Shown here: positions 1 through 64,000 of the stretch, piece by piece | How positions within the stretch are numbered: the first letter of the stretch is position 1 | How the letters are laid out: every line of letters begins with the position of its first letter | IMG/VR virus record: IMGVR_UViG_3300037780_000034 | Span: 160,001-224,000 of that record | Strand: one strand, 5' to 3' | DNA length: 64,000 nucleotides | DNA from: a virus | Taxonomy: Duplodnaviria > Caudoviricetes | Notes under the pieces: generated by a model | Databases searched by the model: none | What the model was told of the DNA's origin: nothing | The model's input: only the letters and a program-made list of their open reading frames with translations | Translations under genes and position numbers: made by a program

Positions 1-1
1 A

Positions 2-253
2 TTGAATCAACCAAAACGTGGTGGTCCTAAGAAATTTTATGTCTATGTTCGTGATCCAAAAACAAAAAATATTAAAAAAGTAAATTTTGGAGCAAGCGGA
101 ATGAGTGTAAAAGCTAATAATCCAGACAGAGTAAAGGCATTTGTTAGTAGACACGATTGTAAAAATAAAAATGATAAAACAAAACCAAGTTATTGGAGTT
201 GTAGGCTACCTAGATATAAAAGTTTAGGAATTAAAGGAGGTCAATGGTGGTAG
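2..253 (+). CDS. Conserved phage hypothetical protein (probably 5'-truncated by the window edge)
   Basis: ORF open from the window start; basic protein with GGPKKFYVYV...KVNFG...RHDC...YWSC pattern resembling T4-like marine phage hypotheticals. Confidence 0.6.
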   Translation: MNQPKRGGPKKFYVYVRDPKTKNIKKVNFGASGMSVKANNPDRVKAFVSRHDCKNKNDKTKPSYWSCRLPRYKSLGIKGGQWW

Positions 254-531
254 TAGACATTATTGACAAACCATATAATACATCTGTTATATCTGAAAAC
301 AAATTTATAAGAGAATTTTCAAAAGACGTAGATCAAGAATCACTAGTCTGGCATAGAGATAAAAAAGATAGATTGGTTAAAATCATAGAAGGTAAAGATT
401 GGTCTATACAATTTGATAACTTTATGCCAGAAAATCTTTCAGTAGGTTCAGAGTTTTATATTCCAAAAAACACATATCATAGAATAATTAAAGGAACAAC
501 TGATCTCAAGATAGAAATAACTGAATTTTAA
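244..531 (+). CDS. Hypothetical protein, possible cupin-like beta fold
   Basis: 95-aa ORF overlapping the previous stop; LVWHRD...YHRIIKG pattern. Confidence 0.55.
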   Translation: MVVVDIIDKPYNTSVISENKFIREFSKDVDQESLVWHRDKKDRLVKIIEGKDWSIQFDNFMPENLSVGSEFYIPKNTYHRIIKGTTDLKIEITEF

Positions 532-574
532 TGTTGCAAAAATACAACAAGTTTGGTTTACTGATATTTTAGTG

Positions 575-603
575 TTGCAGTCTTTCATATCATATGCTAT
601 TCT
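575..603 (+). promoter_or_regulatory. Sigma70-like promoter upstream of the OMP gene
   Basis: TTGCAG-N17-TATTCT with extended -10 TG; AGGAG SD before ATG 632. Confidence 0.55.
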
Positions 604-631
604 ATACACCTAAGTAGAAAAGGAGAAACAT

Positions 632-1228
632 ATGAAAAAACTACTAGTAACTACAGCTATCGCCCTTGGTCTATCTACCCCTGTTATGGCTGGAAACTTT
701 GATAATACTCAACTTCGCACAGTTGTTTATTCTGGAAATTTTGAATTTTCACTCTCTGGTGATACTCAGAATGGTATGGATTATGTTGGCGTTGGCTATC
801 ATTATCTTCATCATTCACTTGGTTCACTTGATGCAAACGTATTCACAGAACTATCATACGGTATGGTTACAGATGATGTAACGGTTGATCTTGAATATCA
901 AGCATATGGTGCCGCAGGATTATTTACTTTATATGGTTCAGTTGGTGTAGAATATAATGCACTAGCAAATAACTTTGGAAGCGGCACTTGGACATTTGCT
1001 CCATATGTTGGAACTTCATATGACATTTCAGAGGTTGTTGGAGTTTACGGCGAAGTTGGATATAATTGGGATATTTCAAGTAATTTTACTCGCCAAGGTG
1101 GGTATGCAGAAGTTGGACTTGATTATTTGCTAACAGAAAATGTTGCAATTACTCCTTATGTAACACGCACGTTTGATACCAATAATAATGAAACACAATT
1201 CGGTCTTGTTGTTGGACTATCATTCTAA
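632..1228 (+). CDS. Outer-membrane beta-barrel protein (porin/OmpA-like barrel) with signal peptide
   Basis: N-terminal MKKLLVTTAIALGLSTPVMA signal peptide; alternating aromatic/Gly amphipathic beta strands; C-terminal Phe (VVGLSF) typical of a BAM insertion signal. Confidence 0.8.
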   Translation: MKKLLVTTAIALGLSTPVMAGNFDNTQLRTVVYSGNFEFSLSGDTQNGMDYVGVGYHYLHHSLGSLDANVFTELSYGMVTDDVTVDLEYQAYGAAGLFTLYGSVGVEYNALANNFGSGTWTFAPYVGTSYDISEVVGVYGEVGYNWDISSNFTRQGGYAEVGLDYLLTENVAITPYVTRTFDTNNNETQFGLVVGLSF

Positions 1229-1243
1229 TAGTTTATACTGATA

Positions 1244-1272
1244 AGTAGGAGGGATATCCCTCCTACTATTTT
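1244..1272 (+). terminator. Intrinsic terminator / perfect 24-bp palindrome
   Basis: AGTAGGAGGGATATCCCTCCTACT followed by ATTTT directly after the OMP stop. Confidence 0.75.
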
Positions 1273-1290
1273 ACACCTAGCATAGGAAAT

Positions 1291-1569
1291 GTGATGGAAA
1301 AAAATACTTTGTTTATTTGTAATTGTTCTAACGCAGAACATCAATTTATCATACGATATGATTCAGATTATTATGATGAAATATGCATAAGCGTTCATCT
1401 TACACAACCCGAAACTTTTTTTAAAAGAATTAATAAAGCTGTAAAATATATTTTCGGTCATCGTAGTGATTATGGAGATTTCCAAGAAATTCTACTTGAC
1501 ATCGAACAGACTCATAAGCTAGTATCTACATTACAGAAACACTTGACAGAAATGGAAAACAAACAATGA
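1291..1569 (+). CDS. Hypothetical protein
   Basis: 92-aa ORF with AGGA SD; CNC..H motif; overlaps the next gene by ATGA. Confidence 0.6.
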   Translation: MMEKNTLFICNCSNAEHQFIIRYDSDYYDEICISVHLTQPETFFKRINKAVKYIFGHRSDYGDFQEILLDIEQTHKLVSTLQKHLTEMENKQ

Positions 1570-2672
1570 CTTATTATGTTCGCACAGGTAACACATATCG
1601 TATTATGAACGAAAGCAATGTTGAAGTAACACAACATCTTGAACCAAAAACATATAGCGTTATTCAACACCCTATGACTGGTGAATATATGCTTCAACCA
1701 ATCAATGATTTTAAACTTCCTTCTAAAATTTATGGAAAAACGAAAATTCAAGCTGAACGAATTTTGAAAACTTTTAAAAATCGTCCTCTATCTACTGGTG
1801 TTCATATGGATGGCGTCAAAGGAAGTGGTAAATCGCTTTTGGCAAAATACGTTTCTGTGATTGCACAAGAACAAAAAATTCCAACTATTGTAATTAACAA
1901 TGCATTTTGCGGAGAAGAATTTAATAAGTTTGTGCAAAGTATTGATGTTCCTGCGATTCTTCTTTTTGACGAATTTGAAAAAGTATATGATTACGAACAT
2001 CAAAATAAGATTCTAACTTTGTTTGATGGGGTGTATCCTTCAAAGAAACTATTCCTTCTTACAACAAACGATTCTTATCGTGTATCTGAATTCTTGAAAA
2101 ATCGTCCTGGCCGCATTTATTATTCATTTAAATTTGATACGCTAGAACCTTCTTTTGTTCGGGAATATTGCGAAGATAATCTTGTAGATAAATCAAAAAT
2201 TGATAATGTTGTAAACTATACAAACATTTTTAGTTTCTTCAATTTTGATATGCTTTCAGCAGCAGTTGAAGAAATGAACCGCTATAACGAAAGCTTGCAA
2301 GAAGTTCTCGGATATCTTAATATCGTTCCTGAAACTAAGAATAGCGATTCTTATATGGTAATCTTTGAGTATAAAGGAAAACTTCAAGAAATTGATAAAA
2401 CTCATACTGGATTTAATCCAAATGATTTTTTTTATAATGTTTCAAAAAAGGAACTTGAAAAAGCATTTACACCAGAAGAAGTAAATGAAATGTCTGTTAT
2501 GTTTGATGACGATCAAGACATTACTTTTGTTCCTGAAGATATTTCAATGTTTGATAACAGTTCAAATTCTTTCATCTACGGAAGAAACAATAAAGGTGTT
2601 ACGGTTAAACTGATGTTCAAGAAAAACGAAAACAAAGCTCATTATAATTTTATCAATAACTTTGCTTTCTAA
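1566..2672 (+). CDS. AAA-family ATPase
   Basis: Walker A GVKGSGKS, Walker B LLFDEFEK, RPGR arginine-finger region. Confidence 0.85.
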   Translation: MTYYVRTGNTYRIMNESNVEVTQHLEPKTYSVIQHPMTGEYMLQPINDFKLPSKIYGKTKIQAERILKTFKNRPLSTGVHMDGVKGSGKSLLAKYVSVIAQEQKIPTIVINNAFCGEEFNKFVQSIDVPAILLFDEFEKVYDYEHQNKILTLFDGVYPSKKLFLLTTNDSYRVSEFLKNRPGRIYYSFKFDTLEPSFVREYCEDNLVDKSKIDNVVNYTNIFSFFNFDMLSAAVEEMNRYNESLQEVLGYLNIVPETKNSDSYMVIFEYKGKLQEIDKTHTGFNPNDFFYNVSKKELEKAFTPEEVNEMSVMFDDDQDITFVPEDISMFDNSSNSFIYGRNNKGVTVKLMFKKNENKAHYNFINNFAF

Positions 2673-2685
2673 AACAAGTTAAAAT

Positions 2686-2713
2686 AACAGACAGGGACTA
2701 GTCCCTGTCTGTT
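2686..2713 (+). terminator. Terminator-like perfect 28-bp palindrome
   Basis: AACAGACAGGGACTAGTCCCTGTCTGTT just after the ATPase stop. Confidence 0.7.
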
Positions 2714-2731
2714 TATATTAGGATTACAATT

Positions 2732-3250
2732 ATGAATAATGAAAGAAAATATCTTGTTTTTCTAGATATTGATGGTGTATTTACATCAAGTAGAGTTCAT
2801 TATGCTCATAATGGAAGCTACGATATGTGGGCAAGATTTGATCCAATTGCAGTTGACTTTATGAATAAAATACACGATAGATATCCTGTAGAATTTGTAA
2901 TTATGTCAACTTGGAAAAATTTCATTGATTCAAAAAGTATGCAATCCGAACATTGGGTCCAGTCTGCTTTTGCAAACAGTGGGTTTAGAGGAAAGTTTGC
3001 ATCACCTTGGAAAACTGATCCAGATGAAGAATGGATCAAACAAACAATGGATCGCGGAGAAGAAGTTCTTCGTTATTTAAATACTTATGGGTCTGATGTT
3101 GAAGATTTTATTCTGTTTGATGATAACCGATATAGATTTAATGAAATTCTTCCTAAAAAACGCCTAGTGTTAACTGATTCGGAAAATGGGTTATTGTTTA
3201 AACATATGTTGAATGCACAAAGCATTATGGGAGTTTGGAAAGAAAAATGA
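2732..3250 (+). CDS. HAD-superfamily phosphatase (Swiss-Army-knife RNA-repair-like HAD)
   Basis: Motif I LVFLDIDGV, motif II IMSTWK, motif IV ILFDD. Confidence 0.75.
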   Translation: MNNERKYLVFLDIDGVFTSSRVHYAHNGSYDMWARFDPIAVDFMNKIHDRYPVEFVIMSTWKNFIDSKSMQSEHWVQSAFANSGFRGKFASPWKTDPDEEWIKQTMDRGEEVLRYLNTYGSDVEDFILFDDNRYRFNEILPKKRLVLTDSENGLLFKHMLNAQSIMGVWKEK

Positions 3251-3498
3251 ATAAATTATCTGAAAATAAGCCATATGGCCCAGGAAATACTTTTTGGTAT
3301 GTAGATGATGATGGAGAAATTATGCGTTGTCGCTGGAATGATGCTGGATGGCAAACAAGAACATTTTTTAACATCAGAAACGAAAAAACAAATTCTAGTG
3401 AATATGAATATCTAAGACTTCTTAGAGAAGCATATGAAAGCGGAATGCGTGATCAACTTACAATAATTCAAAATTGTTTAGGAATAAAACAAAAATGA
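3247..3498 (+). CDS. Hypothetical protein
   Basis: ORF coupled to the HAD stop (ATGA overlap); start 3247 preferred over 3235. Confidence 0.55.
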   Translation: MNKLSENKPYGPGNTFWYVDDDGEIMRCRWNDAGWQTRTFFNIRNEKTNSSEYEYLRLLREAYESGMRDQLTIIQNCLGIKQK

Positions 3499-3731
3499 AA
3501 TATGAATTAAGATACTATCCAACTGGTATAGGATATGAGCAAGTTGAAGAAGGCGTATATGAAGAACGTGATATTCCTGAAATTATATTAGTGAGAATTA
3601 TTGACGCAAGCAATGAAGAACAAAAACAAATAAAAGAATATTGTGATTTATATCATATACACCATATTTCTAATTTAATATATTTTGATCATATGAATGA
3701 CAGATTGCAATTTTTATTAACATTTGGATAA
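3495..3731 (+). CDS. Hypothetical protein
   Basis: ORF in an operon-like chain; AGGA SD before ATG 3495. Confidence 0.55.
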   Translation: MKYELRYYPTGIGYEQVEEGVYEERDIPEIILVRIIDASNEEQKQIKEYCDLYHIHHISNLIYFDHMNDRLQFLLTFG

Positions 3732-3734
3732 AAG

Positions 3735-3929
3735 ATGACAGAACGTGAAAAAGAATTATTAGGAACTATTGAAGGTCTTGTAAACTGGATTTCTGCATTA
3801 CGAGAACTGGTTGATAACACAGATTGTAACCCAGATAATATTGAAGATTTTTCAGAAGTATTATTGGCTAGTGATCTTCAAAGAATTTCTGGCGAAAATA
3901 TATTAGAAAAATATGGATTTAGAAAATGA
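3735..3929 (+). CDS. Hypothetical protein
   Basis: 64-aa ORF tightly packed between neighbours. Confidence 0.55.
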   Translation: MTEREKELLGTIEGLVNWISALRELVDNTDCNPDNIEDFSEVLLASDLQRISGENILEKYGFRK

Positions 3930-4270
3930 AACAAATGTTGGTGATGAGAAAAGATTTAAATATGAGAAAAGGGAAACTCATTGCACAAGGTGCACACGCA
4001 AGTATGAAAGCTACACTTGAAAACCTTGATCATCCAAGTGTAAAACAATGGCTAGACGGGCCGTTTACAAAAATTGCAGTTTCTGTTGAATCAGAAGAAG
4101 AATTACTTGAAGTAATGAATAATGCAAAAGAAGCAGGTCTTATCACTGCTTTGATTACCGATGCAGGACGAACTGAGTTCAATGGTGTTCCTACTAATAC
4201 CTGCATTGCAGTTGGACCAGCTACAAATGAACAATTACAGTCAATAACAGGACATTTGAAATTATTATGA
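3926..4270 (+). CDS. pth2: Peptidyl-tRNA hydrolase, Pth2 family
   Basis: KQMLVMRKDLNMRKGKLIAQGAHAS and DAGRTE...TCIAVGP signature motifs. Confidence 0.92.
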   Translation: MKQMLVMRKDLNMRKGKLIAQGAHASMKATLENLDHPSVKQWLDGPFTKIAVSVESEEELLEVMNNAKEAGLITALITDAGRTEFNGVPTNTCIAVGPATNEQLQSITGHLKLL

Positions 4271-4369
4271 AAACAATATGTCCTAACACATTTGAACACG
4301 TTGGAAAATCTTGCGGGTATAACTGTATATGTTTTAAAACAAAACTCAAAAAACAAAAGGAGAAATAAG

Positions 4370-4939
4370 ATGGAAGTATTTTTAGCAGCAGCAGGAGGAA
4401 CTTGGTTTGCGGTCTTTGTTCTTCTAATATTTATATTAGGAATTGCCACATCAGAATTTGATAGTTTTTTTGGTGGAATGATTACATTAATAATTGGACT
4501 ACTTGGTTTAGATTTTATATTTGGTTATCCAATTATTCAATCAATTATTGGAAATCCTCTAATTATTTTACTATCAGGAGCAATCTACATCGCAATTGGT
4601 TCTGCATATACTGCTATTTGGAAATGGCCAGATTACATACGAAGTAAGTCAGATAATATAGAATCAAATTACCAAAGTTGGAAAAAAAGAAGACTAAGTG
4701 ATAATGAACCTTGCACGTTTGAAGATTTTCTTGAATCAGATGGTTATAGTTATTATGTAGCATCTAATAACAAAAATAAATTATCTACTTGGGTATTAAT
4801 GTGGCCATTTTCAATGTTTTGGGAAGTCTCAAGAAAGCCAGCAATTTGGGTATTTAATACATCATACAAAATGTTAGGAAATATGTTTGAAATCGTAGGG
4901 AAAAATACTGCAAGAAAAATACATAAAACTAAAAAATAA
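4370..4939 (+). CDS. Multi-pass membrane protein
   Basis: Three N-terminal hydrophobic helices; AGGAG SD supports ATG 4370 rather than 4292. Confidence 0.7.
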   Translation: MEVFLAAAGGTWFAVFVLLIFILGIATSEFDSFFGGMITLIIGLLGLDFIFGYPIIQSIIGNPLIILLSGAIYIAIGSAYTAIWKWPDYIRSKSDNIESNYQSWKKRRLSDNEPCTFEDFLESDGYSYYVASNNKNKLSTWVLMWPFSMFWEVSRKPAIWVFNTSYKMLGNMFEIVGKNTARKIHKTKK

Positions 4940-4966
4940 GTATAAATACAAGAAGGGAGAATAAAG

Positions 4967-5299
4967 ATGAAAAAAATCTTACTATCTATCCTTTTTGTAT
5001 TTTATTTGTTTCCAGCAAATGCATATACGTTTTCTGGAAATTGTGTTCAATATGATATATATGAATACTTTTTAATTGCAAAGTTTGATATGAAATTATA
5101 TTCGTGGGCAGTCACAGAAAACGGAACTAAAACAATATGGCTTTTTGTTAATGAACAAAAACATTTTGCTACAATAACAGTAGGTTTAAATGGATGTTCT
5201 ACTTTAATGATGCCAGAAGACCAGTTGTCTTTTTTCAAAAGAAAAGAATCATCTATACCAGGTCATGTATTGCCGTTTTCTTTTGGTGAAAATCTATAA
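4967..5299 (+). CDS. Hypothetical exported protein
   Basis: MKKILLSILFVFYLFPANA signal peptide; GGAG SD. Confidence 0.6.
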   Translation: MKKILLSILFVFYLFPANAYTFSGNCVQYDIYEYFLIAKFDMKLYSWAVTENGTKTIWLFVNEQKHFATITVGLNGCSTLMMPEDQLSFFKRKESSIPGHVLPFSFGENL

Positions 5300-5305
5300 T
5301 TCTAC

Positions 5306-5334
5306 TTGACGAATCACTATAGTTTGTGTATTAT
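5306..5334 (+). promoter_or_regulatory. Sigma70-like promoter
   Basis: TTGACG-N17-TATTAT. Confidence 0.75.
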
Positions 5335-5364
5335 ACTCGTATAGAAACTAAAGGATAGTAAATT

Positions 5365-5931
5365 ATGAAACTGAACTTGAGAAAATCCAGTGCATTACAA
5401 GAAAGTTTAAAGCAATTTATTACACAGAATATGCCAACTTCTGACGTAAGAATTAATCAATATGAAGACGTAAATTCTCAGTTGCAAAAAGCAGAAACTC
5501 TATTTACAGAACAGACTAATTCATTTTTTCTTTTTTCAGATATTCTATATGAAATTAGAAAAAAAGTATCAACTGCAAATCAAATATCAGGAATAAATGA
5601 TATATTGACAAACGTTGCTTTAATTGATAAGAAAATTCAATTTTTATCTAGATTAATAAATTCAGGTGAAATGATTTCATCAGAAGTATTGACTGGAAAA
5701 CTTGAAAAACTAAAAACACGTGATGAATCGTCATACTATAGTGACAGTAATGATAATGTTATTACAAGTATAATTTCATCTGAAAAAATGTTAGAATTTA
5801 CAGAAACACTAAAGTTTTTGAAAAAAGAAAAACAAAGTTTACAGGATAAGTTGTTAGAATTAAATATTTCTAACTATATAGAACTATCTGATGAAATTGT
5901 TTCTATTTTACAAAAAGAATCCCTTATATAA
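5365..5931 (+). CDS. Helical/coiled-coil hypothetical protein
   Basis: 188-aa ORF with its own promoter and AAGGA SD; heptad-rich; followed by a structured non-coding region. Confidence 0.7.
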   Translation: MKLNLRKSSALQESLKQFITQNMPTSDVRINQYEDVNSQLQKAETLFTEQTNSFFLFSDILYEIRKKVSTANQISGINDILTNVALIDKKIQFLSRLINSGEMISSEVLTGKLEKLKTRDESSYYSDSNDNVITSIISSEKMLEFTETLKFLKKEKQSLQDKLLELNISNYIELSDEIVSILQKESLI

Positions 5932-5934
5932 TAG

Positions 5935-6206
5935 GGGTGTGTATGCAGGTTGAATTCAATCTGCATATCGGAGCAAGAAAGTAATAGAACACAGAAATAG
6001 ATAACTTTTACTCGTTATCAGAAATCCAGTTAGGAATCAAGCCTTGAAAGCTTTATTAAATTTGTGTGATCCAGAATTAAAAATATATTATATATGTTTT
6101 TTGTTATTTGCTGTCTGGGTATATACATAAATTTGTGTATTGATAATTGATTTTTGTAATTTGTTTAATTTCTGTTAATATCTTTCTTGTTCCTTTTATT
6201 AAAAGG
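5935..6206 (+). ncRNA. Candidate structured non-coding RNA or cis-element (~270 nt)
   Basis: Nested pairings: TATGCAGGTTGAA/TTCAATCTGCATA; GGAGCAAGAAAG (5970-81) with CTTTCTTGTTCC (6182-93); ACAGAAAT/ATTTCTGT; GATAAC/GTTATC; AAATTTGTGT..TCCAGA with TCTGGG..ACATAAATTT. No ORF of 60 aa or more in the track. Confidence 0.55.
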
Positions 6207-6215
6207 AATTATTAA

Positions 6216-6458
6216 ATGACATATATAAATTATCCAACCGGATTACCCATTCAACAATATGGATGGATTTGTTCAAAATGCGGAAGAAGTAATTCACCAT
6301 CTACGCCAACATGTTTTTGCTGGACAGGAGCATCACAATATCCATCAACTAATCCTACACTTCCGTGGTTTACAGTTAGTTCTACTATTGGATATACAGA
6401 ACAAGAAACGTCAACTGCAGATATATCAACTATAACTTATAGAACAAATGCAATTTAA
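6216..6458 (+). CDS. Small zinc-ribbon-like protein
   Basis: GWICSKCGRSNSPSTPTCFC cysteine cluster. Confidence 0.55.
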   Translation: MTYINYPTGLPIQQYGWICSKCGRSNSPSTPTCFCWTGASQYPSTNPTLPWFTVSSTIGYTEQETSTADISTITYRTNAI

Positions 6459-6831
6459 AGTATTAGTTTGTGGTGGCAGAGATTATACTAACAAAGATAA
6501 AGTTTTTGAAACTTTAGATATGATTAAAGAAATATGTGAAAATAATATTATTAATTCATCAGAAATAGTAATAATACACGGCGGCGCGCGCGGCGCAGAC
6601 AATCTAGCAGGAATGTGGGCAAAAGCAAATAACATTCAATCAAATGTATATCTCGCAGATTGGAAAGCATATGGAAATCGTGCAGGACCGATAAGAAATC
6701 AATTAATGTTAAAATCAGAAAATCCAGATATAGTAGTTGCATTTCCAGGAGGAAATGGAACTAATCATATGGTATCAATAGCAAGAAAAAATAACACAGA
6801 AGTTTATATAGTAGAGGATAAAGATGAGTAA
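6448..6831 (+). CDS. YspA/SLOG-family nucleotide-binding protein (DUF2493-like)
   Basis: [29 protein letters not shown] motifs. Confidence 0.85.
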
Positions 6832-7417
6832 TTTTATACCAAGTGTAATAGAAAAAAATTCACACGGTGAACGAGCATATGACTTATATAGTCGTCTTTT
6901 AAAAGATCGCATTGTTATGCTTAATGGTCAGGTAGATGACAATTCTGCAAATATTGTAATTGCACAGCTTCTTTTTTTAGAAAGCGAAAACCCAGAAAAA
7001 CCAATTAAATTTTATATCAACAGTCCCGGTGGTGTAATAACATCTGGATTAGCGATTCGTTCAACTATGATGTATATTAACTCTCCTGTTCATACAATCG
7101 TTATGGGGCAAGCTTGCTCAATGGGAAGCGTATTAGCACAGTCAGGAGAAGCAGGGCATCGTTATATACTACCAGATTCACGAATTATGGTCCATCAACC
7201 AAGCGGCGGTGCACGAGGTATGGCTAGTGACATAGAAATTTCTTATAAAGAAATACAATATCTTAAAAATAGATTAACAGAAATTTATGTAGAGCATAAT
7301 ACAAAAAATAAAACATATGAAGATTTTGAAAGAATAATGGATCGTGATACTTTTATGAATCCACAGGAAGCAATAGATTTTGGGTTAGCAGATGAAATTG
7401 TTGTAAAAAATAAATAA
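6824..7417 (+). CDS. clpP: ATP-dependent Clp protease proteolytic subunit
   Basis: [18 protein letters not shown], catalytic Ser (ACSMG), His (MVHQP) and Asp (RDTFM). Confidence 0.97.
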
Positions 7418-7439
7418 CCAATAATATAAGGAGAAATAG

Positions 7440-7946
7440 GTGAACAAACGTTTTAAGATAATTATTATTGGTTATGGAAGACACGGTAAAGACACAGTAT
7501 GTGATATTTTAAAAGAAAAATATAATTACAACTTTATGAGCAGTAGCGAATTTTGTGCAGAAATTGTAGTATATCCAAAATTAAAAGATATTTACAATTA
7601 TAATTCTGTAAAAGAATGCTACGAAGACAGACATAATCATAGAAAAGAATGGTTTGATTTGATAATATCGTATAATAATACTGATTTATCAAAATTAGGA
7701 AAAGAAATATTTTCTCAATATGACATATACTGTGGGCTAAGAAGAAAAGAAGAATTGATTTCACTTAAAGAAAACAATGTATGTGATTATATTTTTTGGG
7801 TAGATGCATCAAAAAGACTACCACCAGAAGACAATAGTTCTTGCACAGTAACACCGGAAATGGCAGATTATATAATAGACAACAATAGTGATTTAGACAA
7901 TTTATATAAAAATGTAGAATATGTTATGAAACAAATATGTTATTGA
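7440..7946 (+). CDS. P-loop nucleotide kinase (dNMP-kinase-like)
   Basis: IIIIGYGRHGKDT P-loop; GTG start with AGGAG SD. Confidence 0.7.
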   Translation: MNKRFKIIIIGYGRHGKDTVCDILKEKYNYNFMSSSEFCAEIVVYPKLKDIYNYNSVKECYEDRHNHRKEWFDLIISYNNTDLSKLGKEIFSQYDIYCGLRRKEELISLKENNVCDYIFWVDASKRLPPEDNSSCTVTPEMADYIIDNNSDLDNLYKNVEYVMKQICY

Positions 7947-8176
7947 AGTCCACTAAGTTGTTTTATTCTTTCTAAATCATTTTCTTTTGATTTATTAATA
8001 GAGCCATCATAAATTTCTTTATAATCTTTCATAGTAATAGGATGCATTTTACTAATTTTAGTAGCTATTTCTGCGATATAATGTAATTCTGCATCTTCTT
8101 TAACTTCTTCACGTGCCAATTCTAATAATCTTAAAAATGTAGGAACGTCTATAACTATTTTATCAATCTTATCCAT
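7940..8176 (-). CDS. Small late protein (possible head-internal protein)
   Basis: AGGAG SD, upstream TATAAATA late promoter, C-terminal RIKQLSGL motif. Confidence 0.7.
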   Translation of the reverse strand: MDKIDKIVIDVPTFLRLLELAREEVKEDAELHYIAEIATKISKMHPITMKDYKEIYDGSINKSKENDLERIKQLSGLQ

Positions 8177-8204
8177 CTTATTTCTCCTAATATATTATTA
8201 TATT

Positions 8205-8212
8205 TATTTATA
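8205..8212 (-). promoter_or_regulatory. T4-type late promoter TATAAATA
   Basis: Exact TATAAATA on the - strand 29 nt upstream of ORF 7940-8176. Confidence 0.65.
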
Positions 8213-8226
8213 ATACGATTTATCAG

Positions 8227-8255
8227 TTGACAACGTTATAGGTTTGATATATAGT
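8227..8255 (+). promoter_or_regulatory. Sigma70-like promoter of the topoisomerase operon
   Basis: TTGACA-N17-TATAGT. Confidence 0.8.
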
Positions 8256-8299
8256 AGTGCTAACCATAAAAACAAAATACTAGGAGTCAGTTACAAACA

Positions 8300-10129
8300 A
8301 TGACAGAAAATTTTAAAATATTATCACCGCGTGACCACTCAAGATTGAGAATTGGCATGTATATGGGTTCTGCATCTTTAGAAAAAACAGAACGATTTCT
8401 ACTTGGAAAATGGAAAACAGTAGAATATGTTCCTGCTTTAAATAAAATGATTGATGAAATCATTGATAATTCAATAGATGAAGCTATTAGAACAAACTTT
8501 CAATTTTCAAACAAAATAGATGTTTCAATTGAAGGTGATAAAATAACTGTTACAGACAATGGTAGAGGAATACCACAAGACAATGTAACAGATACTACTA
8601 CTGGTGAAACTATTTTAAGACCCGTTGCGGCTTGGACAAGAACTAACGCAGGAACAAGCTTTACCGACGACAGAACAACGGTAGGAGCAAATGGGGTAGG
8701 TAGCGCGGTAACAAACTACCTAAGCATAGAGTTCTATGGAGAAACTTGGCGTGATGGAAACCTTGTCATAGTAGAGTGTTTTGACGGATCAAATACAATC
8801 AATACAAAATTGAAAAAAAGGATAGGAAGTGGAACAAAAGTTTCATTTATTCCAGACTTTAGTTTATTTGGTGTTAACTCATTATCAGAAGTAGATACAA
8901 TCGCACTAGTTGAAGATCGTATTGCAAGCCTTCAAATGGCATTTCCAGAAATTGCATTTAGCTTTAATAAGAAAAAAGTTCAAGAAAACAAAATAAAAAA
9001 GTATGCAGAACTTTTTACTGAAAATGCTAATTCATCAATAATTTACTCACAAACAGATACAGTATCTTTATTCATTGTTTCAAGTGAAGATGGATTTCGT
9101 TCTAATGGATATGTTAACGGAGTAAACACACGACTAGGTGGTTCATATATTGATTTTGTTATAAATGGAATAACAGAAGAATTATCTGTTATGATTAAGA
9201 AAAAGTATAAAATAGAAGTAAACAAAAGCGTAATAAAAAATGGATTAACTTTTGTATCATTTGCAAGAAATTTTAAAAATCCAAAATTCGATTCACAAAC
9301 AAAAGAAAGATTGACTAATACGCAATCAGAAGTAAAAGATCATTGGGAAAAATCTGGAATAAATGATTTTAACTACTTTGCAAAAAAGATAATGGCATCC
9401 AATGACATTATTGAACCAATCATTGATGCACAATTAGCAAAAAAACTTGCAGCAGATAAAAGAGCAGCAACATTAGCACAAAAGAAACTAAAAAAAGTAA
9501 AGGTTGCTAAACACATTGCAGCAAACAATAATAAAGCTACCTTGTTCTTATGTGAGGGCGATTCTGCATTGGGTTCATTTTTGAAAGTTCGTGATCCTTC
9601 CAAAGCAGGTGGTTATCCTTTGCGTGGTGTCATTTTAAATACTTGGGATATGAAACCATCTGATATATTAAAAAACAAAGAATTAAGCGAATTAATTTCA
9701 GTTCTTGGATTAGACATAACTGATCCGGATAGTGTTGATGATATGAATTACGCAAATATTGCAACACTTACCGACTCCGACCATGACGGAATTGGACATA
9801 TTGCACCATTATTGCTTGCATTTTTCTATAAATTTTGGCCTAAGCTATTTATTCAAAAGAAAGTTCATATTACCCGAACACCAATATTGATTTCAACTAA
9901 TAATAAAGAAACCAAATGGTTTTATGATTATGTCACTGCAAACACATTTAAAGAAAATTCAAGTGGATATCATCATAGATACATCAAAGGTCTTGCATCC
10001 TTAACAACGGAAGAGTATGATGATATCATAAATAAGCCGGTTTTGGATACAATAATAATAAATGAAGAGAACTGGTTTGAAGTGATGTTTGGAAAAGAAT
10101 CAACATTAAGAAAAGAATTTTTGGTATAA
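8300..10129 (+). CDS. Type II DNA topoisomerase large subunit (T4 gp39+gp60 fused, GyrB-like)
   Basis: GHKL motifs EIIDNSIDE, DNGRGIP, GANGVGS; TOPRIM EGDSA, PLRG, DSDHDG; YIKGL. Confidence 0.95.
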   Translation: MTENFKILSPRDHSRLRIGMYMGSASLEKTERFLLGKWKTVEYVPALNKMIDEIIDNSIDEAIRTNFQFSNKIDVSIEGDKITVTDNGRGIPQDNVTDTTTGETILRPVAAWTRTNAGTSFTDDRTTVGANGVGSAVTNYLSIEFYGETWRDGNLVIVECFDGSNTINTKLKKRIGSGTKVSFIPDFSLFGVNSLSEVDTIALVEDRIASLQMAFPEIAFSFNKKKVQENKIKKYAELFTENANSSIIYSQTDTVSLFIVSSEDGFRSNGYVNGVNTRLGGSYIDFVINGITEELSVMIKKKYKIEVNKSVIKNGLTFVSFARNFKNPKFDSQTKERLTNTQSEVKDHWEKSGINDFNYFAKKIMASNDIIEPIIDAQLAKKLAADKRAATLAQKKLKKVKVAKHIAANNNKATLFLCEGDSALGSFLKVRDPSKAGGYPLRGVILNTWDMKPSDILKNKELSELISVLGLDITDPDSVDDMNYANIATLTDSDHDGIGHIAPLLLAFFYKFWPKLFIQKKVHITRTPILISTNNKETKWFYDYVTANTFKENSSGYHHRYIKGLASLTTEEYDDIINKPVLDTIIINEENWFEVMFGKESTLRKEFLV

Positions 10130-10140
10130 TAGGAAAAATA

Positions 10141-11454
10141 ATGAAAAGTAAAACATATACAATTCTTGATATTGCAAAAAATGAATGGCGCGAATTTGCA
10201 ATGTATACTATTGAAAACCGTGCAATTCCCAGTATGATTGACGGTTTAAAACCATCACAGCGTATGTATTTATACAGTTCGTTAAAAAATTCTGCAAAAG
10301 ACTTTAGGAAAGTTAGTGCAATTGCTGGTGTTGTTAGTGATTATGGATATGCTCACGGTGAAACCAGTGTTTCTTCTACTGGTCAACTAATGGCAGCAGA
10401 ATGGAATAACAATTTGTGCATCATTGAAGGTCGGGGAAGCTTTGGAACTAGGCTTATTCAAGAAGCAGGCGCACCACGATATGTTTACACTCGTGTTCAT
10501 AAAAACTTTTATAATTATGTAAAAGATTTAGAGTTATCACCTACTCACCCCGATCCAGAGCATGAACCCCCACGATTTTATATTCCTATAATTCCACTGG
10601 TCCTTGTAAATGGTGCAAAAGGAATTGCTACTGGATTTGCAACAAATATTCTTCCAAGACATATCAATGATGTAAAAAAAGCTTGTATTGAATATATTAA
10701 AACTAAAAATATAAAAAACAAAATTCCTGTTTCGTTCCCTCAATTTACGGGAACAACTGAGTATGATGCTTCAAATAATAAGTTTATATGCAATGGTGTC
10801 TTTAAAAGAATTGGCAAAACCAGATTAGTTATAACTGATGTTCCATATGGATATGATCGTGAAACTTATGTAAAGGTTTTAGATACCCTTGAAGAAAATA
10901 ATATAATCGTATCATATGAAGATAAATGTTCTTCAAAAGGCTTTGAATTTGATGTAAAATTAAAAAACCAAACTGGTGAATGGTCAGATGAAAAGATTTT
11001 AAAAGAATTTAAATTATCTAAAACACATTCTGAAAACATTACTGTAATTGATCAAGATTCAAAATTAAAAGAATATTCTGATGAAAGAGAACTTATTAAG
11101 GATTTTTGCGATTATCGTATGAACATTTTGCAAAAACGAATTGATAAAAACTTGGAACAATGTAAAGAAGAAATTCGTTGGTTAACTGTTAAAAAAGAAT
11201 TTATTATCGCTGTTCTTGAAAATAAAATACAATTCAAAAACAAGAAAAAAGATGAAATAGAAAAATTAATAACAAAACATACTTCTGCAACTGACAAAGA
11301 TTTTGATAGACTTTTCAGGATAGTTATGCTATCATTGACAAGTGAACAAGTAAACAAGTTAGAAACAGATATAGAAAATATCAAAAATGAAATGCTTTTT
11401 TGGAACTCAACTACTCCAACAGATCAATTTATTTTTGATCTAAATAATATATAA
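10141..11454 (+). CDS. Type II DNA topoisomerase medium subunit (T4 gp52, GyrA-like)
   Basis: RAIPSMIDGLKPSQR, YAHGE, PRY catalytic Tyr, GIATGFATNILP. Confidence 0.95.
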   Translation: MKSKTYTILDIAKNEWREFAMYTIENRAIPSMIDGLKPSQRMYLYSSLKNSAKDFRKVSAIAGVVSDYGYAHGETSVSSTGQLMAAEWNNNLCIIEGRGSFGTRLIQEAGAPRYVYTRVHKNFYNYVKDLELSPTHPDPEHEPPRFYIPIIPLVLVNGAKGIATGFATNILPRHINDVKKACIEYIKTKNIKNKIPVSFPQFTGTTEYDASNNKFICNGVFKRIGKTRLVITDVPYGYDRETYVKVLDTLEENNIIVSYEDKCSSKGFEFDVKLKNQTGEWSDEKILKEFKLSKTHSENITVIDQDSKLKEYSDERELIKDFCDYRMNILQKRIDKNLEQCKEEIRWLTVKKEFIIAVLENKIQFKNKKKDEIEKLITKHTSATDKDFDRLFRIVMLSLTSEQVNKLETDIENIKNEMLFWNSTTPTDQFIFDLNNI

Positions 11455-11490
11455 TAAATATGGTGATAACATAATAAAAGGTAAATCATA

Positions 11491-11796
11491 ATGTCATCAC
11501 CGCCAAAATTTACAGTATTATCAAGCTGGAACGATTCCTCAAACTTTAATAAGTTTAATTATATTTTTATATTAGAATTTACAGATTATGATGATATAAA
11601 AGACCCATATGACCAAGTAAACAGACTGTTTAAAAAAAATAAAAAAAGTCTTGAAAAACATTTGGAAAATTATGGAACTAAAGATATAGATTGGACTTTA
11701 GGAAAACATAGAGGAAATTATACATATGGTTCAGCATTGATACTACGATTTAAAGATAAGTTTAATGCATTAGCATTTATGTTAGAATATGTATAA
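11491..11796 (+). CDS. Hypothetical protein
   Basis: 101-aa ORF with AAGG SD; AATAAATA late-like element at 11453-11460. Confidence 0.55.
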   Translation: MSSPPKFTVLSSWNDSSNFNKFNYIFILEFTDYDDIKDPYDQVNRLFKKNKKSLEKHLENYGTKDIDWTLGKHRGNYTYGSALILRFKDKFNALAFMLEYV

Positions 11797-11810
11797 AATA
11801 AGGATATAAA

Positions 11811-12215
11811 ATGGAAAATATAGATATAAATAAATACTCGCAATTTGTAGACAGTGTATTGAGTTCACAAAGTAAAAATTTAGAAGACTTTATACAGTCA
11901 TTAAGAAACATACAAGAACAAGGTGTAAGTCCATCATTGCTTGACACCGCTGCAACTGGATTAGCTGGCGAAGGTGGTGAATTCAATGATATCGTTAAAA
12001 AGCTGTTTTTTCAAGGAAAACCATTAACAGATGAAGTTAAAACACACTTAAAAAAAGAATTAGGTGATGTAATCTTTTATTGGATAGTTGCTTGCCAAGC
12101 ATTGAACGTAGACCCTATGGAAATTATTTCAACCAATCATCAAAAATTAAGTGCAAGATATCCTGATGGATTTTCTGAACATCGTTCTAATAACAAGGCA
12201 AAAGACGATATATGA
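11811..12215 (+). CDS. mazG: MazG-like NTP pyrophosphohydrolase
   Basis: GLAGEGGEFNDIVKK...LKKELGDV...KLSARYPDGF. Confidence 0.9.
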   Translation: MENIDINKYSQFVDSVLSSQSKNLEDFIQSLRNIQEQGVSPSLLDTAATGLAGEGGEFNDIVKKLFFQGKPLTDEVKTHLKKELGDVIFYWIVACQALNVDPMEIISTNHQKLSARYPDGFSEHRSNNKAKDDI

Positions 12216-12445
12216 AACAAAAAAACAACGAGATAGATGAAAAAATAGATTCACTTATTGCTCGTAGAGAAGAAATTCAAAAAAAGCAATTAATTATATA
12301 TTCAAATAATATGTCTAATCAATTGTTTGATCAGTTAAAAAATCAGTTAGAACTCATAGAACTTGATTTAAATCATTATATGGGTTTAAAAAAATATGCA
12401 ATTGATCAGAAAAAAGACGAAAGTGATAGTTTAGATATCGAATAA
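12212..12445 (+). CDS. Hypothetical coiled-coil protein
   Basis: 77-aa ORF translationally coupled on both sides. Confidence 0.6.
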   Translation: MKQKNNEIDEKIDSLIARREEIQKKQLIIYSNNMSNQLFDQLKNQLELIELDLNHYMGLKKYAIDQKKDESDSLDIE

Positions 12446-12954
12446 TGTATATTAATAAATGTAATCAATATGTATTAGATGAAAATGACGCATTAAACAT
12501 ATTGTTGTCAGGTTCAGAAATTAATGAGATTGTAACAGAAGATATGAGTTGGGTAGAAACATTCAACTCATATTCTTCATTGTTTGAACTAGATAAAAAA
12601 ATTAAAGCAAGTTTACCATCTTCTGATAAAGAAAAATATATAAACCAATGTATCAACAATTGGAATATTCCAGAAGAATATTCTAATATTGATGTTTACG
12701 ATTATATAATATCGTTGTGTTCTACACAAGAAGAAAAAGATAGAGTTGAATATGAATTAACTTTATATAAAGAAAAAGAGTTGTATAACCTTTTAAAATT
12801 TTTAATATATTTTGTTGATACATTAAGAAAAAATAAAGTATTATGGGGGGTTGGTCGTGGAAGTTCAACTTCCAGCTATGTTCTTTATTTAATAGGAATA
12901 CATCGTGTTAACTCAATAAAATATGATTTAGATATAGGAGAATTTTTAAAATGA
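12445..12954 (+). CDS. Truncated DNA polymerase III alpha (DnaE)-like protein
   Basis: DRVEYELTLY...WGVGRGSSTSSYVLYLIGIH...KYDLDIGEFL resembles the DnaE GRGS region; it ends before the catalytic DxD. Confidence 0.75.
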   Translation: MYINKCNQYVLDENDALNILLSGSEINEIVTEDMSWVETFNSYSSLFELDKKIKASLPSSDKEKYINQCINNWNIPEEYSNIDVYDYIISLCSTQEEKDRVEYELTLYKEKELYNLLKFLIYFVDTLRKNKVLWGVGRGSSTSSYVLYLIGIHRVNSIKYDLDIGEFLK

Positions 12955-13325
12955 GTAGAGTAGTAAAAAGTGTTATGGGAAAGAAGATTGATATGGCTTC
13001 TATTTCCAAACAAAATGAAGAAACTGTTGCAGTAAGTAATGTATATATGAATGCACGCGGCGATATACTTAATGCTGAAAGAAAAAAAGTTATACCAGTA
13101 AGTAAAGTTGCAAGAGTTCAGCATAATTTATCAGAACCATCTGAAACTATGGGAATATCAGAGACTGCACAGTTAGATAAATCTACAAAAAAGAAAAAAT
13201 TACCAGAAAAAGAACCAAAGAGAATGGTAATTGAAAGAGTAGAAAAAGTAGATGAAGATGGAAATTCATATGTTGAAATAGAATATGACGATGGCAGTAT
13301 TGAAGTAATAAAGGACAAAAAATAA
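12951..13325 (+). CDS. Hypothetical protein
   Basis: 124-aa ORF, SVMGKKIDM...NARGD pattern, overlaps neighbours. Confidence 0.6.
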   Translation: MSRVVKSVMGKKIDMASISKQNEETVAVSNVYMNARGDILNAERKKVIPVSKVARVQHNLSEPSETMGISETAQLDKSTKKKKLPEKEPKRMVIERVEKVDEDGNSYVEIEYDDGSIEVIKDKK

Positions 13326-13326
13326 T

Positions 13327-13635
13327 ATGAAAACATTCAAACCACTAAAAGATAAAGTAGCAGGAAAAATGATTGATGGATTTGGAATCAAAAAAACTGC
13401 TGGCGGATTGTTAATAAATGAAAAAGATGGTGTGGAAACATCTATAAGACCACGGTGGTTTCAAGTTACACATATAGGTGACGAAAACACAGATTTTAAG
13501 GTTGGCGATTATATATTGGTAGCACATGGTAGATGGACGCGAGGATTTACTATTGACAATTCAGATGATTCCAAGTATTATGTAGTTGATTTGGATGAGA
13601 TATTAGGAATTTCAGATAAAAACCCATTATACTAA
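13327..13635 (+). CDS. groES: Co-chaperonin GroES-like
   Basis: KPLKDKV...KTAGGLLI mobile loop...VGDYIL; about 100 aa. Confidence 0.8.
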   Translation: MKTFKPLKDKVAGKMIDGFGIKKTAGGLLINEKDGVETSIRPRWFQVTHIGDENTDFKVGDYILVAHGRWTRGFTIDNSDDSKYYVVDLDEILGISDKNPLY

Positions 13636-13648
13636 ATTAGGATAAAAA

Positions 13649-14575
13649 ATGATTAAACAAATTTGGACTGAAAAATATAGACCTACAAAAGTGAGTGATT
13701 ATGCTTTTCGTGATGATAAACTAAAAAAGCAAGTTGAAGGTTGGATAAATTCAAAGTCTATACCCCATATACTTTTAGCTGGACCTGCTGGAACTGGCAA
13801 AACAAGTTTGGCAAAAGTTCTTATAAACGAATTGGAAGTAGATGAAGCAGATGTTTTAAGAATAAATGCAAGTAAAGATAATGGTGTTGACACTATAAGA
13901 AGAAAAATAACTTCATTTAGTGAATCTATGCCTTGGGGAGATTTTAAAATAATTCTGCTTGATGAAGCAGATTATCTATCACAAGAAGCACAATCAGCAC
14001 TTCGTGCAACTATTGAAAATTATTCCAACGTAGTTAGATACATTCTTACTTGTAATTATCCTAATATGATAATTCCAGCACTTCATAGTAGGTGTCAGTC
14101 TATATTTTTAGATCAAATGGAAGAAACTGAATTTGCAGTAAAAGTAGCAGAAATATTAGTTGAAGAAAATATTGAATTTGAAATAGGTCTATTAGATACA
14201 TATGTAAGAGCCACATATCCAGACTTGCGTAAAGCAATTAATTCTGTAGAACAAAATTCAATAGATGGAAAATTGAAATCGCCAGATAGTGGTGATAGTT
14301 CTTCAAGTGAATGGAAATTAAAAATGGTTTCTCTTTTTCGTGAAGGAAAAATACGCGAAGCAAGACAACATATATGTAAGCATATTCGCCCAGATGAATA
14401 TACTGAAATATTTCAATTTTTATATAGAAACTTAGATTTTTTTGGAAGCACATTGGAATCGCAGGATGAAGCAATTATTAAAATTCGTGACGGAATGGTA
14501 AAGCATACTCAATGTGCCGATCCAGAAATTAATCTTAGTGCAACAATAATTCAGTTAGAAAAAATAGGAAAATAA
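13649..14575 (+). CDS. Clamp loader AAA+ subunit (T4 gp44 / RFC small subunit-like)
   Basis: WTEKYRP, GPAGTGKTS, INASKDNG, LLDEADYL, SRC motif. Confidence 0.93.
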   Translation: MIKQIWTEKYRPTKVSDYAFRDDKLKKQVEGWINSKSIPHILLAGPAGTGKTSLAKVLINELEVDEADVLRINASKDNGVDTIRRKITSFSESMPWGDFKIILLDEADYLSQEAQSALRATIENYSNVVRYILTCNYPNMIIPALHSRCQSIFLDQMEETEFAVKVAEILVEENIEFEIGLLDTYVRATYPDLRKAINSVEQNSIDGKLKSPDSGDSSSSEWKLKMVSLFREGKIREARQHICKHIRPDEYTEIFQFLYRNLDFFGSTLESQDEAIIKIRDGMVKHTQCADPEINLSATIIQLEKIGK

Positions 14576-14576
14576 A

Positions 14577-15020
14577 ATGGCAAAATATGTAGGACATTCA
14601 TATAGTAGATGTATATTAGATATATATGAAGGTAATGTAAACTATAATGATATAGCAGTTATCATAACAAGAACAAGATTTGATCCTCTTAATTTGGAAC
14701 ATTGGGAAAAAATATGGGATGGATATAGTTCATTATTTTCAAGTAGTGCTTCCAATTGGTATGAGTATCGTGATGATACAGATGCTAAAAAGCAATTTTA
14801 TGAAATAACTGTAATGCTTCATAACGATGGCTTGTTACATCAACCAAGAAATTTTGGAAGCAGTAGCGCATGGTCTTCTCCGTATGTTTGGTCAAAAATA
14901 GAACCAGTAAATTATGAAGAAATGAAGAAAAGTGATGGAGAAAAATGGGGATTACCTACTAAAAATAAAAAAATGTCAGATACCGAGTTTGACAAAGTAA
15001 TACAACAATTTGGATTTTAA
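14577..15020 (+). CDS. Hypothetical protein
   Basis: 147-aa ORF packed 1 nt after the clamp loader. Confidence 0.6.
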   Translation: MAKYVGHSYSRCILDIYEGNVNYNDIAVIITRTRFDPLNLEHWEKIWDGYSSLFSSSASNWYEYRDDTDAKKQFYEITVMLHNDGLLHQPRNFGSSSAWSSPYVWSKIEPVNYEEMKKSDGEKWGLPTKNKKMSDTEFDKVIQQFGF

Positions 15021-15021
15021 T

Positions 15022-16482
15022 ATGGTTACTATAAATCTAATACAAGGCGATTGTTTAGATCAGTTAAAAAAACTTGATGATAACAGCGTTGATAGTATTG
15101 TTACTGATCCTCCTGCTGGAATTTCCTTTATGAATAAAGGATGGGATAGTGATAAAGGCGGGAGAGACCAATGGATTTTATGGATGGGAGATATTGCCAA
15201 AGAATGTAACCGTGTTTTAAAACCAGGTGGTCACGCTTTGGTATGGGCCTTGCCAAGAACATCACATTGGACAGGTATGGCTTGGGAAAATGGCGGATTT
15301 GAAGTTCGTGATAAAGTTGCACATATATTTGGAACTGGATTTCCAAAATCTATGGATATAAGTAAATCTATAGATGCACATTTTGGTAAAACACGAACAG
15401 TAAAAAAAGGTATAAAACCCGGTCACGAAGAATTTGTAAACAGAACTACAAAAGGCCATTTAGAAGGAGTTAATGGTGAAAAAGCTTGGAAACGTCCTTG
15501 GATGGAAAGTGAAAATGCAAGCGATTATCACTATGATTTTGAACCTGCAACAGATGAATCTAAACAATGGACCGGATGGGGGACAAATTTGAAACCAGCA
15601 ATGGAAGATTGGTGGTTATTGCGTAAACCCATAAGTGAAAAAACTATTGCTGAAAATGTGCTAAAATATGGAACAGGTGGTATTAATATTGATGAAAGCC
15701 GAATACCTATAAATCCAGAAGTAGATGATCCACGACTTGGCGGAAATGGAACTTGGAAAACTGATGGTATGGCAAAAAATGTTTATGCAGGTGGATATTC
15801 AGGTAAAGAAAATGGATCAAGTGTATTGGGCAGATTTCCTAGTAATATAATTCATGACGGCAGTGATGAAGTAATTTCTCTTTTTCCAGAAAGTAAAGGC
15901 CAACAAGGAGACGTAAAAGGTTCAGAACCATCACATACTGGCCAAAATGGTATATATGGCGAATATGGAAGAGTAGAATCACAGAAGCGTAACGATAGTG
16001 GAAGTGCTGCAAGGTTCTTTTATTGTGCTAAAGCTTCACAAAGCGATAGAAATGAAGGATTAGAAGATTTTGAAGAAAAATCTATAGGAAGAAAAGGAAA
16101 TGGAATTCGTAGAATATGTGCTACCTGTGGGGTTCAAAGTCTTGAAGCGCACTTGTGTAAGTGTGATGAAAAAAATTGGATTAATCCTCCAACAAAAAAG
16201 AACAATCATCCTACTGTAAAGAATACAGAACTTATGAAATATCTAGTTCGTATGATAACTCCACCAAATGGAACAGTGTTAGACCCGTTTATGGGAAGTG
16301 GTTCTACCGGAAAAGCAGCAGTTCGTTGTGGTTTTAGTTTTGTTGGAATTGAATTAGAAAAAGAATATTTTGATATTGCAAAAGCACGTATTGAATACGC
16401 TCGTGATAATCCAGAAAAAACAAAAAAGCAAAAAAAGAAAAAAGAAAATATTAAAGATTTACCAAGCGATTTGTTTGAATAG
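15022..16482 (+). CDS. DNA amino-methyltransferase (N6-A/N4-C, beta class)
   Basis: Motif IV variant TDPPA near the N-terminus, HPTVK, motif I LDPFMGSGST near the C-terminus. Confidence 0.88.
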   Translation: MVTINLIQGDCLDQLKKLDDNSVDSIVTDPPAGISFMNKGWDSDKGGRDQWILWMGDIAKECNRVLKPGGHALVWALPRTSHWTGMAWENGGFEVRDKVAHIFGTGFPKSMDISKSIDAHFGKTRTVKKGIKPGHEEFVNRTTKGHLEGVNGEKAWKRPWMESENASDYHYDFEPATDESKQWTGWGTNLKPAMEDWWLLRKPISEKTIAENVLKYGTGGINIDESRIPINPEVDDPRLGGNGTWKTDGMAKNVYAGGYSGKENGSSVLGRFPSNIIHDGSDEVISLFPESKGQQGDVKGSEPSHTGQNGIYGEYGRVESQKRNDSGSAARFFYCAKASQSDRNEGLEDFEEKSIGRKGNGIRRICATCGVQSLEAHLCKCDEKNWINPPTKKNNHPTVKNTELMKYLVRMITPPNGTVLDPFMGSGSTGKAAVRCGFSFVGIELEKEYFDIAKARIEYARDNPEKTKKQKKKKENIKDLPSDLFE

Positions 16483-16494
16483 GATAAAAATAAA

Positions 16495-16920
16495 ATGATA
16501 TTAACTATCAACAATGAACCTCTTTTATTTTCAATAGAAAATATAGAAAAAATATGTAAAGCAAAAGATGCAAAATATGTATGTGATACTACATTAAAAA
16601 ATGGAAAAGATTGCTCAATATTTTATGCAAAAGAACCTCATCCTGAAAGTAATAGCAGATATTTTGGAATGTATTATGTTAAAAATGATATTTATATATG
16701 CAATGCATCAGACGTAGAAGATCAACAAATAACAGGTGTCATTGCAGACAACGGTGATATAATTTATAGTAGATTTCGTCACGATTATAGAAAAAGTGAT
16801 GACGGTAGTGTATGGATAGATGGTGGACGTGATTATACTAGATGTGGAATGTATGACAAATCAAAATTCGTTGAACTTAGAGTAAAAAATGGAAGTTTGT
16901 CTATAGAAAAATCCTCTTGA
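16495..16920 (+). CDS. Conserved phage hypothetical protein
   Basis: YSRFRHDY...WIDGGRDY motif. Confidence 0.6.
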   Translation: MILTINNEPLLFSIENIEKICKAKDAKYVCDTTLKNGKDCSIFYAKEPHPESNSRYFGMYYVKNDIYICNASDVEDQQITGVIADNGDIIYSRFRHDYRKSDDGSVWIDGGRDYTRCGMYDKSKFVELRVKNGSLSIEKSS

Positions 16921-16945
16921 CAATCATAGGAAAATATGGTAGTAT
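16917..16945 (+). promoter_or_regulatory. Sigma70-like promoter
   Basis: TTGACA-N17-TAGTAT with extended -10 TG; the -35 overlaps the upstream TGA stop. Confidence 0.8.
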
Positions 16946-16970
16946 TAAATCTTAACAAAAGGACAAGATT

Positions 16971-17189
16971 ATGAAACTAAACATTGAAATTGACTGCACA
17001 CCAGAAGAACTTCAAGAACTATTTATTCCAGGTGAAAAACAAACTGAATTCTTGACAAAATTTGTAAATTCACTAAGTGAACAAATGCAGGAAAATGTAT
17101 ACAAAAATTATCCAGATTTTATGAATGATATGTTATCTACTATTCAAAAAAATCAAGAACAATTTTTCAAAAATTTTAATAAAAACTAA
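16971..17189 (+). CDS. Small protein resembling the DUF6489 family
   Basis: MKLNIEIDCTPEE N-terminus recalled from alphaproteobacterial DUF6489 proteins (not searched). Confidence 0.5.
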   Translation: MKLNIEIDCTPEELQELFIPGEKQTEFLTKFVNSLSEQMQENVYKNYPDFMNDMLSTIQKNQEQFFKNFNKN

Positions 17190-17206
17190 AATATAGGAGC
17201 AAGCCG

Positions 17207-17806
17207 ATGTATGTCAAAATAGGGCCTTACAAAAGCTGGTTTGGACCATTTCAATTAGCAGAAACTTTACTGTTTTGGATGGATACAGATAGTGATTTTG
17301 TTTACAAGTTCGGAAATTGGCTTGCTCATAGAAAATTTAAGATAGATTTAACCAACGAAGAAGAAAACCATAAAACTTATTTGTATAAATTTATGCTATG
17401 GGTTGACATAAAAAATAAAAGAAAAATCAAAGTAAAAATTGATAATTATGATTTATGGAGTATGGACTCGACTCTTGCCTATATTATACTTCCTATGCTA
17501 AAAAAAATTAAAAATGAAAAACACGGAACTCCTTTTGTAGATAATCAAGATGTTCCAGAATACCTTCATTCTTCTAAAGAAGAAATTGATGAACTTAATT
17601 ATGAAGGTATTACCGATGAAAAGTTTATTAAACGTTGGGAATGGGTTTTAGATGAAATTATTTTTTCTTTTGAAAGTATAGTAGATGATAGTTGGCAAGA
17701 TACATTATATGAAAAAAGAGATTTTGAAACATTGAAAAATACGGAAAAAAGAATTAGTAATGGTTTAATTCTTTTTGGAAAGTATTATAGATCACTGTGG
17801 ACGTAA
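17207..17806 (+). CDS. Conserved T4-like hypothetical protein
   Basis: KIDNYDLWSMDSTLAYIILPML...KHGTP.VD..DVP pattern; AGGAG SD. Confidence 0.65.
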   Translation: MYVKIGPYKSWFGPFQLAETLLFWMDTDSDFVYKFGNWLAHRKFKIDLTNEEENHKTYLYKFMLWVDIKNKRKIKVKIDNYDLWSMDSTLAYIILPMLKKIKNEKHGTPFVDNQDVPEYLHSSKEEIDELNYEGITDEKFIKRWEWVLDEIIFSFESIVDDSWQDTLYEKRDFETLKNTEKRISNGLILFGKYYRSLWT

Positions 17807-17807
17807 A

Positions 17808-18089
17808 ATGTATAAAATTTTAATTTTTTCATTTTTGGTTGACGAACATGAAGTATACCATGCACGGGACACCGGAATGTATGATTTAATTGCAAAATCA
17901 ATAAAAGATTGGTATACAAACACAGAAATAGGTCAATGGTGTTATGAAAATAAAATTAATCCATATTATGATTTGCCACACAGACGCATAGAAACTATGC
18001 AACTAAAAATTAATTTTTATGTAGATATTCCGCATGAATTAAAAGCAGAATATGATAAGATTAATTTTTTTGATAAATTGATAAACTAA
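17808..18089 (+). CDS. Hypothetical protein
   Basis: ORF immediately after the previous stop. Confidence 0.55.
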   Translation: MYKILIFSFLVDEHEVYHARDTGMYDLIAKSIKDWYTNTEIGQWCYENKINPYYDLPHRRIETMQLKINFYVDIPHELKAEYDKINFFDKLIN

Positions 18090-18102
18090 GATTGGAGACA
18101 TT

Positions 18103-18402
18103 ATGTTTGAAACTGAAATACAAAAAACCGAACTATTGAATTACTTAAAAGAAGGCAATGTGAAAATTCAATTTAAGAAAGTTAATGGAGAAATTCGTGA
18201 AATGAATTGCACATTAAATGAAAATGTTGTTAATGGAGGAAATTTGATAGAATCTTCAAAGACATCTAAAAAGAAAAACCCAGATGTCATTGCAGTATGG
18301 GATATTGAAATGAACGGCTGGCGCAGTATGCGTTGGGAAAACATTATAAAGGTAGATATATATGAACAATTTGAAACAACTAACTTGGGAAGCACATCAT
18401 AA
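18103..18402 (+). CDS. SH3/WYL_2-like (DUF2693-like) phage protein
   Basis: FKKVNGEIREMNCTL...VWDIEMNGWRSMRWENI; GGAG SD. Confidence 0.65.
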   Translation: MFETEIQKTELLNYLKEGNVKIQFKKVNGEIREMNCTLNENVVNGGNLIESSKTSKKKNPDVIAVWDIEMNGWRSMRWENIIKVDIYEQFETTNLGSTS

Positions 18403-18889
18403 TGCCGAAAGACAGCAATTTGCAAAAACATTACTAAGTGGAAAAATTACTCCACAACTGTATTACAAATATCTTTATAATCAATATCATATTTATATGG
18501 CCCTTGAAGAAAAACTGGATATACCAGAAATAGAAGATGTAAAAAGACTTACAAAAATAAAAGAAGATATTAAAGAATTAGAAGAATTGTATGATTTAAA
18601 AAATACAGATCAATTGTGTAGTTCAACCATTGAATATATGAAATATGTATCAGTATTAGATAAATCAAAAGTTATTTCGCATATATATGTTAGACATTTT
18701 GGAGATATGTATGGTGGTCAAATTATAAAAAAACGTATTCCAGGAAGTGGAAAAATGTATGATTTTGATAATGTTGAAAATTTAAAAACAATAATTAGAA
18801 ATATGTTAGATGATACTATGGCAGACGAAGCTAAGGTTTGTTTTGATTTTGCAACAAAATTATTTCAGGAATTATCAACAAATGAGTGA
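18362..18889 (+). CDS. hemO: Heme oxygenase (phage HemO/Ho1-like)
   Basis: LKQLTWEAHHNAE proximal His, HIYVRHFGDMYGGQII distal helix, EAKVCF. Confidence 0.92.
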   Translation: MNNLKQLTWEAHHNAERQQFAKTLLSGKITPQLYYKYLYNQYHIYMALEEKLDIPEIEDVKRLTKIKEDIKELEELYDLKNTDQLCSSTIEYMKYVSVLDKSKVISHIYVRHFGDMYGGQIIKKRIPGSGKMYDFDNVENLKTIIRNMLDDTMADEAKVCFDFATKLFQELSTNE

Positions 18890-19574
18890 AGTATGGAATA
18901 ACTTAATTAACATTCAAGATTTCTTAATAACTCAATTTGATAAATCTGGGACAGAAATACAAGAAGAAGGAATGGAAATATATAATAAAAACGGTTGGAT
19001 AAATCGTGTGTGGACAAGTAATAGTTATAGACGTGCACATATTGATGTAGTTGATGCTCGTAATTCTAAAGGACTATGGATGATGCACTGTTGTGTATTT
19101 CCTCATTTAGAAAATAATGGTCCAATATTTGGATTTGATGTAATTGCTGGAAAAAATAAAATGACAGGAGCATTTTTAGATTTTTCACCAACTGTTGAAA
19201 AAAATCACATAATGATTGAAGAACTTGGACATTATGTTTCTAACTTAAATTGGAAAAAAGAAAGAGAATTACCAGATTGGGCAAAAGCTATATTCAGTAA
19301 TCATATGGTTGCAGCAGGAAACATATCTAACATTGATGAAATAACACAAGTAACTATAATGGTAAATGATATGATAACCTTTTATCTTGATGATATAGAA
19401 AAATACAACAATCTATGTTCAGCAGAAGAATCAATATTAAGTCAGAATAATTATGCCTATTATCAAAAACAAAATCCACATACCCCAAAAACTATGACAG
19501 CTTTGGGCCTAGATGAAATTGAAGTAAAAAACTTTATAGAAAATTGTTTGTTTCCAAAAATAAAATCACAATAA
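18882..19574 (+). CDS. pcyX: Ferredoxin-dependent bilin reductase, PcyX/PcyA-like
   Basis: RRAHIDVVD, WMMHCCVFP, PIFGFDVIAG, QNPHT; D55/H69/D86 from the ATG at 18882; overlaps the hemO stop. Confidence 0.85.
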   Translation: MSEVWNNLINIQDFLITQFDKSGTEIQEEGMEIYNKNGWINRVWTSNSYRRAHIDVVDARNSKGLWMMHCCVFPHLENNGPIFGFDVIAGKNKMTGAFLDFSPTVEKNHIMIEELGHYVSNLNWKKERELPDWAKAIFSNHMVAAGNISNIDEITQVTIMVNDMITFYLDDIEKYNNLCSAEESILSQNNYAYYQKQNPHTPKTMTALGLDEIEVKNFIENCLFPKIKSQ

Positions 19575-19592
19575 TTAATCAGGAGAATAAAA

Positions 19593-19763
19593 ATGCCATA
19601 CAACTATACTAATATCAACCAAATAGATAAAGATACATTTGATTATTTAAAATTTGTATTACCAACTGACATATACGAAACTGATATTTCAGAAATAAAT
19701 TATTTTCTAACTAAGTTAGAAAGCTATTACATGGAACTTGACAACGATACCGAATCGGTATAA
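19593..19763 (+). CDS. Small acidic protein, 56 aa (not in the ORF track)
   Basis: AGGAG SD, ATG 19593, MPYNYTNINQ...ELDNDTESV, TAA 19761-63. Confidence 0.6.
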   Translation: MPYNYTNINQIDKDTFDYLKFVLPTDIYETDISEINYFLTKLESYYMELDNDTESV

Positions 19764-19766
19764 ATA
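19759..19766 (+). promoter_or_regulatory. T4-type late promoter TATAAATA
   Basis: Exact motif upstream of ORF 19792. Confidence 0.65.
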
Positions 19767-19791
19767 GATACTGAAATGAAAGGATACTCAT

Positions 19792-20259
19792 ATGTCTAAA
19801 TCTGCATATAACAAATATCTGAAAGTAAATGAAAAGTATTATGAAATGTCTGAAAATCTTGTCCTTAAAAATCTTAAGTTATCCATTATGGGCAAACTTA
19901 CAGAAAGCAAAAAAGACAAATATAATCAAAAAAATGTCGATATTGCATACAAGTGGAAAGATGCAGTTGACAACATCAACATAAAATATAACGAATATTT
20001 TGATTATCCTGAAGAACTTGTATCTATGTTAGAAGAAGCTGGATTTTATGCTGACGAAGACGAGTATGAAGATACGACACAAACGTATGTTCATGCACCT
20101 GTTGAACGTTATGATCCAACACCAGTTATCATTGAACGGTATACCGCACCAGAACCACAACGTAAAAAAAGTAGTGCCCTTGTGAATGCGGCTGGTCTTG
20201 CTGCAATAACAGTTGGTTCTTACTATGCTGGAAAAAGGCTTGCAAAGGCTCTGCTTTAA
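19792..20259 (+). CDS. Late protein with C-terminal hydrophobic/basic tail
   Basis: Late promoter, AAGGA SD; LTE/LEE motifs; tail ALVNAAGLAAITVGSYYAGKRLAKALL. Confidence 0.65.
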   Translation: MSKSAYNKYLKVNEKYYEMSENLVLKNLKLSIMGKLTESKKDKYNQKNVDIAYKWKDAVDNINIKYNEYFDYPEELVSMLEEAGFYADEDEYEDTTQTYVHAPVERYDPTPVIIERYTAPEPQRKKSSALVNAAGLAAITVGSYYAGKRLAKALL

Positions 20260-20831
20260 TGAATAAAGTAATATTAACAGATTGTGATGGTGTTCTTTTA
20301 AATTGGGAAAGTCAATTTCATAAATGGATGAATGATCGTGGTTATAACCAAACAAAAAGTGGATTTTATGAAATCCACGATGTTTATGATATGGCAGAAG
20401 ATCGTGCTATCCGGTATATTGAAGAATTTAACACAAGTTCTTATGTAATTGACTTACCACCATTAAAAAATTCAGTTGAAGGGTTAAAACGGTTAACTGA
20501 AAATGGGTATAAATTTGTTGTTATAACGAGTATAGGCGATAATCCATATACAAAAAAATTAAGAACAATAAATTTAGAAACTCTTTTTGGAAAAGATACA
20601 TTTATAGACATTATATGTCTTTCTGAAAAAATTAGTAAAAAATCAGAACTAGAAAAATATAAAGATAGTGGATTGTATTGGATTGAAGATTTACCTAAAA
20701 ATGCAAGTTTAGGTGCAGATTTAGGATTAAAACCAATATTACTAACTCATCATTATAATCAATATGATTGTAGTGACCATAGATTAATTAGAACAAATGA
20801 TTGGAATGAAATTTGTAATATTATAATATAA
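20259..20831 (+). CDS. HAD-family 5'(3')-nucleotidase-like protein (T4 30.2-like)
   Basis: ILTDCDGVLLNW, VITS, WIED motifs. Confidence 0.8.
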   Translation: MNKVILTDCDGVLLNWESQFHKWMNDRGYNQTKSGFYEIHDVYDMAEDRAIRYIEEFNTSSYVIDLPPLKNSVEGLKRLTENGYKFVVITSIGDNPYTKKLRTINLETLFGKDTFIDIICLSEKISKKSELEKYKDSGLYWIEDLPKNASLGADLGLKPILLTHHYNQYDCSDHRLIRTNDWNEICNIII

Positions 20832-20868
20832 GTGCAACTTGGAACCAGCAATTTATACTTATATTATG

Positions 20869-21615
20869 TTACTTTTCATCACCATAAATACGAAGAACGT
20901 CTCTTACTGTAGGATGACGTTCAACATCATTACGTGAAAATTCAACAACTCCCATTCTGGAACTATTATGATTTTGTAGTAAATCTAAAAAGTCTTTTAG
21001 TCCATTTTCATCAAATGTTCTATCGTGCTGTTTTAAGTCTCCAGTAACAATTATTCTACTGTTTTCACCTAACCTAGTTAAAATCATTTTCATTTGGTTA
21101 GGTGTGCAGTTTTGTGCTTCATCAAAAAGAATATATGCATTCTTGAAAGTTCTTCCACGCATGTATGCAAGTGGTGCTACCTCTATTATATTTTCTTTTA
21201 TCATAGCTTCTATTTCTATAGGAGAATAATATTCTTCTATAACATCAAATATAGGACGTGTCCAAGGGGCCATTTTTTCTACCAGATTTCCTGGTAAAAA
21301 CCCGTGTTGTTCATCTACGCTAACTGCAGGACGAGTAACTACTATTTTTTCACATTCGCCATTTTTCAATGCACGAATAGCGGCCAATACGGCTATCATA
21401 GTTTTACCTGTTCCTGCTGGTCCTATTGCAAACACCAAATCTATTTTATTATTATCTAGTAATTCAATGTAATCTTCTTGTTTAATGTTTTTTGGAAGAA
21501 TAACTACATTTTTTTTACGATTTTTATAGTTTTGGAAGTCTACAACTTGATGTGATATTGTTCCAACATTTTGCGGAACTGTATTTTTTGTTTTTCTAGC
21601 TCTATGCTTTGTCAC
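20869..21615 (-). CDS. phoH: PhoH-like ATPase
   Basis: GPAGTGKT, VVTRPAV, GFLPG, YMRGRTF, DEAQN, GDLKQHD; GTG start 21615 follows an AAGGAG SD. Confidence 0.93.
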   Translation of the reverse strand: MTKHRARKTKNTVPQNVGTISHQVVDFQNYKNRKKNVVILPKNIKQEDYIELLDNNKIDLVFAIGPAGTGKTMIAVLAAIRALKNGECEKIVVTRPAVSVDEQHGFLPGNLVEKMAPWTRPIFDVIEEYYSPIEIEAMIKENIIEVAPLAYMRGRTFKNAYILFDEAQNCTPNQMKMILTRLGENSRIIVTGDLKQHDRTFDENGLKDFLDLLQNHNSSRMGVVEFSRNDVERHPTVRDVLRIYGDEK

Positions 21616-21711
21616 TATGTGATCTCCTTTTAAAAAGGCTGGTTCCAAGTCGCACATGTATTTACATAAGTAATGTAAATATGTCCAGTTTAGCCTATAT
21701 TTTTGAAAAAA

Positions 21712-21719
21712 TATAAATA
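21712..21719 (+). promoter_or_regulatory. T4-type late promoter TATAAATA
   Basis: Exact motif upstream of ORF 21748. Confidence 0.65.
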
Positions 21720-21747
21720 AGTATATAATTCAAGGATTTCATAAATT

Positions 21748-22278
21748 ATGATAAATCATACTGACATAGTTAAAAACATTAAAAGCATATATGATAGTAA
21801 AAGTTCTCTAGATATTCTTCTTGAGTTTGAAAAAATATTAGATGAAACACATATATATGCTTACAAAAACTGGATAGAAGGTGAAGTTGTAGAAGGCCCA
21901 GAAATAAACAAATATTGGGTTACAGTAACACTTATGTATCCCTACAAATTAATGCCTGACCCTAGTGCTGCAAAAAGATTAATAAGTCTTGGTTGTAAGG
22001 TAGGATATAAAAAAATTAAATACGTCATAAGTGCCGAAATAACTTCTCCCGAAGATATGGAAATGGAAGCATTAACCGGAAAAAGAAAACCAAAAAAAGA
22101 ACATGTAAATGTATGGTTTGTAAAAATTAAAGTTCCAAGACACTTAATAGATGAATACAATACAGAAAAGTTAGAAATAAACGGTGTAACATTAGATATG
22201 AGTTCTATAAAAGATGCATCTGATAATGATTTAGATACTGTTAAAAATGTTTCAGGAGACAATAATGAAAATATATGA
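21748..22278 (+). CDS. Conserved jumbo-phage late protein
   Basis: 176-aa ORF after a late promoter; YAYKNWIEGEVVEGP...YWVTV motif. Confidence 0.65.
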   Translation: MINHTDIVKNIKSIYDSKSSLDILLEFEKILDETHIYAYKNWIEGEVVEGPEINKYWVTVTLMYPYKLMPDPSAAKRLISLGCKVGYKKIKYVISAEITSPEDMEMEALTGKRKPKKEHVNVWFVKIKVPRHLIDEYNTEKLEINGVTLDMSSIKDASDNDLDTVKNVSGDNNENI

Positions 22279-22765
22279 AGGTTTGCATTATGGAGATTTG
22301 GATGGACTTATTAAATCAACTGCAAGCATTGATCAATACAAACCAAAAATAGGAACAGATGCAGATACTGTAGTTTTTGCATTAACTGTTGATTACGATA
22401 AACCTGCTGAAGATTTAAGTAATTTTATAAGTAATTCAGATTTAGAACATTTAGATGTAGAGGCATCAAGTGTGCCAAATGAAGAAGGTAAATATAAAGT
22501 TTTTGTTGAATTCGCAAGAACACCAAATGTATATAATAAAATATTGAAATTAGTAAAAGACATAAATAATGTTACAAACTATAAATTAACTGATTGGAAA
22601 TTTATAACTTATAAGATGGAAAACGAAGTAGAGTTAACTCTTGACAATCTTCAAAAATATATAATTTCAACAGCAGAAGAATATGATAACAAATTTAAAA
22701 TAAAAAAAGAACAAGAAGAAAAACAAAAAATTAAAGAAAGAATAGAGTTTTTAATAAAATATTAA
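22265..22765 (+). CDS. Conserved jumbo-phage late protein
   Basis: AGGAG SD before ATG 22265; IDQYKPKIG motif. Confidence 0.65.
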
Positions 22766-22766
22766 T

Positions 22767-22985
22767 ATGAGCAAAGAAGATATAATAAAATTTAGTGGTA
22801 AAGTAATAGAATGTTTGCCAAACGCAAAATTCAAAATAAAATTAGAAAATGATTATACAATTATTGGTATTATCAGTGGAAAAATTAGAAAGTTTAATAT
22901 AAACATATTACTTGGTGACAAAGTAGATGTTGAAATCTCTACTTATGACTTGACAAAGGGACGAATAGTGTATAGATATGGGTGA
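22767..22985 (+). CDS. infA: Translation initiation factor IF-1
   Basis: MSKEDII...LPNAKF...ISGKIR...[10 protein letters not shown]...[11 protein letters not shown], collinear with bacterial IF-1 over 72 aa. Confidence 0.93.
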
Positions 22986-23011
22986 ACCATAGAAAGCAGG
23001 ATAACACGTAA

Positions 23012-23467
23012 ATGTGGAAATATGTATTAATTGTAACATTTGTCACTGGACTATTCGGGTTTGGATACTATATGTATGACTCAGTAACAACTACTATTAA
23101 AACATTGATAGAACAAAATGCACAACTAAAATATGTTGCAGAACAAAATAAACAAGAGTTAGATAGAATATTAGAAGATATAAGAATTATTGCGATAGAA
23201 AATGAAACTGTATCTACTGAATTTGATATTGCAAACTCTATAGTAGACAAGTTAAATGCTATTTTAAGTAAACACGATCTTGGAATGTTAGCACTGGAAA
23301 GACCTGGATTAGTGGAAAATAGAATTAATAATGCAGCAAACGAATTAAATAGATGTTTTGAAATTTTAAGTGGAAGTCAATTAACATTGGAGGAAATCAA
23401 TGCTACCAGAAAAAGTGAAATCAATGATTTTTGTAGTGACCTTGCTAATCCCAATTACAATAATTAG
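23012..23467 (+). CDS. Putative inner-membrane spanin (Rz-like)
   Basis: N-terminal TM helix, coiled coil, overlaps a lipoprotein gene. Confidence 0.65.
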   Translation: MWKYVLIVTFVTGLFGFGYYMYDSVTTTIKTLIEQNAQLKYVAEQNKQELDRILEDIRIIAIENETVSTEFDIANSIVDKLNAILSKHDLGMLALERPGLVENRINNAANELNRCFEILSGSQLTLEEINATRKSEINDFCSDLANPNYNN

Positions 23468-23771
23468 TGGTTGTTCAACTCCTAATATAGAACAAATAGA
23501 AATTGTTGAAACTCCTAAAGAACGCCCCGCTCTCATTTTACCAAAAGTTACGCAAATAGAAACTCTTGAAGTAGAATGGATTGTGGCAAATGAACAAAAC
23601 ATTAATGATAAATTCCAAGAACTAAAAGAAAATTATAAAACACCAGTGCTATTTGCATTGGATGAAGAAAATTATCAAAATTTGAGTTTAAATCAAGTAA
23701 GATTTTTAAGACTTATTAGACAACAACAATCATTGATAGAATCCTATAAACGATATTATGAAACTCAATGA
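23424..23771 (+). CDS. Putative outer-membrane lipoprotein spanin (Rz1-like)
   Basis: Lipobox ISGC after a hydrophobic stretch, Pro-rich region, overlaps the 3' end of the i-spanin. Confidence 0.65.
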   Translation: MIFVVTLLIPITIISGCSTPNIEQIEIVETPKERPALILPKVTQIETLEVEWIVANEQNINDKFQELKENYKTPVLFALDEENYQNLSLNQVRFLRLIRQQQSLIESYKRYYETQ

Positions 23772-23778
23772 GTTTTCG

Positions 23779-23816
23779 GTATCACTATTGACATAGTGAT
23801 ACATTTGTGATATTAT
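23779..23816 (+). promoter_or_regulatory. Sigma70 promoter of clpA with an inverted repeat over the -35
   Basis: TTGACA (23788-93)-N17-TATTAT; GTATCACTAT-TGAC-ATAGTGATAC dyad 23779-23802. Confidence 0.75.
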
Positions 23817-23841
23817 GTAACAAAAGAAATAAAGGTAAAAT

Positions 23842-26067
23842 ATGACAACATCACATACACCAATAGAACGAATAATAGAAAATACATATGAATTAGCCGA
23901 AAGATTTAATCATTCATATATAACGGTTGAACACCTTGCATCTGTATTGTTTACAGATAAAAGTGTTAAGTTAATATGTGAAAATCTTAGTTGTGACTAT
24001 GACCTAATTAAAGAAGAAATTGACCATTATATCAGCGAAGAACTGATAGATTTTACCAATAACTCTGGTCACAAGCCTAAAAAAACATTATCTATAGAAC
24101 GTGTGTTCAATAGAGCATTAGCACAAGCATTATTTTCTGGTAAAAAATCTATAAACACTATTGATTTATTACTATCAGTATTATATGAAACAGAATCACC
24201 AACTGTTTACATATGTAATAAATTTGGCCTTGAACGTGATAATCTGATACATACTGCCTCACTTCAATCCTTAGTAGAAGAACATACTTCAAGTAATTCT
24301 ACAAATAAAAATACAAATAAAAAACAAAGTTCATTAGATTCTTTTTGCATAAATCTAAATGAACTTGCTTTTAGCAATAAGATAGATGCGTTGATAGGTC
24401 GTGAAATTCAGGTAGAACAAGTAATACAGACACTTTCAAGAAAAAAGAAAAACAATGCTATATTAGTTGGAGAAAGCGGAGTAGGAAAAACTGCAATTGT
24501 TGAAGGTCTTGCTCATAAAATTGTAAACCGTGAAGTTCCACAAAGTATGAGTGATTATGTTATCTATAGTCTTGATATAGGCATTCTTATGGCAGGAACA
24601 AAATATAGAGGCGATATTGAAGAAAGAGTTAAAAACATCATAGAAGAAATAGAAAAGCAAAAAAATATAATTCTGTTTATTGATGAAATTCATACCATAT
24701 TAGGGTCAGGTTCTGGAAATTCTGGTGGACTTGATATTGCCAACCTTTTAAAGCCAGCTTTACAAACAGGAAAGCTTAGATGTATCGGTTCTACTACATA
24801 TGATGAATATAGAGAAAAATTTGAAAAAGATTCTGCATTGGTTCGTAGGTTCAACAAAATAGATGTTGAGGAACCTACATCAGATCAAACTAAAAAAATA
24901 TTACATCAAAGTATAAAATCATATGAAAGTTTTCATTCTGTAAAGTTTGACAAAAATGCAATTGATATGGCAGTAGATTTAAGCGTAAAGTATATGCTTA
25001 ATAAAAAGCTACCAGATAAAGCATTTGAAATTATTGATAGTGCTGCTTCAAGAAAAAAACTGTTTGCAAAAACTAAAAAGATTTCAGAAAATGATATCAA
25101 ACTGGAAGTATCTAAACTATGTAGAATTCCGATTGAAACTATAACTTCAAAAACAGAAAAATCAAAAAAGGTAGTAAACATAGAAAACACACTTAAACAC
25201 AAAATATTTGGACAAGATGAAGCCATATCTTGGTTGTCGGATTCTTTGTATATTAGTCAAGCTGGTTTAAAATCGCAAAATAAACCATTAGGAAGTTATT
25301 TGTTTACTGGTCCAACAGGTGTGGGGAAAACAGAAGTATGTAAAGTTCTTGCAAGTTCTTTAAATATTGAATTAGTAAGATTTGATATGAGTGAATATCA
25401 AGAAAAGCATTCAATTTCAAAATTGGTAGGATCGCCTCCCGGATATGTTGGATACAATGATGGAAAACAAGGAAGTGGATTATTGATTAATAAGTTGGAA
25501 CAATATCCAAATTGTATTATACTATTAGATGAAGTTGAAAAAGCGCATCCAGATGTTCTTAACATCTTACTCCAAATAATGGACGATGGGATAGTTACTG
25601 GAAGTAATGGAAAAACTGCAAGTGCAAGAAATGCTATTATAATAATGACAAGTAATCTTGGCGCAGCAGATAGTGAAAAAAATGTAATTGGATTTGGTTC
25701 AACAACAAATGATTACGCACAAGATGAAGCCATTAAAAACTTCTTTAAACCAGAATTTAGAAATCGTCTTGATGCAATTGTTAAATTTAATAAATTAGAT
25801 AAAGATAATGTAAATTCAATTGCACAAAAGTTTTTAAATGAACTTAATGATCTTCTTGTAGAACAGAACATAAAGTTATCTTGGAATGAAGATGTGGTAA
25901 GTTGGGTTGCTAAAAATGGATTTGATCCATTGATGGGTGCAAGACCAATGAACCGTGTGATTACAGAAAACATCAAAAAACCACTTTCAAGAAAAATATT
26001 ATTTTCAGATAGTAAAAATAAAGAGTTTACAATAAAAATAGAAGATAATAAGATAAATATAGAGTAA
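23842..26067 (+). CDS. clpA: ATP-dependent Clp protease ATP-binding subunit ClpA-like
   Basis: Clp N-domain, two AAA modules (GESGVGKT/LFIDEIH; GPTGVGKT/LLDEVEK), VIGF ClpP-docking loop, GARP. Confidence 0.93.
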   Translation: MTTSHTPIERIIENTYELAERFNHSYITVEHLASVLFTDKSVKLICENLSCDYDLIKEEIDHYISEELIDFTNNSGHKPKKTLSIERVFNRALAQALFSGKKSINTIDLLLSVLYETESPTVYICNKFGLERDNLIHTASLQSLVEEHTSSNSTNKNTNKKQSSLDSFCINLNELAFSNKIDALIGREIQVEQVIQTLSRKKKNNAILVGESGVGKTAIVEGLAHKIVNREVPQSMSDYVIYSLDIGILMAGTKYRGDIEERVKNIIEEIEKQKNIILFIDEIHTILGSGSGNSGGLDIANLLKPALQTGKLRCIGSTTYDEYREKFEKDSALVRRFNKIDVEEPTSDQTKKILHQSIKSYESFHSVKFDKNAIDMAVDLSVKYMLNKKLPDKAFEIIDSAASRKKLFAKTKKISENDIKLEVSKLCRIPIETITSKTEKSKKVVNIENTLKHKIFGQDEAISWLSDSLYISQAGLKSQNKPLGSYLFTGPTGVGKTEVCKVLASSLNIELVRFDMSEYQEKHSISKLVGSPPGYVGYNDGKQGSGLLINKLEQYPNCIILLDEVEKAHPDVLNILLQIMDDGIVTGSNGKTASARNAIIIMTSNLGAADSEKNVIGFGSTTNDYAQDEAIKNFFKPEFRNRLDAIVKFNKLDKDNVNSIAQKFLNELNDLLVEQNIKLSWNEDVVSWVAKNGFDPLMGARPMNRVITENIKKPLSRKILFSDSKNKEFTIKIEDNKINIE

Positions 26068-26071
26068 GAAG

Positions 26072-26097
26072 TAATAATGCCCGCAAGGGCATTATTA
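26072..26097 (+). terminator. Hairpin terminator after clpA
   Basis: TAATAATGCCC-GCAA-GGGCATTATTA, 11-bp stem with a GNRA loop. Confidence 0.7.
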
Positions 26098-26116
26098 ACT
26101 ATAAAGGGTTTGCACA

Positions 26117-26524
26117 ATGAATAAAATTAGCTATACTATACTTACAAATAAATCAGAAATGTCATATACTGGCGATAAGATAAGAACTGATATATTTTCT
26201 GGTATGACACAAAATTTATATACAGCTAGTATCTCAGTTAGTAATTTTATAGGAAGATTTTTTATTGAAGGAAGTATAGCACTTGATCCACAAGAAGGAG
26301 ACTGGTTTCCAATATATCTTACAAGCGGAACCCCATATAGACAATATCCTATAAACTCATTGAGTCCATCTGGTATTAATGATGGTGACACTATTACAGA
26401 AGGTTTCACTTTCCGTGCAAATCTTTTGTATATACGTGCAAGAATAGATCGCTCCTATTTGTCAGAAACTATATATGATCCTATAACACATGGAACAATT
26501 GATAAAGTTATAATAAATATATAA
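26117..26524 (+). CDS. Putative virion structural protein
   Basis: 135-aa beta-rich ORF in the late cluster. Confidence 0.55.
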   Translation: MNKISYTILTNKSEMSYTGDKIRTDIFSGMTQNLYTASISVSNFIGRFFIEGSIALDPQEGDWFPIYLTSGTPYRQYPINSLSPSGINDGDTITEGFTFRANLLYIRARIDRSYLSETIYDPITHGTIDKVIINI

Positions 26525-26536
26525 AAAGGAGTTTCT

Positions 26537-27199
26537 ATGGCAATATATGCAAGCACATCTACAATTACGACACAAACAGTTCCTCTTATAATTGTTGATC
26601 CTGCAACAGTTCAAGATAAGTATTGGCTTAGATGGGATGCTTCTATAGGTGCATTTATTCCAGAAATAATGAGACTCACCGATATCGAAGTTGTTGATTT
26701 AGAATCTTCAAATATAGAGGGAATATTGCCAGTAGATAAGGGAGGAACCGGACTAGATTCTTATAATTCTGGTGATATATTATATGCAAATTCAGAAGGT
26801 CTTTTGGAAACCTTGCAAATAGGAACAGGTGATAATTCCCAAGTTCTTACAATATCTAATGGATTTCCAATATGGGAAGATACTACTAATTTAAAAAATA
26901 TTGTCATATCTCAGCTTAATTCATTTACAGTAAGCAGCGATGACATAACAACATTACCAGAAAATAGTCAATTAAAATCTATAATAATACATATAGATCA
27001 AGCATACGACACAGATGATATAATTGTTTCTGATGAATCAGAAACACTCATTAGTTCAAATGAAATATTAACTTCACAAGTTGGAACGTATATATATTCA
27101 TTAGATAAATTTTATACTTTATCAGAAACTTTATCTGTTGTAATAACTGACGCTACCACAGGAAGTATGAGAATTTTTGTAGAATATACCCGATTATAG
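26537..27199 (+). CDS. Putative virion/tail-associated protein
   Basis: AGGAG SD; GILPVDKGGTG and GDILYA fibre-like motifs; acidic and beta-rich. Confidence 0.6.
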   Translation: MAIYASTSTITTQTVPLIIVDPATVQDKYWLRWDASIGAFIPEIMRLTDIEVVDLESSNIEGILPVDKGGTGLDSYNSGDILYANSEGLLETLQIGTGDNSQVLTISNGFPIWEDTTNLKNIVISQLNSFTVSSDDITTLPENSQLKSIIIHIDQAYDTDDIIVSDESETLISSNEILTSQVGTYIYSLDKFYTLSETLSVVITDATTGSMRIFVEYTRL

Positions 27200-27218
27200 A
27201 TATATTTTGATTAAATTT

Positions 27219-27226
27219 TATAAATA
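27219..27226 (+). promoter_or_regulatory. T4-type late promoter TATAAATA
   Basis: Exact motif upstream of ORF 27272. Confidence 0.7.
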
Positions 27227-27271
27227 CTATTAAGCATCAAGACGATGCAAAAAACATTAAGGAGAAAGTAA

Positions 27272-27736
27272 ATGGCTTTAATTAAAGTTAATCCTACCAT
27301 AGCCAACGTTGGTAGAAGTTTCAATGGAAAAACTGTTCAGGCATATACCGTTGACCTAGCAGTAAACGCAACTGATTTCGGAACAACTGAAATGGGTCCA
27401 AATGGCGCAGTTCAAGAAGTTCTACGTGTTCTTGGCAAAAATGTAACTATCATTATGCACAGTGCACTTCGTTCAGATGGCGCAAACGATGGTCAAGTTT
27501 TTGATATTTATGTAGAAGGCGAATTCCCAACTGATACATATGATGGCACAAACTCAGAAACTTTTGCTGCATTCTTGCAGACAGAAATTCGCACTCTAAC
27601 TGCTGCTGGTGCACGTAGTGCTGCAACCATTGCAGTATCAGGTGAAAGCGCAAATGCTGCTGGTGTTGATCTTTCAAGCGCAACTGTAGTTGCTTTGACT
27701 GGTAGCCCATTCTATGCAGACCAAATTCCTGTATAA
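27272..27736 (+). CDS. Highly expressed late structural protein (putative)
   Basis: Own late promoter, AAGGAG SD and terminator; Ala/Thr/Gly-rich. Confidence 0.65.
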   Translation: MALIKVNPTIANVGRSFNGKTVQAYTVDLAVNATDFGTTEMGPNGAVQEVLRVLGKNVTIIMHSALRSDGANDGQVFDIYVEGEFPTDTYDGTNSETFAAFLQTEIRTLTAAGARSAATIAVSGESANAAGVDLSSATVVALTGSPFYADQIPV

Positions 27737-27760
27737 TTAACTATAAAATAAACTTAAACT

Positions 27761-27787
27761 AAGGGGGCAATAAATGCCCCCTTTTTT
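27761..27787 (+). terminator. Intrinsic terminator
   Basis: AAGGGGGCA-ATAAA-TGCCCCCTT followed by a T tract. Confidence 0.85.
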
Positions 27788-27819
27788 AATAAATATACTA
27801 TAGATCGGAGTATAATCAA

Positions 27820-28149
27820 ATGAAGAATAAAACAAAAATATTCATTAAATCATTTTGGTGGAATGCTCCTGCTTATTTTGATCGGTGGAGAGTTTTTCCT
27901 AGAATTTTTATATCTGTATATCTATATTTGTTATACGAGGTTGTTCTTTGGTTTATGACCCTACCAGAGCCTAATTTTGAACAATCTACTCTTGTTAGCA
28001 CATTAATAGGAACAGGAGCAGCATGGTTTGGATTATATCTTCGTGAACCTCCAAAAAATATACAATCTATAGAACCTGAAAAAAATCCTGTGACAAATGA
28101 TGATATATCTGCTGATAATATACCAAGATTAAGAGAAGATGATGATTAA
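27820..28149 (+). CDS. Two-TM membrane protein (holin-like candidate)
   Basis: FDRWRVFPR followed by two hydrophobic helices and a charged C-tail; GGAG SD. Confidence 0.55.
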   Translation: MKNKTKIFIKSFWWNAPAYFDRWRVFPRIFISVYLYLLYEVVLWFMTLPEPNFEQSTLVSTLIGTGAAWFGLYLREPPKNIQSIEPEKNPVTNDDISADNIPRLREDDD

Positions 28150-28669
28150 TTTTATTTTATTAAAAACATATAAACCACTAAACGAAGAAGAAAAAGAAAA
28201 ATGGTTAAACATTGTTTTTAAGTTTTTAACCAATGGTTCTATTTTAAATCGTAAAGTTGTATGCCAAAAAACATCAAGCGAATTTAAATATAAAATATTT
28301 TTAAAACGTGAAATATCTATGTATGATGCTGAATTCATAGTTTCCGCTTGGGAAAACTATTATACAGATGACTTTTGTGTTGAAATTAATGTAAATGAAA
28401 ATGTTAATATAAACAATAACGAATACTTTATTGATAAAGAAACAAAAGAAAAATGTATTAAAATACTTTCTAAATTTTTACATAACAGGTGGGTAAACTC
28501 TAAAATTTCAGAAGGTTGGAGATATGGAATTTATTACAATAAAGAAGAAAAAGTTCATCCTTCATTAAGAGATTGGGATACTTTACCAAATAACTATAGA
28601 AATAATATAGATATTGATGACGAAAAACTAATAAAAATAATAGAATTACACCCTACACTATTTGGTTGA
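28139..28669 (+). CDS. Protein with C-terminal RyR-like domain
   Basis: LHNRWVNSKISEGWRYG...KVHPSLRDWDTLP resembles the bacterial/phage Ryr repeat. Confidence 0.65.
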   Translation: MMINFILLKTYKPLNEEEKEKWLNIVFKFLTNGSILNRKVVCQKTSSEFKYKIFLKREISMYDAEFIVSAWENYYTDDFCVEINVNENVNINNNEYFIDKETKEKCIKILSKFLHNRWVNSKISEGWRYGIYYNKEEKVHPSLRDWDTLPNNYRNNIDIDDEKLIKIIELHPTLFG

Positions 28670-28694
28670 CACCACAGATAATATCATATATCGT
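28666..28694 (+). promoter_or_regulatory. Sigma70-like promoter of uvsE
   Basis: TTGACA-N17-TATCGT. Confidence 0.65.
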
Positions 28695-28735
28695 GAGTAT
28701 GAAGAATCATATCATACTCACAGATAGGAAGTTAA

Positions 28736-29773
28736 ATGACTTTTACTAAAAAAATTGGATTTGCTTGCAAGTATGTTCATAATGATCTAACTATAGATGC
28801 AAAGAAAAAGAAAGAAATAGAAAGCAAATACAATACAAAAACAGTGACACGTGCTTGGTTGAACAGACAGGCAAAACACGTAGCAGAAAAAAAACTACAA
28901 GAAGTAGTGAAACACAATTTATATTCATTGAACAACTTAATTAAATATGTGGGAGAATTAGATGATGAATGCAAGTTATTACGTATTAGTTCAGATATCT
29001 TACCTCTTTATACTGAGCAGCATTGGTCTTACTATTATGATAACACAGATACAAAACAATGGCTTGAAAGATCATTCAATACAATTGGTAGTAATGCTAG
29101 GAAGCTTGGTATTCGCTTGTCTTTTCACCCTGGTCAGTTCTGTGTTTTGGCTTCCGATAATCCTGATGTGGTAGAAAATAGCATCCAAGAATTTGAATAT
29201 CATGCTGATATGATTCGTTGGATGGGTTACGGACAACAATTTCAGGATTTTAAATGTAATTTACATATTGGCGGAAGACTTGGACCAGATGGTATTCGTA
29301 AAGTATATCCACGTCTAAGCACAGAAGCACGAAATACCATCACAATTGAGAATGACGAATTTGGATGGGGGCTAGATTCATGTCTTGAACTAGCTGACAT
29401 TATTCCAATCGTGTTAGATATTCATCATCATTATATTCGCACAGACGGCGAATATATTCAACCAACTGATTCACGAATTTCAAAAATATTAGATAGCTGG
29501 AAAGGTGTTCGTCCAGTTATGCATTATAGTATAAGTCGTGAAGAATATACAAAGAATGTTAATGAATTTCCAGATATGAAACAACTTTTGTTAGAAGGTC
29601 ATAAAAAGACAAAACTACGTGCACACAGTGATATGCTATATAACAACAGATGCAATGATTGGGCATTGTCATTTTGGGATAAGTTTGATATAATGGTAGA
29701 AGCTAAAAACAAAAACTTAGCTAGTTTGCAATTGTATAATTATAGTAAAAAGATAAATACTAGTGTCAATTGA
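28736..29773 (+). CDS. uvsE: UV-damage endonuclease (UvsE/UVDE family)
   Basis: IGFAC, LRISSDILP, RLSFHPGQF, TIENDE, LDIHHH, HYS, HSD, MVEAKNK. Confidence 0.93.
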   Translation: MTFTKKIGFACKYVHNDLTIDAKKKKEIESKYNTKTVTRAWLNRQAKHVAEKKLQEVVKHNLYSLNNLIKYVGELDDECKLLRISSDILPLYTEQHWSYYYDNTDTKQWLERSFNTIGSNARKLGIRLSFHPGQFCVLASDNPDVVENSIQEFEYHADMIRWMGYGQQFQDFKCNLHIGGRLGPDGIRKVYPRLSTEARNTITIENDEFGWGLDSCLELADIIPIVLDIHHHYIRTDGEYIQPTDSRISKILDSWKGVRPVMHYSISREEYTKNVNEFPDMKQLLLEGHKKTKLRAHSDMLYNNRCNDWALSFWDKFDIMVEAKNKNLASLQLYNYSKKINTSVN

Positions 29774-29850
29774 CTCATTCTGAGTTTTACGGGGTTTGAT
29801 ACAATCCTTCCTCGTAGCGGGTTAGAACCCGTAAATGACAATCAAAAAGG
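29771..29850 (+). promoter_or_regulatory. Structured 5' leader candidate
   Basis: Three adjacent hairpins plus a mutually exclusive TTTACGGG/CCCGTAAA pairing ahead of the AAGGAG SD; GATAAATA late-like element at ~29752. Confidence 0.4.
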
Positions 29851-29859
29851 AGAATTAAT

Positions 29860-30420
29860 ATGGGTAGACCATTAAATAAAAGACATTTCGGCCCACCAAC
29901 TGATGATGGTTTAGAAATAAAAGTTCAATTTAACAATGGAACTGCAAGTGTAAATGGTTGGATTGTAAGACAAACTGGAAGTAAACGTTTTATTTGCAGT
30001 GACGGTTCAACACAAGTAAAATGCTATCTTGTTCCAAAAAACAGTGGTGATTTGTTAGCTAATGAAATGAGCATAACAGTAAAAGATGATGCTGGAAATG
30101 TTTATCAAGTTTCTAAAATTGCAGCAAATCGCGTTACTCTAGAAACAGGCGCTACTATTGCTTGGAATTGGAGTGATTCAACTACTGATGGATATGCAGA
30201 AATGGAAGAAGCTGGTGGTGATGTAATCGCAGTTACCGCAGCAGTCAACGGAACCGAATATGTAATTGTAACACTAGGTAATACTGTGTGGGCAACATTT
30301 GATGCCGGTGGAGATAACTCACCATATGCAGTCGGAGACACATTTGTTATGGCAAATGCACCAGGAACTGGAACTGGAACAGTTCGTGTAGCAGGCGATG
30401 ACTTTGAAGGCGACGAATAA
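29860..30420 (+). CDS. Putative virion structural protein
   Basis: MGRPLNKRHFG N-terminus, Gly/Thr-rich, own terminator. Confidence 0.65.
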   Translation: MGRPLNKRHFGPPTDDGLEIKVQFNNGTASVNGWIVRQTGSKRFICSDGSTQVKCYLVPKNSGDLLANEMSITVKDDAGNVYQVSKIAANRVTLETGATIAWNWSDSTTDGYAEMEEAGGDVIAVTAAVNGTEYVIVTLGNTVWATFDAGGDNSPYAVGDTFVMANAPGTGTGTVRVAGDDFEGDE

Positions 30421-30448
30421 TATTTAAATAATTAAATGTTACAAAGAC

Positions 30449-30483
30449 AAAACCCTGTCATAGAAATATGGCAGGGTTTTTTG
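30449..30483 (+). terminator. Intrinsic terminator
   Basis: AAAACCCTGTCATA-GAAA-TATGGCAGGGTTTT followed by a T tract. Confidence 0.8.
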
Positions 30484-30522
30484 ATAAATAATTATTATAC
30501 AAAATACACAAGGATAATAATA

Positions 30523-33500
30523 ATGGAACGTGAAATTAAAATGTTAATTGGGTTAATTTACATTGACAGATTACTTAAATCAGATAAAAATGCTAGTCTT
30601 CCAAATGTAGCATTCAATGTATCTAGATACATAGGATCAAATATAAGATCACGTGAGTTACTTAATAAGTATGAAGAATTATTGATAAATGGAAAATTAG
30701 AATTATTTAATTTAGTAAAGGTCAAAGATAATTGGGCATTAGTTAGTAAATTAAATCCAAATCACGTCCTAAAATTGTTTAAAGATAAACCAGATGACAA
30801 TGAATTATCAAAAACAATTAAAAGTATTATTAGACAATATGTTATAGAAAATATAGATATTATTAATAATATACTTGTTGAACACGAAAAAAGTGCAAAA
30901 TACAATTTTTTAAATACAGTTGTATTACCAAAAAATGTCAACTTGACAGAATCTTACGATAATCAATTCATAATTGAACAAATAGAATTATATGAGGGAT
31001 TTTTAGACAGTATAAAAACTTATCTACAGGCTAGATTTGATCAAACAATGGATAATGTTAGTTCAACGATTACAAACTTTAAAGAAGCGGGAATCGTTAT
31101 TAAAGACATTATATCAAATTCAGAATATTTAGAAAAGGTGTCAACCCAAATAGGAAAAAGATTATTAACATTAATTAAAACAATAAGAGCAATAATCGCA
31201 AAAGCTTCAAATTCAGTTAATAATTCTAATTTAAAACTTGCAATTAATAAACTTAATGATATAGTTGGCTTATTTACAAAAGGACAACAAAAAGCTGTTC
31301 AATTAGGAGGATGGCAAGGATTATTGTATAAACTAGGTATGTATGGATTTATTAAATTTATATATTCAAAAATTAGTAAATTTTTAAATTTGTCTGAATT
31401 AGTGAATTTTGTTTCAGATACAGTATTTTCTGAATTTCTTGACAAATTTGGTATATTTCAAAATATGATGAATTCTGTATCTGCTCTTACAATGCAAAAA
31501 TTTATGGGATTTTTTGAAACATTAAATGAAGTAAAAGAAATATTCATAGATACCTTATCGGATATAAGAAGAAAACTTATGACCGGATCAAATATAAGTA
31601 GTAATTTGCCTTCTGTTAATGAAAATACTGGAAGAATTGTAAAAGGTGTGAATACAACGGTTGATGTTGGTCCTAACGAAATATCCAAACAAGCTGCTAA
31701 ATTTGGAAATAAAGTAAACAAAGATGGTTATCCTCCTATCTTACATAAAAAAGCAAGAAAAAATACAACACCAAATACTCTTTTTAATTTAGGATTAACA
31801 GAAACTATTAAAAAAGTAGGAAGCAAATATGTTATATATTCTAAAGATGGAAAAAAGAAATTAGGTTCTTATACAACAAAAACCGATGCTGAAAAGCGTT
31901 TAAAACAGATAGAATACTTTAAACATAAAAACGAGAGATATAGCAATCTTGAGCGTGCTATAATGGAAGGTGGTCATACACTGGAAGAAGGACCATTAGA
32001 TAAATTAAAAAAACTAGGAAAAGCAGCAGCAGTGGCAACGTCTCTTGGAACAACTGGGTTTTTAGGGGCTATTGGATATGACGGTATGACACAGGCACAG
32101 GCGGCTGATGCACAACGAGGGCAATCCAGTCAGTCAAGTGCAAGATCGGCTACACAGCGCGCGCAGGATGCTTCTACAAGCACATCTAATTCTGAGTTGG
32201 CACCTAAGAAAAGTCCAATACCAAAAGCAAATCCAAGAAATAATGACAAAGAAGATTTGTCTTCTGTAAAGCCAAAACCAAGACCAGATGTTCTTCTTTT
32301 AACACAAAGTCCATATGAAAAGCTATTATTAAACTATGCAAAACAATCAGGTATGCAAGGAATAGAATTGGTTTCTTTTATGTCGCAAATGGCAGTAGAA
32401 TCACAGCATTTTCAAAAAATGATAGAACGTGGAACAAAAGAGTATTTTGATCGTTATGAACCAGATACTTCTCCAGAAAGAGCAAACACTTTAGGAAACA
32501 CTGTAGTTGGTGATGGATTTAGATATAGAGGTAGAGGTTATGTTCAATTAACTGGAAAATACAATTATAATCTTGCAAGCGAAGCATTGAACATTGATTT
32601 GATTAATAATCCAGAACTTGCAGCTAATCCACATAATGCAGCAAAAATAGCATTATGGTATTGGAATTCAAAAGTAAAAAGATTAACAGACGATTTTGAT
32701 GATGTTAAAAAAGTAACATACCTTATAAATGGTGGTTATCACGCATTAAAAGATAGACGTGAATATTTCAATAGATATAAAAATAGATTAGCAATGACTG
32801 AGGCTGAAATAGTAGATTTAGATACACAAAGAAAAGAAAAAGAACTAAAAGATTTTCATAAAAAAATAAGGTCAGATATTTCTTCAAGAATGGAAGAAAA
32901 AACAGAAGCATATCGTATTGCTAAAGATCAAGGTATATTTGATGATTTGCCAGTAGGAAGCAGATTTACTTTAGAAAAAGGAGCATCATATAAAGTAATA
33001 TCACACAGTATGAATATGAAAAAAACCGATCAATTGCCAAGATATCAACTAGAGTTTAGAAACAAATTTAAATTCGGTCCTCCTAAATTTATTGAATATA
33101 ATGGAAAATATTATCAACCTATAGTATACGCAACTGAGGTTGCTGGTGAAAACGAAGGATCAAAAAGTGGTTTTGAATTAGATAAACTTATAAATTTTGA
33201 AACAGGTGAAAAACGTTATAAAAAATTTACTGGACCAAAACGAGTAACAGAAAAAAGAAAACAAAATCAGGTAAAAGGAAAAGAGAAACTTCCAAAAATG
33301 AGCAAACCATCAACAAGTGGAGAACAACCTCATCCTTATCGCGGCAGACTTGTTGGAGAAACTATTATTGATTTAACACCTTTTTTAATTTCAGAGTATG
33401 AAAAGTCTATAAAAAATAAAGTATTATCTGAAAATAAAATAGACAATGAACGAGTTTTTAAGTTTTTAAAAGAATACACGGATAACTCTCCAAGTATAAA

Positions 33501-34917
33501 AAAAGAATATATATATTGTAATGTAGTAATTCATAATTTTATAAAAATGTTGAATTTCGGTTATACTAAAAATCTATATAACTTAGTTGATTATTATGAT
33601 AACTATTATATATTTGATATGAATAAAAATTTTGTAAGATTGCCACATTATAAAGATATGGGCGATTCTAAATTGTTTTCTTTTGTATTTTCAAAAGAAA
33701 AAGATTTTAAAGATTTTTTTGCTGATTTAATGTTACAATTTAGTGATGAATACAAAATTGAAAAAAATGTTATAGACAAGAATGTCATCAAAGAAGAATG
33801 GTATCACGGAACCCCAGATGTTCGTGATTTGCAAAAAATTGGCGGATTTGAAAATAGAACTATGAACGTTTCTTATATTTCAAATCCATCATTATGGCGT
33901 GAATTACAAACTAAAGCAAATGAACTTCGTGATACTGACAACACCGAATACTTTAAGGTATTAGACGAAATTACAAAATTAAGAAAATATATGACTGTAA
34001 AAAGTCCTGTATTTTTAACAAATGTTTATAATGTAGCAAAAACTTATGCAGATGATACCCGTGCATTTGACTATCAAGGTGCAAATCCAAGAATTTTAAA
34101 AGTTGAAGTAGATGCTGGAAAAAATCTTAAAATAAATGCGGACGGAAAAGACTTTCGTGGAATAGATTTAGATGTTGTTATTAAATCTTTTATCAATGGT
34201 GGAGTTTCAATAGAAAAAATAAAAAATGTTATAGAAATGTTTTCACCAGAATTACGTAATAATAAATTGTCAACTGATGCAGTTTCAGTAATAGCACAGT
34301 TGTTTAATTTTGACACAGTTGATGTTACTGGTGTTTTAGATAGTTTTAATGTTGGAAAAATAAAGTCTACTGTTAGGATGGTATTTGATCCAAAACGTAT
34401 TAAAATTATAAGTAATTTAAAAGAATCTTTTGGATATAAAGTGATGGCTTATGATAGAAAAAACAAGATAGCATATTCATTGGCAGATAAAAATGTTAAA
34501 TTTCCAATAGACATAAACAAGAAAATAACAATTGGTAAAAATGGATTGTATTTGAGTAATAACAAAGACTTTGTGAAAAATTATTACAGTGGATTAACCG
34601 ATACTGATGAAATATTAGTAAAATTTGAATATGATCCTGTTGACATTATAAGTGGTAATGACAGTGATTCTGAATCTGAATTCACTGTGAAAACAGCAAA
34701 GATAGCAGACATAGAATTACTTTCTGAAACTATTTCAGTTGATTTGATTAATTTTTTAAAAGAAAATATGAGTGTAACAGGAACTGCAACTGCAGTCTCA
34801 GCGAGAAAAAAAGGATTAGAACCAGGAACTCCTGAATGGTTCGAACATTGGTTTAGTTTGCCTTATATGATAGACCAAAGAAAAAAGAATAAAGGTAGAA
34901 AAGGTAAACGAAAATGA
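30523..34917 (+). CDS. Large modular late protein with a GH19 lysozyme/chitinase-like domain and an ADP-ribosyltransferase-like (YHGT) module
   Basis: GH19: MSQMAVES...DGFRYRGRGYVQLTGKYNY...INGG (~32320-32790); WYHGTPD...VFLT..YNVAKTYA (~33800-34400); start 30523 chosen for the AGGA SD and the upstream terminator. Confidence 0.8.
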   Translation: MEREIKMLIGLIYIDRLLKSDKNASLPNVAFNVSRYIGSNIRSRELLNKYEELLINGKLELFNLVKVKDNWALVSKLNPNHVLKLFKDKPDDNELSKTIKSIIRQYVIENIDIINNILVEHEKSAKYNFLNTVVLPKNVNLTESYDNQFIIEQIELYEGFLDSIKTYLQARFDQTMDNVSSTITNFKEAGIVIKDIISNSEYLEKVSTQIGKRLLTLIKTIRAIIAKASNSVNNSNLKLAINKLNDIVGLFTKGQQKAVQLGGWQGLLYKLGMYGFIKFIYSKISKFLNLSELVNFVSDTVFSEFLDKFGIFQNMMNSVSALTMQKFMGFFETLNEVKEIFIDTLSDIRRKLMTGSNISSNLPSVNENTGRIVKGVNTTVDVGPNEISKQAAKFGNKVNKDGYPPILHKKARKNTTPNTLFNLGLTETIKKVGSKYVIYSKDGKKKLGSYTTKTDAEKRLKQIEYFKHKNERYSNLERAIMEGGHTLEEGPLDKLKKLGKAAAVATSLGTTGFLGAIGYDGMTQAQAADAQRGQSSQSSARSATQRAQDASTSTSNSELAPKKSPIPKANPRNNDKEDLSSVKPKPRPDVLLLTQSPYEKLLLNYAKQSGMQGIELVSFMSQMAVESQHFQKMIERGTKEYFDRYEPDTSPERANTLGNTVVGDGFRYRGRGYVQLTGKYNYNLASEALNIDLINNPELAANPHNAAKIALWYWNSKVKRLTDDFDDVKKVTYLINGGYHALKDRREYFNRYKNRLAMTEAEIVDLDTQRKEKELKDFHKKIRSDISSRMEEKTEAYRIAKDQGIFDDLPVGSRFTLEKGASYKVISHSMNMKKTDQLPRYQLEFRNKFKFGPPKFIEYNGKYYQPIVYATEVAGENEGSKSGFELDKLINFETGEKRYKKFTGPKRVTEKRKQNQVKGKEKLPKMSKPSTSGEQPHPYRGRLVGETIIDLTPFLISEYEKSIKNKVLSENKIDNERVFKFLKEYTDNSPSIKKEYIYCNVVIHNFIKMLNFGYTKNLYNLVDYYDNYYIFDMNKNFVRLPHYKDMGDSKLFSFVFSKEKDFKDFFADLMLQFSDEYKIEKNVIDKNVIKEEWYHGTPDVRDLQKIGGFENRTMNVSYISNPSLWRELQTKANELRDTDNTEYFKVLDEITKLRKYMTVKSPVFLTNVYNVAKTYADDTRAFDYQGANPRILKVEVDAGKNLKINADGKDFRGIDLDVVIKSFINGGVSIEKIKNVIEMFSPELRNNKLSTDAVSVIAQLFNFDTVDVTGVLDSFNVGKIKSTVRMVFDPKRIKIISNLKESFGYKVMAYDRKNKIAYSLADKNVKFPIDINKKITIGKNGLYLSNNKDFVKNYYSGLTDTDEILVKFEYDPVDIISGNDSDSESEFTVKTAKIADIELLSETISVDLINFLKENMSVTGTATAVSARKKGLEPGTPEWFEHWFSLPYMIDQRKKNKGRKGKRK

Positions 34918-35174
34918 TTTTGTTTATGGAGGGCATTGCTATGCACAAAAAATTAAAAAAAGTAGATTTTTACGATACTATAGGGTCAATGGAAAAAACA
35001 TCTATATTTGATGCTATAGTTTTTTCTGGTGTTGAAGGAAAAAATATCTTAACACAAGAAGAATATAGAACAGTAATATCTAAAAAAAGAAAATTAATAA
35101 GAAGCGATATAAAACAACAACGTGCAATGTCAAAAATGGCAAAAAAATTTGATTGGAAAAATAATGAAAATTAA
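34914..35174 (+). CDS. Hypothetical protein
   Basis: 86-aa basic ORF overlapping the upstream stop. Confidence 0.5.
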   Translation: MILFMEGIAMHKKLKKVDFYDTIGSMEKTSIFDAIVFSGVEGKNILTQEEYRTVISKKRKLIRSDIKQQRAMSKMAKKFDWKNNEN

Positions 35175-35355
35175 TGAAATAATAAATGAAATGTCATCAA
35201 GCGGTTCAACTAGTGCTGGAAGCATAGCAGGAGCAAATGGACAGATAGGTGTTATGCAACGTAGAAATAGTGACGGAACTGCTTTAAATGCGTTGGACCA
35301 ACCTGACAACATCTTTGGTGTCAAGAAAAAAACAAAAAATAAACGAAAAAAATGA
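35164..35355 (+). CDS. Small protein, possible head-internal protein
   Basis: MKINEIINE-MSSSGSTSAGSIAG; basic C-tail. Confidence 0.55.
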   Translation: MKINEIINEMSSSGSTSAGSIAGANGQIGVMQRRNSDGTALNALDQPDNIFGVKKKTKNKRKK

Positions 35356-35381
35356 TAAATATATGAAAAAGGATTTTCAAA

Positions 35382-36194
35382 ATGGTATCTAAAAGAATAC
35401 AAATGTTAGAAGAAAAAATGTCTGACGCACAAAAAAAGAAGCGTGAAGACATAGTTCAAGCTATGAAAAAAGATAAAAAAAGAATGCAAGATTCATATGG
35501 TGACAAATGGGAAGATGTGATGTATGCAACTGCAACAAAACAGGCTATGAGAGAAACCAAACTTGACCCAGTTGGCAAAGAAGATGATGACATTAACAAT
35601 GATGGAAAGGTTGATTCTACCGACGAATATCTTAAAAACAAACGTAAAGCTATTTCAAAAAATATTAAAGAATCACGAAAAATGACAAAAGCTGAAATTG
35701 AAAAAAAGATCAGCGATGGAGAATGGGAAACCGATTTCAAAATTGATGTAGGTAAACCTGCTGTTGTAAAAAACTCAAAAACTGGGAAAAAGATGCGTAT
35801 AATGGTAACAGAAGGTGTATTAGATTCTACAGATGATGATGGATGGATGGCAAAAAGTCAACTATACAAAACTGCAAAATATGCAATTGCATTGCATCAA
35901 ATGATTAATGATGCTGATGATTTAGAACCTTGGGTTCAAGCAAAAATTACAAGGGCAAGTGTTGATTTATCTGCAGTTAAACATTATATGGAATATCTTT
36001 TGAGTAGAAATGAACAAGAATATACCAATACAAATGTTCCTATGACATTAGAAACAGAAATCTTAGAAGCAAAAAAAAGAAAGAAAAGTTTGCGTAATCC
36101 TAAAGATAATCCTTGTTGGAAAGGATATGAACCAGTTGGAACAAAAATGAAAGACGGAAAAGAAGTTCCAAACTGTGTTCCAAAAAAGAAATAA
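35382..36194 (+). CDS. Modular late protein (prohead core/internal protein-like)
   Basis: Modules separated by LEE/MRE/IKE/VTE/ILE motifs; EF-hand-like DINNDGKVD; C-terminal CWKGY...VPNCVP module. Confidence 0.65.
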
Positions 36195-36218
36195 GAGGGG
36201 AAATTTCCCCTCTTTTTA
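36193..36218. terminator. Bidirectional terminator / perfect 22-bp palindrome at the strand convergence
   Basis: AAGAGGGGAAATTTCCCCTCTT with A/T tracts on both sides. Confidence 0.8.
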
Positions 36219-36290
36219 TTATACAGCCATAGGTGCTTTAATTGCAGGATGCGATACATAATCTATGTTAAATAGAAAACCCAAAAACAT
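36219..36290 (-). pseudogene. Orphaned thymidylate synthase C-terminal fragment
   Basis: - strand reads MFLGFLFNIDYVSHPAIKAPMAV*; DYVSHPAIKAPMAV is a canonical ThyA C-terminus. Confidence 0.75.
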
Positions 36291-36299
36291 ATCAACTAT

Positions 36300-36307
36300 T
36301 ATAAATA
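36300..36307 (+). promoter_or_regulatory. T4-type late promoter of the GIY-YIG gene
   Basis: Exact TATAAATA 18 nt upstream of the ATG. Confidence 0.7.
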
Positions 36308-36325
36308 GTATAAAGGAAAATAGAT

Positions 36326-37207
36326 ATGGAAAAATGTGGTATTATATATAGAATAATAAATGTCATTAATGGCAAATGTTATTATGGTTCAACAATAAAT
36401 GCAGATAAACGATGGAAAAAACATATTCAGACATTGAATAAAAATGTACACCACAATGTTCATTTGCAGCGTTCATGGAACACTTATGGCGAAAAAAATT
36501 TTATATTTGAAATAATTGAAAAAGATATTCCTAAAGATAAATTATTCTTAATAGAGCAGAATTATATTGACAATAACATTGGTGGTTATAACTTAGGAAA
36601 AGCAGGCGGAGGCGATCAACTTGCAAATCATCCAAATAAAAAAGAAATAATAGAAAAAAGATCAAAAACCCAGAAAAAAAATGTTGGTAAAATGTCTGAA
36701 GAAGAAAAAAAAATTAAATGGGGAAAAAACGGAAATGAAAATCCTAAATATATAGATGGACGTTCATACACTGGTAAAAAATGCAAAAATTGTGATAATA
36801 TGGTTAATTTTTATCTAAAATCTGGAATATGTAATAAATGCAGAAATCGAACGGGCAACAACAATCCTTTTTATGGAAAAACACATAATCAAGAAACTAA
36901 AGATAAGATTTCTAAAGCAAATATTGGAAGAATCATGACAGATGAAGCAAAAGAATCTATAACTGGAGAAAATAGTGGTAGATATATAGGAACATACCAT
37001 ACTCCTTGGGGTATGTTCCCATCTTCGTCACAGGCAGAAAAAAACAATTTATTTATGAAATCAGCAGCAATACATAGAATATGTTTAAATCCAGATAACA
37101 TTATCAAACGTATTGGAAAATCAAAATTTCTTAAAGATTATGGATTATCATGTATTGGTAAAACTTATCGTGATCTAGGTTTCTGGTTTGATCCTAAACA
37201 GCCATAG
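36326..37207 (+). mobile_element. Free-standing GIY-YIG homing endonuclease with NUMOD3 motif
   Basis: GIIYRIINVINGKCYYGST...R..H; E in LIEQNYI; NNPFYGKTHNQETKDKISKAN (NUMOD3); convergent overlap with the thyA 3' end. Confidence 0.9.
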
Positions 37208-38063
37208 GCATAGGAATAAACTCATGATGTTGATAATTATTCAGTGTAAATTTATTAACATCAGAAAAATTAAATTTATTACATAATCCATCCTGTAATC
37301 TGAAAGAACTGTCAATTTTTAAGGTTGGTAGAGGATAAACTTCACGATCTACAACTTTTGATAAGATATCAATATGGTTATTATATATGTGCATGTCTCC
37401 TATACTATGAATAAAGTCTCCAACTTCAAGTCCGCATTCGCGTGCAATAATATGAGTTAATAGTGCATAACTTGCTTGATTGAAATTTAACCCAAGTCCA
37501 ACATCACATGATCTTTGAAACATAAAACAATTCAATTTATTTTCATATACCCTAAAATGTGACAATACATGACAAGGAGGAAGTGACATTTTTTCTAATG
37601 AAGGCACATTCCATGCTGAAATAATTAACCTTCGTGAAGTTGGATTGTTTTTTATTTCAGTAATTAGGTTCTTTATTTGATCAACACCACCAAAATTTCT
37701 CCATTGAAACCCATAGATTGGACCTAATTCTTTATACATATGATTATTGACATACCCCAATTCAATGCCTTGGTTGTCTGCGTTATCTGTCCATATTGTT
37801 CGCTTATTAACTAATTCTTCACGACTTTTTCCGTATGTCAATTCGGCAAGGCGTCTTTCATCTGTAGAACCTTCAAGAAACCACAAAAGTTCTCCTACAA
37901 CTGATTTCCATGCAAGTTTCTTCGTAGTCACAGCAGGAAACCCTTCTTGTAAATCAAAACGCATCTGATATCCAAAAACAGAACGTGCACCTACACCAGT
38001 TCTATCTTCTACATCAATTCCATTTTTTATTACATGTTTAATTGCATCTTGATATTGCCTCAT
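37194..38063 (-). CDS. thyA: Thymidylate synthase
   Basis: DRTGVG, ELLWFL, LGPIYGFQWR, RRLIISAW, LPPCH, QRSCD, GDMHIY. Confidence 0.96.
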   Translation of the reverse strand: MRQYQDAIKHVIKNGIDVEDRTGVGARSVFGYQMRFDLQEGFPAVTTKKLAWKSVVGELLWFLEGSTDERRLAELTYGKSREELVNKRTIWTDNADNQGIELGYVNNHMYKELGPIYGFQWRNFGGVDQIKNLITEIKNNPTSRRLIISAWNVPSLEKMSLPPCHVLSHFRVYENKLNCFMFQRSCDVGLGLNFNQASYALLTHIIARECGLEVGDFIHSIGDMHIYNNHIDILSKVVDREVYPLPTLKIDSSFRLQDGLCNKFNFSDVNKFTLNNYQHHEFIPMPMAV

Positions 38064-38118
38064 TATTTTCTCCTATATTTAAATTCCATAATATATTGTA
38101 AACATTTTAAATATTCTT

Positions 38119-38730
38119 TCATAATAATCCGCTCAACTCTCTCATTCTTCTTGTATTAAAATTACTAATTACTTCTCCAAGAACCTCTTTGTTAGACATT
38201 AACACAAACTGATACCTTGTGTAGTTAGAATCATCATAGTTTATATATTTTTCAAGCTCTTCTACTGAATTTATTTGTTTTAAAGATTGTCCTGGCATTG
38301 TGTTATCATATACTGCAACCATTACACCAGAATCAATAAGTCTTTTCCAAACTTTTATACTACTATTACTTAAAAAAATATCGCTCATTACCCTTATATT
38401 TGAGTTATCATCTAATACTTTTTTATATAAATCAGTTGCATATGGTGGTTTATTTTTATATTGTGGGTTTTTTGCAACTGCATTAACTATCAAAGTTTGA
38501 GGTTTTATAGATAATTCTATTCCTACAACAATTTCATCATTTTTTTCATACCAATAATAAAGAGTTTGTTTTCCGGCAATCTTTTTATACCCACCTCCCA
38601 AATCTTGAGGTTTAGTAATTTTTGACCTTTCTTTGATATTATATTCTATCATATCATAAAGTTCAATATTTCCTATATTTTCTGGCATTTCTGATAGCCA
38701 GCTTTCAACAAAGTCTGTCCTACTATTCAT
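38119..38730 (-). CDS. Hypothetical protein, possible GNAT-like fold
   Basis: VNAVAKNPQYKNKPPYATDLY...MSDIFLS...VWKRL pattern; C-terminal RMRELSGL. Confidence 0.5.
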   Translation of the reverse strand: MNSRTDFVESWLSEMPENIGNIELYDMIEYNIKERSKITKPQDLGGGYKKIAGKQTLYYWYEKNDEIVVGIELSIKPQTLIVNAVAKNPQYKNKPPYATDLYKKVLDDNSNIRVMSDIFLSNSSIKVWKRLIDSGVMVAVYDNTMPGQSLKQINSVEELEKYINYDDSNYTRYQFVLMSNKEVLGEVISNFNTRRMRELSGLL

Positions 38731-39230
38731 ACTCGTTTAACCCACTTCTGTATATAAAGGTCATCTTTCGTGAATGTTTGTTCATCTAATAAAAAATTTC
38801 TCATTAATTTCCATTTTGGTAAAAATACATCACAATCATAATTTCCTTCTATTCTTGACAAATATATTTCATCAATTATTGGTATACAGCTTTCAAAAAG
38901 TTGTGCACCACCTATAATCCAAACATCGTCAATGCCGCCATACCTTGCTTCAATCACATCTTTAACGATCCTACAAACATCTTTCCCACTGTAATAACCG
39001 TGCGGTCTTGGGTTGTAGTGTTCCATACTAGTAGATGTAATTACAAGATTGATTCTATTAGGCAATGGCTTGCGTGGTAAACTTTCCCAAGTTTTACGCC
39101 CCATTACTACAGCCTGACCATCTGTTTTTTGTTTAAACCATTTAAGGTCTGCAGGATTATGGGGCCAAGGAAGTGTATTATTTTTTCCAATTCCCCAGTT
39201 ATCATCACAAGCAAATATAGCTTTAATCAT
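38727..39230 (-). CDS. folA: Dihydrofolate reductase
   Basis: IKAIFACDDNWGIGKNNTLPW..DLKWF...VVMGRKTWESL...LPNR...IIGGAQ; ATG 39230 preferred. Confidence 0.95.
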   Translation of the reverse strand: MIKAIFACDDNWGIGKNNTLPWPHNPADLKWFKQKTDGQAVVMGRKTWESLPRKPLPNRINLVITSTSMEHYNPRPHGYYSGKDVCRIVKDVIEARYGGIDDVWIIGGAQLFESCIPIIDEIYLSRIEGNYDCDVFLPKWKLMRNFLLDEQTFTKDDLYIQKWVKRV

Positions 39231-39516
39231 TGTCTTTGTTGCCATTTTCTCCAAGTAATCTGTTTTTTTCTTTTTCAACAGTTTCTTCAATTAATTTCAT
39301 ATCAAGTTCAATTTTTATGTCATAAACTTCGTGAGGGAATGACCTTATGGCATCTTCTATACTCGGAAAGGCTTTTAATTCTTCGTTATTCAATGAAAAA
39401 ACTTTATCTTCTGTTGACACAATAGTAAGTCTTTTAATAAAGATAATGGGAATTTCAGTAAATTCCACATCATCCATTATTTTTGAAAATGTTCTTTCTT
39501 TTTTAGTTATTGCCAT
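39223..39516 (-). CDS. Hypothetical protein
   Basis: 97-aa ORF overlapping the dfr start. Confidence 0.6.
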   Translation of the reverse strand: MAITKKERTFSKIMDDVEFTEIPIIFIKRLTIVSTEDKVFSLNNEELKAFPSIEDAIRSFPHEVYDIKIELDMKLIEETVEKEKNRLLGENGNKDND

Positions 39517-40161
39517 TTAACTATTTTCCGCAGATATGTTTTTAGAAGTTTCTTTACTTTTAGAACTAACACTTTTCCTTTTTGTTGGCATAAGATGAGG
39601 GGCTAACTTATATGCATCTGATTGTAATTTTTCAGCTTGCTCTAATAAAGTTTTGGCCTGTGAAAGAAAACTTTCTGCAAGTTTTTCGTCGGTCAATGGT
39701 TCATCAACAGCTTTTGTTGGTTCTATTGGCTTAACTGATTTTGCAGAATCTGAATTATCTTTTAATATACGTTCAATGTCATTATCAGAATATCCTGCTT
39801 TTTGCAATTCTAAAATTCTATTCAAAGTGCTTAAACTTATTTTAGAATTTGAATTTGGTAACAATGTGATATTAGATGTATCATACTTGCGCAATCTGCC
39901 TTGAGAATGAAGCCATTGTAATGCAATATCACCATTGCTTAAACGTGTTCTCGCAAGAACATTAAAGAACTCGCCTTCACGTTGTGCTGGTTCACTTTCT
40001 ACTATCGACATCAAATCTTGATGTGCAAAATCTGGCAATGTGTCTGTTTCAACAACTAAGCACTTATCTGGCTCTATTATATTACCTTTTTCGTCGTATA
40101 CTTCACGAAATACTACTAAGCAACGTCTACCTGTATTTTCTACTCTACCTACATGATTCAT
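39517..40161 (-). CDS. Conserved jumbo-phage hypothetical protein
   Basis: 214-aa ORF abutting both neighbours. Confidence 0.65.
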   Translation of the reverse strand: MNHVGRVENTGRRCLVVFREVYDEKGNIIEPDKCLVVETDTLPDFAHQDLMSIVESEPAQREGEFFNVLARTRLSNGDIALQWLHSQGRLRKYDTSNITLLPNSNSKISLSTLNRILELQKAGYSDNDIERILKDNSDSAKSVKPIEPTKAVDEPLTDEKLAESFLSQAKTLLEQAEKLQSDAYKLAPHLMPTKRKSVSSKSKETSKNISAENS

Positions 40162-40379
40162 TAGTTATTTTCACTTTCTTTTTTAGCTGATTGTTGTTCT
40201 ATTGTATAATTTACAAAGTCAACAACTTTTTTATAAAGTTTAGATATATCTTCTGCCTCAGATGCGGAATATGCGCCACGTTTGAATGCAACGTCAATTA
40301 CATTTGATATATCTGCCAAATCTTTAACAGACAATGATGGTTGGATCGCAGGCTGTGTAGTTTGTTGTGTTTCTGTCAT
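40161..40379 (-). CDS. Small conserved phage protein
   Basis: AGGAG SD; LSVKDL...IDVAFKRGAY motif. Confidence 0.65.
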   Translation of the reverse strand: MTETQQTTQPAIQPSLSVKDLADISNVIDVAFKRGAYSASEAEDISKLYKKVVDFVNYTIEQQSAKKESENN

Positions 40380-40432
40380 AATTTCTCCTTAAATGTATAG
40401 TTATTTATGAAATGGCATAACTGCCATTTCAA

Positions 40433-41623
40433 TCATTCATAATAAACCGTTGTTCCAAACGGTGCCTTAATTGTTTTTGTGCTATGTGCAACAAATAAAG
40501 TATCACAATAGTTTGGGTCTCCCCATTTATTGAACGGCATCATATCTGTAAACATAATGAACTGTTTTGGTTCAATATTTTGACTTTTCATAAAATCCCA
40601 GTTTGCCATAAAATCAGTTCCACCGCCGCCGCGAATTTGATATTCACGAATGTCGCGCCCATCATCGTGCGTAAACTTTTCATATCCATAAACACGGGTA
40701 TCAAACTGCCAAATACGAATTGTATATTGATCAAATTGTTCCATAATACCATTAACTTCTCCAAGAAAATCTTCAAGAGTTTTCTGAGAAATAGAACCAC
40801 TCGTATCAATACCAATAGCAACTTCAATTTCTTCACCGGGGGTCATACCAGGAAGAACTGCAGACATATGCCAACCTTTACGATTAGGACGCATCCAAGA
40901 AAAATCATTTTTGATTGAACTTTCAATGCTTGATCTAATATGCTGTCTCCAGTCCATTTTGGATTCTGTTAGGTTTTTAATCAAACGCTTGATTTCAGTG
41001 GGAACACTGTCAGATGCAGCAGCAGCTTGTAACACAGCTTGACGAATATCATCAGAAATAGACTTTATATCTTCTTTTGAAATGCTTGGCATTTTTCCTT
41101 TACCATCGCCATCGCCATCGCCGTTGCCTTTTCCATCGTCATTATCAGAACCTTCTCCTGAAATATCAAGATGAACGTCAAGAGTATCTTTATATGCTGC
41201 TTTGTTTTTATTTAATTCTTCATAAACTTCCTCAGTAGTCATACCTGAATATTTATTATCAAGAAGAATAGGAACAGTTGTTATAACTGAACCAATATGT
41301 TCACGTTGTAGCATAAGATTAATAACATAATCGCCTGCCATATTCCACAGCTTTTTATCACGTGCATCTACTCGCAAAAAATGCTCAAAAATGCAATGAC
41401 CAAGTTCGTGACCAACAAGAAATACTAGTTCATCTTGACTTAACTTATTTACAAAATCAGCATTGTAATAAAAGTTACGATAATCTGTTGCAGCGGTATT
41501 ACACCATCCTTCATCTGTTACATCAATAAGACGCATACGAAGCGCCATTTGTCCAAAAAAAGGATGCTTAAAAAGCAAGCGCATACGTGCTTTTACTAAT
41601 TTGGTTTCAGCAGTGTCTGACAT
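40433..41623 (-). CDS. DUF2201-like putative metallopeptidase fused to a vWA domain
   Basis: TAATD, HELGH (HExxH), WNMAGDYVIN; vWA MIDAS IDTSGS, GGGTDF, FTD. Confidence 0.88.
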   Translation of the reverse strand: MSDTAETKLVKARMRLLFKHPFFGQMALRMRLIDVTDEGWCNTAATDYRNFYYNADFVNKLSQDELVFLVGHELGHCIFEHFLRVDARDKKLWNMAGDYVINLMLQREHIGSVITTVPILLDNKYSGMTTEEVYEELNKNKAAYKDTLDVHLDISGEGSDNDDGKGNGDGDGDGKGKMPSISKEDIKSISDDIRQAVLQAAAASDSVPTEIKRLIKNLTESKMDWRQHIRSSIESSIKNDFSWMRPNRKGWHMSAVLPGMTPGEEIEVAIGIDTSGSISQKTLEDFLGEVNGIMEQFDQYTIRIWQFDTRVYGYEKFTHDDGRDIREYQIRGGGGTDFMANWDFMKSQNIEPKQFIMFTDMMPFNKWGDPNYCDTLFVAHSTKTIKAPFGTTVYYE

Positions 41624-41655
41624 TGTATCTCTCCGATGATTCGCTATTATAATTT

Positions 41656-41684
41656 ATATTATCATATGCGTGATGATATGTCAA
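41656..41684 (-). promoter_or_regulatory. Sigma70 promoter whose -35 contains the stop codon of the upstream endonuclease
   Basis: TTGACA (41684-79)-N17-TAATAT. Confidence 0.75.
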
Positions 41685-43891
41685 GGTGTTTTCCATACCC
41701 ATTCACATTTTCCACAATCCCATATACGGGGAATTCCCAGTAATTCTAATGCTTCTCTTTCAGAGATTCCATCATTATCTAACATTTCTTTTAATTCTGG
41801 AAATTTAGTTTTAATATTTTTTTTAGTAAAATTACTTTTATGTGTTCTTTTTGCATTGAACAAATATCGGTAATCTGGCTTTAATATACCTATAAAATTA
41901 AAACCATTTGTTTTATATACATTTCCTGTAAAACAAGTGTTATCACTAAAACTTACTACTTCGCTAAATTGTAAATCACCTTGTGCATAACTAAATATCT
42001 TTGAAAATAAACCGGGATGATTATAATTATCCATAACAAATCTTTTTAATTCAAATCTACCATTACGTGTTGTGCCAAATGTCATAACACTTATAAGATT
42101 GTTATCTTTGTCAAATGCACCATAATGCGTTCCAGCAACATATCGTTGTAAGTGATATTTATCTAAAAAGTGTCTTGCCGTTCTTCCATTTATACGTTTT
42201 ATTTTAGCTTTTCTTGCTGGAATGCCTCTTTGTTTTTTATTGAAAAATGTCAATAACATATTTTTAATTTTGTCACATTGTAAATTCCAGTCATCTTCAA
42301 ATACACTCACAAGATGTATATTTTTATCATTGCATATCTTCCACTTATTGTAATGATAATATTTGTCATTTATAAATGCATCACTATGATAATACACACC
42401 ATTCATTTCTATAGCAATGTTGTATTCTGGAATATAAAAGTCAAGTTCTTTTCCATCAAGAATAGTTCTATTGTTTAATTCATATGTGATATTATTTTCA
42501 TTAAGAAATTGTGCCATTTGGGTTTCAAGATAAGATGGTCCTCGTTTTTTATATAATTCACCAGCATCATATTTTGATATAGTTTTGTAAATCGTAGAAA
42601 TATGAACTCCCAATTCATTAGAAATTTCATAAGCAGTCTTATCTTTTATAAAATCGCAAAATTTATCTTTGTAATTTATAGTATCAATTGCTTTTTCTGT
42701 GTAATATTTTTGATTAGAGAATGGAGTTCCATATCTCTCAATATTTGTTTCACGAATTCTATTTTGTATTTCTGGCGAATTAAATGGGGTTTCTACTCCA
42801 TATCTCTCAATATTTGTTTCACGAATTCTGTTTTGTATTTCTGGTGAATTAAATGGATTTTCTACTCCATATCTCTCAATATTTGTTTGTTTTATTTTTT
42901 CTTGTATTTCTGGCGAATTAAATAGATTTTCTACTCCATATTTCTCAACATTAGTTTCACGAATTCTGTTTTGTATTTCTGGTGAATTAAATGGATTTTC
43001 TACTCCATATCTCTCAATATTAGTTTCACGAATTCTGTTTTGTATTTCTGGTGAATTAAATGGATTTTCTACTCCGTATTTTTGTATATTAGTTTCACGA
43101 ATTTTTTCTTGTATTTCTGGTGAATTAAATGGATTTTCTACTCCATATCTCTCAATATTAGTTTCACGAATTTTTTCTTGTATTTCTGGTGATTGTGAAG
43201 GAACCTTATGCCCATATCTTTGAATATTAGTTTCATAAATTTTTGTTTTTATATTGTCATCTTGAAACCCATAATCAACTCCGTATTTTTGAATATTGGT
43301 TTCACGAATTTTATCACGGATTGACTCTAGTTTCATCACATTGTCAACACCATATCTTTCAATGGCAGTTTGCTTTGCTTTCTCACGGACAGTATGACTT
43401 TTGAACACGTTGTCCACACCATAGCGTTCTATGATAGTTTGTTTTGCTTTCTCACGAATGCTTTCATTTTTAAAAGCATTATCTACACCATAACGATCAA
43501 TGTTAGTTTGCTTTATCTTTTCACGGATTTCAGGTGATTGGGTGGCAACTTCTACACCATATTTTTGTAGATGTATTTGTTTTGTTTTTTGTATTTTATT
43601 TTTATGAGAATTTGAACATTTACTTCCACAATACTCTTGTGTGTTATATCGTGATACACTTATTGGATGAATTTCACACCCACAATTAATGCACGTATTC
43701 AATTGGTAAACATCATTTATTATGAAATAACATCTAACATTAATATGACTTTTTTCAGTATTATTATAAAATTTGGTATGCTCGCATATTTTTGTTTTTA
43801 TATTATCTGGAATAATTCTTGTTTTAACTTTACCATTAACACTATCATAATAATTGTTTATAATTAGCTGTTTTAATTCTTCACGAGTCAT
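41681..43891 (-). mobile_element. Hef-like endonuclease: Zn finger, 13 x 23-aa repeats, Vsr/DUF559-like nuclease, C-terminal GNAT-like domain
   Basis: CINC...YCGSKC; RYGVENPF repeats; ELDFYIPE..IAIEMNGVYYH; ARHFL..YHLQ...ELKRF...WDCGK; start 43891 after a TAGGA SD. Confidence 0.8.
42725..43585 (-). repeat. Coding tandem repeat, 69-bp unit (about 13 copies, 7 nearly identical)
   Basis: GTATTTCTGG recurs at 42766, 42835, 42904, 42973, 43042, 43111 and 43180 (period 69); 13 K/R-YG units in the protein. Confidence 0.92.
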
Positions 43892-43910
43892 ATATATTCC
43901 TACAAACAAA

Positions 43911-43934
43911 ACAGAGGGGCAATTGCCCCTCTGT
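43911..43934 (-). terminator. Terminator / perfect 24-bp palindrome
   Basis: ACAGAGGGGCAATTGCCCCTCTGT followed on the - strand by TTTGTTTG. Confidence 0.75.
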
Positions 43935-43955
43935 AACAATTCAATACATATTTAT

Positions 43956-45056
43956 TTATGCAGCAGCCATAACCAAATCACCATATTTCGTAAAGAAATG
44001 TTGGCCATTTGGAATTTTCCGTAGAGGAAGTTTCATTTTGTATTGTGTTGCAAGAACGCGAACACTCATAACACTCATTTCAGGTTCAAAGTGTTTCATA
44101 CAAAAGCCCAACATATTGTTAAGCATATCATTGAAATCTTCCTGTGTTACGGTCTTTCCTATGTTATCATAAACTGTTTTTAGTTCATAAGAAAGAGAAG
44201 TAGCCAACGAATACATTGCAGAAATTTCCTTGGTTTTCAGGTTGTCAATCTTTCCCTGAAGAATAAGAGAAGGATCAGGGAGCAAACTTGATACCTCACG
44301 GTGTGCATTGAATTTCAATGCAATCCCTTCACCAACCGCACCAGACACCATATCTGTAATCTCACTTGATGTAAACATATCAGAATCATCAAGAATTTCA
44401 CTTACAAATGACCAAGAACGAGGAGTTGCAAAGCTACGATCCGGAGAACTTGGATCAAAACTATGAAGATCACGCTTAGAAAATGTCAAATATCCAACAA
44501 CGTCAGGATGAATATTGTTTGCAAAAGCCCACTGTTGCCAATCATTGAAATCGACACGAATTTCATAATGAACAAAACGGTTTGCCAATGGTTTAGGCAT
44601 ACGATAAGCAACGCCCTTGTCACTTTCACGGTTGCCAGCAGCAACAACTACAACATTGTCTGGAAGTTTATATGTGCCAACCCGACGATTAAGAATAAGT
44701 TGATATGCAGCAGCTTGGACAGAAGGAGCGGCGCCATTAAGTTCGTCGAGAAATAGGATAACAGTATTAAACTGTGAGGCAAATTCTTCACTTGGTAGTT
44801 CACTTGGTTTTGCCCATTCCATATTATTTGTTGTAGAATTATAATACGGGATTCCTTTAATGTCGGTGGGTTCCCACAGAGGAAGGCGAACATCAATCAG
44901 ATGTGAATTTGGCAGTTCGTTTGCAATACTTGCAACAAGATCACTTTTACCAATTCCGGGGCCTGCCCAAAGCATTGCAGGACGCTTCTTTTTAAAGTGA
45001 TGCTTGATATACTTTTTTGCTTCACTTAGTTTTACTGTGCGTGTTTGTTCAGTCAT
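43956..45056 (-). CDS. MoxR/AAA_5-like ATPase (partner of the vWA protein)
   Basis: AGPGIGKS, DIKGIP, LFLDELN, AAGNR, LANRF, TPRSW; TGGAG SD before ATG 45056. Confidence 0.88.
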   Translation of the reverse strand: MTEQTRTVKLSEAKKYIKHHFKKKRPAMLWAGPGIGKSDLVASIANELPNSHLIDVRLPLWEPTDIKGIPYYNSTTNNMEWAKPSELPSEEFASQFNTVILFLDELNGAAPSVQAAAYQLILNRRVGTYKLPDNVVVVAAGNRESDKGVAYRMPKPLANRFVHYEIRVDFNDWQQWAFANNIHPDVVGYLTFSKRDLHSFDPSSPDRSFATPRSWSFVSEILDDSDMFTSSEITDMVSGAVGEGIALKFNAHREVSSLLPDPSLILQGKIDNLKTKEISAMYSLATSLSYELKTVYDNIGKTVTQEDFNDMLNNMLGFCMKHFEPEMSVMSVRVLATQYKMKLPLRKIPNGQHFFTKYGDLVMAAA

Positions 45057-45098
45057 TATTAACTCCATAGTTGAATTGTGTTGTTTGCGTGTTCCAGT

Positions 45099-45127
45099 AA
45101 CATAGTAGAATCACAACGCTATGTCAA
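45099..45127 (-). promoter_or_regulatory. Sigma70 promoter overlapping the last codons of the upstream endonuclease
   Basis: TTGACA (45127-22)-N17-TATGTT. Confidence 0.75.
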
Positions 45128-46680
45128 CTGGTTTTTCCATACCCATTCGATTTTTCCAGAATCCCAGTATCTGAGTATGTTTAAATAGTTTGTTAAATCA
45201 AACTCGGTTGCACCAGAATTTAACATTTCTTGTATTATTGTATTTTCACTATAGTTTATTTTTATACGTTGTTTTGTTAAAGCACTACGATGTCTCCATT
45301 TGTTATCAATTAAATAATAGTAGCTTGGTCCAAAAGTTTGTCCTTGTTGAAATCCTGCTTTATAATAAACATTACCAGTAAACCAGTCATTCATAGAAAA
45401 TGAAACTATTTGCTGAAAGTCTAATAAAGACTGTGCATATTTAAAAGTTTTAGTAAATAATCCTGGATATTTTGCATTTTTGTTTGTAGCCCATCTTTTT
45501 AATTCAAATCTTCTATCTGCTTTTGAACCACGTGTCCATCCGAACGTCATAACACTAACTAAATTGTTATTGTTGTCAAATCCTCCAAAATGACTAGTTC
45601 CTGCACAAAATCCTTGTAGATGATTTTTTTCTAAAAAGTGTCTGGCGGGTTTAGCGTCTATTTGTTTTATATAACATTTTCTTGCACCGATTACGGGAGT
45701 ATTGTCAATTTTTAAAGATTGATATATTATTGATTTAAACAATTCTGCGTTTAGTTTCCAATCAGACTCACGTATTTGTATCAATTGTATTCCCAAATCA
45801 TTACACATTTTCCATTTTTCATAATGATAGTTTTTATTTTTAAAAATATCACTATGCCAGTAATCTCCATTACATTCTATAGCAATGTTTTTCTCAGGAA
45901 TAAAAAAATCTAATTCAAAAGGTGATATTACTTTTCGTGAGTGTACAATATATTTTATATCTTCTTCGTAAAGAAATTTTTTCAAGTCTGCTTCAAACGA
46001 AGAACGACTTGATATAATAGATTCGCATTCATATTTTTTTATTCTTGATACAACGGTAGTGTTGTCTACATTTAACAAATTAGACATTTCTCCTATTGAC
46101 TTATCTGTTGCAAATTTAATAAAGTTTAATTTGTTGTCAAGTATACTAAGTGTTTCTTGTGGGATATGAGTTTTTTTAAAACTTGAAACACCATATTTTT
46201 TTATATTTGTATGTAACAAATTTTCTTGAAATTCTTTTGTTGCAAAATAATTTTCTTCTCCATACTTTTCTATTAAGGTATTTTTGATTTTTCTCTTATT
46301 TCTTTATTACCAAATGGAGAAATACTTCCATATTTTTTTATGTTTGTATTTTGTATTTTTTGTTTTCTTTGTTTGTTTTGGTCTGTAGACTGATATTCAA
46401 GAATTTTGGTTTTTTGGTTTTCCATAGAACATTTGCATTTAGAAGAATGTGCACAAAATCTCCATCCTTCTTTTAATGATTTTAAACGTCTAATATTTCC
46501 AAATTCACATATATTAGAATCTTCATATAGAACAGACCTTAAATGTTCTATAAAATAGTCGGATTGTATTTTACTATTTTTAAGTATCCATTCTTTTTCG
46601 TCCAGATATTTCTTTGATTGAAGTATCTGGACGAAATGTTTTGGATATTTATTTATTATCTCAATGATATTTGATTTCAT
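45119..46680 (-). pseudogene. Second Hef-like endonuclease, split by a 1-nt frameshift at 46288-46292
   Basis: ORFs 46273-46680 and 45119-46219 join in frame if one A is added to the A5 run (IREK-IKNTLIEKYGEENYF...); ELDFFIPE..IECNGDYWH and ARHFLEKNHLQ...WDSGK domains. Confidence 0.75.
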
Positions 46681-46862
46681 AAAATTTCGTGTAGGGATTG
46701 GTATATATCGACAAGTTCTTTTATGTCGCTGCTAGTATATTTTTTTCCTGTAAACCTTTCATACCATTCGTTTGCATCTTTGACTAAATTTGGGTCTATA
46801 TCGGTTTTTAATATAAAGTCTATGTTGATATCATCTCGTCTTAGCATCATTTGTTTCTCCAA
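46677..46862 (-). CDS. Hypothetical protein
   Basis: 61-aa ORF overlapping both neighbours. Confidence 0.5.
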   Translation of the reverse strand: MEKQMMLRRDDINIDFILKTDIDPNLVKDANEWYERFTGKKYTSSDIKELVDIYQSLHEIL

Positions 46863-47127
46863 CTGGTGAACAAATATTAATAAGTTCTGAACTAGTCAGC
46901 GTATTATCATTGTTTCCAACATATATAAGTTCTTTTTTTTCTTCGTCAGAAGTTATTTTGATCAATTTGGTTGTTGTTAATGCGCTAATAATGGATATAG
47001 TTCCCATATATACGCCCATAGATATGCCTTTTTGCTGACCTAAGCGTATTCCATTAGATTTACCATAAAAATATGAAATACCAGATATAATCAATCCTAT
47101 CAAAACTGCCATAATACTCGTTTCCAT
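46831..47127 (-). CDS. Small membrane protein
   Basis: Two hydrophobic segments; GGAG SD; upstream promoter. Confidence 0.6.
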   Translation of the reverse strand: METSIMAVLIGLIISGISYFYGKSNGIRLGQQKGISMGVYMGTISIISALTTTKLIKITSDEEKKELIYVGNNDNTLTSSELINICSPVGETNDAKTR

Positions 47128-47161
47128 AACATATCTCCATATATAAATTATTTATACTCGC

Positions 47162-47190
47162 AGATTACCAGAATCTACGAGTGTTGTCAA
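47162..47190 (-). promoter_or_regulatory. Sigma70-like promoter
   Basis: TTGACA-N17-TAATCT with extended -10 TG. Confidence 0.75.
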
Positions 47191-47214
47191 GTAAAAGTTG
47201 TAATGCGTGAAATG

Positions 47215-47538
47215 TTATAGTATCATAGATTCTATCCAAAGAGACATATCACCAATAAGAATTAATGATTGTGCATCTTGTTCATCATATAATATTAATG
47301 ATTTTTCAGATAGATAATAGGGTGTTGATAATCTTTCATTTAACAAAGTTTTTTTATATAATGAAATTGGTTCAGTTATAGGAAACACATAATTAATAAA
47401 ATCTTCACATAGAAGTTCATTTCCTTCATATGTGAGCCTTGTTCCAGAAAATGTTCCAAACAATGTTTCTTCACTAACTTCAAGGTGTGGATAATTTTTT
47501 AGAAAATAATTTACTAAGTTTTTTCTTAATTTATTCAT
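47215..47538 (-). CDS. Hypothetical protein
   Basis: 107-aa ORF overlapping the upstream stop. Confidence 0.6.
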   Translation of the reverse strand: MNKLRKNLVNYFLKNYPHLEVSEETLFGTFSGTRLTYEGNELLCEDFINYVFPITEPISLYKKTLLNERLSTPYYLSEKSLILYDEQDAQSLILIGDMSLWIESMIL

Positions 47539-47824
47539 CTTTAGAAAGTGGTGTTCCTTTTTCTAATTTATAAACAACAAAGTCGGTTGTTTGAAATTTT
47601 TTATTGAGCCTGTCTGCTAAGTTATGTGCGTGTGCTACACTTGGAAAAAAAGTTTTTCTATATTTTGGTTGCACATCATCTACATATTCACTTCCCCATT
47701 TTATACTAAAAGGGTGGCCTTGATAAAAAACAGCATATACCCCATCTACTTCTAATATTTCTTCAATTTTAAAAGAAGATGGGTCTTTTTTAGATAATAA
47801 TATTTTTGGTTTTGGTCTTGACAT
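47531..47824 (-). CDS. Conserved jumbo-phage hypothetical protein
   Basis: MSRPKPKILL...AVFYQG...KYRKTFF...HAHNLADRLN. Confidence 0.65.
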   Translation of the reverse strand: MSRPKPKILLSKKDPSSFKIEEILEVDGVYAVFYQGHPFSIKWGSEYVDDVQPKYRKTFFPSVAHAHNLADRLNKKFQTTDFVVYKLEKGTPLSKDE

Positions 47825-47872
47825 AATAAATACACCTATAATAATTTTATATATGTATTTATTATGTTTTGT

Positions 47873-48859
47873 TTATTTTTTGTATGAAGAATTTAAAAAA
47901 GTTGTAAAGTCATTTGGTCTTTCACTCATTTTAACTAAATTAAACTTTCCACAAAATTTCATAAATCGTATACCAACTTGTGTAGGCGTTTCTCTTTCAA
48001 CTGCTTCAACGATTATTTTGTCCATTTCTTCTTTAACATGTTGAGGTTGTTGTGTCAAATCAATAAGAGTTTTATTTCTGTTGTAATCATCAATGACAAT
48101 GTGTTCTTTATTGTTATGATCTGTCCAACGTTGAAGCATAAAGTTGTTCCATTCAAATCCTTTTTTGTCTTTGTCTTCAAAAGCTTGAATTATTCCAACT
48201 TTATTTTTTGTTCCATTTTTTCTAACACCTGGATATGCTGGAAATATGTTGTCACTTGTGTCGCCACGTATGCATTTTTCAAACAACACGTAATTTGGAT
48301 TTCCAATGGTCTTTTGTTTTTTTGTTTTATTATCAATTACTGGCTTGCCGTTATCATTAAACACGCCATCAATAGTAATATGTTGGTTTGCAACACCATT
48401 GTATTGTGAAACATTTTCGCTAATTAGCTGAAAAAAGTCGCTATCTGTAGACACAATAACGTGTTTTTCTTCTGGATGCAATTGAATCCATCTTGCAATG
48501 AAATCATCTGCTTCACATATAGGATGCCTTAATACTGTGCATTTTGTTTCGTTTTTAATATATTCAACAACCTCATTGAATGCGTTATTAAAGATTTCAT
48601 CTTCTTGCTTTTCTTCAGCAGACATTGCATCACGTGTTATTTTTCTGTTTTTCTTATAAGGTTCATAGAAGTCTTTTCTCCAAGACCTTCCTTCTAAACA
48701 AAAAACTACGTGCTTTCCTTCAAAGTCTCTGTATGATTTAGCAATACTTGCAAACAAAATATGAACTGCCATTCCTACTTTTAAATCTATGTCACCAGAA
48801 CGAACTACATGACGTGCACGATAAAAAAGATTTTGAGTATCAACAATAATATAACTCAT
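47873..48859 (-). CDS. rnh: RNase H / 5'-3' flap exonuclease (T4 rnh-like)
   Basis: IVDTQN, SWRKDFYEPYKKNR, EADD, STDSDF, GDTSDNI. Confidence 0.9.
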   Translation of the reverse strand: MSYIIVDTQNLFYRARHVVRSGDIDLKVGMAVHILFASIAKSYRDFEGKHVVFCLEGRSWRKDFYEPYKKNRKITRDAMSAEEKQEDEIFNNAFNEVVEYIKNETKCTVLRHPICEADDFIARWIQLHPEEKHVIVSTDSDFFQLISENVSQYNGVANQHITIDGVFNDNGKPVIDNKTKKQKTIGNPNYVLFEKCIRGDTSDNIFPAYPGVRKNGTKNKVGIIQAFEDKDKKGFEWNNFMLQRWTDHNNKEHIVIDDYNRNKTLIDLTQQPQHVKEEMDKIIVEAVERETPTQVGIRFMKFCGKFNLVKMSERPNDFTTFLNSSYKK

Positions 48860-48891
48860 ATTATTTCTTTCTGCTATGGGTGTAAAATGAT

Positions 48892-48920
48892 AATATATCT
48901 ATATAAGATGTGTTTGTCAA
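48892..48920 (-). promoter_or_regulatory. Sigma70-like promoter
   Basis: TTGACA-N17-TATATT. Confidence 0.7.
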
Positions 48921-48926
48921 CCCCTT

Positions 48927-49223
48927 TTATTCTGGAAGCGTGTCACTAATTACGCCGCGACAAAGATCATTAAACCATTGTTCAACAATTTCTTCTTCTG
49001 TTCTTCCACTATATCCAGCTTCTTTTAATTGGTTAACAAATGCAGTATTCCAATCTAATTCAAAGTAACCAGTAGATGGATTGTTTTTATCTTCCATATT
49101 AATACGAACAACATCTATCCAAGGTTCATTTGATTTATACTTGTCTTCAATCGTATGAATATTTTCATTACTTTCATCAGGCTTTTTGCCTTTTGATGAA
49201 AATATATTTTTAAGCCATTTCAT
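48927..49223 (-). CDS. Conserved jumbo-phage hypothetical protein
   Basis: EPWIDV...GYFELDWN..FVNQL..GY.G..EEEIVEQWF. Confidence 0.65.
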   Translation of the reverse strand: MKWLKNIFSSKGKKPDESNENIHTIEDKYKSNEPWIDVVRINMEDKNNPSTGYFELDWNTAFVNQLKEAGYSGRTEEEIVEQWFNDLCRGVISDTLPE

Positions 49224-49233
49224 TTTAAGTTCC

Positions 49234-49806
49234 TTATTTTTTTGGAGTCCAATGTTTTAAACATCTTGCTTCATACATTCCATTACTGCCTACATCAACA
49301 GTATTTCCAGTATCTATTAATTTTTGAGTTTTTGTAGCAGGTTGACCACATACGTCGCAATTACTTGTTAATTTAATTATTTCATCACTTATTGCAAGCA
49401 AATGTGCAGATATATAAAAAGGATTTCCAGAACTATCTTGATCTAACCCAGACACTACCACATTAATTCCACTCATAATCCATTTATTTATAATATTTAA
49501 TATTTCAGGATCAAAAAACTGTATTTCATCAAGAAATATTGTATTCATATTTTCAGCATCTTGTAATACTAAATTATCACTAAATGATACTTTTTCGTCT
49601 AAACTTCCAAGATTTAAATAATGACATTTAAATTTATGTCCTGTATGTGTTACAATTTCTTTTTCTTTGCTATATCTGTTATCAATAGAAGGTTTAATAA
49701 CCATTAAAGGTAAATTTTGATGGTTTACCCATAGTATTTTCTTTATTATTTCAGTAGTTTTTCCTGCATACATAGGCCCCATTATAGATGTTAAAGTTCC
49801 TATCAT
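49234..49806 (-). CDS. tdk: Thymidine kinase (type II)
   Basis: GPMYAGKTT, KPSIDNRY, FLDEIQFF, GLDQD, CDVC, YEARC. Confidence 0.95.
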   Translation of the reverse strand: MIGTLTSIMGPMYAGKTTEIIKKILWVNHQNLPLMVIKPSIDNRYSKEKEIVTHTGHKFKCHYLNLGSLDEKVSFSDNLVLQDAENMNTIFLDEIQFFDPEILNIINKWIMSGINVVVSGLDQDSSGNPFYISAHLLAISDEIIKLTSNCDVCGQPATKTQKLIDTGNTVDVGSNGMYEARCLKHWTPKK

Positions 49807-49833
49807 TTATTTTTCATCCTTTTTATATAATAA

Positions 49834-49859
49834 AAGTAGGCATACTAATATGCCTACTT
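49834..49859 (-). terminator. Hairpin terminator
   Basis: AAGTAGGCATA-CTAA-TATGCCTACTT, T tract on the - strand side. Confidence 0.7.
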
Positions 49860-49873
49860 AATGTATCGTGTAT

Positions 49874-50161
49874 TTACTTTTTTATCCAAGGATGGGAAAA
49901 AGTAGACACATAAATTTTTAATTTTTTTGGACTTTTTTCATTTGTTAGTTTTAACCCAACATCATACATAATACTATCATTTTTTTGTGATAGTGTTATT
50001 GTATATTCTTTCAATGCTGCATCTTTTTTTAGATCATCTAAATAAACAGAAAACTTTCGCTCTACGACTTTGGCATTGTTTTTTGTGATTACACCATCAT
50101 ATGGTTCTATGATTTTTAATAGATCATACTTGATATCACTGATAGAAATAAGGTTATTCAT
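49874..50161 (-). CDS. Hypothetical protein
   Basis: 95-aa ORF with GAGG SD. Confidence 0.6.
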   Translation of the reverse strand: MNNLISISDIKYDLLKIIEPYDGVITKNNAKVVERKFSVYLDDLKKDAALKEYTITLSQKNDSIMYDVGLKLTNEKSPKKLKIYVSTFSHPWIKK

Positions 50162-50176
50162 TTTTTCCTCTTTAAA

Positions 50177-50926
50177 TTATGTGTTAATTGATGGTAGAAT
50201 ATAGTCGTATGTTCCAATACCACTATCTATAGATATTTTTAAAACGCCTAACTCACTAACAGACATCTTACACTTTCCAGACATTCCTAGATTCAAAATT
50301 GTAAGAACTTTGCTTAATGGCCAATAAAAGTTTTCCGTATATGTTCCAGTAACATTTGTAGCAAATACTCGTTTACCAGAATAACTTGTTTTTACAGAAC
50401 CTAATGTTATGATAAGATTTCCTTTTTCAGTTTTTAACTGAAAATTCGTGTCACTTTCTCCATATATGGATGCTGCACTTTTTAATTCAGACACTTTTTG
50501 TTTTGTTGGTTCAATCTCAACATTCCATTTTGCGCCTTTAAATTTGATAGTTTTCAACCTTTGATTGATAATCTCTTTACTCATAAAGCGATATCGGTCA
50601 GTGTTTCCTTCTTGATCTTTAAAGATCAAACCATCTGGAATTGTATTTCCATTTTTTTCTCGCAATTCTACATCAACCGTAGAACCACTTGTTTTATAAT
50701 TTGATAAGTTTAAAACACCTTTTAAGAACCCAAGGTTTCCTAATCCAATTTCATCATTGATTTTAGATATAGGTGTGTGCAACTTTCCTATTAAAATTAC
50801 AGTTTTATCAACGTCAATTGTTTCTATTATAGTTTCAGTTTCAGAATCGGTAATTTTAACATTTTCAATAAAGTTTGTTGCAGTATGTTTGACTATATCA
50901 GCAACAATGTCTTTTAATTCAGTCAT
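50177..50926 (-). CDS. Putative DNA sliding clamp (gp45/PCNA-like)
   Basis: 249-aa two-domain alpha/beta size, adjacent to polB, clamp loader present in the window; no diagnostic motif. Confidence 0.5.
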   Translation of the reverse strand: MTELKDIVADIVKHTATNFIENVKITDSETETIIETIDVDKTVILIGKLHTPISKINDEIGLGNLGFLKGVLNLSNYKTSGSTVDVELREKNGNTIPDGLIFKDQEGNTDRYRFMSKEIINQRLKTIKFKGAKWNVEIEPTKQKVSELKSAASIYGESDTNFQLKTEKGNLIITLGSVKTSYSGKRVFATNVTGTYTENFYWPLSKVLTILNLGMSGKCKMSVSELGVLKISIDSGIGTYDYILPSINT

Positions 50927-50960
50927 TTAAGATAATATCTCCATTTTAAGTTATATAAGA

Positions 50961-50989
50961 ATCATAACAGAATACTTAGTATTTGTCAA
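50961..50989 (-). promoter_or_regulatory. Sigma70-like promoter
   Basis: TTGACA-N17-TATGAT. Confidence 0.75.
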
Positions 50990-50991
50990 GA

Positions 50992-52005
50992 TTAAAATTC
51001 AAACAAGTCATCAAAATTGGTTTTGTTATAGCTATCTTCAAGTTTCCATTTTAGAACTCCAATTAAATTTTTTACCTTTTTATTAATTATAGCTTCTTCC
51101 ATAGCATCCACGTCAAAAGGAAGTTCTTTAAACCAATCTGGAATTCTTTTTTCATCAATAGGAATAGCAACGCTAGTTATTCCTATTGGGTTCTTTTTAA
51201 GTTTACAAACAATAGTTTTCATACCATCTGTAATCCGCATACTGAAATTATCATTGTATAAATCCAAAAGCTGATTATAATTAATAGCTGCTCTTACGTG
51301 ACCAGGAATTCGTGCTTTTCCTTTATATATCTCGTCACCATCTTTGTCAACACCATATTCTAACTTAGAATAATGTGTTAATTTATTAACTCTTTTTGGT
51401 GTTCCTATGTCCCAAGGTTTCATTTCACGAAAAACTTTTCTAAATTCTTTTATTTTTGATATAACTTCTTTTTCGTCACTGCCTTCTAAGATCATATGTA
51501 ATATATCTTTTAAAAAGTTTTGCATAAAAGTAGGAGTATCACTTCTTTTCAAATCAAGACCCATAGCTTTTACTTTTCCGGGTTTATTGTTTATATCTTC
51601 ACGATACCCTTCGTTATCATACACCATTATAGCGTATCTTTTCTTTTTAATGAAAAGAGCAGTAGACCCAACAATTTCTCTACCTGCGGCAATCGTATGA
51701 TTTAGTCTATCTGGACTATTATGGTTTTCTCTCATATATTTTGCAAATGTTTTATTTACTTCTTCACATACTGCATCATAAAATTCTACTACAGTATCAC
51801 GATCCCAACGTATCTCACCATTTTCTATTTGATCTTTTAATATTGGATATGCAGAAAAATAACTTGAATTATGAACCATAATATTGTTTGCAAAAAAGTA
51901 TGGAGAATTTTTATTCACACCAATATCGTATACATATTCGTCATCAAATGATGATAACTCTTCAACAGTTTCCACTTCAGTTATATTATAGCTTAATTCA
52001 TCCAT
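50992..52005 (-). CDS. polB: DNA polymerase B, C-terminal half, carrying split-intein IntC at its N-terminus
   Basis: 46-aa IntC ending VHN, then S-SYF; KKRYA motif, KAMGLDLKRSD, PGHVRAAINYN. Confidence 0.92.
   Translation of the reverse strand: MDELSYNITEVETVEELSSFDDEYVYDIGVNKNSPYFFANNIMVHNSSYFSAYPILKDQIENGEIRWDRDTVVEFYDAVCEEVNKTFAKYMRENHNSPDRLNHTIAAGREIVGSTALFIKKKRYAIMVYDNEGYREDINNKPGKVKAMGLDLKRSDTPTFMQNFLKDILHMILEGSDEKEVISKIKEFRKVFREMKPWDIGTPKRVNKLTHYSKLEYGVDKDGDEIYKGKARIPGHVRAAINYNQLLDLYNDNFSMRITDGMKTIVCKLKKNPIGITSVAIPIDEKRIPDWFKELPFDVDAMEEAIINKKVKNLIGVLKWKLEDSYNKTNFDDLFEF
51868..52005 (-). mobile_element. Split intein C-fragment (IntC, 46 aa)
   Basis: Block F YVYDIGV and block G FFANNIMVHN followed by Ser+1. 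Confidence 0.92.
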
Positions 52006-53036
52006 TCTTTACATTCCTTTAATACTTTTTCTGGGTCTTTTTCAAAATCGCTCCACCAAACAATTTTAACTTCAAACCCATTATCTATTGCGGTTTTTAT
52101 TTTTAAATAATCTTGTTTCCATACTTCCGATGCTGTTTTTTTAAGATGTTTATGGTAAAAATTGGATTCATATAACAATGGATTACAATGCCAATAGTCT
52201 CCATTAAATTCAATAATTTTTTTTCTTTTTGTGCAAGTAATATCATAAAATCTTACAGAATCTGTATAATTACACCATAAGGAAAATTGTTTCGTCTTTG
52301 CAGTATATTTTATTTTTTCATCAAGCTCAAGCTCTAAATTTTCAACAAAACACATTTCAGATTTAGATGTGTGTGATTTTGATTGCCGATCTGATAAAAT
52401 AATTAATGCCTGATTGTGACTAACATCATATTTTTCCATTATACATTCAATTTTTTTTGAGTTTCCCTTTTTATTGTTATACTTCATCCACTCATCATAT
52501 CCAAAAGATTCATATATCTCTTCAAAATATTCTAATGAATTTGTATACCGTTGCCTGTCAACATAATGATTCCATATTTCCATTCCCTTGATATGGCCGT
52601 GGCGTTTTATACAATTTTCCATCGTGACTGCTCTAGATTTGTTATATTCATCAAACTCTTCTTTTGTCCATCCAAATTTTTTACTTTTATATTCAAATGT
52701 ATTTTTTACTTTATGTTTATTAGTATATTGTGTCCATCGGTTTAATCCTTCTGTTTCTCCATATCTACAAATAAATGTTTCTTTTGTATTTTTATTTCTG
52801 TTTTTCTTTAAAAATTTAAATCTGTTTATTAAATCATATATTTCATAATTTATTAAACTAATAAAAGTATTATAATTTCCTATTTTAGAAACTAGCCCGC
52901 CTTCATTAACAAGTATATAATTATATAATTTTTCTATTTCAATCAATTCATCTTCTGTAAATATTTTGTTGTTTGTTCTTTTTTTAAATTGTGTTGATTC
53001 TAAGAAATCTTTAAAAGATTTTATTTTATTTGGCAT
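51993..53036 (-). mobile_element. Free-standing Vsr-like (PD-(D/E)xK) homing endonuclease between the polB halves
   Basis: FYDITC...IIEFNGDYWH...D..K...GFEVKIVWWSD; RYG/RHG repeats; stop overlaps the IntC start. Confidence 0.82.
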
Positions 53037-53088
53037 ACCATATTTTCCTTGCTATTATATATTGTGAAGTCACGATATATAATATTTA

Positions 53089-53442
53089 TTAAAATAATGA
53101 TATAATTTTATCTCCTTTTTTTAGTTCAGTTGGTTTTTTTTCAACTAACTTATCATTTTCTAATACCATTATACTATGATCACTGGTAACTGTTACAGTA
53201 TTTCCTTCATTGTCTGTTATTTTATATTTTTTCTTTGAAACCTTATGTCTATAAACATAATTATAGTTTTCATATCTTAAATTTCCATTATTATAGTTTA
53301 TAACTTTTATTTTGTCATTTCTTGAATATTCTTTATCACCATCTTGCCAATATATTTCGCCTCTGTGAAATAATTCTTCTATAGTTATATCTTTTTGTGT
53401 TTTTTCATAATGAATTTTAATTATAGAGTCGAAAACAACCGA
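53089..53442 (-). mobile_element. Split intein N-fragment (IntN, 117 aa)
   Basis: Block A SVVFDSII directly after YCDTD; block B VTVTSDHSIM; ends KGDKIISLF*. Confidence 0.9.
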
Positions 53443-55341
53443 ATCAGTGTCGCAATAAATTACAGTATCACCTTTGTAATCATATGTTCCTGTTATTACT
53501 TCATTTACAGATGCTGCCATATGTCGGTCAATACAACGTCCAGTTAGAGTAGTGCTTTGTCCTAAACGTGCATCAAAGAATCTACTACCAACATTTAAAA
53601 GTGCTCCATAAAGTGAATTGAGTAGAATTTTTTTAACTAATTGGCGTTTATCATAGAATACAAACTTTTCATCGTCAATTCCTTTGTGTTCTTTTGCTTT
53701 TGCTTGAATTTCTTTTCGTTCTTTATACCATCGTTCCAATAATCCTGGAATTATGCCCATTATCTCAGTGGTAAAAATAGTTCCATTTGAAGTTAGCATC
53801 CACGGTTTGTTTTCTGCAAATATAATATTATATATTTCTGCACCAGTTGCTTCAATAGTAGTTCCATCTTCAAAATCAACTTTTAATAAAATATCACGGT
53901 TTTTTTCCATAACAAGTTCGTATTCACGTGTTGCAAACTTTCCGTCCCACGCCTCACTTATTTTATCAAATTTTGATAACATCTGTGCAGTTAATTCTAA
54001 ACGTATTTGACCTACTATAGTTTCAGGACTCATATTTAATGCACGCAAAATACTTGGGTAAAGTGAGTTTAAGTCAATGCTTCCTACCCATTTTTGTATT
54101 CCTTTTTTCGGTTCTGCAACATATGCACCAGCAACTGTTTCATTTTCATTTAATGATGTTTCTTCATCATCATCATCAAATGTATATACCTTTCTATCAT
54201 CGTATTCAAATCCATCCAGATCAATAGCTACGGTTTCTTTCTTTCTAAAGTCATTTTTTCTTTTTCTATCTGGAACAATCATTCCACGCTTATGTGCTTC
54301 ATTTACAATAGCTTGGTCAATTTGTGCAACTGACCCCATTGTGGTAGGCAATATAACACAGTTATCGTGTGCAATAACATTTGCTAAATCTATAAATTGT
54401 AATTTTTTATCAAGTTTAACAAGAAGTTCTACGTCTTGTCTGTTATAATCTATGAATTTTTCAAAATCATTGTTATATAATTGATCAAGTGAGCCTTCGT
54501 ATGCAATCTTTGTTTCTTTTAATTCATATTCACTTATAGCATCTAAACTATAACTATGCATTTCGTGATATGTATACTTTCTGTATAATTCTAAATAGTC
54601 AAGATGTTGACGGCCAATAAGATCGTATGTTTCATTTAATTTTCCATACATTTCATACTCACGCTTTACTGGATATTTTTCCCATAAGCATAGTTTTTTG
54701 TTGTATTCTTTTCCTAATACTCTAGTAATTCTGTTTATAAGATAAGGAATGTCGAATCCGGTGCTGTTCCATCCACTTAATACGTCAACATCAGCTATAA
54801 GTTCAAGAAATGTAATTAATAATTCTTTCTCATTTTCCATAAGATAAGAATTTGGAAATTTTTCCATAATGAGGGTTGCATCATTTTTGTCAAGTGTGTT
54901 AGGCTTTACAGCTAAACAAAATGTTTGATTTAAATGTGTAAGATGCAAAGCAACTGCAGTTATCGGATTAAATGGGTCTTCTGGTGGAGCAAATCCTAGA
55001 CGCTTATTGAAATCTACTTCAAGGTCAAAAAATCCTATATTTAAGTTAGGAACGTCTGCATTAGTATAATGTTCTTCTAAAAATCTAAAAAGTGGATTTA
55101 TGTCACTTTCATAAAGTTTTTTTGAACTGTGTATTCGTTTTTCTTTATTGAATTCTTTTTTGTTATCACATACTACTTTTGTCAGTGGTTCACCGAAAAT
55201 AGATTTATATTTTCCTTTTGTATCCGGATAATAAAAAACATACTTAGCAGGATGTTCAAAAAAATGCTGTTTTCCCTTTATACGTTCTACTACATATATT
55301 TTATCTTTTTCCCTATCAAAATAGGCATCAGTATAACTCAA
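53089..55341 (-). CDS. polB: DNA polymerase B, N-terminal half (exonuclease, motifs A/B, YCDTD), fused to split-intein IntN
   Basis: FDLEV, GWNSTGFDIPY, YSLDAI, DLNSLYPS, KILLNSLYG, YCDTD; TTG start with GGAG SD. Confidence 0.93.
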   Translation of the reverse strand: MSYTDAYFDREKDKIYVVERIKGKQHFFEHPAKYVFYYPDTKGKYKSIFGEPLTKVVCDNKKEFNKEKRIHSSKKLYESDINPLFRFLEEHYTNADVPNLNIGFFDLEVDFNKRLGFAPPEDPFNPITAVALHLTHLNQTFCLAVKPNTLDKNDATLIMEKFPNSYLMENEKELLITFLELIADVDVLSGWNSTGFDIPYLINRITRVLGKEYNKKLCLWEKYPVKREYEMYGKLNETYDLIGRQHLDYLELYRKYTYHEMHSYSLDAISEYELKETKIAYEGSLDQLYNNDFEKFIDYNRQDVELLVKLDKKLQFIDLANVIAHDNCVILPTTMGSVAQIDQAIVNEAHKRGMIVPDRKRKNDFRKKETVAIDLDGFEYDDRKVYTFDDDDEETSLNENETVAGAYVAEPKKGIQKWVGSIDLNSLYPSILRALNMSPETIVGQIRLELTAQMLSKFDKISEAWDGKFATREYELVMEKNRDILLKVDFEDGTTIEATGAEIYNIIFAENKPWMLTSNGTIFTTEIMGIIPGLLERWYKERKEIQAKAKEHKGIDDEKFVFYDKRQLVKKILLNSLYGALLNVGSRFFDARLGQSTTLTGRCIDRHMAASVNEVITGTYDYKGDTVIYCDTDSVVFDSIIKIHYEKTQKDITIEELFHRGEIYWQDGDKEYSRNDKIKVINYNNGNLRYENYNYVYRHKVSKKKYKITDNEGNTVTVTSDHSIMVLENDKLVEKKPTELKKGDKIISLF

Positions 55342-55362
55342 TTTACGTTCTCCAATTATAAT

Positions 55363-55390
55363 ATAATGAGAACATTTCTGTTCTCATTAT
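55363..55390 (-). promoter_or_regulatory. Hairpin in the polB leader (terminator or translational operator)
   Basis: ATAATGAGAACA-GAAA-TGTTCTCATTAT on the - strand, about 8 nt before the SD, no clear U tract. Confidence 0.5.
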
Positions 55391-55407
55391 AAATCTATTT
55401 AAGTTTA

Positions 55408-55665
55408 TTAGTTGTTTACTGTTACTATTTCTAGTAATGATTCTAATTCATCAAATTCGTCACGTTGTTTTTGTGCTTCTGCTTTGTATGCTACTTTAAT
55501 TGCTTTGCGAATCAAGGCTGGTTTTAAATCTAACTCTTCTGCAACTGCTTTAATAGTATCGTTTAATCCACCTTTTAGTGCTTCTACTTCGCCAGACACG
55601 TGAACACCTTCTGAAATAAGTTGTTTAATTTTTGTTTTTTCACTATCACTAAAAATTCTAGACAT
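55408..55665 (-). CDS. Small DNA-binding protein, T4 DsbA/GapR-like
   Basis: 85 aa helical; IKAVAEELDLKPALIRKAIKVAYK pattern; AGGAG SD. Confidence 0.55.
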   Translation of the reverse strand: MSRIFSDSEKTKIKQLISEGVHVSGEVEALKGGLNDTIKAVAEELDLKPALIRKAIKVAYKAEAQKQRDEFDELESLLEIVTVNN

Positions 55666-55694
55666 AGATTCTCCTATAAGTTATTTGAGTAATA

Positions 55695-55723
55695 ACTATA
55701 GCAGAACCTACTATAAGAGTCAA
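55695..55723 (-). promoter_or_regulatory. Sigma70-like promoter of the dsbA-like/polB operon
   Basis: TTGACT-N17-TATAGT. Confidence 0.7.
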
Positions 55724-55728
55724 GGAAA

Positions 55729-57843
55729 TTATAGTGGCGTAGTTATTTCTTGAGTTTCATTTTGTGCATATGAAGGAAGATTATATTTAGTATCACAATT
55801 AAGTGTGGCACTTATAATGTCTATTTGTCCGGTGGCATTATTTCCATCTGGTGTTCCTTTTCTTACTTCAAGACGATAAACTACGGGAGAAAATGCTACA
55901 TAATTAGTATCTAAATATAAAATAGGACTAATATAATCTTGCGCATTAAAATTATATTTATTATCAAATGTTCCTGTTGGAATGGTAGAACTTTCTAAAT
56001 ATAATGATCTTTCTACGGCTGATCCCAATACTCCTTCTCTAACCAATCTATAAGTAATATTAGTTGCACTTGTATGAACCATTCTAAATTCCATAAACAA
56101 ATGATTTACTGGAAACCATTCACGATGTCCTACATTAAGTGTTAATGATAAAATTTCTGTCCACGTATTTGGAACATCTTCTACTATGGGTGTAACCGAA
56201 TCACCAAAAGAACTAATTCTATTAAAATAATTAGAAGATGCTTGTGATAGCCCCCGACTTACCGGAGGAAGTGATGTTACTACACTGTTTACAGTTGGAT
56301 TATTGGCATCATAAATGTAATTAGTAAGTATATTATCAACTGCTGCTGCGGATGCCTGTGCAGTTACAGTGACACGAGAGGATGCAATACTAGAATCAAG
56401 GGTCATAGCAGAAAATAATGCCCCATTGGCTTCTGCGGCAGCACGTATTTCACTAAATTGTGTTAATGATGTTGGGTTTATTGTGATATTATTTGTTTTA
56501 TTATAATTATCACCGGGGTATAAAATATAATTAAAACTATCCAGAAGTGCATTTCCTTTGTAATCTTGTTCTGTATTTTTTATTACAAACGAAGAATATG
56601 GATTATTTTCAAGTGATGTAATTTTAACTACATTATCATTAACTATATGCATCAACACAGATCGTGGATTATCACGATTATCTAATAAAGTTCTTTGAAC
56701 TATTCGTGTATTTCCGCTAAATATTTCTCCTGAACCTATTGCATAATCAAGCATTGCAGGAGTTACTATTTTTGTTAATGATGTTTTTGCATCAATGTCT
56801 GCTTCGTCTGCAATCCAATCACCAGTTGCTTCCGATGCAGATATTGTTCCAGTAGCTGTTATATTTCCATCAATATTTGCGCCCAATGCTGATATCGTTC
56901 CATTAGAATTCAAGACAATGTTGTAATTATTTAAATCGTGTTCTGTTCCGATAGTTCCTGTAAATCCAGCAGCAAAACTATTTGTGCCTACCGTAGTAGA
57001 ATTCATACCTACCCAAAATTTAGAAGTATTGTTTACACTTCTTAAAGAAAACATACTTGAACTTGAAATCGGGTCTGACGATGTTCTTATAGTAACCCCT
57101 GGGCCTGCACCATCAAATGAATTATCTTCCATAAATAATTCACCGTTTCCAACATCAATCGTTAGTTGTCCTAATCTTTTTACATAATAATTATGAATAT
57201 CATAAGAAAGATCAAAGTTTAAATTTATACCTTTTCTTATAGTAGGAAAATCATTTATCAATAATCTACCATCAGGCATTCTTTCCGTAGTAGTTCCTAA
57301 AGAACTTGGTATCCACGGAGTATCATCGGTTGATAACAAATATACAATTTTGTTATTCAATAAAAATTCCATAGTCTTATGCAATACACCAGTATTGTCA
57401 TATCTATTACTAATCATAACTCTATTTTGATTATCAAATTGTAATATGTTTATCCACTCTAATCCAGAATATATATAAAAATAATTGTTAGAAGTGTCAT
57501 ACCATAAATCACCTTCTGTGACAGTATAGTTAGAATCAGTTACCAATGGAGGCGGAATATCATCTACTGTTGTAGAATTTGCATTTTTCCAAACAGAGTC
57601 TTTTGTATAATATTTTAATAAATCTTTTTCAGAGTCATACCATAACTGTCCTACAGTTGGTTTTTCTGGAGCAGTAGGACTTGCAAAATTCTCTAAAAGA
57701 TGCAAAAAGTTTTGTGCAACGTGCTGTCCATAGCCAGAAACATTTCTTCCTAGTAAACGCAAATCTGTATTTGCATTTATTGTTGCATCTTCTATTATTA
57801 ATGGTATCTTACTTAAATCTGAATAATTTATTGTATAGCTCAT
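55729..57843 (-). CDS. Tail fibre / baseplate-attached protein A
   Basis: NFLHLLENFAS..P..PTVGQLWYD and GDLWYDT motifs; paralog of 58764-60323 with a different C-terminus. Confidence 0.75.
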   Translation of the reverse strand: MSYTINYSDLSKIPLIIEDATINANTDLRLLGRNVSGYGQHVAQNFLHLLENFASPTAPEKPTVGQLWYDSEKDLLKYYTKDSVWKNANSTTVDDIPPPLVTDSNYTVTEGDLWYDTSNNYFYIYSGLEWINILQFDNQNRVMISNRYDNTGVLHKTMEFLLNNKIVYLLSTDDTPWIPSSLGTTTERMPDGRLLINDFPTIRKGINLNFDLSYDIHNYYVKRLGQLTIDVGNGELFMEDNSFDGAGPGVTIRTSSDPISSSSMFSLRSVNNTSKFWVGMNSTTVGTNSFAAGFTGTIGTEHDLNNYNIVLNSNGTISALGANIDGNITATGTISASEATGDWIADEADIDAKTSLTKIVTPAMLDYAIGSGEIFSGNTRIVQRTLLDNRDNPRSVLMHIVNDNVVKITSLENNPYSSFVIKNTEQDYKGNALLDSFNYILYPGDNYNKTNNITINPTSLTQFSEIRAAAEANGALFSAMTLDSSIASSRVTVTAQASAAAVDNILTNYIYDANNPTVNSVVTSLPPVSRGLSQASSNYFNRISSFGDSVTPIVEDVPNTWTEILSLTLNVGHREWFPVNHLFMEFRMVHTSATNITYRLVREGVLGSAVERSLYLESSTIPTGTFDNKYNFNAQDYISPILYLDTNYVAFSPVVYRLEVRKGTPDGNNATGQIDIISATLNCDTKYNLPSYAQNETQEITTPL
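56738..56788. repeat. Direct repeat copy 1 at the fibre constant/variable junction
   Basis: 49/51 identical to 59209-59259. Confidence 0.85.
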
Positions 57844-57857
57844 ATTTCAATATCTCT

Positions 57858-58046
57858 TTATAATTTTGGAAATCTCTGTTTTATTTCTTGAACTTTGTCA
57901 GTCCATTCTTGTAATTCAATTTCGCCACGTTGTGCTTTAAAAAATAATGGATCAGATTCTATACGATAAGCTTCTAATCTTTTTTGTTCAGCTTCTAAAT
58001 TTCTTTTTTCTTTTATTTTGGTAATATCAGCAGTAACTTTAGCCAT
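57858..58046 (-). CDS. Small tail-fibre accessory protein
   Basis: AYRIESDPLFFKAQRGE...WTDKVQEIKQRFP; TAATG coupling gives start 58046. Confidence 0.65.
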   Translation of the reverse strand: MAKVTADITKIKEKRNLEAEQKRLEAYRIESDPLFFKAQRGEIELQEWTDKVQEIKQRFPKL

Positions 58047-58441
58047 TATTCTGTAACCTCTACATAAACTGTTTTTGAAATCCAAGGAAATGGCAATTTA
58101 AATTTTACTTCATAATTTCCAGATAAAGGAAAGTCTAATTCTAATATTCCATCATTTATAGTAGTAAGAAACTCTCCGTCAATATATATTTCAGAATTTT
58201 GTGGAAGATTTTCTACAACATAAGAACTTGTTATGTTAATTGTAGTTGATGACGAAATATCTAAAGATGGTCTGATTTTTGGCTTATTGTTTTCTAAGTC
58301 GTGATACATATCTTCTCTACTGATATTGTATTCTGCAATTGCTTCATTTTGTTTTACAGGATAATTGTCAACAGGAGTTGACAAATCAACCTTGTATTTT
58401 ATTCTTCCTGTATTTTTATCATATATATAAAAATTCATCAT
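58046..58441 (-). CDS. Tail-associated hypothetical protein
   Basis: FYIYDKNTGRI...YEVKFKLPFPW pattern, located in the fibre cluster. Confidence 0.6.
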   Translation of the reverse strand: MMNFYIYDKNTGRIKYKVDLSTPVDNYPVKQNEAIAEYNISREDMYHDLENNKPKIRPSLDISSSTTINITSSYVVENLPQNSEIYIDGEFLTTINDGILELDFPLSGNYEVKFKLPFPWISKTVYVEVTE

Positions 58442-58498
58442 TTAGTTTGTCATTTCCTTAATTATATTATATATTTATCTTTTTAAATTTTGATACTT

Positions 58499-58555
58499 TT
58501 ATGGCTTTGTTGGCCAAGTTATATTGTTTGGAAATTCTGGTTGACTTGTTATATC
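58499..58555. repeat. Direct repeat at the chaperone 3' ends, copy 1
   Basis: 53/57 identical to 60371-60427. Confidence 0.85.
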
Positions 58556-58762
58556 ACGTAATGCCTGACGATACGTTTGCCAAGCAACTGCATCTACTGG
58601 CGCATCTGGTAATTGTGTCCAATCACTATTTTGTAGTAAAGTGTTTCTATAAGACCGTATGTCCTCTTCTGACATACGAGGTATCTCTTCTGGTGACAAT
58701 TCACGAGTTGTTTGATTTCCAGTTTTTGCATCAATTATTATTTCATAGTATTTTTGTGTCAT
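58499..58762 (-). CDS. Tail fibre assembly chaperone A
   Basis: RNTLLQNSDWTQLPDAP...WQTYRQALRDITSQPEFP..ITWPTKP. Confidence 0.85.
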   Translation of the reverse strand: MTQKYYEIIIDAKTGNQTTRELSPEEIPRMSEEDIRSYRNTLLQNSDWTQLPDAPVDAVAWQTYRQALRDITSQPEFPNNITWPTKP

Positions 58763-58763
58763 T

Positions 58764-60323
58764 TTATCTTATTCCATATAACTGAACATATCCACCTATA
58801 CTCCAACCAGATAGTTCTGATCCACTCATTGCAAAAGATATGGATGTTGTAGTATCACGTATGTTAACTGCTTGTGTTGATAAAGTAGAATTGAATGCTA
58901 TACCGTCAGTTAGATCAAACCAAAAAACAGAATTAAATGGACTTGGAGGCATCGTTAATATCGTAGTTAACGATGTTCCAGATTCTCCAATAACTAAAAC
59001 ATTCGGCGGAGGGTCTTCTTGTCCACTAAACTGACCGTGTGATATTGAAAAAAACTTTACTACCAAAAATCTATATTCAGACAAGTCTAACGAAGAAACT
59101 GTAGCAATACTAAATCCATATGATCCAGCAGGAACAGTAGCTAATAATTCAATACCTAATCCATCACCCTCTAATATTCCTCCGCTACCACCACTATACA
59201 CATTTAAAATTGCATAATCAAGCATAGCAGGAGTTACTATTTTTGTTAGTGATGTTTTTTGATCCATATCACTTTGAATAGCAATCCAATCTCCAGTTGC
59301 TTGTGCAGCCGATATATTTGCAGCGGAAACTATATTTCCTGTTGTATTGATAGAGGATGCAGACATACTTCCATTTGAATTTAAAACTATATTATAGTTG
59401 TTTAAATTACTTTCATTTCCAGCAGAACCAGTGAAACCAACAGCAAATCCATTTGTTCCAACAGTTGTATTTTCAGTCCCTACCCATAATTTAGAAGTAT
59501 TGTTTGTGTTACGTATGGAAAATATGCTTGAAGTAGAAGCTGGCGAACTAACTGGTCTCAGTGTAAAATTAGGACCATCGCCATCTAATGCATTATCTTC
59601 CATTAATACATCGCCATTGCCTACATCAATTGTTAATTCTCCAAGTAACTTAACAATATAATTATGCAGATCATATGTTGTATCGCTATTTAAATTTATA
59701 CCTTTTTTAATAACAGGATAATCTGCTATTAACAATCTACCGTCTTGCATACTTTCTGCAGTCGGTCCAACAGAACTAGGAATCCACGGATCATTATCGG
59801 TTGACAACAAATAAACTAATTTGTTGTTTAATAAAAATTCCATAGTTTTATGTAATATACCAGTATTGTCGTATCTTGTGTTAATTAATACGCGGTTTTC
59901 ATCATCAAACTGAATTATATTAACCCAATCAGTTCCGTTATATATGTAAAGATTGTTTGTAGTAGTATCATACCATATATCACCTTCTACTGAAGTATAG
60001 TTAATAGTGGTATTTCCAGATATTTCTGGCGGTGGTTCGTTACTTACTGTTTTTGCACTTGCAGTTTTCCACTCACCATTTTTAGTATAAAATTTCAACA
60101 AGTCATTTGCAGAATCATACCATAACTGACCAACCGTTGGGCTACTTGGTTCTGTAGGACTTGCAAAGTTTTCTAAAAGATGTAAAAAGTTTTGTGCAAC
60201 AAATCTACCATAACTGCTAACACTTTTTCCCAACAAACTTAAATCTGTTTGATCGTTTATAGTCCCATCTTCAATGACTAATGGAATTTTTGATAAATCT
60301 GAATAATTTATAGTATAACTCAT
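58764..60323 (-). CDS. Tail fibre / baseplate-attached protein B
   Basis: Shares its N-terminal region up to KTSLTKIVTPAMLDYAI with protein A, then has an unrelated C-terminus. Confidence 0.75.
   Translation of the reverse strand: MSYTINYSDLSKIPLVIEDGTINDQTDLSLLGKSVSSYGRFVAQNFLHLLENFASPTEPSSPTVGQLWYDSANDLLKFYTKNGEWKTASAKTVSNEPPPEISGNTTINYTSVEGDIWYDTTTNNLYIYNGTDWVNIIQFDDENRVLINTRYDNTGILHKTMEFLLNNKLVYLLSTDNDPWIPSSVGPTAESMQDGRLLIADYPVIKKGINLNSDTTYDLHNYIVKLLGELTIDVGNGDVLMEDNALDGDGPNFTLRPVSSPASTSSIFSIRNTNNTSKLWVGTENTTVGTNGFAVGFTGSAGNESNLNNYNIVLNSNGSMSASSINTTGNIVSAANISAAQATGDWIAIQSDMDQKTSLTKIVTPAMLDYAILNVYSGGSGGILEGDGLGIELLATVPAGSYGFSIATVSSLDLSEYRFLVVKFFSISHGQFSGQEDPPPNVLVIGESGTSLTTILTMPPSPFNSVFWFDLTDGIAFNSTLSTQAVNIRDTTTSISFAMSGSELSGWSIGGYVQLYGIR
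59209..59259. repeat. Direct repeat copy 2 at the fibre constant/variable junction
   Basis: 49/51 identical to 56738-56788. Confidence 0.85.
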
Positions 60324-60370
60324 TTTTTATATTATGCCTTGTTTATATGTTGTATTTATCTTTTATTTTT

Positions 60371-60778
60371 TTATGGCTTTGTTGGCCAAGTTATATTATT
60401 TGGAAATCCTAATTGACTTGTTATATCTAATAAATCTTGTCTATATTGTATATATGCTTGTTTTTTTTCTTCTGACATATCATTCCATCTAAATGGATTT
60501 GAAACTATAGGGTCTACTATGCTTACTAATAAAGAATTTCTTTTTTTTCTAGCTTCTTTTGATAGCATAATATTTATTTCTTCTTGTGTAGGTTCAGGTG
60601 GTGCTACATATGGGATTAAAGTTGGATCAGAATTCATTCTAATATAAAGGTCGTTTGTATCAAATTCTGCGCCTATGTCATTACTATGGCAAGTATACGG
60701 TATCCATCCATATTTTGGATGGTTTATTTCACAATCAATTGTATCATTTTTGTTTTTTCTTGGATTTCTATATTCCAT
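60371..60778 (-). CDS. Tail fibre assembly chaperone B
   Basis: IDCEINHPKYGWIPYT; RKKRNSLL...YRQDLLDITSQLGFPNNITWPTKP. Confidence 0.8.
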   Translation of the reverse strand: MEYRNPRKNKNDTIDCEINHPKYGWIPYTCHSNDIGAEFDTNDLYIRMNSDPTLIPYVAPPEPTQEEINIMLSKEARKKRNSLLVSIVDPIVSNPFRWNDMSEEKKQAYIQYRQDLLDITSQLGFPNNITWPTKP

Positions 60779-60796
60779 TATTTTCCCTCAATAAAA

Positions 60797-61750
60797 TTAT
60801 GCTATTCTTAACCAGAGTGTTGCACCAAAAAGAAAAGACCACGCTGGATCAAAGCTATCGCCTCCTTCAGTAGAAACCCCATCCACACTTTCATAAGTTC
60901 CCATACAACGCCAAGTTCCAGTTAATGTATCACCAACATTTAGAGTTATATCTTCAAATGAAAGATAGTTATATACAGATATTCTATGAACTCCCCCAGT
61001 GGGTCTGAGTAAACTTCCTTGAACAGTATCACCAATTTGTATTAAGTGATAAGTTGTTGGAACAATAACAGATGTTGAAAATTGACCGGGATTTTGAGAA
61101 TTATAATCATAAACTGCAAAAACATATGTCCCAACATCGCCAGAAACGAATGAAACATTTTCACCACGTGAACCAGTAAATCCTGTTGCACCAGTTGTTC
61201 CAGTTGCTCCACGTGATCCTGTAAATCCAAGAGGACCAGAGGGGCCAATAGGACCAGTAGAGCCAACAAATCCGGTTGTTCCAGCGGAACCAGTAAATCC
61301 TATAGGACCAGCGGGACCAGTTGTTCCAGTAGAACCAACAAATCCAGTAGGACCAGTAGGACCAGTAGACCCTGTAAATCCAACTGCTCCTGTATCTCCT
61401 GATAGTCCACGTGATCCTGTAAATCCGGTAGGGCCAGTTGCACCAGTCAATCCTTGGCTACCAGTAAATCCAGTAGGGCCGGGTGGTCCAATAACAAATC
61501 CAGTTTCAGGGTCAGTAACAGGTCCAGATGGTCCGGGTGGGCCGGGTGGTCCTGCTAATTGTGATGCATTTAATCCCCAATATCTTGTTCCATCGGTATC
61601 TCCTAACAAAACATAACCATTTTCAGCAGGCAAACCAAGGTTTGGTTCACTTTCAGCAGGTTTTACATAATCAAATCTGGTAGGAGAAAGATCACCAAAA
61701 TCTGTAGTTTTATATCTTCCAGTTATAGGATATCGTGGTTTATAACTCAT
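60797..61750 (-). CDS. Collagen-like tail fibre protein
   Basis: Long Gly-X-Y tract (GPTGFTGS repeats); C-terminal GDVGTY...GTWRCMG...LWLRIA tip. Confidence 0.85.
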   Translation of the reverse strand: MSYKPRYPITGRYKTTDFGDLSPTRFDYVKPAESEPNLGLPAENGYVLLGDTDGTRYWGLNASQLAGPPGPPGPSGPVTDPETGFVIGPPGPTGFTGSQGLTGATGPTGFTGSRGLSGDTGAVGFTGSTGPTGPTGFVGSTGTTGPAGPIGFTGSAGTTGFVGSTGPIGPSGPLGFTGSRGATGTTGATGFTGSRGENVSFVSGDVGTYVFAVYDYNSQNPGQFSTSVIVPTTYHLIQIGDTVQGSLLRPTGGVHRISVYNYLSFEDITLNVGDTLTGTWRCMGTYESVDGVSTEGGDSFDPAWSFLFGATLWLRIA

Positions 61751-61761
61751 AGCATTATCCC

Positions 61762-62103
61762 TTATTCATTAGCTGCTTCATTCAAACTCATAATAAAGTC
61801 CACAGAATCTGCAACATCTGTTTTTACTATAAGTTGATCGCCTTCTGTTAAAACCATTCTTCCAGATATAACAGTCATTACTTCATTTGCTGGTAGTTCT
61901 ATATCAGGTATCAAGAAATATGTAGTTGCATCTTTTGAAATTCTAACATTTATAACAACTGAACTTGATGTATGGTTGACACATATTGCAGATAATACAA
62001 TAGAAGATATTCCAGTTGGAACTGTATAAACTGTTTGGTCTGCAGTTGTTATTTTTTTTGTTACATTAACAAATCTATTTAGTGGTAATAATGGTGAAGC
62101 CAT
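61762..62103 (-). CDS. Small virion structural protein
   Basis: YTVPTG...IVLS...N...GDQL pattern of small beta-sandwich virion proteins. Confidence 0.6.
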   Translation of the reverse strand: MASPLLPLNRFVNVTKKITTADQTVYTVPTGISSIVLSAICVNHTSSSVVINVRISKDATTYFLIPDIELPANEVMTVISGRMVLTEGDQLIVKTDVADSVDFIMSLNEAANE

Positions 62104-62112
62104 CTTTTTTAT

Positions 62113-63999
62113 TTACTCCTGTAATGCCAATATGTAAGGTGTCATTATTCCATATAAACTTCTACGGAAAACACGGCCTTCAATTGTTCCTCTTGCTCTA
62201 TTTATAGTGAAATCAGTTCCTATTCTAAAATCTCCGCGTTGATCAGTTCCTGTAAAATAAACTTTTCCGCCATTTTGTTCTAATACTTGATTTTCTACGA
62301 TTGCTTCACCGCCCAAATATGGAAGTGAAGTATTAATGTCAATTCCTGCTCCTACCCATTCAAAAGTATGACTTGAAGCAGTAATTAAACTATATTGATG
62401 AAAGTTTACATTGTCGCCAGCATTGTATGTTTCTGTTGCAGCTTCTTCTAACGTAACAGTAACTGTATATCCGTTTTCTAAAAGTTCAATTACTATATCA
62501 TATAGTGCATCTAGTCTATCTTGTTGTGTGCTGTTAGATGCTGGTAAATTTGTAACTTGTGATACAGTATTGTTAAGTGGAGTTACTAAAGTATTTACTA
62601 ATATATCACGTGATATTGTTTTCAAATAATCAAACATATCAGAAACTTCTGGAACATCAGCTAAATCTACTTCCATAAATCCGCCTGTATAAAATTCATC
62701 AGCAGCATCGGCTGTTTCTTTATTTGCAAAATATAATATATCATATATTAGTGCATTGACTATATATTCTATATTTTCACTATATTCTACAGGATCGTAT
62801 ACAAAACTTGGATATGTAGTATCCAAATAGGCCAATCCTTCTGCTACAATAAAATTTCTATTTGCTATTAATATGTCTTTTGCATTTACAACAAATGCGT
62901 TAACCGTTTCTGGATTAGTGTATATTGGTGCAACTGCGGCTTGTTTTCCATTTTCTAATATGTTCAATATGATATTAAAGTTTTGTGCAATACGGCTTGT
63001 AACCGTAGTTGATCCATTAAACAAAGATAATACTCTTGCTTTCAAAAATTCAATTGCATCTATTGTTTCTGTTAATTGAAAATCTATAACGCCTTCAGCA
63101 GTATTTTTATAATAACTTAAACCTGCTACTGTTGAAAGATAAGTTGAACCAAATACCATATCATCTGCTATAGAATTAATTATTATCCCAACATCACGAG
63201 AACATAAAAACTGATTAAAAACTAATTCGGGATATGTGTTTACTATATATTGTATAGTTTCTGCTTTAAATAAATCTAGATTTTCTAAAATAGTATCTCT
63301 TGCATCTTGTAATGTGGTTGATTGTGTTGTATATGATGGAGAAAATATTTCTGTTCCACCAATAGACAAACTACTTGTTTCAAATACCGTGTAAAAGTTT
63401 GAATCATTTGCAAACCCTACTGCATCGCCTATAGTTGGCTTTCTGTTAATATTGTTTAATGTAAAAATATTAACTGCATCTTGTGTTACTACTTTTGCTG
63501 TATACATTGGTGAACTTACACCATCACTTGCAAGAGCGTAATTACCAAAAGATGAGTTAGAGTTTGTTAATGAACAAAAACCACCATCTTCGCACAAAAT
63601 TGCTTTATCACAACATATTGTAAACACAGAAACTAATTGAGTGTTTCCACGGTTCAACATATGAATACCAATTCCGCCTTGATTGTATTGAGTAAAGGCA
63701 TCTACCACCATTGATCTTAAACCAGATGCGTGATTTCCATCAACGCGCATACCTGTTCCAGTAGTAGTAATGCTTGAACAGTTTTGAACATATGGACTTG
63801 TTGTTATTATACCAGCACTGCCATCTGGAGGAAATGCAATTGCAGCAGAGGGAGAAACGTGATTTCTAAATGTTACATTTGCAAAATAAACTGCATTATT
63901 AACCCAAAATATGTCTTGATCTTTATTAAGAGGAACTATATTTGTAGAACGCAAACTATCTCCAACGATAGAAACATTTTTAGGAACTACTACTGGATT
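62113..63999 (-). CDS. Large virion/tail protein, 5'-truncated by the window end (pectin-lyase-like beta-helix region)
   Basis: Frame is open to the edge (NPVVVPKNVSIVGDSLRST); SPYVQNCSSIT, SMVVDAFTQYNQGGIG, SNSSFGNY. Confidence 0.75.
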   Translation of the reverse strand, partial: NPVVVPKNVSIVGDSLRSTNIVPLNKDQDIFWVNNAVYFANVTFRNHVSPSAAIAFPPDGSAGIITTSPYVQNCSSITTTGTGMRVDGNHASGLRSMVVDAFTQYNQGGIGIHMLNRGNTQLVSVFTICCDKAILCEDGGFCSLTNSNSSFGNYALASDGVSSPMYTAKVVTQDAVNIFTLNNINRKPTIGDAVGFANDSNFYTVFETSSLSIGGTEIFSPSYTTQSTTLQDARDTILENLDLFKAETIQYIVNTYPELVFNQFLCSRDVGIIINSIADDMVFGSTYLSTVAGLSYYKNTAEGVIDFQLTETIDAIEFLKARVLSLFNGSTTVTSRIAQNFNIILNILENGKQAAVAPIYTNPETVNAFVVNAKDILIANRNFIVAEGLAYLDTTYPSFVYDPVEYSENIEYIVNALIYDILYFANKETADAADEFYTGGFMEVDLADVPEVSDMFDYLKTISRDILVNTLVTPLNNTVSQVTNLPASNSTQQDRLDALYDIVIELLENGYTVTVTLEEAATETYNAGDNVNFHQYSLITASSHTFEWVGAGIDINTSLPYLGGEAIVENQVLEQNGGKVYFTGTDQRGDFRIGTDFTINRARGTIEGRVFRRSLYGIMTPYILALQE

Positions 64000-64000
64000 A

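What the first reader, a model, noticed from the sequence alone, without database searches (positions are those of the whole stretch)
5935..6206. Unexplained ~270-nt multibranch structured RNA downstream of a promoter-driven coiled-coil gene
This is the longest non-coding gap in an otherwise tightly packed genome. It shows nested complementarity with several G-U pairs. There is a 5' hairpin (5942-5967), a long-range closing helix (5970-81 with 6182-93; 5991-98 with 6168-75) and internal hairpins (6000-6019, 6039-6053, 6058-6075 with ~6114-6134). A competing hairpin, CCTTTT-ATT-AAAAGG (6192-6206), would occlude the SD of the next gene. It resembles no tRNA or riboswitch I recognise. It could be a new phage ncRNA, a ligand for the upstream 188-aa protein, or a translational switch.
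Basis: seen in the sequence. Interest (0 to 1): 0.7.

Follow-up and report, generated by a model that had tools for sequence, protein, structure and literature searches.

The report
New phage RNA with partner protein
The gene-free gap encodes a real, conserved, folded RNA of about 260 bases that matches no catalogued family and that, in hundreds of large phages, always sits beside the same unknown 188-residue protein gene, usually among the phage's tRNA genes.

Summary
Window 5940-6197 (+) folds far better than shuffled controls.

The RNA matches no Rfam family, tRNA or tmRNA. The upstream ORF (5365-5931) matches no Pfam, PHROG, NCBIfam or PADLOC family, yet it belongs to a very large phage-only family (1767 clusters at 50% identity).

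The two genes are an obligate pair.
- Loci fetched through the protein carry the RNA next to the gene on the same strand: 79 by profile, 9 more divergent copies by eye.
- Loci fetched through an RNA motif carry the protein in 53 of 53 testable cases.
- The order varies (RNA before or after the gene), and the other neighbours differ.

The context is the phage tRNA / stable-RNA island: tRNAs in 68 of 91 loci, plus GOLLD and tmRNA. Some RNA ends abut tRNA ends.

The hallmark is a run of heptad-spaced UUG/YUG motifs, five in a row at 6133-6163. The protein is all-helical and is predicted to form a symmetric homodimer.

Cultured Caulobacter and Brevundimonas jumbo phages carry the pair, unannotated.

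Best reading: a stable RNA that works with the protein as a ribonucleoprotein in phage tRNA/translation biology. The function is unproven. The SD-occluding switch is not a family feature.

The parts
5306..5334 (+). sigma-70-like promoter (TTGACG, 17 nt, TATTAT) ahead of the 188-aa gene
   Evidence: Consensus scan, 10 of 12 matches. Not tested further.
5365..5931 (+). ORF188, the partner protein gene. All-helical, with a predicted homodimer.
   Evidence: No Pfam, PHROG, NCBIfam or PADLOC match. The family has 1767 clusters at 50% identity. AlphaFold2 mean pLDDT is 96. Dimer ipSAE is 0.73 against a best control of 0.01.
5927..5932 (+). TATAAT box overlapping the stop codon. It is a possible own promoter of the RNA.
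   Evidence: Read from the sequence. In relatives with the RNA upstream of the gene, TGnTATAAT-type boxes stand 6-7 nt before the RNA's 5' GUUUUG. No -35 box or TG extension is seen here, so this is an inference.
5940..6197 (+). The whole structured RNA ('RNA1'), as aligned to the family.
   Evidence: Row 1 of alignment A4. nhmmer hit at 6062-6196, E = 6e-11. It is a single copy in the 317.7-kb genome.
5941..5968 (+). P0, the 5' hairpin (12 bp, loop AATT). It corresponds to the family's UUUGGUAG...CUACC hairpin.
   Evidence: The helix recurs with changes on both sides at all 7 pairs scored (helix 1).
5970..5981 (+). P1a 5' arm (GGAGCAAGAAAG) of the closing helix.
   Evidence: repeat I13. In the family helix, 9 of 10 pairs have compensatory changes (helix 2).
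6182..6193 (+). P1a 3' arm (CTTTCTTGTTCC).
5991..5998 (+). P1b 5' arm (ACAGAAAT).
   Evidence: In the family helix, all 7 pairs have compensatory changes (helix 3).
6168..6175 (+). P1b 3' arm (ATTTCTGT).
6000..6019 (+). P2 hairpin (GATAAC / GTTATC).
   Evidence: A hairpin stands at this place in nearly all relatives when each is folded on its own.
6039..6053 (+). P3 hairpin with the 7-nt loop CUUGAAA.
   Evidence: A hairpin with a YUUGAAA-like 7-nt loop recurs in relatives.
6058..6075 (+). 5' strand of P4a and P4 (AAATTTGTGTG..TCCAGA).
   Evidence: Family helices 4 and 5 have 11 of 13 pairs with compensatory changes, for example CCAGA/UCUGG, CUAGGG/CCCUAG and CCCGC/GCGGG.
6114..6134 (+). 3' strand of P4 and P4a (TCTGGG..ATACATAAATTT).
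6133..6163 (+). Run of five UUG motifs spaced exactly 7 nt apart (G at 6135, 6142, 6149, 6156 and 6163). This is the family's hallmark.
   Evidence: One match in the window, against 0 in 100 shuffles. The 4-unit version marks the RNA site, on the + strand, in most protein-anchored loci (L002-L092) and in CcrColossus.
6192..6206 (+). Weak local hairpin over the Shine-Dalgarno of the next gene. It is not conserved in the family.
   Evidence: Read from the sequence. No counterpart in relatives.
6216..6458 (+). Downstream 80-aa zinc-ribbon-like ORF. It is not part of the conserved pair.
   Evidence: Weak Zn_ribbon_RanBP hit, below the curated cut-off. The downstream genes differ among loci. No BLASTP similarity to the 81-aa ORF at the same place in CcrColossus.

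Best explanation
WHAT IT IS. Window 5940-6197 (+) is the gene of a stable, structured non-coding RNA of about 260 nt. It belongs to a new family (here 'RNA1').

ANATOMY.
- A 5' hairpin (P0).
- A long closing helix with a conserved asymmetric internal loop (P1a and P1b).
- Two small hairpins (P2, P3).
- A two-part helix (P4a and P4).
- A largely single-stranded 3' domain carrying heptad-spaced UUG/YUG motifs.

SHOWN.
- The RNA is an obligate genomic partner of the adjacent 188-aa helical protein (ORF188, 5365-5931).
- The pair is restricted to large phages and lives in or near their tRNA / stable-RNA islands.
- Gene layout fits co-transcription with the gene or with tRNAs, followed by release through tRNA-type end processing. 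In other loci the RNA has its own promoter-like box or terminator-like end.

INFERRED. A homodimer of ORF188 binds the RNA. The repeated YUG heptads and the duplicated UUGCAnAUUG boxes would be the multivalent protein-binding platform. The resulting ribonucleoprotein would act on the translation or tRNA side of the phage-host conflict, for example by handling, protecting or decoying tRNA-directed factors.
For: RNA STRUCTURE AND STRAND.
- Fold z = -5.2.
- 34 of 41 pairs covary; 85% of cells are paired against 35-45% in slid controls.
- G-U to A-C ratio is 4.0 in register against 0.9-1.8 slid.

LINKAGE FROM THE PROTEIN SIDE.
- ORF188 homologues at 35-41% identity are all followed by an ORF-free gap, while the downstream genes differ.
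- 79 of the 92 sequences searched (91 loci and the window) have an nhmmer hit to the RNA. Every hit is on the gene's strand, either 100-600 nt downstream or ending 33-47 nt upstream of the ATG.
- Nine of the 'missing' loci carry a divergent copy between a tRNA and the gene.

LINKAGE FROM THE RNA SIDE.
- A motif scan of IMG/VR gave 58 true RNA1 loci.
- 53 of them have ORF188 within 31-563 nt on the same strand.
- The other 5 lie within 250 nt of a locus edge.

CONTEXT.
- tRNA genes occur on the same strand in 68 of 91 loci.
- GOLLD and tmRNA genes lie nearby.
- The RNA's 5' end follows a tRNA CCA directly in L011, L023, L062, L076 and L082.
- The RNA hit ends 5-13 nt before tRNA-Val in L201.
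- Extended -10 boxes or terminators flank other copies.
- In the window, a SAK-type HAD phosphatase, PTH2 and a YAcAr SLOG protein flank the pair. The genome has 24 tRNAs, most of them 12-29 kb upstream of the RNA.

HEPTAD MOTIFS.
- Unique in the window, with 0 of 100 shuffles matching.
- Kept even in roughly 58% GC cultured phages: CcrColossus has six UUG-N4 units, and Kikimora has CUGUGNN repeats.

PROTEIN.
- AlphaFold2 mean pLDDT is 96.
- Homodimer prediction: ipSAE 0.73, best of 3 controls 0.01. Runs agree in at least 97% of contacts, and partner pLDDT is at least 88.
- That mark was reached by 20 of 30 proteins solved as pairs of one chain and by 1 of 23 solved as single chains.

RESTRICTED TO PHAGES. 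Only 2 hits were found among 185,579 species' genomes. Both are on short MAG contigs, both carry the RNA, and one is packed with tRNAs.
Against: - No experiment or RNA-seq shows the transcript or its ends.
- Protein-RNA binding is inferred from gene linkage only.
- ORF188 is net acidic by my own residue count from the sequences. It has no recognisable RNA-binding domain.
- Its only solved structural neighbour is 3kdq, a protein of unknown function.
- Several of its most conserved residues (Y62, R65, L81, A85) lie in or next to the predicted dimer interface rather than on an obvious RNA-binding face.
- The heptad motifs could bind a host protein instead.
- In some loci an ORF of about 139 aa or a second RNA lies between the gene and the RNA, so contact between the two genes is not absolute.
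- The window copy is a reduced, AT-rich variant. It lacks the P5 hairpin, and its P1 is offset in the alignment.
Confidence: 0.5

Rival explanations
1. The RNA is a sponge or decoy. The heptad-spaced YUG motifs would titrate a host single-strand RNA-binding protein or a tRNA-directed nuclease, for example an Hfq, cold-shock or S1-type binder, or an anticodon nuclease that reads UG-containing loops. ORF188 would work in the same pathway without binding the RNA.
For: - Repeated short single-stranded motifs are the design of known sponge RNAs such as CsrB/RsmZ (my own knowledge).
- The context is the tRNA and RNA-repair neighbourhood.
- ORF188 is acidic and lacks an RNA-binding domain.
Against: - No host factor is identified.
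- The strict pairing with one phage protein in both search directions is not explained by a pure host-factor sponge.
- The elaborate covarying scaffold exceeds what a simple sponge needs.
Confidence: 0.2
2. The RNA is a cis-acting untranslated region of the ORF188 mRNA. It would be an autoregulatory operator or a stabilising end structure that protects the only mRNA embedded in a heavily processed tRNA precursor.
For: - The stop codon abuts the RNA's 5' end in many loci.
- In the 'upstream' loci the RNA ends 33-47 nt before the ATG with no terminator between.
- In 22 loci a second structured RNA caps the other end of the gene.
Against: - The position switches between the 5' and 3' side of the gene.
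- The RNA can be separated from the gene by a tRNA (L011), by an ORF of about 139 aa (L032, L048, L079), or by 260-560 nt.
- Invariant sequence motifs and a covarying multi-helix fold about 260 nt long are more than a stabiliser needs.
Confidence: 0.15
3. The RNA is an RNA-only self-assembling particle like GOLLD or ROOL. The self-complementary UGCA boxes would mediate RNA-RNA contacts, and ORF188 would be a merely linked gene.
For: - It shares the genomic niche of GOLLD.
- GOLLD and ROOL form RNA-only multimers (bioRxiv 10.1101/2024.12.08.627333, abstract seen).
- Three conserved UGCA or UGYR boxes can pair in alternative ways.
Against: - No sequence or structure match to GOLLD or ROOL.
- The RNA is much smaller than they are.
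- The UGCA pairings vary on one side only, so no compensatory changes support them (helix 6).
- The model does not explain the obligate protein gene.
Confidence: 0.07
4. It is a DNA-level element, such as a replication origin or a protein-binding iteron array with cruciform-forming inverted repeats.
For: - Both strands fold better than shuffles.
- Short direct repeats with a fixed period resemble iterons.
- The local sequence is AT-rich.
Against: - G-U pairs are tolerated while A-C pairs are depleted about three-fold, and only for the + strand reading.
- The element always has the orientation of the gene and of the tRNAs.
- Its ends coincide with tRNA ends, promoters and terminators.
Confidence: 0.03

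Closest known systems
GOLLD and ROOL large ornate RNAs (Rfam RF02032 is GOLLD), and the T4 'species 1 and 2' stable RNAs of phage tRNA clusters
   Same: They share the genomic niche: phage tRNA / stable-RNA islands, on the same strand as the tRNAs. GOLLD lies within about 0.1-3 kb of RNA1 in L002, L034, L035 and L050. All are elaborately folded, and none has a known function.
   Different: - No sequence or structure match.
- RNA1 is much smaller, about 245-295 nt.
- No tRNA is embedded in it.
- It is coupled to a dedicated protein gene, whereas GOLLD and ROOL are described as RNA-only complexes.
- The comparison with the T4 RNAs rests on my own knowledge and was not tested.
Ro (TROVE/Rsr) with Y RNA, a ribonucleoprotein encoded in bacterial and phage RNA-repair neighbourhoods
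   Same: - A structured RNA whose 5' and 3' parts form a long closing stem, with pyrimidine-rich single-stranded regions.
- It is encoded next to its protein partner.
- Both sit in an RNA-repair or tRNA context. Jumbo phages with Ro are noted in PMC7824862, section 3.4.9.
   Different: - ORF188 is a 188-aa helical dimer, not a TROVE ring. It has no Pfam hit.
- There is no Y RNA match in Rfam.
- No tRNA-like domain was detected.
HutP and TRAP operator RNAs, which are oligomeric proteins reading spaced trinucleotide repeats
   Same: Both have short trinucleotide motifs repeated at a fixed spacing in single-stranded RNA. From my own knowledge, HutP reads UAG-N4-UAG-N4-UAG, the same 7-nt period.
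   Different: - The motif here is UUG/YUG, not UAG or GAG.
- The repeats sit inside a large covarying scaffold rather than in a terminator/antiterminator leader.
- ORF188 has no similarity to HutP or TRAP.
- The position relative to genes varies.
Type III toxin-antitoxin pairs (ToxIN-like)
   Same: A non-coding RNA with repeats is encoded next to a protein of about 170-190 aa on the same strand.
   Different: - There is no tandem array of repeats about 36 nt long.
- The RNA is one multi-helix fold.
- ORF188 has no PADLOC match.
- The gene order varies.

Membership tests
Any Rfam 15 family (including tRNA, tmRNA, 6S, RNase P, Y RNA, GOLLD, ROOL, riboswitches) | A covariance-model score at or above the family's gathering threshold. 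| tested here: not met
   The whole window gave 0 matches at gathering thresholds. Permissive scans of the window copy, of a consensus-like copy (L057) and of the CcrColossus copy gave only chance-level hits, with E >= 0.13 and scores far below gathering. ARAGORN found no tRNA or tmRNA.
GOLLD / ROOL-type ornate phage RNAs | Sequence and structure match to the family model, a size of 500-800 nt, and frequently an embedded or adjacent tRNA. | tested here: not met
   The GOLLD model finds true GOLLD copies in L002, L034, L035 and L050, but never at the RNA1 site. RNA1 is 243-296 nt long.
Ro-Y RNA ribonucleoprotein | A TROVE-domain protein partner and a Y RNA stem with a tRNA-like module. | tested here: not met
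   ORF188 has no TROVE or other Pfam domain. Neither Rfam nor ARAGORN detects a Y RNA or a tRNA-like module.
Cis-regulatory 5' leader (riboswitch, ribosomal-protein-type or T4 gene 32-type operator) | A fixed position in the 5' UTR of the regulated gene. | tested here: not met
   The RNA lies downstream of ORF188 in about two thirds of loci and upstream in about one third. Its other neighbour varies.
Type III toxin-antitoxin (ToxIN, CptIN, TenpIN) | A tandem array of RNA repeats about 34-45 nt long upstream of a ToxN-like endoribonuclease gene. | tested here: not met
   The repeat search found only short 7-nt-period motifs and 2-copy chance repeats. There are no PADLOC or Pfam hits for ORF188.
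HutP / TRAP-type repeat operators | UAG or GAG triplets at a fixed spacing, bound by a HutP- or TRAP-fold oligomer. | tested here: not met
   The period of 7 nt is met. The triplet is UUG/YUG, not UAG or GAG. The protein shows no Pfam match to those folds, and they were not among the listed structural matches, which does not by itself exclude a distant relation.
New family 'RNA1 + ORF188' as defined here | P0 hairpin; covarying P1, P4a and P4 helices; at least 3-4 heptad-spaced YUG motifs; and adjacency on the same strand to an ORF188-family gene. | tested here: met
   The window copy has all of these features.

The most novel reading that the evidence does not exclude
RNA1 and ORF188 form a previously unrecognised class of phage ribonucleoprotein. 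A helical protein dimer would read a heptad-periodic YUG array on a dedicated scaffold RNA. The particle would be made from the phage tRNA operon and would intervene in host or phage tRNA metabolism or in ribosome function, for example by countering tRNA-targeting defences. It would be as widespread in large phages as their tRNA islands.
Probability: 0.35. Interest if true: 0.9.

Novelty: new variant of a known kind. Interest (0 to 1): 0.8.

Why it matters
Large phages carry tRNA islands that also hold enigmatic stable RNAs such as GOLLD, ROOL and the T4 species 1 and 2 RNAs. The functions of these RNAs have been open for decades.

This element is a new, widespread member of that niche, and it comes with a dedicated protein partner. 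That partner gives an experimental handle the RNA-only families lack: pull-down, co-structure and genetics.

The pair is present, unannotated, in cultured phages of tractable hosts: Caulobacter phages CcrColossus (gp272) and CcrPW, and Brevundimonas phages Domovoi, Kikimora, Gurke, Papperlapapp and Kabachok. The question is therefore directly testable.

The protein family has 1767 clusters at 50% identity and no annotation anywhere. The RNA is absent from Rfam. Both would improve phage genome annotation.

Tried and rejected
SEARCHES THAT FOUND NOTHING.
- Rfam at gathering and at permissive thresholds gave no family. ARAGORN found none.
- A DNA search of the cultured-phage collection with the locus gave no match.
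- Single-protein scans of IMG/VR gave none. Only the profile scan worked.
- tblastn of one family member (P0006) against cultured phages gave none. The window's own protein at a relaxed E-value found the Caulobacter and Brevundimonas phages.
- Two look-ups of earlier scan findings by sequence returned nothing.
- Three literature searches gave nothing on this RNA or protein. Two papers were read without finding it.

METHODS THAT FAILED.
- RNAalifold on the first MAFFT alignment predicted no structure, because the alignment was too rough.
- mafft-qinsi is not installed.
Covariation was therefore counted on the MAFFT alignment A4 with a hand-derived structure. P0, P2, P3 and P5 are only partly in register there.
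- Sequencing runs: no RNA holder is listed, only three DNA runs from pond or other metagenomes.

WEAK PROTEIN LEADS.
- Fold searches of ORF188 against the PDB gave only 3kdq, of unknown function: Foldseek E = 0.06, VIA Z = 10.8.
- The Atlas search points distantly to DUF6847.
- A weak sequence resemblance to the 8-kDa domain of DNA polymerase beta (E = 0.036) is not significant.

IDEAS CONSIDERED AND DROPPED.
- RNase P, 6S, SRP or tmRNA relative: no Rfam signal.
- K-turn in the P1 internal loop: the 3' strand lacks the GA.
- T-loop in P2: the A58 equivalent is missing.
- Anticodon-loop mimicry by the heptads: no stems lie between them.
- Triplex between the U-rich heptads and the purine strand of P1: it is not maintained in GC-rich members.
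- The ~80-aa ORFs downstream in the window and in CcrColossus are not detectably homologous.
Full report
WHERE THE WINDOW LIES. The window is bases 160001-224000 of a 317.7-kb IMG/VR phage record of about 30% G+C, estimated 85% complete. DNA runs that hold the locus are pond or other metagenomes. The flagged gap (5932-6215) lies between a 188-aa ORF (5365-5931, +) and an 80-aa ORF (6216-6458, +).

The + strand of 5935-6206 folds to -70.9 kcal/mol, against -47.8 +/- 4.4 for 200 dinucleotide shuffles (z = -5.2, none as good). The - strand folds to -49.5 kcal/mol (z = -4.8). A mechanical ORF cover ranks the gap third. The two longer 'gaps' are open reading frames in frame 3 and fold like shuffles. 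The flagged gap is thus probably the longest true non-coding stretch of the window. No Rfam family, tRNA or tmRNA matches.

THE PROTEIN FAMILY. ORF188 matches nothing in Pfam, PHROGs, NCBIfam or PADLOC.
- A word-indexed search found homologues at 35-41% identity.
- A profile search of 1.84 billion representatives found 1767 clusters at E <= 0.001, and the 150 best listed are 184-217 aa long, nearly all 184-199.
- A profile scan of IMG/VR confirmed 353 loci.
- Among 185,579 species' genomes only two short MAG contigs carry it. One of them is packed with tRNAs. The family is therefore essentially phage-only.

LINKAGE SEEN FROM THE PROTEIN SIDE. In every contig fetched for the first homologues, the gene is followed by an uncalled gap of 215-1350 nt, while the downstream genes differ.
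- The gap sequences share obvious motifs.
- A crude nhmmer profile of the 3' half hit 79 of the 92 sequences searched (91 loci and the window).
- Every hit is on the gene's strand. It lies either downstream of the gene (100-600 nt after the stop) or upstream, ending 33-47 nt before the ATG. A few lie at 83-257 nt.
- Nine loci without a hit carry a recognisable divergent copy: eight between a tRNA and the gene, and one (L046) just downstream of the gene.
- L064 and L080 are cut at the relevant side. L037 and L085, which resemble L035 and L067 in gene layout, were not examined.

LINKAGE SEEN FROM THE RNA SIDE. I then searched independently of the protein, scanning IMG/VR for an RNA motif (GAAATA, 10-13 nt, then four heptad-spaced TG/TTG).
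- 58 of 80 fetched loci were true RNA1 by nhmmer.
- 53 of these have an ORF188 homologue within 31-563 nt on the same strand.
- The other five have the RNA within 250 nt of a locus edge.
- The 22 chance matches have neither RNA nor protein.
- The association is thus complete in both directions, with variable gene order. This is the signature of a functional pair rather than of conserved synteny.

STRUCTURE AND COVARIATION. Forty distinct copies were aligned (A4). Helices were derived from a column-pair scan and by inspection.
- With the resulting six helices (41 pairs), 85.4% of cells are standard pairs, against 35-45% when partners are slid by 1-3 columns.
- 34 pairs show changes on both sides (294 cells, against 49-94 slid).
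- The covariation score is 0.542, against 0.10-0.16 slid and 0.28 shuffled. None of 500 shuffles reaches any of the observed measures.
- The closing helix changes wholesale between subfamilies, for example GGAGAAAG/CUUUCUCC against AACCAGGU/ACCUGGGU.
- The inner helix changes CCAGA/UCUGG to CUAGGG/CCCUAG or CCCGC/GCGGG.
- One four-pair helix (UGYR with UGCA) varies on one side only, so it remains unproven.
- G-U pairs are kept at chance level, while A-C pairs are about three-fold depleted: 215 to 54 in register, against ratios of 0.9-1.8 in slid registers. The pairing is therefore selected at the RNA level on the + strand.
- P2 and P3 recur as hairpins when each sequence is folded alone. P3 has a 7-nt YUUGAAA-like loop.
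- A full-length covariance model could not be built because of the calibration limit.

THE HEPTAD MOTIF. The 3' domain carries UUG triplets spaced exactly 7 nt apart.
- The window has five in a row (6133-6163). This is the only such run in 64 kb, with none in 100 shuffles.
- Two further UUGs spaced 7 nt apart lie in the P4 loop (6101-6110).
- The four-unit version marks the RNA site, on the + strand, in most protein-anchored loci.
- It survives in the roughly 58% G+C cultured phages. CcrColossus has six UUG-N4 units, and Kikimora has CUGUGNN repeats.
- A box UUGCAnAUUG occurs twice, each time just before the 3' strand of a helix.

ENDS OF THE RNA.
- 5' end: in 'upstream' loci, a TGnTATAAT-type extended -10 box stands 6-7 nt before the conserved 5' GUUUUG. 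In L011, L023, L062, L076 and L082 the RNA starts right after the CCA of a tRNA. In 'downstream' loci it starts 0-5 nt after the ORF188 stop codon.
- 3' end: L031 and L039 have terminator hairpins. L002 and L079 have a U run after P1. In L201 the RNA hit ends 5-13 nt before tRNA-Val.
- These features fit a stable RNA released from polycistronic tRNA-type precursors or made from its own unit. They are read from sequence only, because no RNA data could be found.
- In the window a TATAAT (5927-5932) overlaps the stop codon, with no evident -35 box.

CONTEXT.
- tRNA genes on the same strand occur in 68 of 91 loci of about 5.5 kb.
- GOLLD RNAs and tmRNAs, including permuted ones, lie nearby in several.
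- The window's genome has 24 tRNAs, most of them in a cluster 12-29 kb upstream of the RNA.
- The pair is flanked by a SAK-type HAD phosphatase (2732-3250), PTH2 (3926-4270), a YAcAr SLOG protein (6448-6831) and ClpP.
- These gene types are discussed for jumbo phages under RNA repair, ribosome rescue and NAD-centred conflict systems (PMC7824862, section 3.4.9 and passages of section 3.4.8).

THE PROTEIN.
- AlphaFold2 gives a very confident model: mean pLDDT 96, five long helices and two short strands.
- The only solved neighbour is 3kdq, of unknown function.
- Predicted viral neighbours include uncharacterised proteins of Caulobacter phage CcrColossus, Vibrio phage Vp_R1 and Erwinia phage pEa_SNUABM_47. 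Two giant viruses match more weakly.
- A two-copy prediction supports a symmetric homodimer. The ipSAE is 0.73 against a best control of 0.01, the runs agree in at least 97% of contacts, and the partner pLDDT is at least 88. That mark was reached by 20 of 30 proteins solved as pairs of one chain and by 1 of 23 solved as single chains. This is the model's confidence, not a measurement.
- By my count of residues, the protein is slightly acidic.

CULTURED PHAGES. tblastn with the window's protein finds homologues at 23-25% identity in Caulobacter phages CcrColossus and CcrPW and in five Brevundimonas jumbo phages. In the three records read, the gene (CcrColossus gp272, DOMOVOI_02640, KIKIMORA_01770) is followed by an unannotated gap of 284-313 nt. 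Each gap has the same P0, P1 and heptad features. HAD-like and phosphoribosyltransferase-like genes lie upstream, as in the window.

INTERPRETATION.
- Shown: a real, conserved, + strand structured RNA of a new family; an obligate, order-independent linkage to a new protein family; and a home in phage tRNA / stable-RNA islands.
- Inferred: the protein dimer binds the RNA, perhaps through the duplicated boxes and the heptad array, and the particle acts in tRNA or translation-related conflict.
- Rivals: a sponge for a host factor, a cis-acting UTR of the ORF188 mRNA, and an RNA-only assembly remain possible. A DNA-level element is unlikely.

Noticed in passing
L053:3077-3421, L062:3071-3414, L034:3065-3413, L011:678-1047 (22 loci in all): A second conserved element ('RNA2'), ORF-free in most copies. 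It is mostly about 320-440 nt long, up to about 560. It starts right after the ORF188 stop codon and in most loci runs up to a tRNA-Met gene. Rfam has no match. It is absent from the window's genome and from the three cultured-phage loci searched.
   Followed up: partly
L002:4446-4909, L034:617-1081, L035:1642-2106, L050:482-943; L035:3979-4404, L050:4920-5274: GOLLD RNAs, each with an embedded tRNA, and tmRNAs, including permuted ones, lie within a few kb of the RNA1-ORF188 pair. These loci are dense stable-RNA islands.
   Followed up: no
G000:C1:138544-138617 (outside the window, about 27 kb upstream of the RNA): The phage's tRNA cluster includes a tRNA with anticodon CTA, an amber-suppressor type that ARAGORN labels Pyl. 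This hints that TAG may be read through in part of this genome. Reading TAG through did not increase ORF coverage in this window.
   Followed up: partly
window 2732-3250, 3926-4270, 6448-6831, 6824-7417: The pair is flanked by a 'Swiss Army Knife' HAD phosphatase domain protein, peptidyl-tRNA hydrolase PTH2, a YAcAr SLOG protein and a full ClpP protease. This is an RNA-repair, ribosome-rescue and NAD-type neighbourhood. PTH2 is also adjacent in L002.
   Followed up: partly
window 18403-18809 and 23468-23841: Two stretches were left uncovered by my greedy cover of ORFs of 60 aa or more. Both are open in frame 3, so they are artefacts of the cover. They are not structured (z = -0.6 and -2.3).
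   Followed up: yes
ORF188 residues 74-160: A weak, non-significant profile resemblance (E = 0.036) to the N-terminal 8-kDa lyase domain of DNA polymerase beta, including a GI..L.E.A..EK stretch. It may be chance among helical proteins.
   Followed up: no
L032, L048, L079: about 10-430 nt after the ORF188 stop: In one subfamily a conserved ORF of about 139 aa sits between ORF188 and RNA1. It was not characterised.
   Followed up: no

Follow-up and report, generated by a model that had tools for sequence, protein, structure and literature searches.

The genome of a jumbo phage was found to encode a 5-aminolevulinate synthase (AlaS), a short heme oxygenase (HemO) and a bilin reductase of PcyX type, together with two tail-fibre-type proteins that carry domains predicted to have the phycobiliprotein fold. 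It may well be that these form one chain, running from heme through phycoerythrobilin (PEB) to the fibre domains, in which the enzyme activities, the attachment of the bilin and the location in the virion are all predictions. Why phages would need phycobilins and an orphan CpeT lyase, especially in hosts without phycobilisomes, has been posed as an open question (PMC3037559, PMC11480375). Phage domains of the phycobiliprotein fold with intact attachment motifs provide a concrete candidate bilin substrate and, if this is true, the virus particles would be coloured and might respond to light.

The window, which is the whole stretch of 64,000 nucleotides that was analysed, lies in a linear viral contig of 317,722 bp (G000) with a CheckV completeness of 85%. 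The initial annotation had spoken of a full jumbo-phage context; the contig is indeed of the Rak2/PA5oct-like jumbo phage type, but being linear and 85% complete it is not the full genome. The closest major capsid protein is that of Sinorhizobium phage Phosso (71%), followed by those of Vibrio phage 2.275.O and of PA5oct/GAP32-type jumbo myophages. Cyanophage photosynthesis genes had been said to be lacking from the window; psbA/psbD and hli are undetected across the entire 85%-complete contig. The capsid match and AlaS hint at a plausible host among the Alphaproteobacteria. A 72-aa ORF (window 16971-17189, plus strand) matches no Pfam or NCBIfam family at threshold and is a possible host clue; its N-terminus is reminiscent of the alphaproteobacterial DUF6489 family. 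Two MAG contigs with pcyX (3-9 kb) are short and probably misbinned phage DNA, and were not used for host assignment.

The bilin genes of the window are as follows.

18362..18889, plus strand: hemO, a short phage-type heme oxygenase of 175 aa (Pfam PF01126 Heme_oxygenase, E 8.6e-18, above cut-off)
18882..19574, plus strand: pcyX, a ferredoxin-dependent bilin reductase of PcyX type, 230 aa (Pfam Fe_bilin_red, E 4.7e-20, above cut-off)

Both ORFs are where they had been described, coupled by an overlap of 8 nt (ATGAGTGA). This coupling is not due to chance, since hemO homologues are present at 79 of 84 pcyX loci. A longer pcyX ORF from the ATG at 18810 was rejected, as the homologues begin at the Met of 18882. 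In HemO the proximal His12 and the distal-helix residues Arg111, Gly114, Asp115, Gly118 and Gly119 are intact in a PDB alignment to HO-1/HO-2, and they are invariant or nearly so across the 79 phage homologues, so that the protein has both the proximal His and the distal helix Gly-Asp-x-x-Gly-Gly of the HO-1 type. For both genes GC3 deviates by less than one SD from the mean of the genome, thus there is no sign of their recent transfer. A promoter scan gave no excess over shuffled sequences. As part of the tentative chain outlined above, the pair would be a functional HemO-PcyX cassette.

The residues Asp55, His69 and Asp86 of the reductase, counted from the ATG at 18882, are present as the initial annotation had it and are invariant in 120/120 aligned top homologues. 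They align with the same residues of PcyX_EBK42635 (5OWG) and have the same spacing as its Asp72, His86 and Asp103 (Table 2 of PMC13446030). At the position of PcyA Glu76 the enzyme therefore has Asp, with the His88 and Asp105 equivalents retained, which is the residue pattern of PcyX, while all three cyanophage PcyA rows have Glu there. The rule given in the initial annotation, by which PcyX has Asp in place of Glu76 and makes PEB, is found in the literature (PMC13446030). Met67 and His200 of the reductase are common to all PcyX rows and are in no PcyA row. The best match among solved structures is 5OWG (E 7.2e-63), with PcyA next (E 1.2e-13), and in cultured phages the identity is 46% to the PcyX of pelagiphage Mosig and 23-34% (local) to cyanophage PcyA. 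The phylogeny with PcyA, PebS and PcyX that had been proposed as a check puts the query within the PcyX-type rows (98/91) and separate from PcyA (99/96). The AU test does not reject a topology in which the query joins PcyA (p 0.14), a test weakened by long outgroup branches; the PcyX call therefore leans on identity and residues as well. Taken together, identity, diagnostic residues and tree placement support assignment to the PcyX type, the phage PEB synthases of the AX clade.

It is very improbable that the reductase is instead PcyA-like and makes phycocyanobilin (PCB), for which the CB_2 enzyme of a freshwater phage is the precedent (PMC11480375) and the AU result leaves room. The PCB product of CB_2 has been ascribed to its missing Asp55 (PMC11480375). 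As Asp55 is present here, PEB is the expected product, and Met67, His200 and the best tree also argue against PCB. Close homology to assayed enzymes makes it very probable that PEB is the product. PcyX is a slow enzyme (PMC13197396), which counts against the chain as a whole. Residue 99 of the reductase (window 19176-19178) is Leu, where 118/120 homologues and 5OWG have His and a few relatives have Phe or Ile.

Taken by itself, the cassette is ordinary. Its homologues number in the thousands, with 5,400 matches in one search, and phage hemO-pcyX has been described (Ledermann et al. 2016, 2018, as cited in PMC11480375 and PMC13446030). The initial annotation gave oceanic phages as the source, which understated the literature, as the cassette has been published from freshwater phages too and together with alaS (PMC11480375). 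Gene order, overlap, Asp/His/Asp spacing and the short HemO are shared with the known phage pairs (EBK42635, 5OWG; Pelagibacter phage Mosig EXVC030M). Unlike Mosig, which is a T4-like pelagiphage, the carrier here is a Rak2/PA5oct-like jumbo phage; its reductase belongs to a separate PcyX subclade and has the Leu99, and its genome has phycobiliprotein-fold fibre domains. Sets of hemO-pcyA/X-alaS, split forms included, are also already published (PMC11480375). The present genome resembles those aquatic phages, CB_2 among them, in which the hemO-pcyA/X plus valaS cassette is broken (Wegner et al. 2024, PMC11480375), in having all three genes with alaS separate, but differs from CB_2 in the 67 kb that separate alaS and in its PcyX-type enzyme. 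New in this work are the presence of the complete set within a single genome, the concordance with cpeT, the correlation with adsorption, and the counterexamples.

The alaS gene is intact (G000:110803-112020, plus strand; L001:5804-7021; TIGR01821 567 bits, cut-off 338.55) and is upstream of hemO-pcyX. It is also found in 3/7 pcyX-bearing contigs tested (G003, G004 and G006); the homologue at G003:91575-92783 is interrupted by one internal TAA stop. In the window the cassette is among host-takeover genes and is flanked by a WYL_2 gene and phoH, an arrangement shared with its nearest relatives. The phoH gene (window 20869-21657) is on the minus strand, inverted inside a plus-strand block, and likewise in relatives L006 and L007. 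Elsewhere the cassette is usually in an rpS21-hsp20-clpS host-takeover module, following clpS in most relatives (clpS near pcyX at 66/84 related loci). G000 has an rpS21, IMPDH-like, hsp20 and clpS module at 76986-79252 (L003:8987-11253) from which the cassette is absent, so that the hemO-pcyX pair has moved in this subclade. A sample selected by clpS comprised only 4 loci, with the cassette nearby in 0/4. Clustering of the neighbours at the 84 pcyX loci tied no third gene to the cassette beyond that module, and the 56-aa ORF that follows pcyX has no family match, an ORF of about that size being present at the corresponding place in the nearest relatives only. In about 30 of the 84 loci (L012 and relatives, ~7800-11000) a curli-assembly-like block (CsgF/CsgG-like) with a FecR-like gene is downstream, as judged by eye. 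In the complete 208-kb phage G004, pcyX and hemO are 13 kb apart and do not overlap (L042, L366; G004:189591-190154 and 203322-203711).

By homology to assayed enzymes, HemO would open host heme to biliverdin IX-alpha with the release of iron, and PcyX would reduce biliverdin by way of 15,16-DHBV to PEB with four electrons from host ferredoxin. The phage AlaS would push precursor into host heme synthesis. A search of the rest of the genome for ferredoxin, lyases or bilin-binding proteins had been suggested, and it was productive for the last of these, with phycobiliprotein-fold domains in two virion-type proteins, but not for ferredoxin or a lyase. Genome-wide searches of the 85%-complete contig detected no Fer2 ferredoxin, flavodoxin, CpeT or PHY domain, and a motif scan of it for Fe-S or heme-c proteins gave no convincing candidate. 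The predicted destination of the bilin is the five Cys-x-Arg-Asp domains of the two proteins.

62113..64000, minus strand: 3' part of the gene for P0123 (whole gene at genome 222113-224467), a 784-aa tail-fibre-type protein, with its start 467 nt outside the window (PHROGs tail fibre families)
62884..63339, minus strand: P0123 globin-fold domain 1, aa 377-528, Cys-x-Arg-Asp kept, Cys422 codon at 63202-63204 (Pfam PF00502 E 0.017)
62515..62910, minus strand: P0123 globin-fold domain 2, aa 520-651, Cys-x-Arg-Asp lost (profile match E 1.2e-21)
genome 267418-270903 (L092:2419-5904), plus strand: P0122, a fibre protein of 1161 aa whose four CxRD globin repeats alternate in an A/B pattern (PHROGs tail fibre)

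A profile search of the genome identified six repeats of ~150 aa, five of which keep the motif; in a motif scan it occurs four times in P0122 and once in P0123. The AF2 model of a single repeat has a pLDDT of 96.8. Compared with 48,161 chains, its top 8 matches are phycobiliproteins (Z 14.1-11.6; VIA), with other globins at 11.1 or below, and the match to allophycocyanin 8or7 has Z 14.1 and an rmsd of 2.1 over 117 aligned residues (VIA). With Foldseek the top 50 rows are all phycobiliprotein entries, none reaching E 0.001, and an ESM Atlas search gave no usable match. The model of P0123 (mean pLDDT 67, ~85-95 over the globin part) is a beta-helix scaffold carrying two inserted globin domains. 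Over its residues ~380-510 the matches are to allophycocyanin, phycoerythrin and ApcE, with Z 14-16 (VIA), the predicted model fitting ApcE with Z 15.0 and an rmsd of 2.1 over 117 aligned residues; over residues ~97-300 they are to pectin-lyase-like beta-helices, with Z 8-10 (VIA). The fibre repeats thus have the globin fold of phycobiliproteins in predicted models. Related cyanophage fibres, those of P-SSM2 and S-CAM9 among them, match the scaffold and not the globin insert, therefore the globin domain is a module.

The repeat Cys aligns in register with the chromophore Cys of phycocyanin alpha. In 150 repeats with a mean identity of 24%, the Cys is conserved in 142, the Arg in 146 and the Asp in 149, and 448 of 487 cysteines (92%) in a set of 489 repeats are within the Cys-x-Arg-Asp motif. 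The repeats are below the curated PF00502 cut-off of 22.2 (E 0.011-0.18, 12-16 bits; 0 matches in the genome-wide scan) and are therefore classed in this work as phycobiliprotein-like rather than as phycobiliproteins; PF00502 matches 25 of the 150 homologous repeats, with a best E of 3.9e-5. The predicted fold, the motif in register and a genome with heme oxygenase and a ferredoxin-dependent bilin reductase (FDBR) are shared with phycobiliproteins (PF00502) and with BBAG-1/3 (PMC10151467). Unlike both, the repeats are tandem domains inserted in beta-helix tail-fibre proteins, their genes are not clustered with those of the bilin enzymes (43 and 88 kb from the cassette), and bilin binding is predicted only. 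They would lack the N-terminal X/Y pairing helices, since the structural matches start at about residue 33-35 of the phycobiliproteins. No paper on phage fibres with phycobiliprotein domains was found in a search whose coverage took in little of the subscription literature.

In the preferred reading, PEB would become thioether-linked to the fibre cysteines during assembly. As no cpeT was found, attachment would probably be autocatalytic, or by an unrecognised lyase; BBAG globins with CXRD bind bilin without a lyase (PMC10151467). The purpose of a pigmented fibre might be light-gated adsorption, photoprotection or fibre stabilisation. Upstream of P0122 there are two T4-type late-promoter motifs (TATAAATA), at 141 and 40 nt. 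In the complete pcyX phage G001, a stand-alone protein of ~325 aa (264223-265227, plus strand; L420:17223-18227) combines a CxRD globin-like domain at its N-terminus (PF00502 E 0.06) with a domain without an assigned family, and has no homologue in G000.

The bilin might instead act on a photoreceptor or regulator of the host (a bacteriophytochrome, a BBAG globin, or a BchJ/GUN4-like protein), altering light signalling or tetrapyrrole flux. The idea has been raised (PMC11480375), and the hemO-pcyA-alaS of Bradyrhizobium ORS278 adjoins a phytochrome gene (PMC11480375), yet it is unlikely here. The phage itself has no detected phytochrome domain. Phytochrome adducts with PEB are not known to photoconvert, so only a blocking role would fit.

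Of 50,697 phage records, 119-120 have a tblastn match to the repeats, and these are cyanophages and one marine virus only. Phosso and 2.275.O have neither the repeats (profile search) nor the reductase. The repeats are in 7/8 long pcyX-bearing contigs, including 3/3 that are at least 90% complete, the exception being 42% complete, a co-occurrence that is confounded by common ancestry and habitat. Mosig has hemO-pcyX and zero repeats even on exhaustive search, and in the complete genomes of P-SSM2, S-SSM6a and S-SSM7, which have pebS and heme oxygenase, the repeats are undetected. Conversely, the reductase is in 0/18 fragments selected by their repeats (18-71% complete), and PcyX and HemO queries found no reductase in 12 larger ones; the usual distance of 50-150 kb between cassette and fibre genes matters for such incomplete fragments. 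In an empty-site comparison, the fragments G010, G015 and G017 do not include the usual host-takeover module. A serious candidate for repeats without the cassette is G015 (270 kb, 71% complete), with 16 CxRD repeats and no cassette in that part. Reductase and repeats are therefore linked only loosely, and fibres cannot be the sole use of the bilin enzymes.

It is possible, if doubtful, that PEB is made for metabolism and not for fibres. HemO would free iron, PcyX would clear biliverdin, whose accumulation inhibits HemO as its product, or drain electrons from ferredoxin, and the repeats would be structural or bind host bilin. Iron supply has been discussed (PMC11480375), the usual place of the cassette is a host-takeover module, and Mosig, P-SSM2 and S-SSM7 retain the enzymes with the repeats missing; the Mosig cassette also comes after several 2OG-Fe(II) oxygenase genes. 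However, HemO alone suffices for iron release, leaving the strict conservation of a four-electron reductase unexplained, and the degradation of heme made through AlaS would yield zero net iron. A non-cyanobacterial host would also have no obvious source of phycobilin for five conserved attachment sites.

Evidence that bears on fibre attachment comes from the cyanomyophages. Both repeats and cpeT are present in P-HM1, P-HM2, P-RSM4, P-RSM6, P-SSM4 (where the repeat match is weak, E 5e-4), S-PM2, Syn1 and Syn19, and both are undetected in P-SSM2, S-SSM6a, S-SSM7 and S-SM2. This concordance in 12/12 (Fisher's exact p 1/495, or 1/165 with the two Lipsvirus records taken as one) is from a hand-picked set of non-independent kin, partly chosen from the cpeT row of PMC3037559. 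In pcyX phages tested, cpeT was undetected. In S-PM2 (LN828717:154417-167723; cpeT 154417-154926, 1.9 kb to the first repeat) and in Syn1 (GU071105:19950-26288; cpeT 19950-20462, 1.3 kb to the repeat), cpeT immediately precedes a giant fibre gene that bears repeats. Tentatively, aquatic myophages may build biliprotein tail fibres, this phage by encoding AlaS, HemO and PcyX along with the apoproteins, and cyanomyophages likewise with CpeT and with bilins of host or phage origin.

Adsorption in the dark occurs with P-SSM2 but with neither P-HM1 nor P-HM2, a difference for which the authors allow a host-side cause (bioRxiv 10.1101/167650). Among these three phages only, the repeats are present in P-HM1 and P-HM2 and absent from P-SSM2, consistent with a fibre pigment that could gate adsorption by light.

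Follow-up and report, generated by a model that had tools for sequence, protein, structure and literature searches.

P0002, a 1464-aa protein encoded by a single unbroken ORF in a 64,000-nt window (the whole stretch of DNA that was analysed) of the 318-kb contig of an uncultured, T4-related jumbo phage, is polyvalent by domain content: a GH19 domain, an ADP-ribosyltransferase (ART) domain and at least six other modules lie in one polypeptide. We consider that P0002 is probably (about 0.7) expressed late as a polyvalent precursor of internal proteins, which the prohead protease would process in trans. A preliminary description had noted hydrophobic-x-Glu motifs at the module boundaries and proposed a precursor of injected effectors; the observation is confirmed, proving stronger than had been visible from the letters alone, and the interpretation is supported, every testable part having held. 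The gene and its modules are as follows, with arrows marking the proposed cuts.

30523-34917, plus strand: polyprotein gene P0002, 1464 aa (ATG at 30523, stop codon at 34915-34917)
30523-30951 (aa 1-143), plus strand: M0, an accessory module at the N-terminus (aa 1-120), then the internal leader KYNFLNTVVLPKNVNLTE↓S; in only 4 homologues
30952-31623 (aa 144-367), plus strand: M1, ending SVNE↓N; in 24 homologues
31624-31803 (aa 368-427), plus strand: M2, a highly conserved basic (+6) peptide of 60 aa, ending GLTE↓T; 70-86% identity among relatives
31804-31989 (aa 428-489), plus strand: M3, accessory and basic, with the double site AIME↓GGHTLEE↓G at its end
31990-32802 (aa 490-760), plus strand: M4, ending AMTE↓A, with the GH19 domain assigned by sequence to about 600-757
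32803-33252 (aa 761-910), plus strand: M5a, a universal module, 66-70% conserved, ending RVTE↓K
33253-33360 (aa 911-946), plus strand: M5b, a disordered basic (+7) peptide (pLDDT <50), ending GRLVGE↓T
33361-33795 (aa 947-1091), plus strand: M6, accessory, ending VIKE↓E; in only 4 homologues, low AF2 confidence
33796-34425 (aa 1092-1301), plus strand: predicted ART module of the ART-PolyVal / Tox-ART-HYD2 type, ending NLKE↓S
34426-34764 (aa 1302-1414), plus strand: M8, a beta-rich domain (1302-1400) followed by the sites LLSE↓T and FLKE↓N
34765-34914 (aa 1415-1464), plus strand: M9, a universal C-terminal basic (+8) module of 50 aa

The architectural break points were defined independently of the motif, by BLAST against 27 homologues. 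At all seven of them the modules meet exactly behind the Glu of (L/I/V/M)-x-E (analytic p ~2.5e-6), and the largest overlap reached by chance was 5/7 in 20,000 shuffles and 6/7 in 200,000 random placements. The proposed association of motif and boundary thus stands in terms of placement; the total count is not enriched, with 26 motifs observed vs 22.6 ± 4.0 expected from composition. All eleven sites quoted in the preliminary description are present (residues 143, 367, 427, 489, 760, 910, 970, 1091, 1301, 1402 and 1414), and one of them, VLSE↓N (970), is unsupported as a boundary and falls within a module of poor conservation. Two joints had been missed: LVGE↓T (946), the most conserved of all, with GRLVGE kept in 23/24 homologues, and AIME↓G (482), kept in 24/24 (TLEE, 19/24). 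Since the motifs at 152, 158, 336 and 635, which lie in folded domains, are conserved as strongly as the joint motifs, conservation alone is no marker of sites. According to the AF2 models, sites 1091 and 1301 are in coil exactly at domain edges, and sites 910 and 946 are within a disordered stretch.

As the preliminary description had expected, module content differs between relatives. P0002 has 26 homologues of 816-1377 aa on contigs of up to 270 kb, and BLAST showed that modules are shuffled, deleted or duplicated across the 27 relatives; no P0002 homologue was found in the related phages PA5oct, GAP32 and Vibrio phage 2.275.O. The full M3 occurs in few relatives, and aa 424-476 of this region match PHROG 3684. 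M2 is also carried by GNAT-bearing polyproteins, and M9, which contains EPGTxEWFEHWFSLPYMIDQRKK, is the C-terminus of P0003-P0026 (78-80% identity in the nearest relatives). The junctions of other architectures also fall at Glu: GRLVGE↓AIGYK (M5-M8), GRLVGE↓TIKE↓EWFHG (M5-ART), IAGLNE↓NMSVT (ART-M9), KNILKE↓NISIT (M6-M9) and, between a Cys module and M2, GDKITE↓HGGRV. Across the homologues, five different sequences continue after GRLVGE↓. The complete genome MW202675, which is without S77, served as a natural control, a phage lacking this protease whose joints are without the motif: its 739-aa GNAT-M15-M5-ART polyvalent protein, adjoining the portal gene, has M5-like and ART modules in common with P0002, and no [LIVM]xE was found at the joints homologous to those of P0002.

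Beyond what had been described, four modules (M1, M2, M5a and ART) also occur elsewhere as separate genes, each behind a T4-CTS-like leader that closes with this motif. In Phosso, stand-alone M1 (181 aa) starts MRYHEI...QILTE↓D and stand-alone M2 (64 aa) starts MRYAEILKLLE↓DGKVVKGVNTT; another M2 gene (P0194) starts MKISDLAE↓DGRIVKGVNTT. Two M5a genes start MRWSQIVSE↓SEIVD (P0193) and MNMRDLINIIE↓SNIVD (L016), the latter with the C-terminus FTGPQR at the position where P0002 has RVTE↓K. The ART module has 179 homologues. The motif lies 1-8 residues before the domain in 38 of the 44 short N-terminal leaders of stand-alone ART homologues (expected, 6.4 ± 2.2), one of which is MTKTLTQFIAEAT; the T4 record gives MKTYQEFIAE↓A for IPII/IPIII. 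A leader of this type opens 16/388 ORFs of the same genome and is found at 0.13% of internal Met positions. In most members of the P0002 family, the first 20 aa form a leader that closes with L(I/L)xE↓S. Most relatives start about 20 aa ahead of the NL(I/T)xE↓S site, e.g., MQYSKDILFTIINPNLIINE↓S. An N-terminal CTS is missing from P0002 itself, in which the leader-like element lies inside the protein (aa 121-143), after the extra module of 120 aa. To our knowledge, CTS function in T4 has been shown for the N-terminal position only.

The involvement of a T4 gp21-type protease, as first suggested from the motif, fits the head genes of the phage:

Genome 258870-259505: S77 prohead protease gene

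This gp21-type Peptidase_S77 (73 bits, above the cut-off) is encoded in a T4-like portal-protease-scaffold-capsid cluster, together with a gp23-type capsid protein that is 65-71% identical to those of PA5oct, GAP32 and Phosso. Closely preceding the conserved core of the capsid protein are VME/VLE/LME sites, and FLTE↓A of T4 gp23 lies in the same region. By analogy, we assume that the S77 protease of the P0002 clade has a T4-like cleavage specificity.

P0002 might instead be an intact polyvalent protein, packaged or attached to the virion and delivered whole, perhaps minus a propeptide, with the xxE motifs as a linker convention or recombination scars. Some polyvalent proteins, e.g., N4 vRNAP, are packaged unprocessed (PMC5512222), and a motif total not above the composition expectation agrees with this view. 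However, unrelated modules end exactly in the same motif, which matches the type of specificity expected of the S77 protease that the phage itself encodes; the stand-alone module versions carry removable CTS-like leaders; and the joints of MW202675 are without the motif. We therefore consider intact delivery unlikely.

The WYHGT module, previously described as ART-like and of the polyvalent type, is by sequence and structural model an ART-PolyVal (H-Y-D) domain and a predicted ADP-ribosyltransferase. All 73 aligned sequences share H1095, Y1175 and D1273. In the AF2 model (pLDDT 95), the His is in strand 1 and the Asp directly follows the strand that spans aa 1265-1272 (domain positions 174-181); the active site of ART-PolyVal / Tox-ART-HYD2 combines a His of strand 1 with a Tyr and with an Asp of strand 5 (PMC5512222). 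The top 30 VIA matches are all ART-superfamily folds (Z 5.2-7.9), including PARPs, diphtheria/exotoxin A-type toxins, AcrIF11, MbcT, ParT and RES, and ART-PolyVal proteins in BFVD match with E down to 3.5e-8. PF18760 matches 13 of the 73 aligned homologues (best, 1.3e-7) and does not match the module of P0002 itself at E ≤ 1. M8 (pLDDT ~82; conserved sequences GYK, YLSN and ESEFTV) may possibly have a minimal ART-like fold, as judged from the VIA matches of its model to BC2332 (Z 7.0), Arr (Z 6.5) and Tpt1 (Z 5.9). M5a is predicted to form a long helix and an SH3/Tudor-like beta barrel (AF2 pLDDT 74-90, aa 761-903; VIA Z 5.5-6.6 vs small barrels).

P0002 is located ~65 kb away from the head gene cluster, which counts, like the lack of homologues in PA5oct, GAP32 and Vibrio phage 2.275.O, against the polyprotein reading. 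Its surroundings in the window contain these features:

30449-30482, plus strand: intrinsic terminator hairpin and U run, ending the upstream sigma70-type genes
30483-30490, plus strand: T4-late-promoter-like box GATAAATA, 39 nt ahead of the ATG
35164-35355, plus strand: small gene (63 aa) downstream of P0002, with the CTS-like leader MKINEIINE↓M
35382-36194, plus strand: 270-aa gene downstream of P0002, with GATAAATA at -27

The hairpin (30449-30480) has a folding energy of -19.9 kcal/mol (z -6.4), and 0/200 shuffles were equally stable in RNA folding; it is not among the calls of a terminator consensus scan. A longer in-frame start exists at 30436, but this frame is unlikely to be used because it passes through the hairpin. 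The upstream neighbours of P0002 have TTGACA/TATAAT-type promoters. The portal gene and two adjoining head-cluster genes carry TATAAATA or GATAAATA at -36 to -61, and neither box was found in the 90 nt before the start of the protease, scaffold and capsid genes. The P0002 strand of the contig has 113 copies of ATAAATA. The position of a late-type promoter box directly after a terminator was counted in favour of the polyprotein reading. In P0192, a homologue of the 270-aa gene, an M5 module is inserted between SITE↓E and SVTE↓A. The late-type box of P0002 and the CTS-like leaders of stand-alone homologues are indirect signs of a putative delivery into the host together with the DNA.

The location outside the head cluster could also suit a protein that does not belong to the head core, namely a lysin of the tail or baseplate, or a tape-measure-like protein, breaching the wall from the tail. 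Peptidoglycan hydrolases associated with virions commonly belong to the tail. On the other hand, only in proteins of the prohead core do gp21-type sites and CTS-like leaders make sense, the basic peptides and the ART domain resemble T4 IPs and Alt, and Pfam and PHROG searches detected no tail-protein family in P0002. A role in the tail thus seems very unlikely.

The GH19 assignment made in the preliminary description proved solid at the sequence level. PF00182 matches at 38.8 bits vs the 25.5 cut-off, as it also matches all homologues of P0002; the PHROG match is endolysin (3.6e-37), and the PDB endolysins 7r6s, 9ms7 and 4ok7 match at 2e-24 to 1.6e-17. The reported VES in place of HES is borne out by the alignment of AVES to AHES/GHES of 9ms7 and 7r6s, in which the first catalytic Glu is kept and Val stands in place of His. 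In the region of the second catalytic Glu, where the alignment is gapped, P0002 has Glu 635 and Glu 640. In M4, a basic stretch leads into a G/A/S/T-rich segment (501-519), which an S/A/Q-rich linker connects to GH19. The basic and hydrophobic segment described earlier as signal-anchor-like is there; its part 501-519 is only weakly hydrophobic (Kyte-Doolittle 1.17) and resembles a SAR segment rather than a classical signal anchor.

This weakly hydrophobic G/A-rich segment and the endolysins as best PHROG and PDB matches would fit a SAR-type endolysin within a larger protein, acting in lysis from within. However, sequence matches to endolysins indicate fold and not role, the genome has a separate GH24 lysozyme ORF (~242 aa, genome 239681-239896), and GH19 is embedded among conserved non-lytic modules in 27/27 relatives, which makes such a role extremely unlikely. 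Processing by another protease (a host enzyme, the phage's ClpAP or an undetected embedded peptidase) is just as improbable: the phage genome has ClpA- and ClpP-like genes, and embedded zincin-like metallopeptidases have been proposed to process polyvalent proteins (Iyer et al. 2017, PMC5512222), but Pfam and PHROGs detected no peptidase domain in P0002 or its modules, and a Glu cut with hydrophobic P3 is the signature of T4 gp21 (gp23 FLTE↓A, IP CTS FIAE↓A; T4 record).

For a polyprotein processed by the prohead protease, the reaction course may be as follows. The ~165-kDa precursor would be built into the prohead core, where the gp21-type Peptidase_S77 protease would cut after the Glu of (L/I/V/M)-x-E at every module joint, with predicted cuts at residues 143, 367, 427, 482/489, 760, 910, 946, 1091, 1301 and 1402/1414. 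The ~10-12 products of 4-30 kDa would include four small basic peptides (M2, M3, M5b and M9), a peptidoglycan hydrolase in which a SAR-like N-terminus precedes GH19, an H-Y-D ADP-ribosyltransferase and several domains without assigned function. Products retained in the head would exit with the DNA, the hydrolase acting on the cell wall and the transferase on host proteins, like T4 Alt. Sequences and models show the modules, where the motif lies, the protease gene, the folds and the leaders of stand-alone homologues; from these we infer cleavage, packaging, injection and enzyme activities for the products. In evolution, P0002 may have arisen as a string of T4-IP-like cassettes, each retaining its protease site, and relatives would exchange cassettes at exactly these sites.

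Several known systems resemble P0002 in part. A domain of the cyanophage A4 pre-ejectosome protein (PDB 9k3a chain B) aligns with the ART of P0002 as the best Foldseek row (VIA Z 6.6-6.8); the likeness is weak and structural only, and this large podovirus ejection protein belongs to a different virion architecture. We know of no polyprotein processing of the A4 protein. In the jumbo phages phiKZ, 201phi2-1 and SPN3US, gp175 or gp245 proteases cleave head proteins, among them ejection and inner-body proteins, behind the Glu of short motifs, and a single protein often has several such sites (PMC5694885, PMC10052503). These Glu cuts are like those proposed here, but the multiple cuts were found to degrade long N-terminal propeptides and yield one mature product, whereas P0002 would release many folded products; these phages are of a different lineage, and their motif is (S/A/G)-x-E instead of (L/I/V/M)-x-E.

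The polyvalent proteins of phages and conjugative elements described by Iyer et al. 2017 (PMC5512222) also combine unrelated effector domains in one polypeptide, including a peptidoglycan hydrolase and an H-Y-D ART, show extensive module shuffling and are predicted to be packaged in the virion and injected. Embedded zincin-like metallopeptidases, frequent in this family but not obligatory, are proposed to process them, while in P0002 no peptidase domain was found by Pfam and PHROGs and a site for the trans-acting prohead protease lies at every joint. The predicted wall-cutting domain of P0002 has the muramidase/chitinase fold of phage GH19, and chitinase is absent from the text of PMC5512222.

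T4 packages small basic proteins and an ADP-ribosyltransferase for injection (PMC9026906), and the contents of P0002 are alike. T4 and the P0002 phage share the S77 protease family and the Glu cut with hydrophobic P3, and the T4 IP leader MKTYQEFIAE↓ has similar leaders of 10-20 aa as its counterparts on stand-alone homologues of P0002 modules. No sequence homology of P0002 to T4 IPs or Alt was detected, and Alt is an R-S-E ART whereas that of P0002 is H-Y-D. The internal proteins of T4 are products of separate genes, each with its own N-terminal CTS. T4 encodes its IPs singly, whereas about ten modules are concatenated in one P0002 precursor.

The polyprotein is encoded by a single ORF of 1464 codons (window 30523-34917, +), in agreement with the late protein of about 1460 aa proposed in the preliminary description. 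A 14-bp hairpin followed by a U run (window 30449-30482, -19.9 kcal/mol, z -6.4), which was not picked up by the consensus terminator scan, closes the preceding run of genes, and these carry TTGACA/TATAAT-type promoters. A longer ORF from 30436 was rejected, since its extension crosses this terminator hairpin and such a start is not credible. The neighbouring features are listed below, with ↓ marking a predicted cut.

Window 23842-30420: upstream neighbours with sigma70-type promoters, namely a ClpA/B-like 741-aa ATPase, a 345-aa endonuclease and small ORFs
Directly 3' of the hairpin, (+): late-type box GATAAATA, 39 nt upstream of the polyprotein ATG
Window 35164-35355, (+): 63-aa gene starting MKINEIINE↓M, then an S/G/A-rich stretch and a basic tail
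Window 35382-36194, (+): 270-aa gene with GATAAATA at -27 and a C-terminal NPCWxGY...NCVP Cys motif

Either TATAAATA or GATAAATA is found at -36 to -61 of the portal gene and two adjacent head-cluster genes of the same genome. Since the hairpin is followed by a box shared with head-cluster genes, the polyprotein gene looks like a separate late transcription unit, and the predicted terminator marks a putative early/late boundary at 30449-30490, parting the sigma70-type genes from the polyprotein. The 63-aa downstream gene probably encodes another small internal protein. P0192 (487 aa), a homologue of the 270-aa gene product, has an inserted M5 module with SITE↓E on one side and SVTE↓A on the other, and the 270-aa gene is therefore probably part of the polyprotein's cassette system.

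Clear homologues in a search of 5.8 billion proteins number 26 (816-1377 aa); all come from metagenomes, with contigs reaching 270 kb. The modules of the polyprotein (P0002) are named, in order, M0, M1, M2, M3, M4 (GH19), M5a, M5b, M6, ART, M8 and M9. BLAST against the homologues splits P0002 into blocks whose presence, copy number and order vary from relative to relative, which bears out the chain of unrelated modules described earlier. The blocks break at about residues 128, 365-370, 425-430, 752-760, 946-948, 1086-1091, 1301-1304 and 1404-1410. The hydrophobic-x-Glu motif [LIVM]xE is not enriched in number (26 against 22.6 ± 4.0 expected from composition). However, all seven internal break intervals contain a motif, a result reached by none of 220,000 shuffles or random placements (analytic p ~2.5e-6). 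The earlier proposal that boundaries repeatedly carry such motifs thus stands for placement and not for total count. Its list of joints held in part: VLSE (970) is without support as a boundary, and the best joint, LVGE↓T (946), as well as AIME↓G (482), had been overlooked.

The same edge leads into different modules. GRLVGE↓ is followed by TIIDL (M6) in P0002, by AIGYK (M8) in eleven relatives, by TIKE↓EWFHG or DLEKWYHG (ART) in four and by NTYFK...INYIKE↓NISIT (M9) in four. Further joints in relatives are IAGLNE↓NMSVT (ART-M9), KNILKE↓NISIT (M6-M9) and GDKITE↓HGGRV (Cys-rich N-terminal module-M2). Unrelated modules thus have in common a hydrophobic-x-Glu at the C-terminal edge, and it is exactly here that recombination has taken place. 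Junction motifs were told apart by position, because the conservation medians separate poorly (0.88 at junctions vs 0.80 internally). In AF2 models, sites 1091 and 1301 lie in coil exactly at domain edges, and residues 904-946 are disordered. The Cys-rich N-terminal module (CINC..W..P..C....G.ISP.GWC.W), which replaces M0/M1 in the homologues P0003, P0011-P0013 and P0198, is similar to the Cys motif at the C-terminus of the 270-aa neighbour (window 36100-36190) and may be a zinc-ribbon-like cassette.

The contig (317.7 kb, estimated completeness 85% in IMG/VR), of which the window covers bases 160001-224000, carries a T4-like head cluster of portal, acidic core protein, 211-aa Peptidase_S77 protease (genome 258870-259505), scaffold and gp23-type capsid protein. 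The capsid protein shows 65-71% identity to its counterparts in Sinorhizobium phage Phosso (PV764938.1), Vibrio phage 2.275.O, Pseudomonas phage PA5oct and Cronobacter phage GAP32. Its gp23-type capsid and S77 cluster mark the source as a T4-related jumbo phage not yet in culture, so that the T4 rule, a cut after hydrophobic-x-Glu, should be the relevant one, with the specificity of this S77 protease assumed from T4. In the T4 record, gp23 shows the rule as FLTE↓AEI, and IPII and IPIII both begin with MKTYQEFIAE↓A; the capsid protein of this phage has VME, VLE and LME 9-22 residues ahead of its conserved core. A PF00959 (T4-lysozyme-family) ORF of ~242 aa at 239681-239896 (-) of the contig is likely an endolysin or baseplate lysozyme.

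Of the cultured phages nearest in capsid sequence, PA5oct, GAP32 and Vibrio phage 2.275.O are without a polyprotein homologue, and Phosso has only stand-alone M1 and M2 homologues. Against cultured phages, blastn of the polyprotein gene gave no match, tblastn matched only the GH19 part, and the part from ART to the C-terminus had no match. A search for S77 in three related IMG/VR fragments, only 7-24% complete, was uninformative.

Several modules also occur as single genes. The WYHGT module has 179 homologues in an exhaustive HMMER search, many of ~215-230 aa with the domain after a short leader. Such leaders of 8-30 aa number 44, and 38 of them have the motif 1-8 residues ahead of the domain, where control windows give 6.4 ± 2.2. 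Sequences such as MRLLEIFE.., MRFLQLVEA.. and MTKTLTQFIAEAT are typical, the last being nearly a T4 capsid targeting sequence (CTS). Other modules found alone are as follows.

Phosso L011 1450-1644 (-): M2, 64 aa, MRYAEILKLLE↓DGKVVKGVNTT...
Phosso L012 1222-1767 (-): M1, MRYHEI...QILTE↓D...
Homologue P0194: M2, MKISDLAE↓D...
Homologue P0193: M5a, MRWSQIVSE↓SEIVD...
IMG/VR locus L016: M5a, MNMRDLINIIE↓SNIVD..., the gene stopping where P0002 has RVTE↓K

The Phosso genes, annotated 'hypothetical' and sited among tRNA genes, have MRY(A/H)EI leaders and would offer useful cultured-phage handles on packaging and cleavage. In the genome under study, a leader M-[RK]-[LYFIV]-..-[EQ]-[ILVF] opens 16 of 388 ORFs of ≥100 aa, compared with 0.13% at internal Met positions; examples are MRYHEIINE, MRYxEI..E, MRINQLLE and MKITQITEA. 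The leader-bearing ORFs, which include those below (whole-contig coordinates), may represent a large set of internal proteins packaged in the head.

177-1028 (+)
13611-15458 (+)
17593-19491 (-)
19568-20998 (+)
66107-66490 (+)
123070-124266 (+)
304530-305750 (+)
308026-309705 (-)

YYHGS, LYHG or MFHGTS occurs soon after the leader in three ORFs, 1050-1523 (-), 16052-16621 (-) and 16618-17586 (-), directly after it in two of them and ~10 residues later in 1050-1523 (-); these may be further stand-alone ART-type internal proteins. Given the leaders on many ORFs and on the downstream gene, use of T4-type leaders is evidently widespread in this phage, and the polyprotein reads like a chain of such cassettes. 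The family leader type is MQYSKDILFTIINPNLIINE↓S.

The GH19 assignment in the preliminary description was confirmed by a Pfam match above threshold and by matches to the PDB phage endolysins 7r6s, 9ms7 and 4ok7, whose AHES/GHES aligns with AVES of P0002, the VES-for-HES replacement noted before. Ahead of the domain lie KLKKLGK, a weakly hydrophobic G/A/S/T-rich stretch of 18 aa (Kyte-Doolittle 1.17) and an S/A/Q-rich linker. Contrary to the proposed signal anchor, this arrangement is SAR-like rather than a strong anchor.

The WYHGT module has an ART fold of polyvalent type, as proposed. H, G, A, Y, F and D are invariant among 73 aligned sequences, including the H-Y-D set that characterizes ARTs of polyvalent proteins (PMC5512222). 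Its model (pLDDT 95) gave ART-superfamily folds as all 30 best VIA matches (Z 5.2-7.9) and 'ART-PolyVal' proteins in BFVD down to 3.5e-8, and PF18760 matches 13 of the 73 homologues. The assignment is based on VIA and BFVD matches and on Pfam matches of homologues; Foldseek against the PDB gave nothing at E ≤ 0.001 for either of two models. M8 (window 34426-34725, aa 1302-1400), with conserved GYK, YLSN and ESEFTV, is a confident beta-rich domain whose best matches are BC2332, Arr (rifampin ADP-ribosyltransferase) and Tpt1 (Z 5.9-7.0); as a lead only, M8 could be another ART-like domain, of minimal size, beside the H-Y-D ART. M5a has a confident fold of a long helix and a small SH3/Tudor-like barrel, while M6 and the C-terminal 60 aa have low-confidence AF2 folds. 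M2, M3, M5b and M9 resemble the T4 internal proteins in their small size and basic character (charges of the four modules, +6 to +8). ESM Atlas feature searches with M5 and M1 gave no usable match, and Pfam on isolated modules gave sub-threshold noise only.

We consider, with a probability of roughly 0.7 and in line with the preliminary description, that the precursor would enter the prohead core and be cut by the S77 protease at the module joints, and that products retained in the head would be ejected with the DNA. Two weak points are that the polyprotein gene lies far from the head cluster and that P0002 has no N-terminal CTS of its own, its leader being internal, behind a 120-aa extra module. 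The main rival, an unlikely one, is a polyvalent protein delivered uncut. The sole match of M5 among cultured or deposited phages offers a natural control: a 739-aa protein whose gene adjoins the portal gene in the complete 61-kb myovirus genome MW202675 and which combines GNAT and Peptidase_M15 domains, a segment resembling M5, and ART-PolyVal. By its domain content, it is a classical polyvalent protein. No S77 protease was found in this complete genome, and the homologous joints (...YADGGEVADL... and ...GNPKDLWHGT...) are without the motif. This single case goes the right way for prohead-protease processing. Less likely still are a tail-associated lysin, cutting of the precursor by a protease other than S77, and an endolysin role; a separate GH24 lysozyme ORF elsewhere in the genome means that GH19 need not be the lysis enzyme.

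If processing and ejection of the precursor hold, a single targeting signal would suffice to load many effectors at fixed stoichiometry in a jumbo phage. The arrangement would also suggest a naturally occurring template for placing several foreign proteins in T4-type capsids. In T4-like phages from metagenomes, the sequence rule of a module followed by hydrophobic-x-Glu would point to injected effectors and to the exact ends of the mature proteins, and six or more conserved modules of unassigned function would be candidate early host-takeover or anti-defence proteins.

Polyvalent proteins and the T4 CTS/gp21 system are each already known separately. For polyvalent proteins, however, processing was proposed to occur via embedded zincin-like peptidases (PMC5512222), and in T4 (PMC9026906), phiKZ and SPN3US (PMC5694885, PMC10052503) the prohead protease removes or shreds propeptides, leaving one mature product per gene. 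The open-access papers searched gave no description of a multi-effector precursor with a prohead-protease site at every joint. There is perhaps an even chance that T4-related jumbo phages use plug-and-play delivery, in which injected-effector cassettes, each bounded by a prohead-protease site, move between CTS-led single genes and polyproteins, a single targeting event supplies every capsid with a cocktail of at least 10 proteins in a fixed ratio, and recombination at the sites makes new cocktails. Such a system would parallel, in dsDNA phages, the polyproteins of RNA viruses.

Follow-up and report, generated by a model that had tools for sequence, protein, structure and literature searches.

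A 64,000-nt stretch of the genome of an uncultured pond jumbo phage (hereafter, the window) most probably carries a homing cassette in which a free-standing endonuclease gene is locked to the thymidylate synthase gene thyA by an overlap of their 3′ ends. Comparison with related loci (designated by L numbers) shows that the cassette's predicted copy of thyA has replaced the thyA of the resident phage lineage, of which a 13-codon 5′ stub and a two-piece 3′ remnant persist (Table 1). The layout given in the preliminary description, with thyA on the minus strand, an antisense nuclease ORF and an orphan ThyA C-terminus before a hairpin, is confirmed by the ORFs and Pfam, and comparison with relatives bears out its proposal that thyA coding sequence was replaced from an endonuclease cassette, leaving the resident C-terminus stranded. 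The replacement extends well beyond the 3′ end originally thought to have been swapped: the entire window thyA is foreign, as the 5′ stub of the resident gene that remains upstream of it shows.

Table 1 Features of the thyA–nuclease locus (positions in the window)
Feature	Position	Strand	Remarks
Terminator-like hairpin, bidirectional	36193-36214		Scored on both strands; inverted repeat I13
3′ remnant, part 2	36219-36263	-	Last 14 codons and stop (DYVSHPAIKAPMAV, stop) of the displaced L033-type thyA
3′ remnant, part 1	36264-36293	-	10 codons, DMFLGFLFNI; adjoins the nuclease promoter region
TATAAATA, T4-late-promoter-like octamer	36300-36307	+	19 nt upstream of the nuclease ATG
Free-standing I-TevI-like GIY-YIG homing endonuclease gene (predicted)	36326-37207	+	293 aa; Pfam and structure-domain matches
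Antisense overlap	37194-37207		14 nt; nuclease ...P-K-Q-P-stop over thyA M-A-V-stop
Intact thyA	37194-38063	-	289 aa; foreign "R type", predicted cargo of the cassette; ends NNYQHHEFIPMPMAV, stop
Leader of foreign thyA	38064-38083	-	AGGAG as ribosome-binding site; common to all five R-type loci
5′ stub of resident thyA	38084-38122	-	13 codons, MKEYLKCLQYIME; L033 counterpart MKEYLDCLRYIMD

The nuclease has a catalytic domain, a CxxC...CxxC zinc finger and NUMOD3, its C-terminal third being uncharacterised. Pfam searches identified GIY-YIG (PF01541, E 3e-9) and NUMOD3 (E 2.8e-8), together with an I-TevI_ZnF match of 25.1 bits, slightly below the 27-bit cutoff. The I-TevI catalytic domain (1mk0) was matched with E 3e-13, the GIY, YxGS, KRW-R, IEx Glu and GYN positions being aligned, and residues 149-206 matched the I-TevI DNA-binding domain (1i3j, E 1.7e-5). 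The predicted protein thus has the catalytic and linker/DNA-binding architecture of I-TevI. The gene is located beyond an uninterrupted thyA, on the opposite strand, and is accordingly not encoded within an intron; Rfam gave no hit at E<=1 in positions 34000-40000, whether to a group I intron or to any other family, and the intact thyA ORF spans the whole Pfam profile, so that the locus is intron-free, as originally suggested. A likely ribosome-binding site, AAGGA, is located 7 nt upstream of the nuclease ATG. The octamer TATAAATA is a putative nuclease promoter, inferred only from its sequence and position; it recurs in L118 and L119 at the same 6-nt distance from the D codon of the remnant, and showed no enrichment in the window (14 occurrences found against 16.6 expected).

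The window thyA matches PF00303 over profile positions 2-266 of 266 (E 9e-96) and contains the catalytic Cys (PPCH), QRSCD and NFN, as expected of a full-length domain. The gene is thus predicted to encode a thymidylate synthase with two peculiarities, the unusual NFNQ motif (QRSCDVGLGLNFNQASY) and the PMPMAV tail (HHEFIPMPMAV). R-type thyA genes from five backbones are 80-87% identical to one another and 55-59% identical to that of L033, but given that ThyA evolves slowly, 80-87% identity across backbones is on its own no proof of horizontal spread. In the tail of the R-type genes, synonymous changes are visible in the alignment and the amino acids are conserved. The NFNQ thyA lineages examined are either linked to a nuclease or bear scars of invasion. 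That NFNQ is a change conferring resistance is nevertheless only a lead, because the NFNQ-type lineages may form one sister group and five other nuclease-linked thyA genes keep the canonical PFN.

Beside the nuclease promoter region, the minus strand at 36219-36290 reads NIDYVSHPAIKAPMAV followed by a stop codon, with an inverted repeat directly beyond. The full remnant reaches 36293, further than first reported (VDMFLGFLFNIDYVSHPAIKAPMAV, stop). Its part 1, DMFLGFLFNI, corresponds to the thymidylate synthase motif D-V-F-L-G-L-P-F-N-I that comes after RSxD, and an internal deletion of about 80 codons joins it to part 2. Over 15 aa, the tail of the remnant shares 80% identity with that of ThyA in the syntenic relative L033. 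In a search with a generic ThyA profile, the remnant ranks second of the 3498 six-frame pieces of the window at an E value of only 1.2, and the stub is likewise among the top-ranked pieces with E 23, neither being significant in this window-only search. Both are short and weak on their own, and their reading therefore rests on relatives. Homologues of the remnant occupy the same place in L113 (E 3e-5), L118 and L119 (102 codons, E 1e-37), and none occurs in L120 or L122. The central motif appears at the same position as DVFLGLLFNIA in L118, FFVGVPFNIASY in L119, VFLGLPFNF in L121 and LFGILFNI in L126. A MAFFT placement of part 1 in the tail-proximal region of L033 was rejected, since by hand count it shares 12/30 nt there and 22/30 nt with the L033 motif, and since L118, L119, L121 and L126 show the motif unambiguously. 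The hairpin is common to a convergent 270-aa gene on the plus strand and to the thyA side on the minus strand, and L113 keeps it after its remnant.

At the other end of the locus, the stub is still joined to the stop of the upstream 203-aa gene as in the resident arrangement, and its ORF (38063-38122) terminates with TAATG, which overlaps the start of thyA. A longer stub is present in L118, where it is 21/24 identical to L033 (E 9e-16), and in L114, which lacks the nuclease. In the window, L118 and L114, the R-type thyA is complete and follows an L033-type stub, with the same junction and leader in all three, and the leader marks what we take to be the left end of the imported segment.

Occurrence of the nuclease gene within the window lineage is sporadic at one locus: it is present in the window, L113 and L118 and absent from L114, L116 and L033. 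The syntenic L033 still carries a resident-type thyA ending in SHPAIKAPMAV and a stop. It falls within the diversity of the backbone, its neighbour protein being 83% identical to that of the window compared with 65-67% for L114 and L118, whereas its thyA is only 59% identical. The L118 remnant keeps the junction that L033 has with a downstream 212-aa gene. The preliminary description had expected all nuclease-less relatives to end in SHPAIKAPMAV and had taken the window-type ending in such relatives as evidence against it. L033 conforms, but L114 and L116 end in HHEFTPMPMAV, which is formally the adverse outcome. Because F-x-PMPMAV is common to these two and the window, it is best described as the normal tail of the R-type thyA lineage, not as the custom cleavage-resistant patch previously envisaged. 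L114 most likely lost its nuclease gene, given that the 5′ stub of the same predicted replacement event persists there. In L116, neither stub nor remnant was found at the locus and the spacer is unrelated; it may be without the nuclease through loss, or may never have been invaded.

The insertion point can be read from the remnants. Those of the window, L118, L119, L121 and L126 all begin with D-V-F-L-G..PFN beside the 5′ end of the nuclease gene, in the window at the codons just after RSxD. Insertion into the last codons of thyA, as first proposed, does not agree with a remnant that starts mid-gene, at RSxD/DVFLG-PFNI, about 100 codons before the stop. In the T-even phage U5, the td intron is located between FLG and LPFN, and the Q-R codons contain CAACG. 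This pentamer is the preferred cleavage motif of I-TevI, which, like I-BmoI, targets thymidylate synthase genes (PMC12774661). It occurs 7 nt before the first retained codon in the naive L127 and 0 nt before it in L033; CNNNG pentamers are present in the linked, presumed immune, thyA alleles too. Judging only from junction positions and homology, the cut site probably lies near RSxD, about 100 codons upstream of the thyA tail.

We examined nine members of the nuclease family (window, L113, L118, L119, L120, L121, L122, L125 and L126), which reside in different backbones and are 47-78% identical to one another. All nine are convergent with, and antisense to, the 3′ end of thyA. The two genes overlap by 14-20 nt in seven cases (14 nt in the window, L113, L119, L120, L121 and L126; 20 nt in L118) and by 8 nt in L122, and are separated by a 25-nt gap in one. 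The invaded L119 and the naive L127 form a pair. In 45-nt windows, nucleotide identity between their thyA genes is 91-100% up to nt ~315, drops to 84% in the window that follows and is 40-80% beyond nt ~360. Foreign, co-converted sequence in L119 extends from nt ~350 of thyA to the stop. From thyA codon ~197 onward, L127 is matched at 91% identity by the L119 remnant together with the 480 nt downstream of it. This remnant shares 92% identity with the naive protein P0074, but only 55% with L119's own functional C-terminal part. L119 thus has a hybrid thyA, the order being the native 5′ part, the foreign 3′ part, the nuclease gene and the displaced native 3′ part. The pair shows that replacement and nuclease arrival were one colinear insertion.

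Beyond this set, a DNA and protein search of 50,697 phage records revealed no close relative among cultured phages: ThyA was matched at 58% identity at best and the nuclease at about 35-42%. The majority of the nuclease matches listed for cultured phages are away from a thyA 3′ end; in Aes508, td lies under the nuclease match, the gene being inside a joined td CDS. A pattern scan of IMG/VR with the nuclease protein gave no matches, and a scan with ThyA recovered only relatives of <=64% identity, all nuclease-less and with the canonical motif. In contigs of three pond/metagenome runs the arrangement is the same as in the window, and a joined form without the nuclease was not found, it being understood that contigs cannot reveal rare variants.

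Several other explanations of the locus were weighed. The narrow version, that of the preliminary description, holds that the cassette went into the final codons of thyA, generated an 11-nt duplication and contributed no more than a new resistant tail, the rest of thyA being native. It accounts for a tail unlike the remnant and for a short direct repeat flanking the insert. The repeat is real, 14 nt with one mismatch (36220-36233 and 37195-37208), but it consists of the P-M-A-V-stop codons common to nearly all ThyA proteins, and short repeats comparable to it are frequent in the AT-rich window; it is not a target duplication or insertion footprint. Since the tail recurs in nuclease-less relatives, thyA is preceded by the 5′ stub of a different thyA type, the remnant contains a mid-gene motif and thyA differs over its whole length from that of the syntenic relative (55-59% identity), we regard the narrow version as very unlikely. 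Less improbable, but still unlikely, are two unrelated events, in which ordinary recombination swapped thyA and the nuclease settled later, passively carrying or capturing a thyA fragment. R-type thyA without a nuclease gene in L114 and L116 would fit this scenario, as would the strong mosaicism of these phage genomes (p97 identities of 36-94%). What speaks against it is that in all three nuclease-bearing loci of the lineage the remnant is found beyond the nuclease gene and not beside the thyA stop, that members of the nuclease family stay tied to thyA ends across unrelated backbones, and that replacement and nuclease arrival form a single colinear insertion in the L119/L127 comparison.

The presence of two thyA-like tails within 1 kb might also suggest that the phage duplicated the 3′ end of its own thyA in tandem and that the remnant is one copy, since diverged. 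We consider this extremely improbable, as the remnant is far closer to the L033 tail than to that of the adjacent gene, and the 102-codon remnant of L119 likewise resembles the naive relative (92%) rather than the functional copy (55%). There is equally little chance that the remnant is still in use, whether spliced or recoded onto thyA or translated as a small peptide. An ATG-initiated 23-aa ORF does exist there (36219-36290), but no Rfam intron or RNA family was detected at E<=1, thyA is complete without the remnant, and the remnant is frameshifted with a 17-nt deletion in L118, structured differently in L113 and missing from L120 and L122.

Under the favored reading, that of a homing cassette, the nuclease would cut a naive thyA at or near the RSxD codons, where its relatives I-TevI and I-BmoI act, and the break would be repaired from a co-infecting genome with the cassette. 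The left crossover could fall anywhere upstream: inside thyA, as presumably in L119, it would yield a hybrid gene, and beyond the start codon, as presumably in the window lineage, it would result in whole-gene replacement and a stub. The latter junction, with a stub followed by a whole foreign gene, needs an illegitimate join, which speaks against this reading. The right crossover would take place in a short thyA-derived arm beside the nuclease promoter, and the native 3′ part, from cut site to stop, would be stranded downstream as a dead copy, expected to decay through lineage-specific deletions. Recombination between the two PMAV-stop repeats could then remove nuclease and remnant, giving rise to nuclease-less descendants. 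I-TevI represses its own late promoter. By analogy, the piece at 36264-36293 might be the nuclease's own binding site, kept by selection as both right homology arm and autorepression operator, a tentative proposal that we consider rather doubtful; the site would be bound yet uncut, the promoter having taken the place of the cleavage motif.

Published precedents exist in fungal mitochondrial mORF elements and in phage HEG-islands. mORF elements with a foreign gene C-terminus are described for Allomyces macrogynus atp6, Glomus atp6, atp9, cox2 and nad3, Rhizopus atp9 and Mortierella cox2 (PMC3630166). In these elements, an endonuclease ORF and a foreign 3′ copy are inserted and the native C-terminus is displaced, dispensable and closer to naive relatives. 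L119 and L127 reproduce this pattern exactly, and the window has the same order, but with the whole gene foreign, a 5′ stub left as well and the remnant internally deleted. Here, moreover, the host is a phage and not an organelle, the target is thyA, and the nuclease is antisense and located at the gene end in 9/9 loci, with a putative promoter of its own, whereas the mORF ORF is on the same strand and often in phase. In HEG-islands, nuclease genes lie beside essential cargo that is more conserved than the backbone, and small pieces of the cargo genes found nearby are proposed to act as substrates for recombination in subsequent homing (Barth, Dunham and Seed 2023, PMC10055350). The locus is similar in having a free-standing nuclease beside a conserved cargo gene with fragments of it nearby. 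It differs in having a single nuclease gene where HEG-islands have two that bracket the cargo. Moreover, the 3′ overlap with the cargo persists even between nucleases that are only 47% identical, the edge of the fragment maps to a particular endonuclease site that is already known, and both crossovers are defined by a naive/invaded pair.

With I-TevI of the T4 td intron and I-BmoI of the Bacillus mojavensis thyA intron, the nuclease shares GIY-YIG, zinc finger, NUMOD3 and the association with thymidylate synthase, and its insertion junction coincides with the RSxD/CAACG region beside the td intron site. Unlike them, it is encoded outside an intron and outside and antisense to thyA; it is about 35-42% identical to phage I-TevI-like genes, has about 90 extra C-terminal residues, and the host gene is kept intact by replacement of coding sequence and not by splicing. 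As with T4 Seg/Mob, a free-standing nuclease that is present or absent among relatives adjoins a gene presumably cut in naive phages, and a flank (about 220 nt of thyA in L119) is co-converted. Seg/Mob homing, however, normally uses two-sided homology and leaves no duplicated fragment (PMC2988022), whereas here the nuclease is effectively inserted at the cut site within its target, with a replacement 3′ part travelling along. In the T4-like Aeromonas phage Aeh1, the free-standing MobE has similarly landed, with no intron involved, inside a gene important for nucleotide metabolism: nrdA is split, both halves are functional and the protein reassembles (cited in PMC2988022 and PMC3045599), in contrast to the one complete thyA and dead displaced piece found here.

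The textbook intron-borne homing endonuclease is I-TevI, and thyA/td is its textbook target. The present loci suggest that relatives of I-TevI can invade harmlessly near the td cut site by means of a replacement coding copy, without a ribozyme. The series appears to hold successive stages, from naive loci (L033, L127) through a recent invasion whose displaced part is still intact (L119) to decaying scars (window, L118, L113, L121, L126) and apparent loss of the nuclease (L114). It should be noted that thyA phylogenies and annotations of such phages include hybrid genes and unannotated fragments. The system bears on how free-standing endonucleases jump between unrelated phages, on xenologous replacement of metabolic genes and on the relation between intron-borne and free-standing forms. 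If the doubtful operator and homology-arm reading were true, the nuclease and its immune thyA allele, with their conserved overlap, would constitute a long-lived co-evolving unit, equivalent, at the same site but with no intron, to the partnership between the td intron and I-TevI.

The window spans bases 160001-224000 of an IMG/VR virus record of 317.7 kb and occurs in sequencing runs that are pond metagenomes. As reported in the preliminary description, it carries an intact thyA, an antisense GIY-YIG gene and an orphan ThyA C-terminus, a layout that our analysis confirmed. The nuclease ORF, which matches the I-TevI structures of the catalytic domain and of the DNA-binding domain alike, overlaps the final 14 nt of thyA, and the minus strand between its start and the hairpin encodes VDMFLGFLFNIDYVSHPAIKAPMAV followed by a stop codon, the displaced 3′ piece of the resident thyA (the remnant). 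An Rfam search at the locus returned no family, intron or other.

Features of the thyA locus in the window and in metagenome contigs (L-numbers)
Feature	Contig	Position	Strand	Remarks
frd	window	38727-39290	-	
203-aa gene, upstream of thyA	window	38119-38730	-	
5′ stub of resident thyA	window	38084-38122	-	13 codons, MKEYLKCLQYIME
5′ stub of resident thyA	L118			24 codons, 21/24 identical to L033, E 9e-16
5′ stub of resident thyA	L114 (nuclease-less)			19 codons
Stub ORF	window	38063-38122	-	
Stub ORF	L118	4906-5004		
Stub ORF	L114	~4915-5003		
thyA, intact, 289 aa	window	37194-38063	-	PF00303 matched along entire profile
NFNQ motif region	window	37490-37540	-	thyA codons ~184-200
Nuclease ORF, 293 aa, convergent with thyA	window	36326-37207	+	GIY-YIG, NUMOD3, and I-TevI zinc-finger match near cutoff
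Bidirectional hairpin	window	36193-36214	both	
Motif at remnant start	L118			DVFLGLLFNIA
Motif at remnant start	L119			FFVGVPFNIASY, opening a 102-codon open remnant
Motif at remnant start	L121			VFLGLPFNF, further on PPMAV and stop
Motif at remnant start	L126			LFGILFNI

No close relative was found among cultured phages. A large protein collection contained four ThyA clusters at 82-84% identity to the window ThyA, as well as three nuclease clusters at 72-78% and five more at 48-55% identity to the window nuclease. The relatives' contigs keep the window backbone (GH19 giant protein, small genes, frd and DUF2201); thyA is accompanied by the nuclease gene in L113 and L118 and stands without it in L114/L115 and L116/L117. 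A remnant lies beyond the nuclease gene in all three nuclease-bearing loci and in neither of the two nuclease-less ones. Its L118 copy has a frameshift and a 17-nt deletion and is thus decaying. In L113 (6739-6800), a deletion in the remnant took out TATAAATA and the motif piece that opens other remnants; the nuclease gene there is preceded only by TATATAAT-like sequence and may be expressed differently or not at all. The contig L117 (NCBI GCA_048623225.1, JBMCBX010000123.1) spans 3.6 kb and carries thyA of this phage type beside other phage genes; it is binned in a 'Candidatus Woesearchaeota' MAG and is probably a mis-binned phage fragment.

The resident thyA of the phage lineage is represented by L033, a syntenic contig reached via a 270-aa gene downstream in the window (82% identity over the best segment, 83% in global alignment). 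The nuclease gene is absent from L033, the thyA of which ends in GYESHPAIKAPMAV and a stop and is only 55-59% identical to that of the window. On backbone genes, the window is about as close or closer to L033 as to L114, L116 and L118 (65% versus 67-78% for frd, and 83% versus 65-67% for the neighbour protein). Low-stringency tblastn with both thyA types as queries revealed L033-type 5′ stubs directly upstream of the complete foreign thyA in L118, L114 and the window; the window stub joins the end of its upstream neighbour just as in L033. All three stubs are followed by a shared 20-25-nt leader with AGGAG and then by the foreign start codon; therefore, one founding event placed a complete foreign thyA with a trailing nuclease gene in the resident thyA. 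The scars have since been trimmed differently lineage by lineage. In each of the three loci, the stop of the stub ORF overlaps the foreign start codon (TAATG or ATGA); the stub may deliver ribosomes to the new thyA by translational coupling, which could explain its persistence.

All five thyA loci (window, L113, L118, L114/L115 and L116/L117) end in HH[ED]F[TI]PMPMAV and a stop, with codons that vary synonymously between the genes, so that the tail is under purifying selection. The preliminary description had proposed that the cassette entered the last codons of thyA and supplied a divergent tail, and had noted a direct repeat on either side of the insert. This interpretation holds in part: nuclease-less relatives also have a PMPMAV-type tail, formally an outcome that the preliminary description had named as refuting it; the tail is simply the ordinary one of this thyA lineage. 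The repeat (14 nt) exists and is made up of the P-M-A-V-stop codons that ThyA proteins share. Rather than an insertion footprint, the repeat is a plausible route of nuclease-gene loss. L114 keeps the stub and is missing both the 3′ remnant and the nuclease gene; the stop of its thyA and the junction that follows (ATGGCAGTTTAA|CGATAA) match the L118 remnant, not the L118 thyA, as expected from recombination between the two PMAV-stop repeats.

Indels are generally frequent at the 3′ flank of thyA, which is a hotspot for them. A functionally uncharacterised gene of 212-214 aa (L033:5011-5655, L114:5867-6508, L118:6828-7466), the stop of which overlaps that of thyA or the remnant by 4 nt, is absent from the window, L113 and L116. 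In the window and L116, the 203-aa gene separates frd from thyA; L033 is without it and retains only its last nine codons (RMRELSGVL) just before thyA (L033:6531-6564, minus strand), so that this hotspot bears a second deletion scar.

The window remnant opens with ten codons, DMFLGFLFNI, that do not belong to the tail and correspond to the thymidylate synthase motif D-V-F-L-G-L-P-F-N-I located after RSxD: by hand count, 22/30 nt are shared with the L033 motif, versus only 12/30 nt in the contiguous placement chosen by MAFFT, which was rejected. A conserved TATAAATA precedes the nuclease gene, and exactly 6 nt from it the motif starts in three loci (the window, L118 and L119); this identical spacing implies that the junction was inherited with the element. 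In the T-even phage U5, ...QRSVDVFLG and LPFNIASY... are separated by the td intron, with CAACG in the Q-R codons. CAACG is the preferred cleavage motif of I-TevI, and thymidylate synthase genes are targets of both I-TevI and I-BmoI (PMC12774661). Relative to the position where the td intron is inserted, the remnants begin a few codons farther upstream, in the cleavage region, which fits a break end rather than a former exon 2. In L127, a contig with a naive (uninvaded) allele, 7 nt separate CAACG from the first retained codon, and in L033 CAACG stands immediately before that codon. Upstream of the nuclease gene of L125 (~3868-3920, thyA sense), the reading VFMLKGIPSNKS overlaps a promoter-like octamer, CATAAATA, and may be a strongly decayed motif remnant, too degenerate to call.

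L119, with a backbone different from that of the window and a nuclease 72% identical to the window's, adjoins a class II ribonucleotide reductase gene. Compared in 45-nt intervals with thyA of L127 (naive ThyA P0074), its thyA is 91-100% identical in nucleotides up to nt ~315, 84% in the interval that follows and 40-80% beyond nt ~360; the left crossover lies ~220 nt upstream of the junction. The remnant and downstream region match L127 at 91%, from thyA codon ~197 to 480 nt downstream, and the remnant is 92% identical to P0074 versus 55% to the functional C-part of L119 itself. Thus, L119 is a hybrid of a native 5′ part, a foreign 3′ part, the nuclease gene and the displaced native 3′ part. 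Its remnant departs from the naive sequence only in the first four or so codons, which resemble the F-L/V-G form of other elements, consistent with a short arm carried by the element. Beside the cassette, at L119:739-1689 and 1759-3492 (both minus strand), are a 316-aa ORF and the reductase gene; the ORF gives a faint SegE-type GIY-YIG match and may encode a second nuclease, in which case nucleotide-metabolism genes would be bracketed, as described for islands of homing endonuclease genes (HEG-islands).

All nine nuclease homologues with contigs examined are convergent at the thyA 3′ end, overlapping it by 14 nt (six loci), 20 nt (one) or 8 nt (one), or separated by a 25-nt gap with a hairpin (one), and this linkage persists down to 47% nuclease identity. 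In thyA of the window, L113, L114, L116, L118 and L126, QRSCD-(V/L)GLG-x-NFNQASY replaces the near-universal ..FLG.PFNIASY, changing Pro to Asn and Ile to Gln beside the substrate-binding Asn; Asn occupies this position in only about 13/120 homologues. L126, picked solely for the rare NFNQ form, was found to have a nuclease family member and a motif remnant; 27 IMG/VR thyA loci, by contrast, all have the canonical motif and lack this nuclease family. The association is a lead that may rest on a single ancestral change.

The locus anatomy, the conserved nuclease-thyA linkage, the hybrid structure of L119, the scars left by the resident gene and the foreign origin of the thyA now in use are all observed. 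As the mechanism, we propose that the nuclease would cut naive thyA near RSxD and that repair from the cassette donor would bring in the nuclease gene together with the thyA sequence linked to it. The right crossover would fall within the short motif arm and the left one anywhere upstream; in the event that founded the window lineage, the left crossover would have been illegitimate. For T4 intron homing, one-sided as well as illegitimate repair of double-strand breaks, with microhomology and long resection, is documented (PMC2988022). Fungal mitochondrial mORF elements bring a foreign gene C-terminus and push the native one aside (PMC3630166), and phage HEG-islands carry essential cargo with nearby cargo fragments, the proposed recombination substrates (PMC10055350). 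In the literature searched, coverage of which was not exhaustive, we did not find the present arrangement described for phage thyA. The thyA cassette, with a nuclease related to I-TevI and insertion at the I-TevI cleavage region, unites features of mORF elements and HEG-islands in one single-nuclease cassette aimed at thyA, and adds to them an antisense 3′ overlap that locks the nuclease to its cargo.
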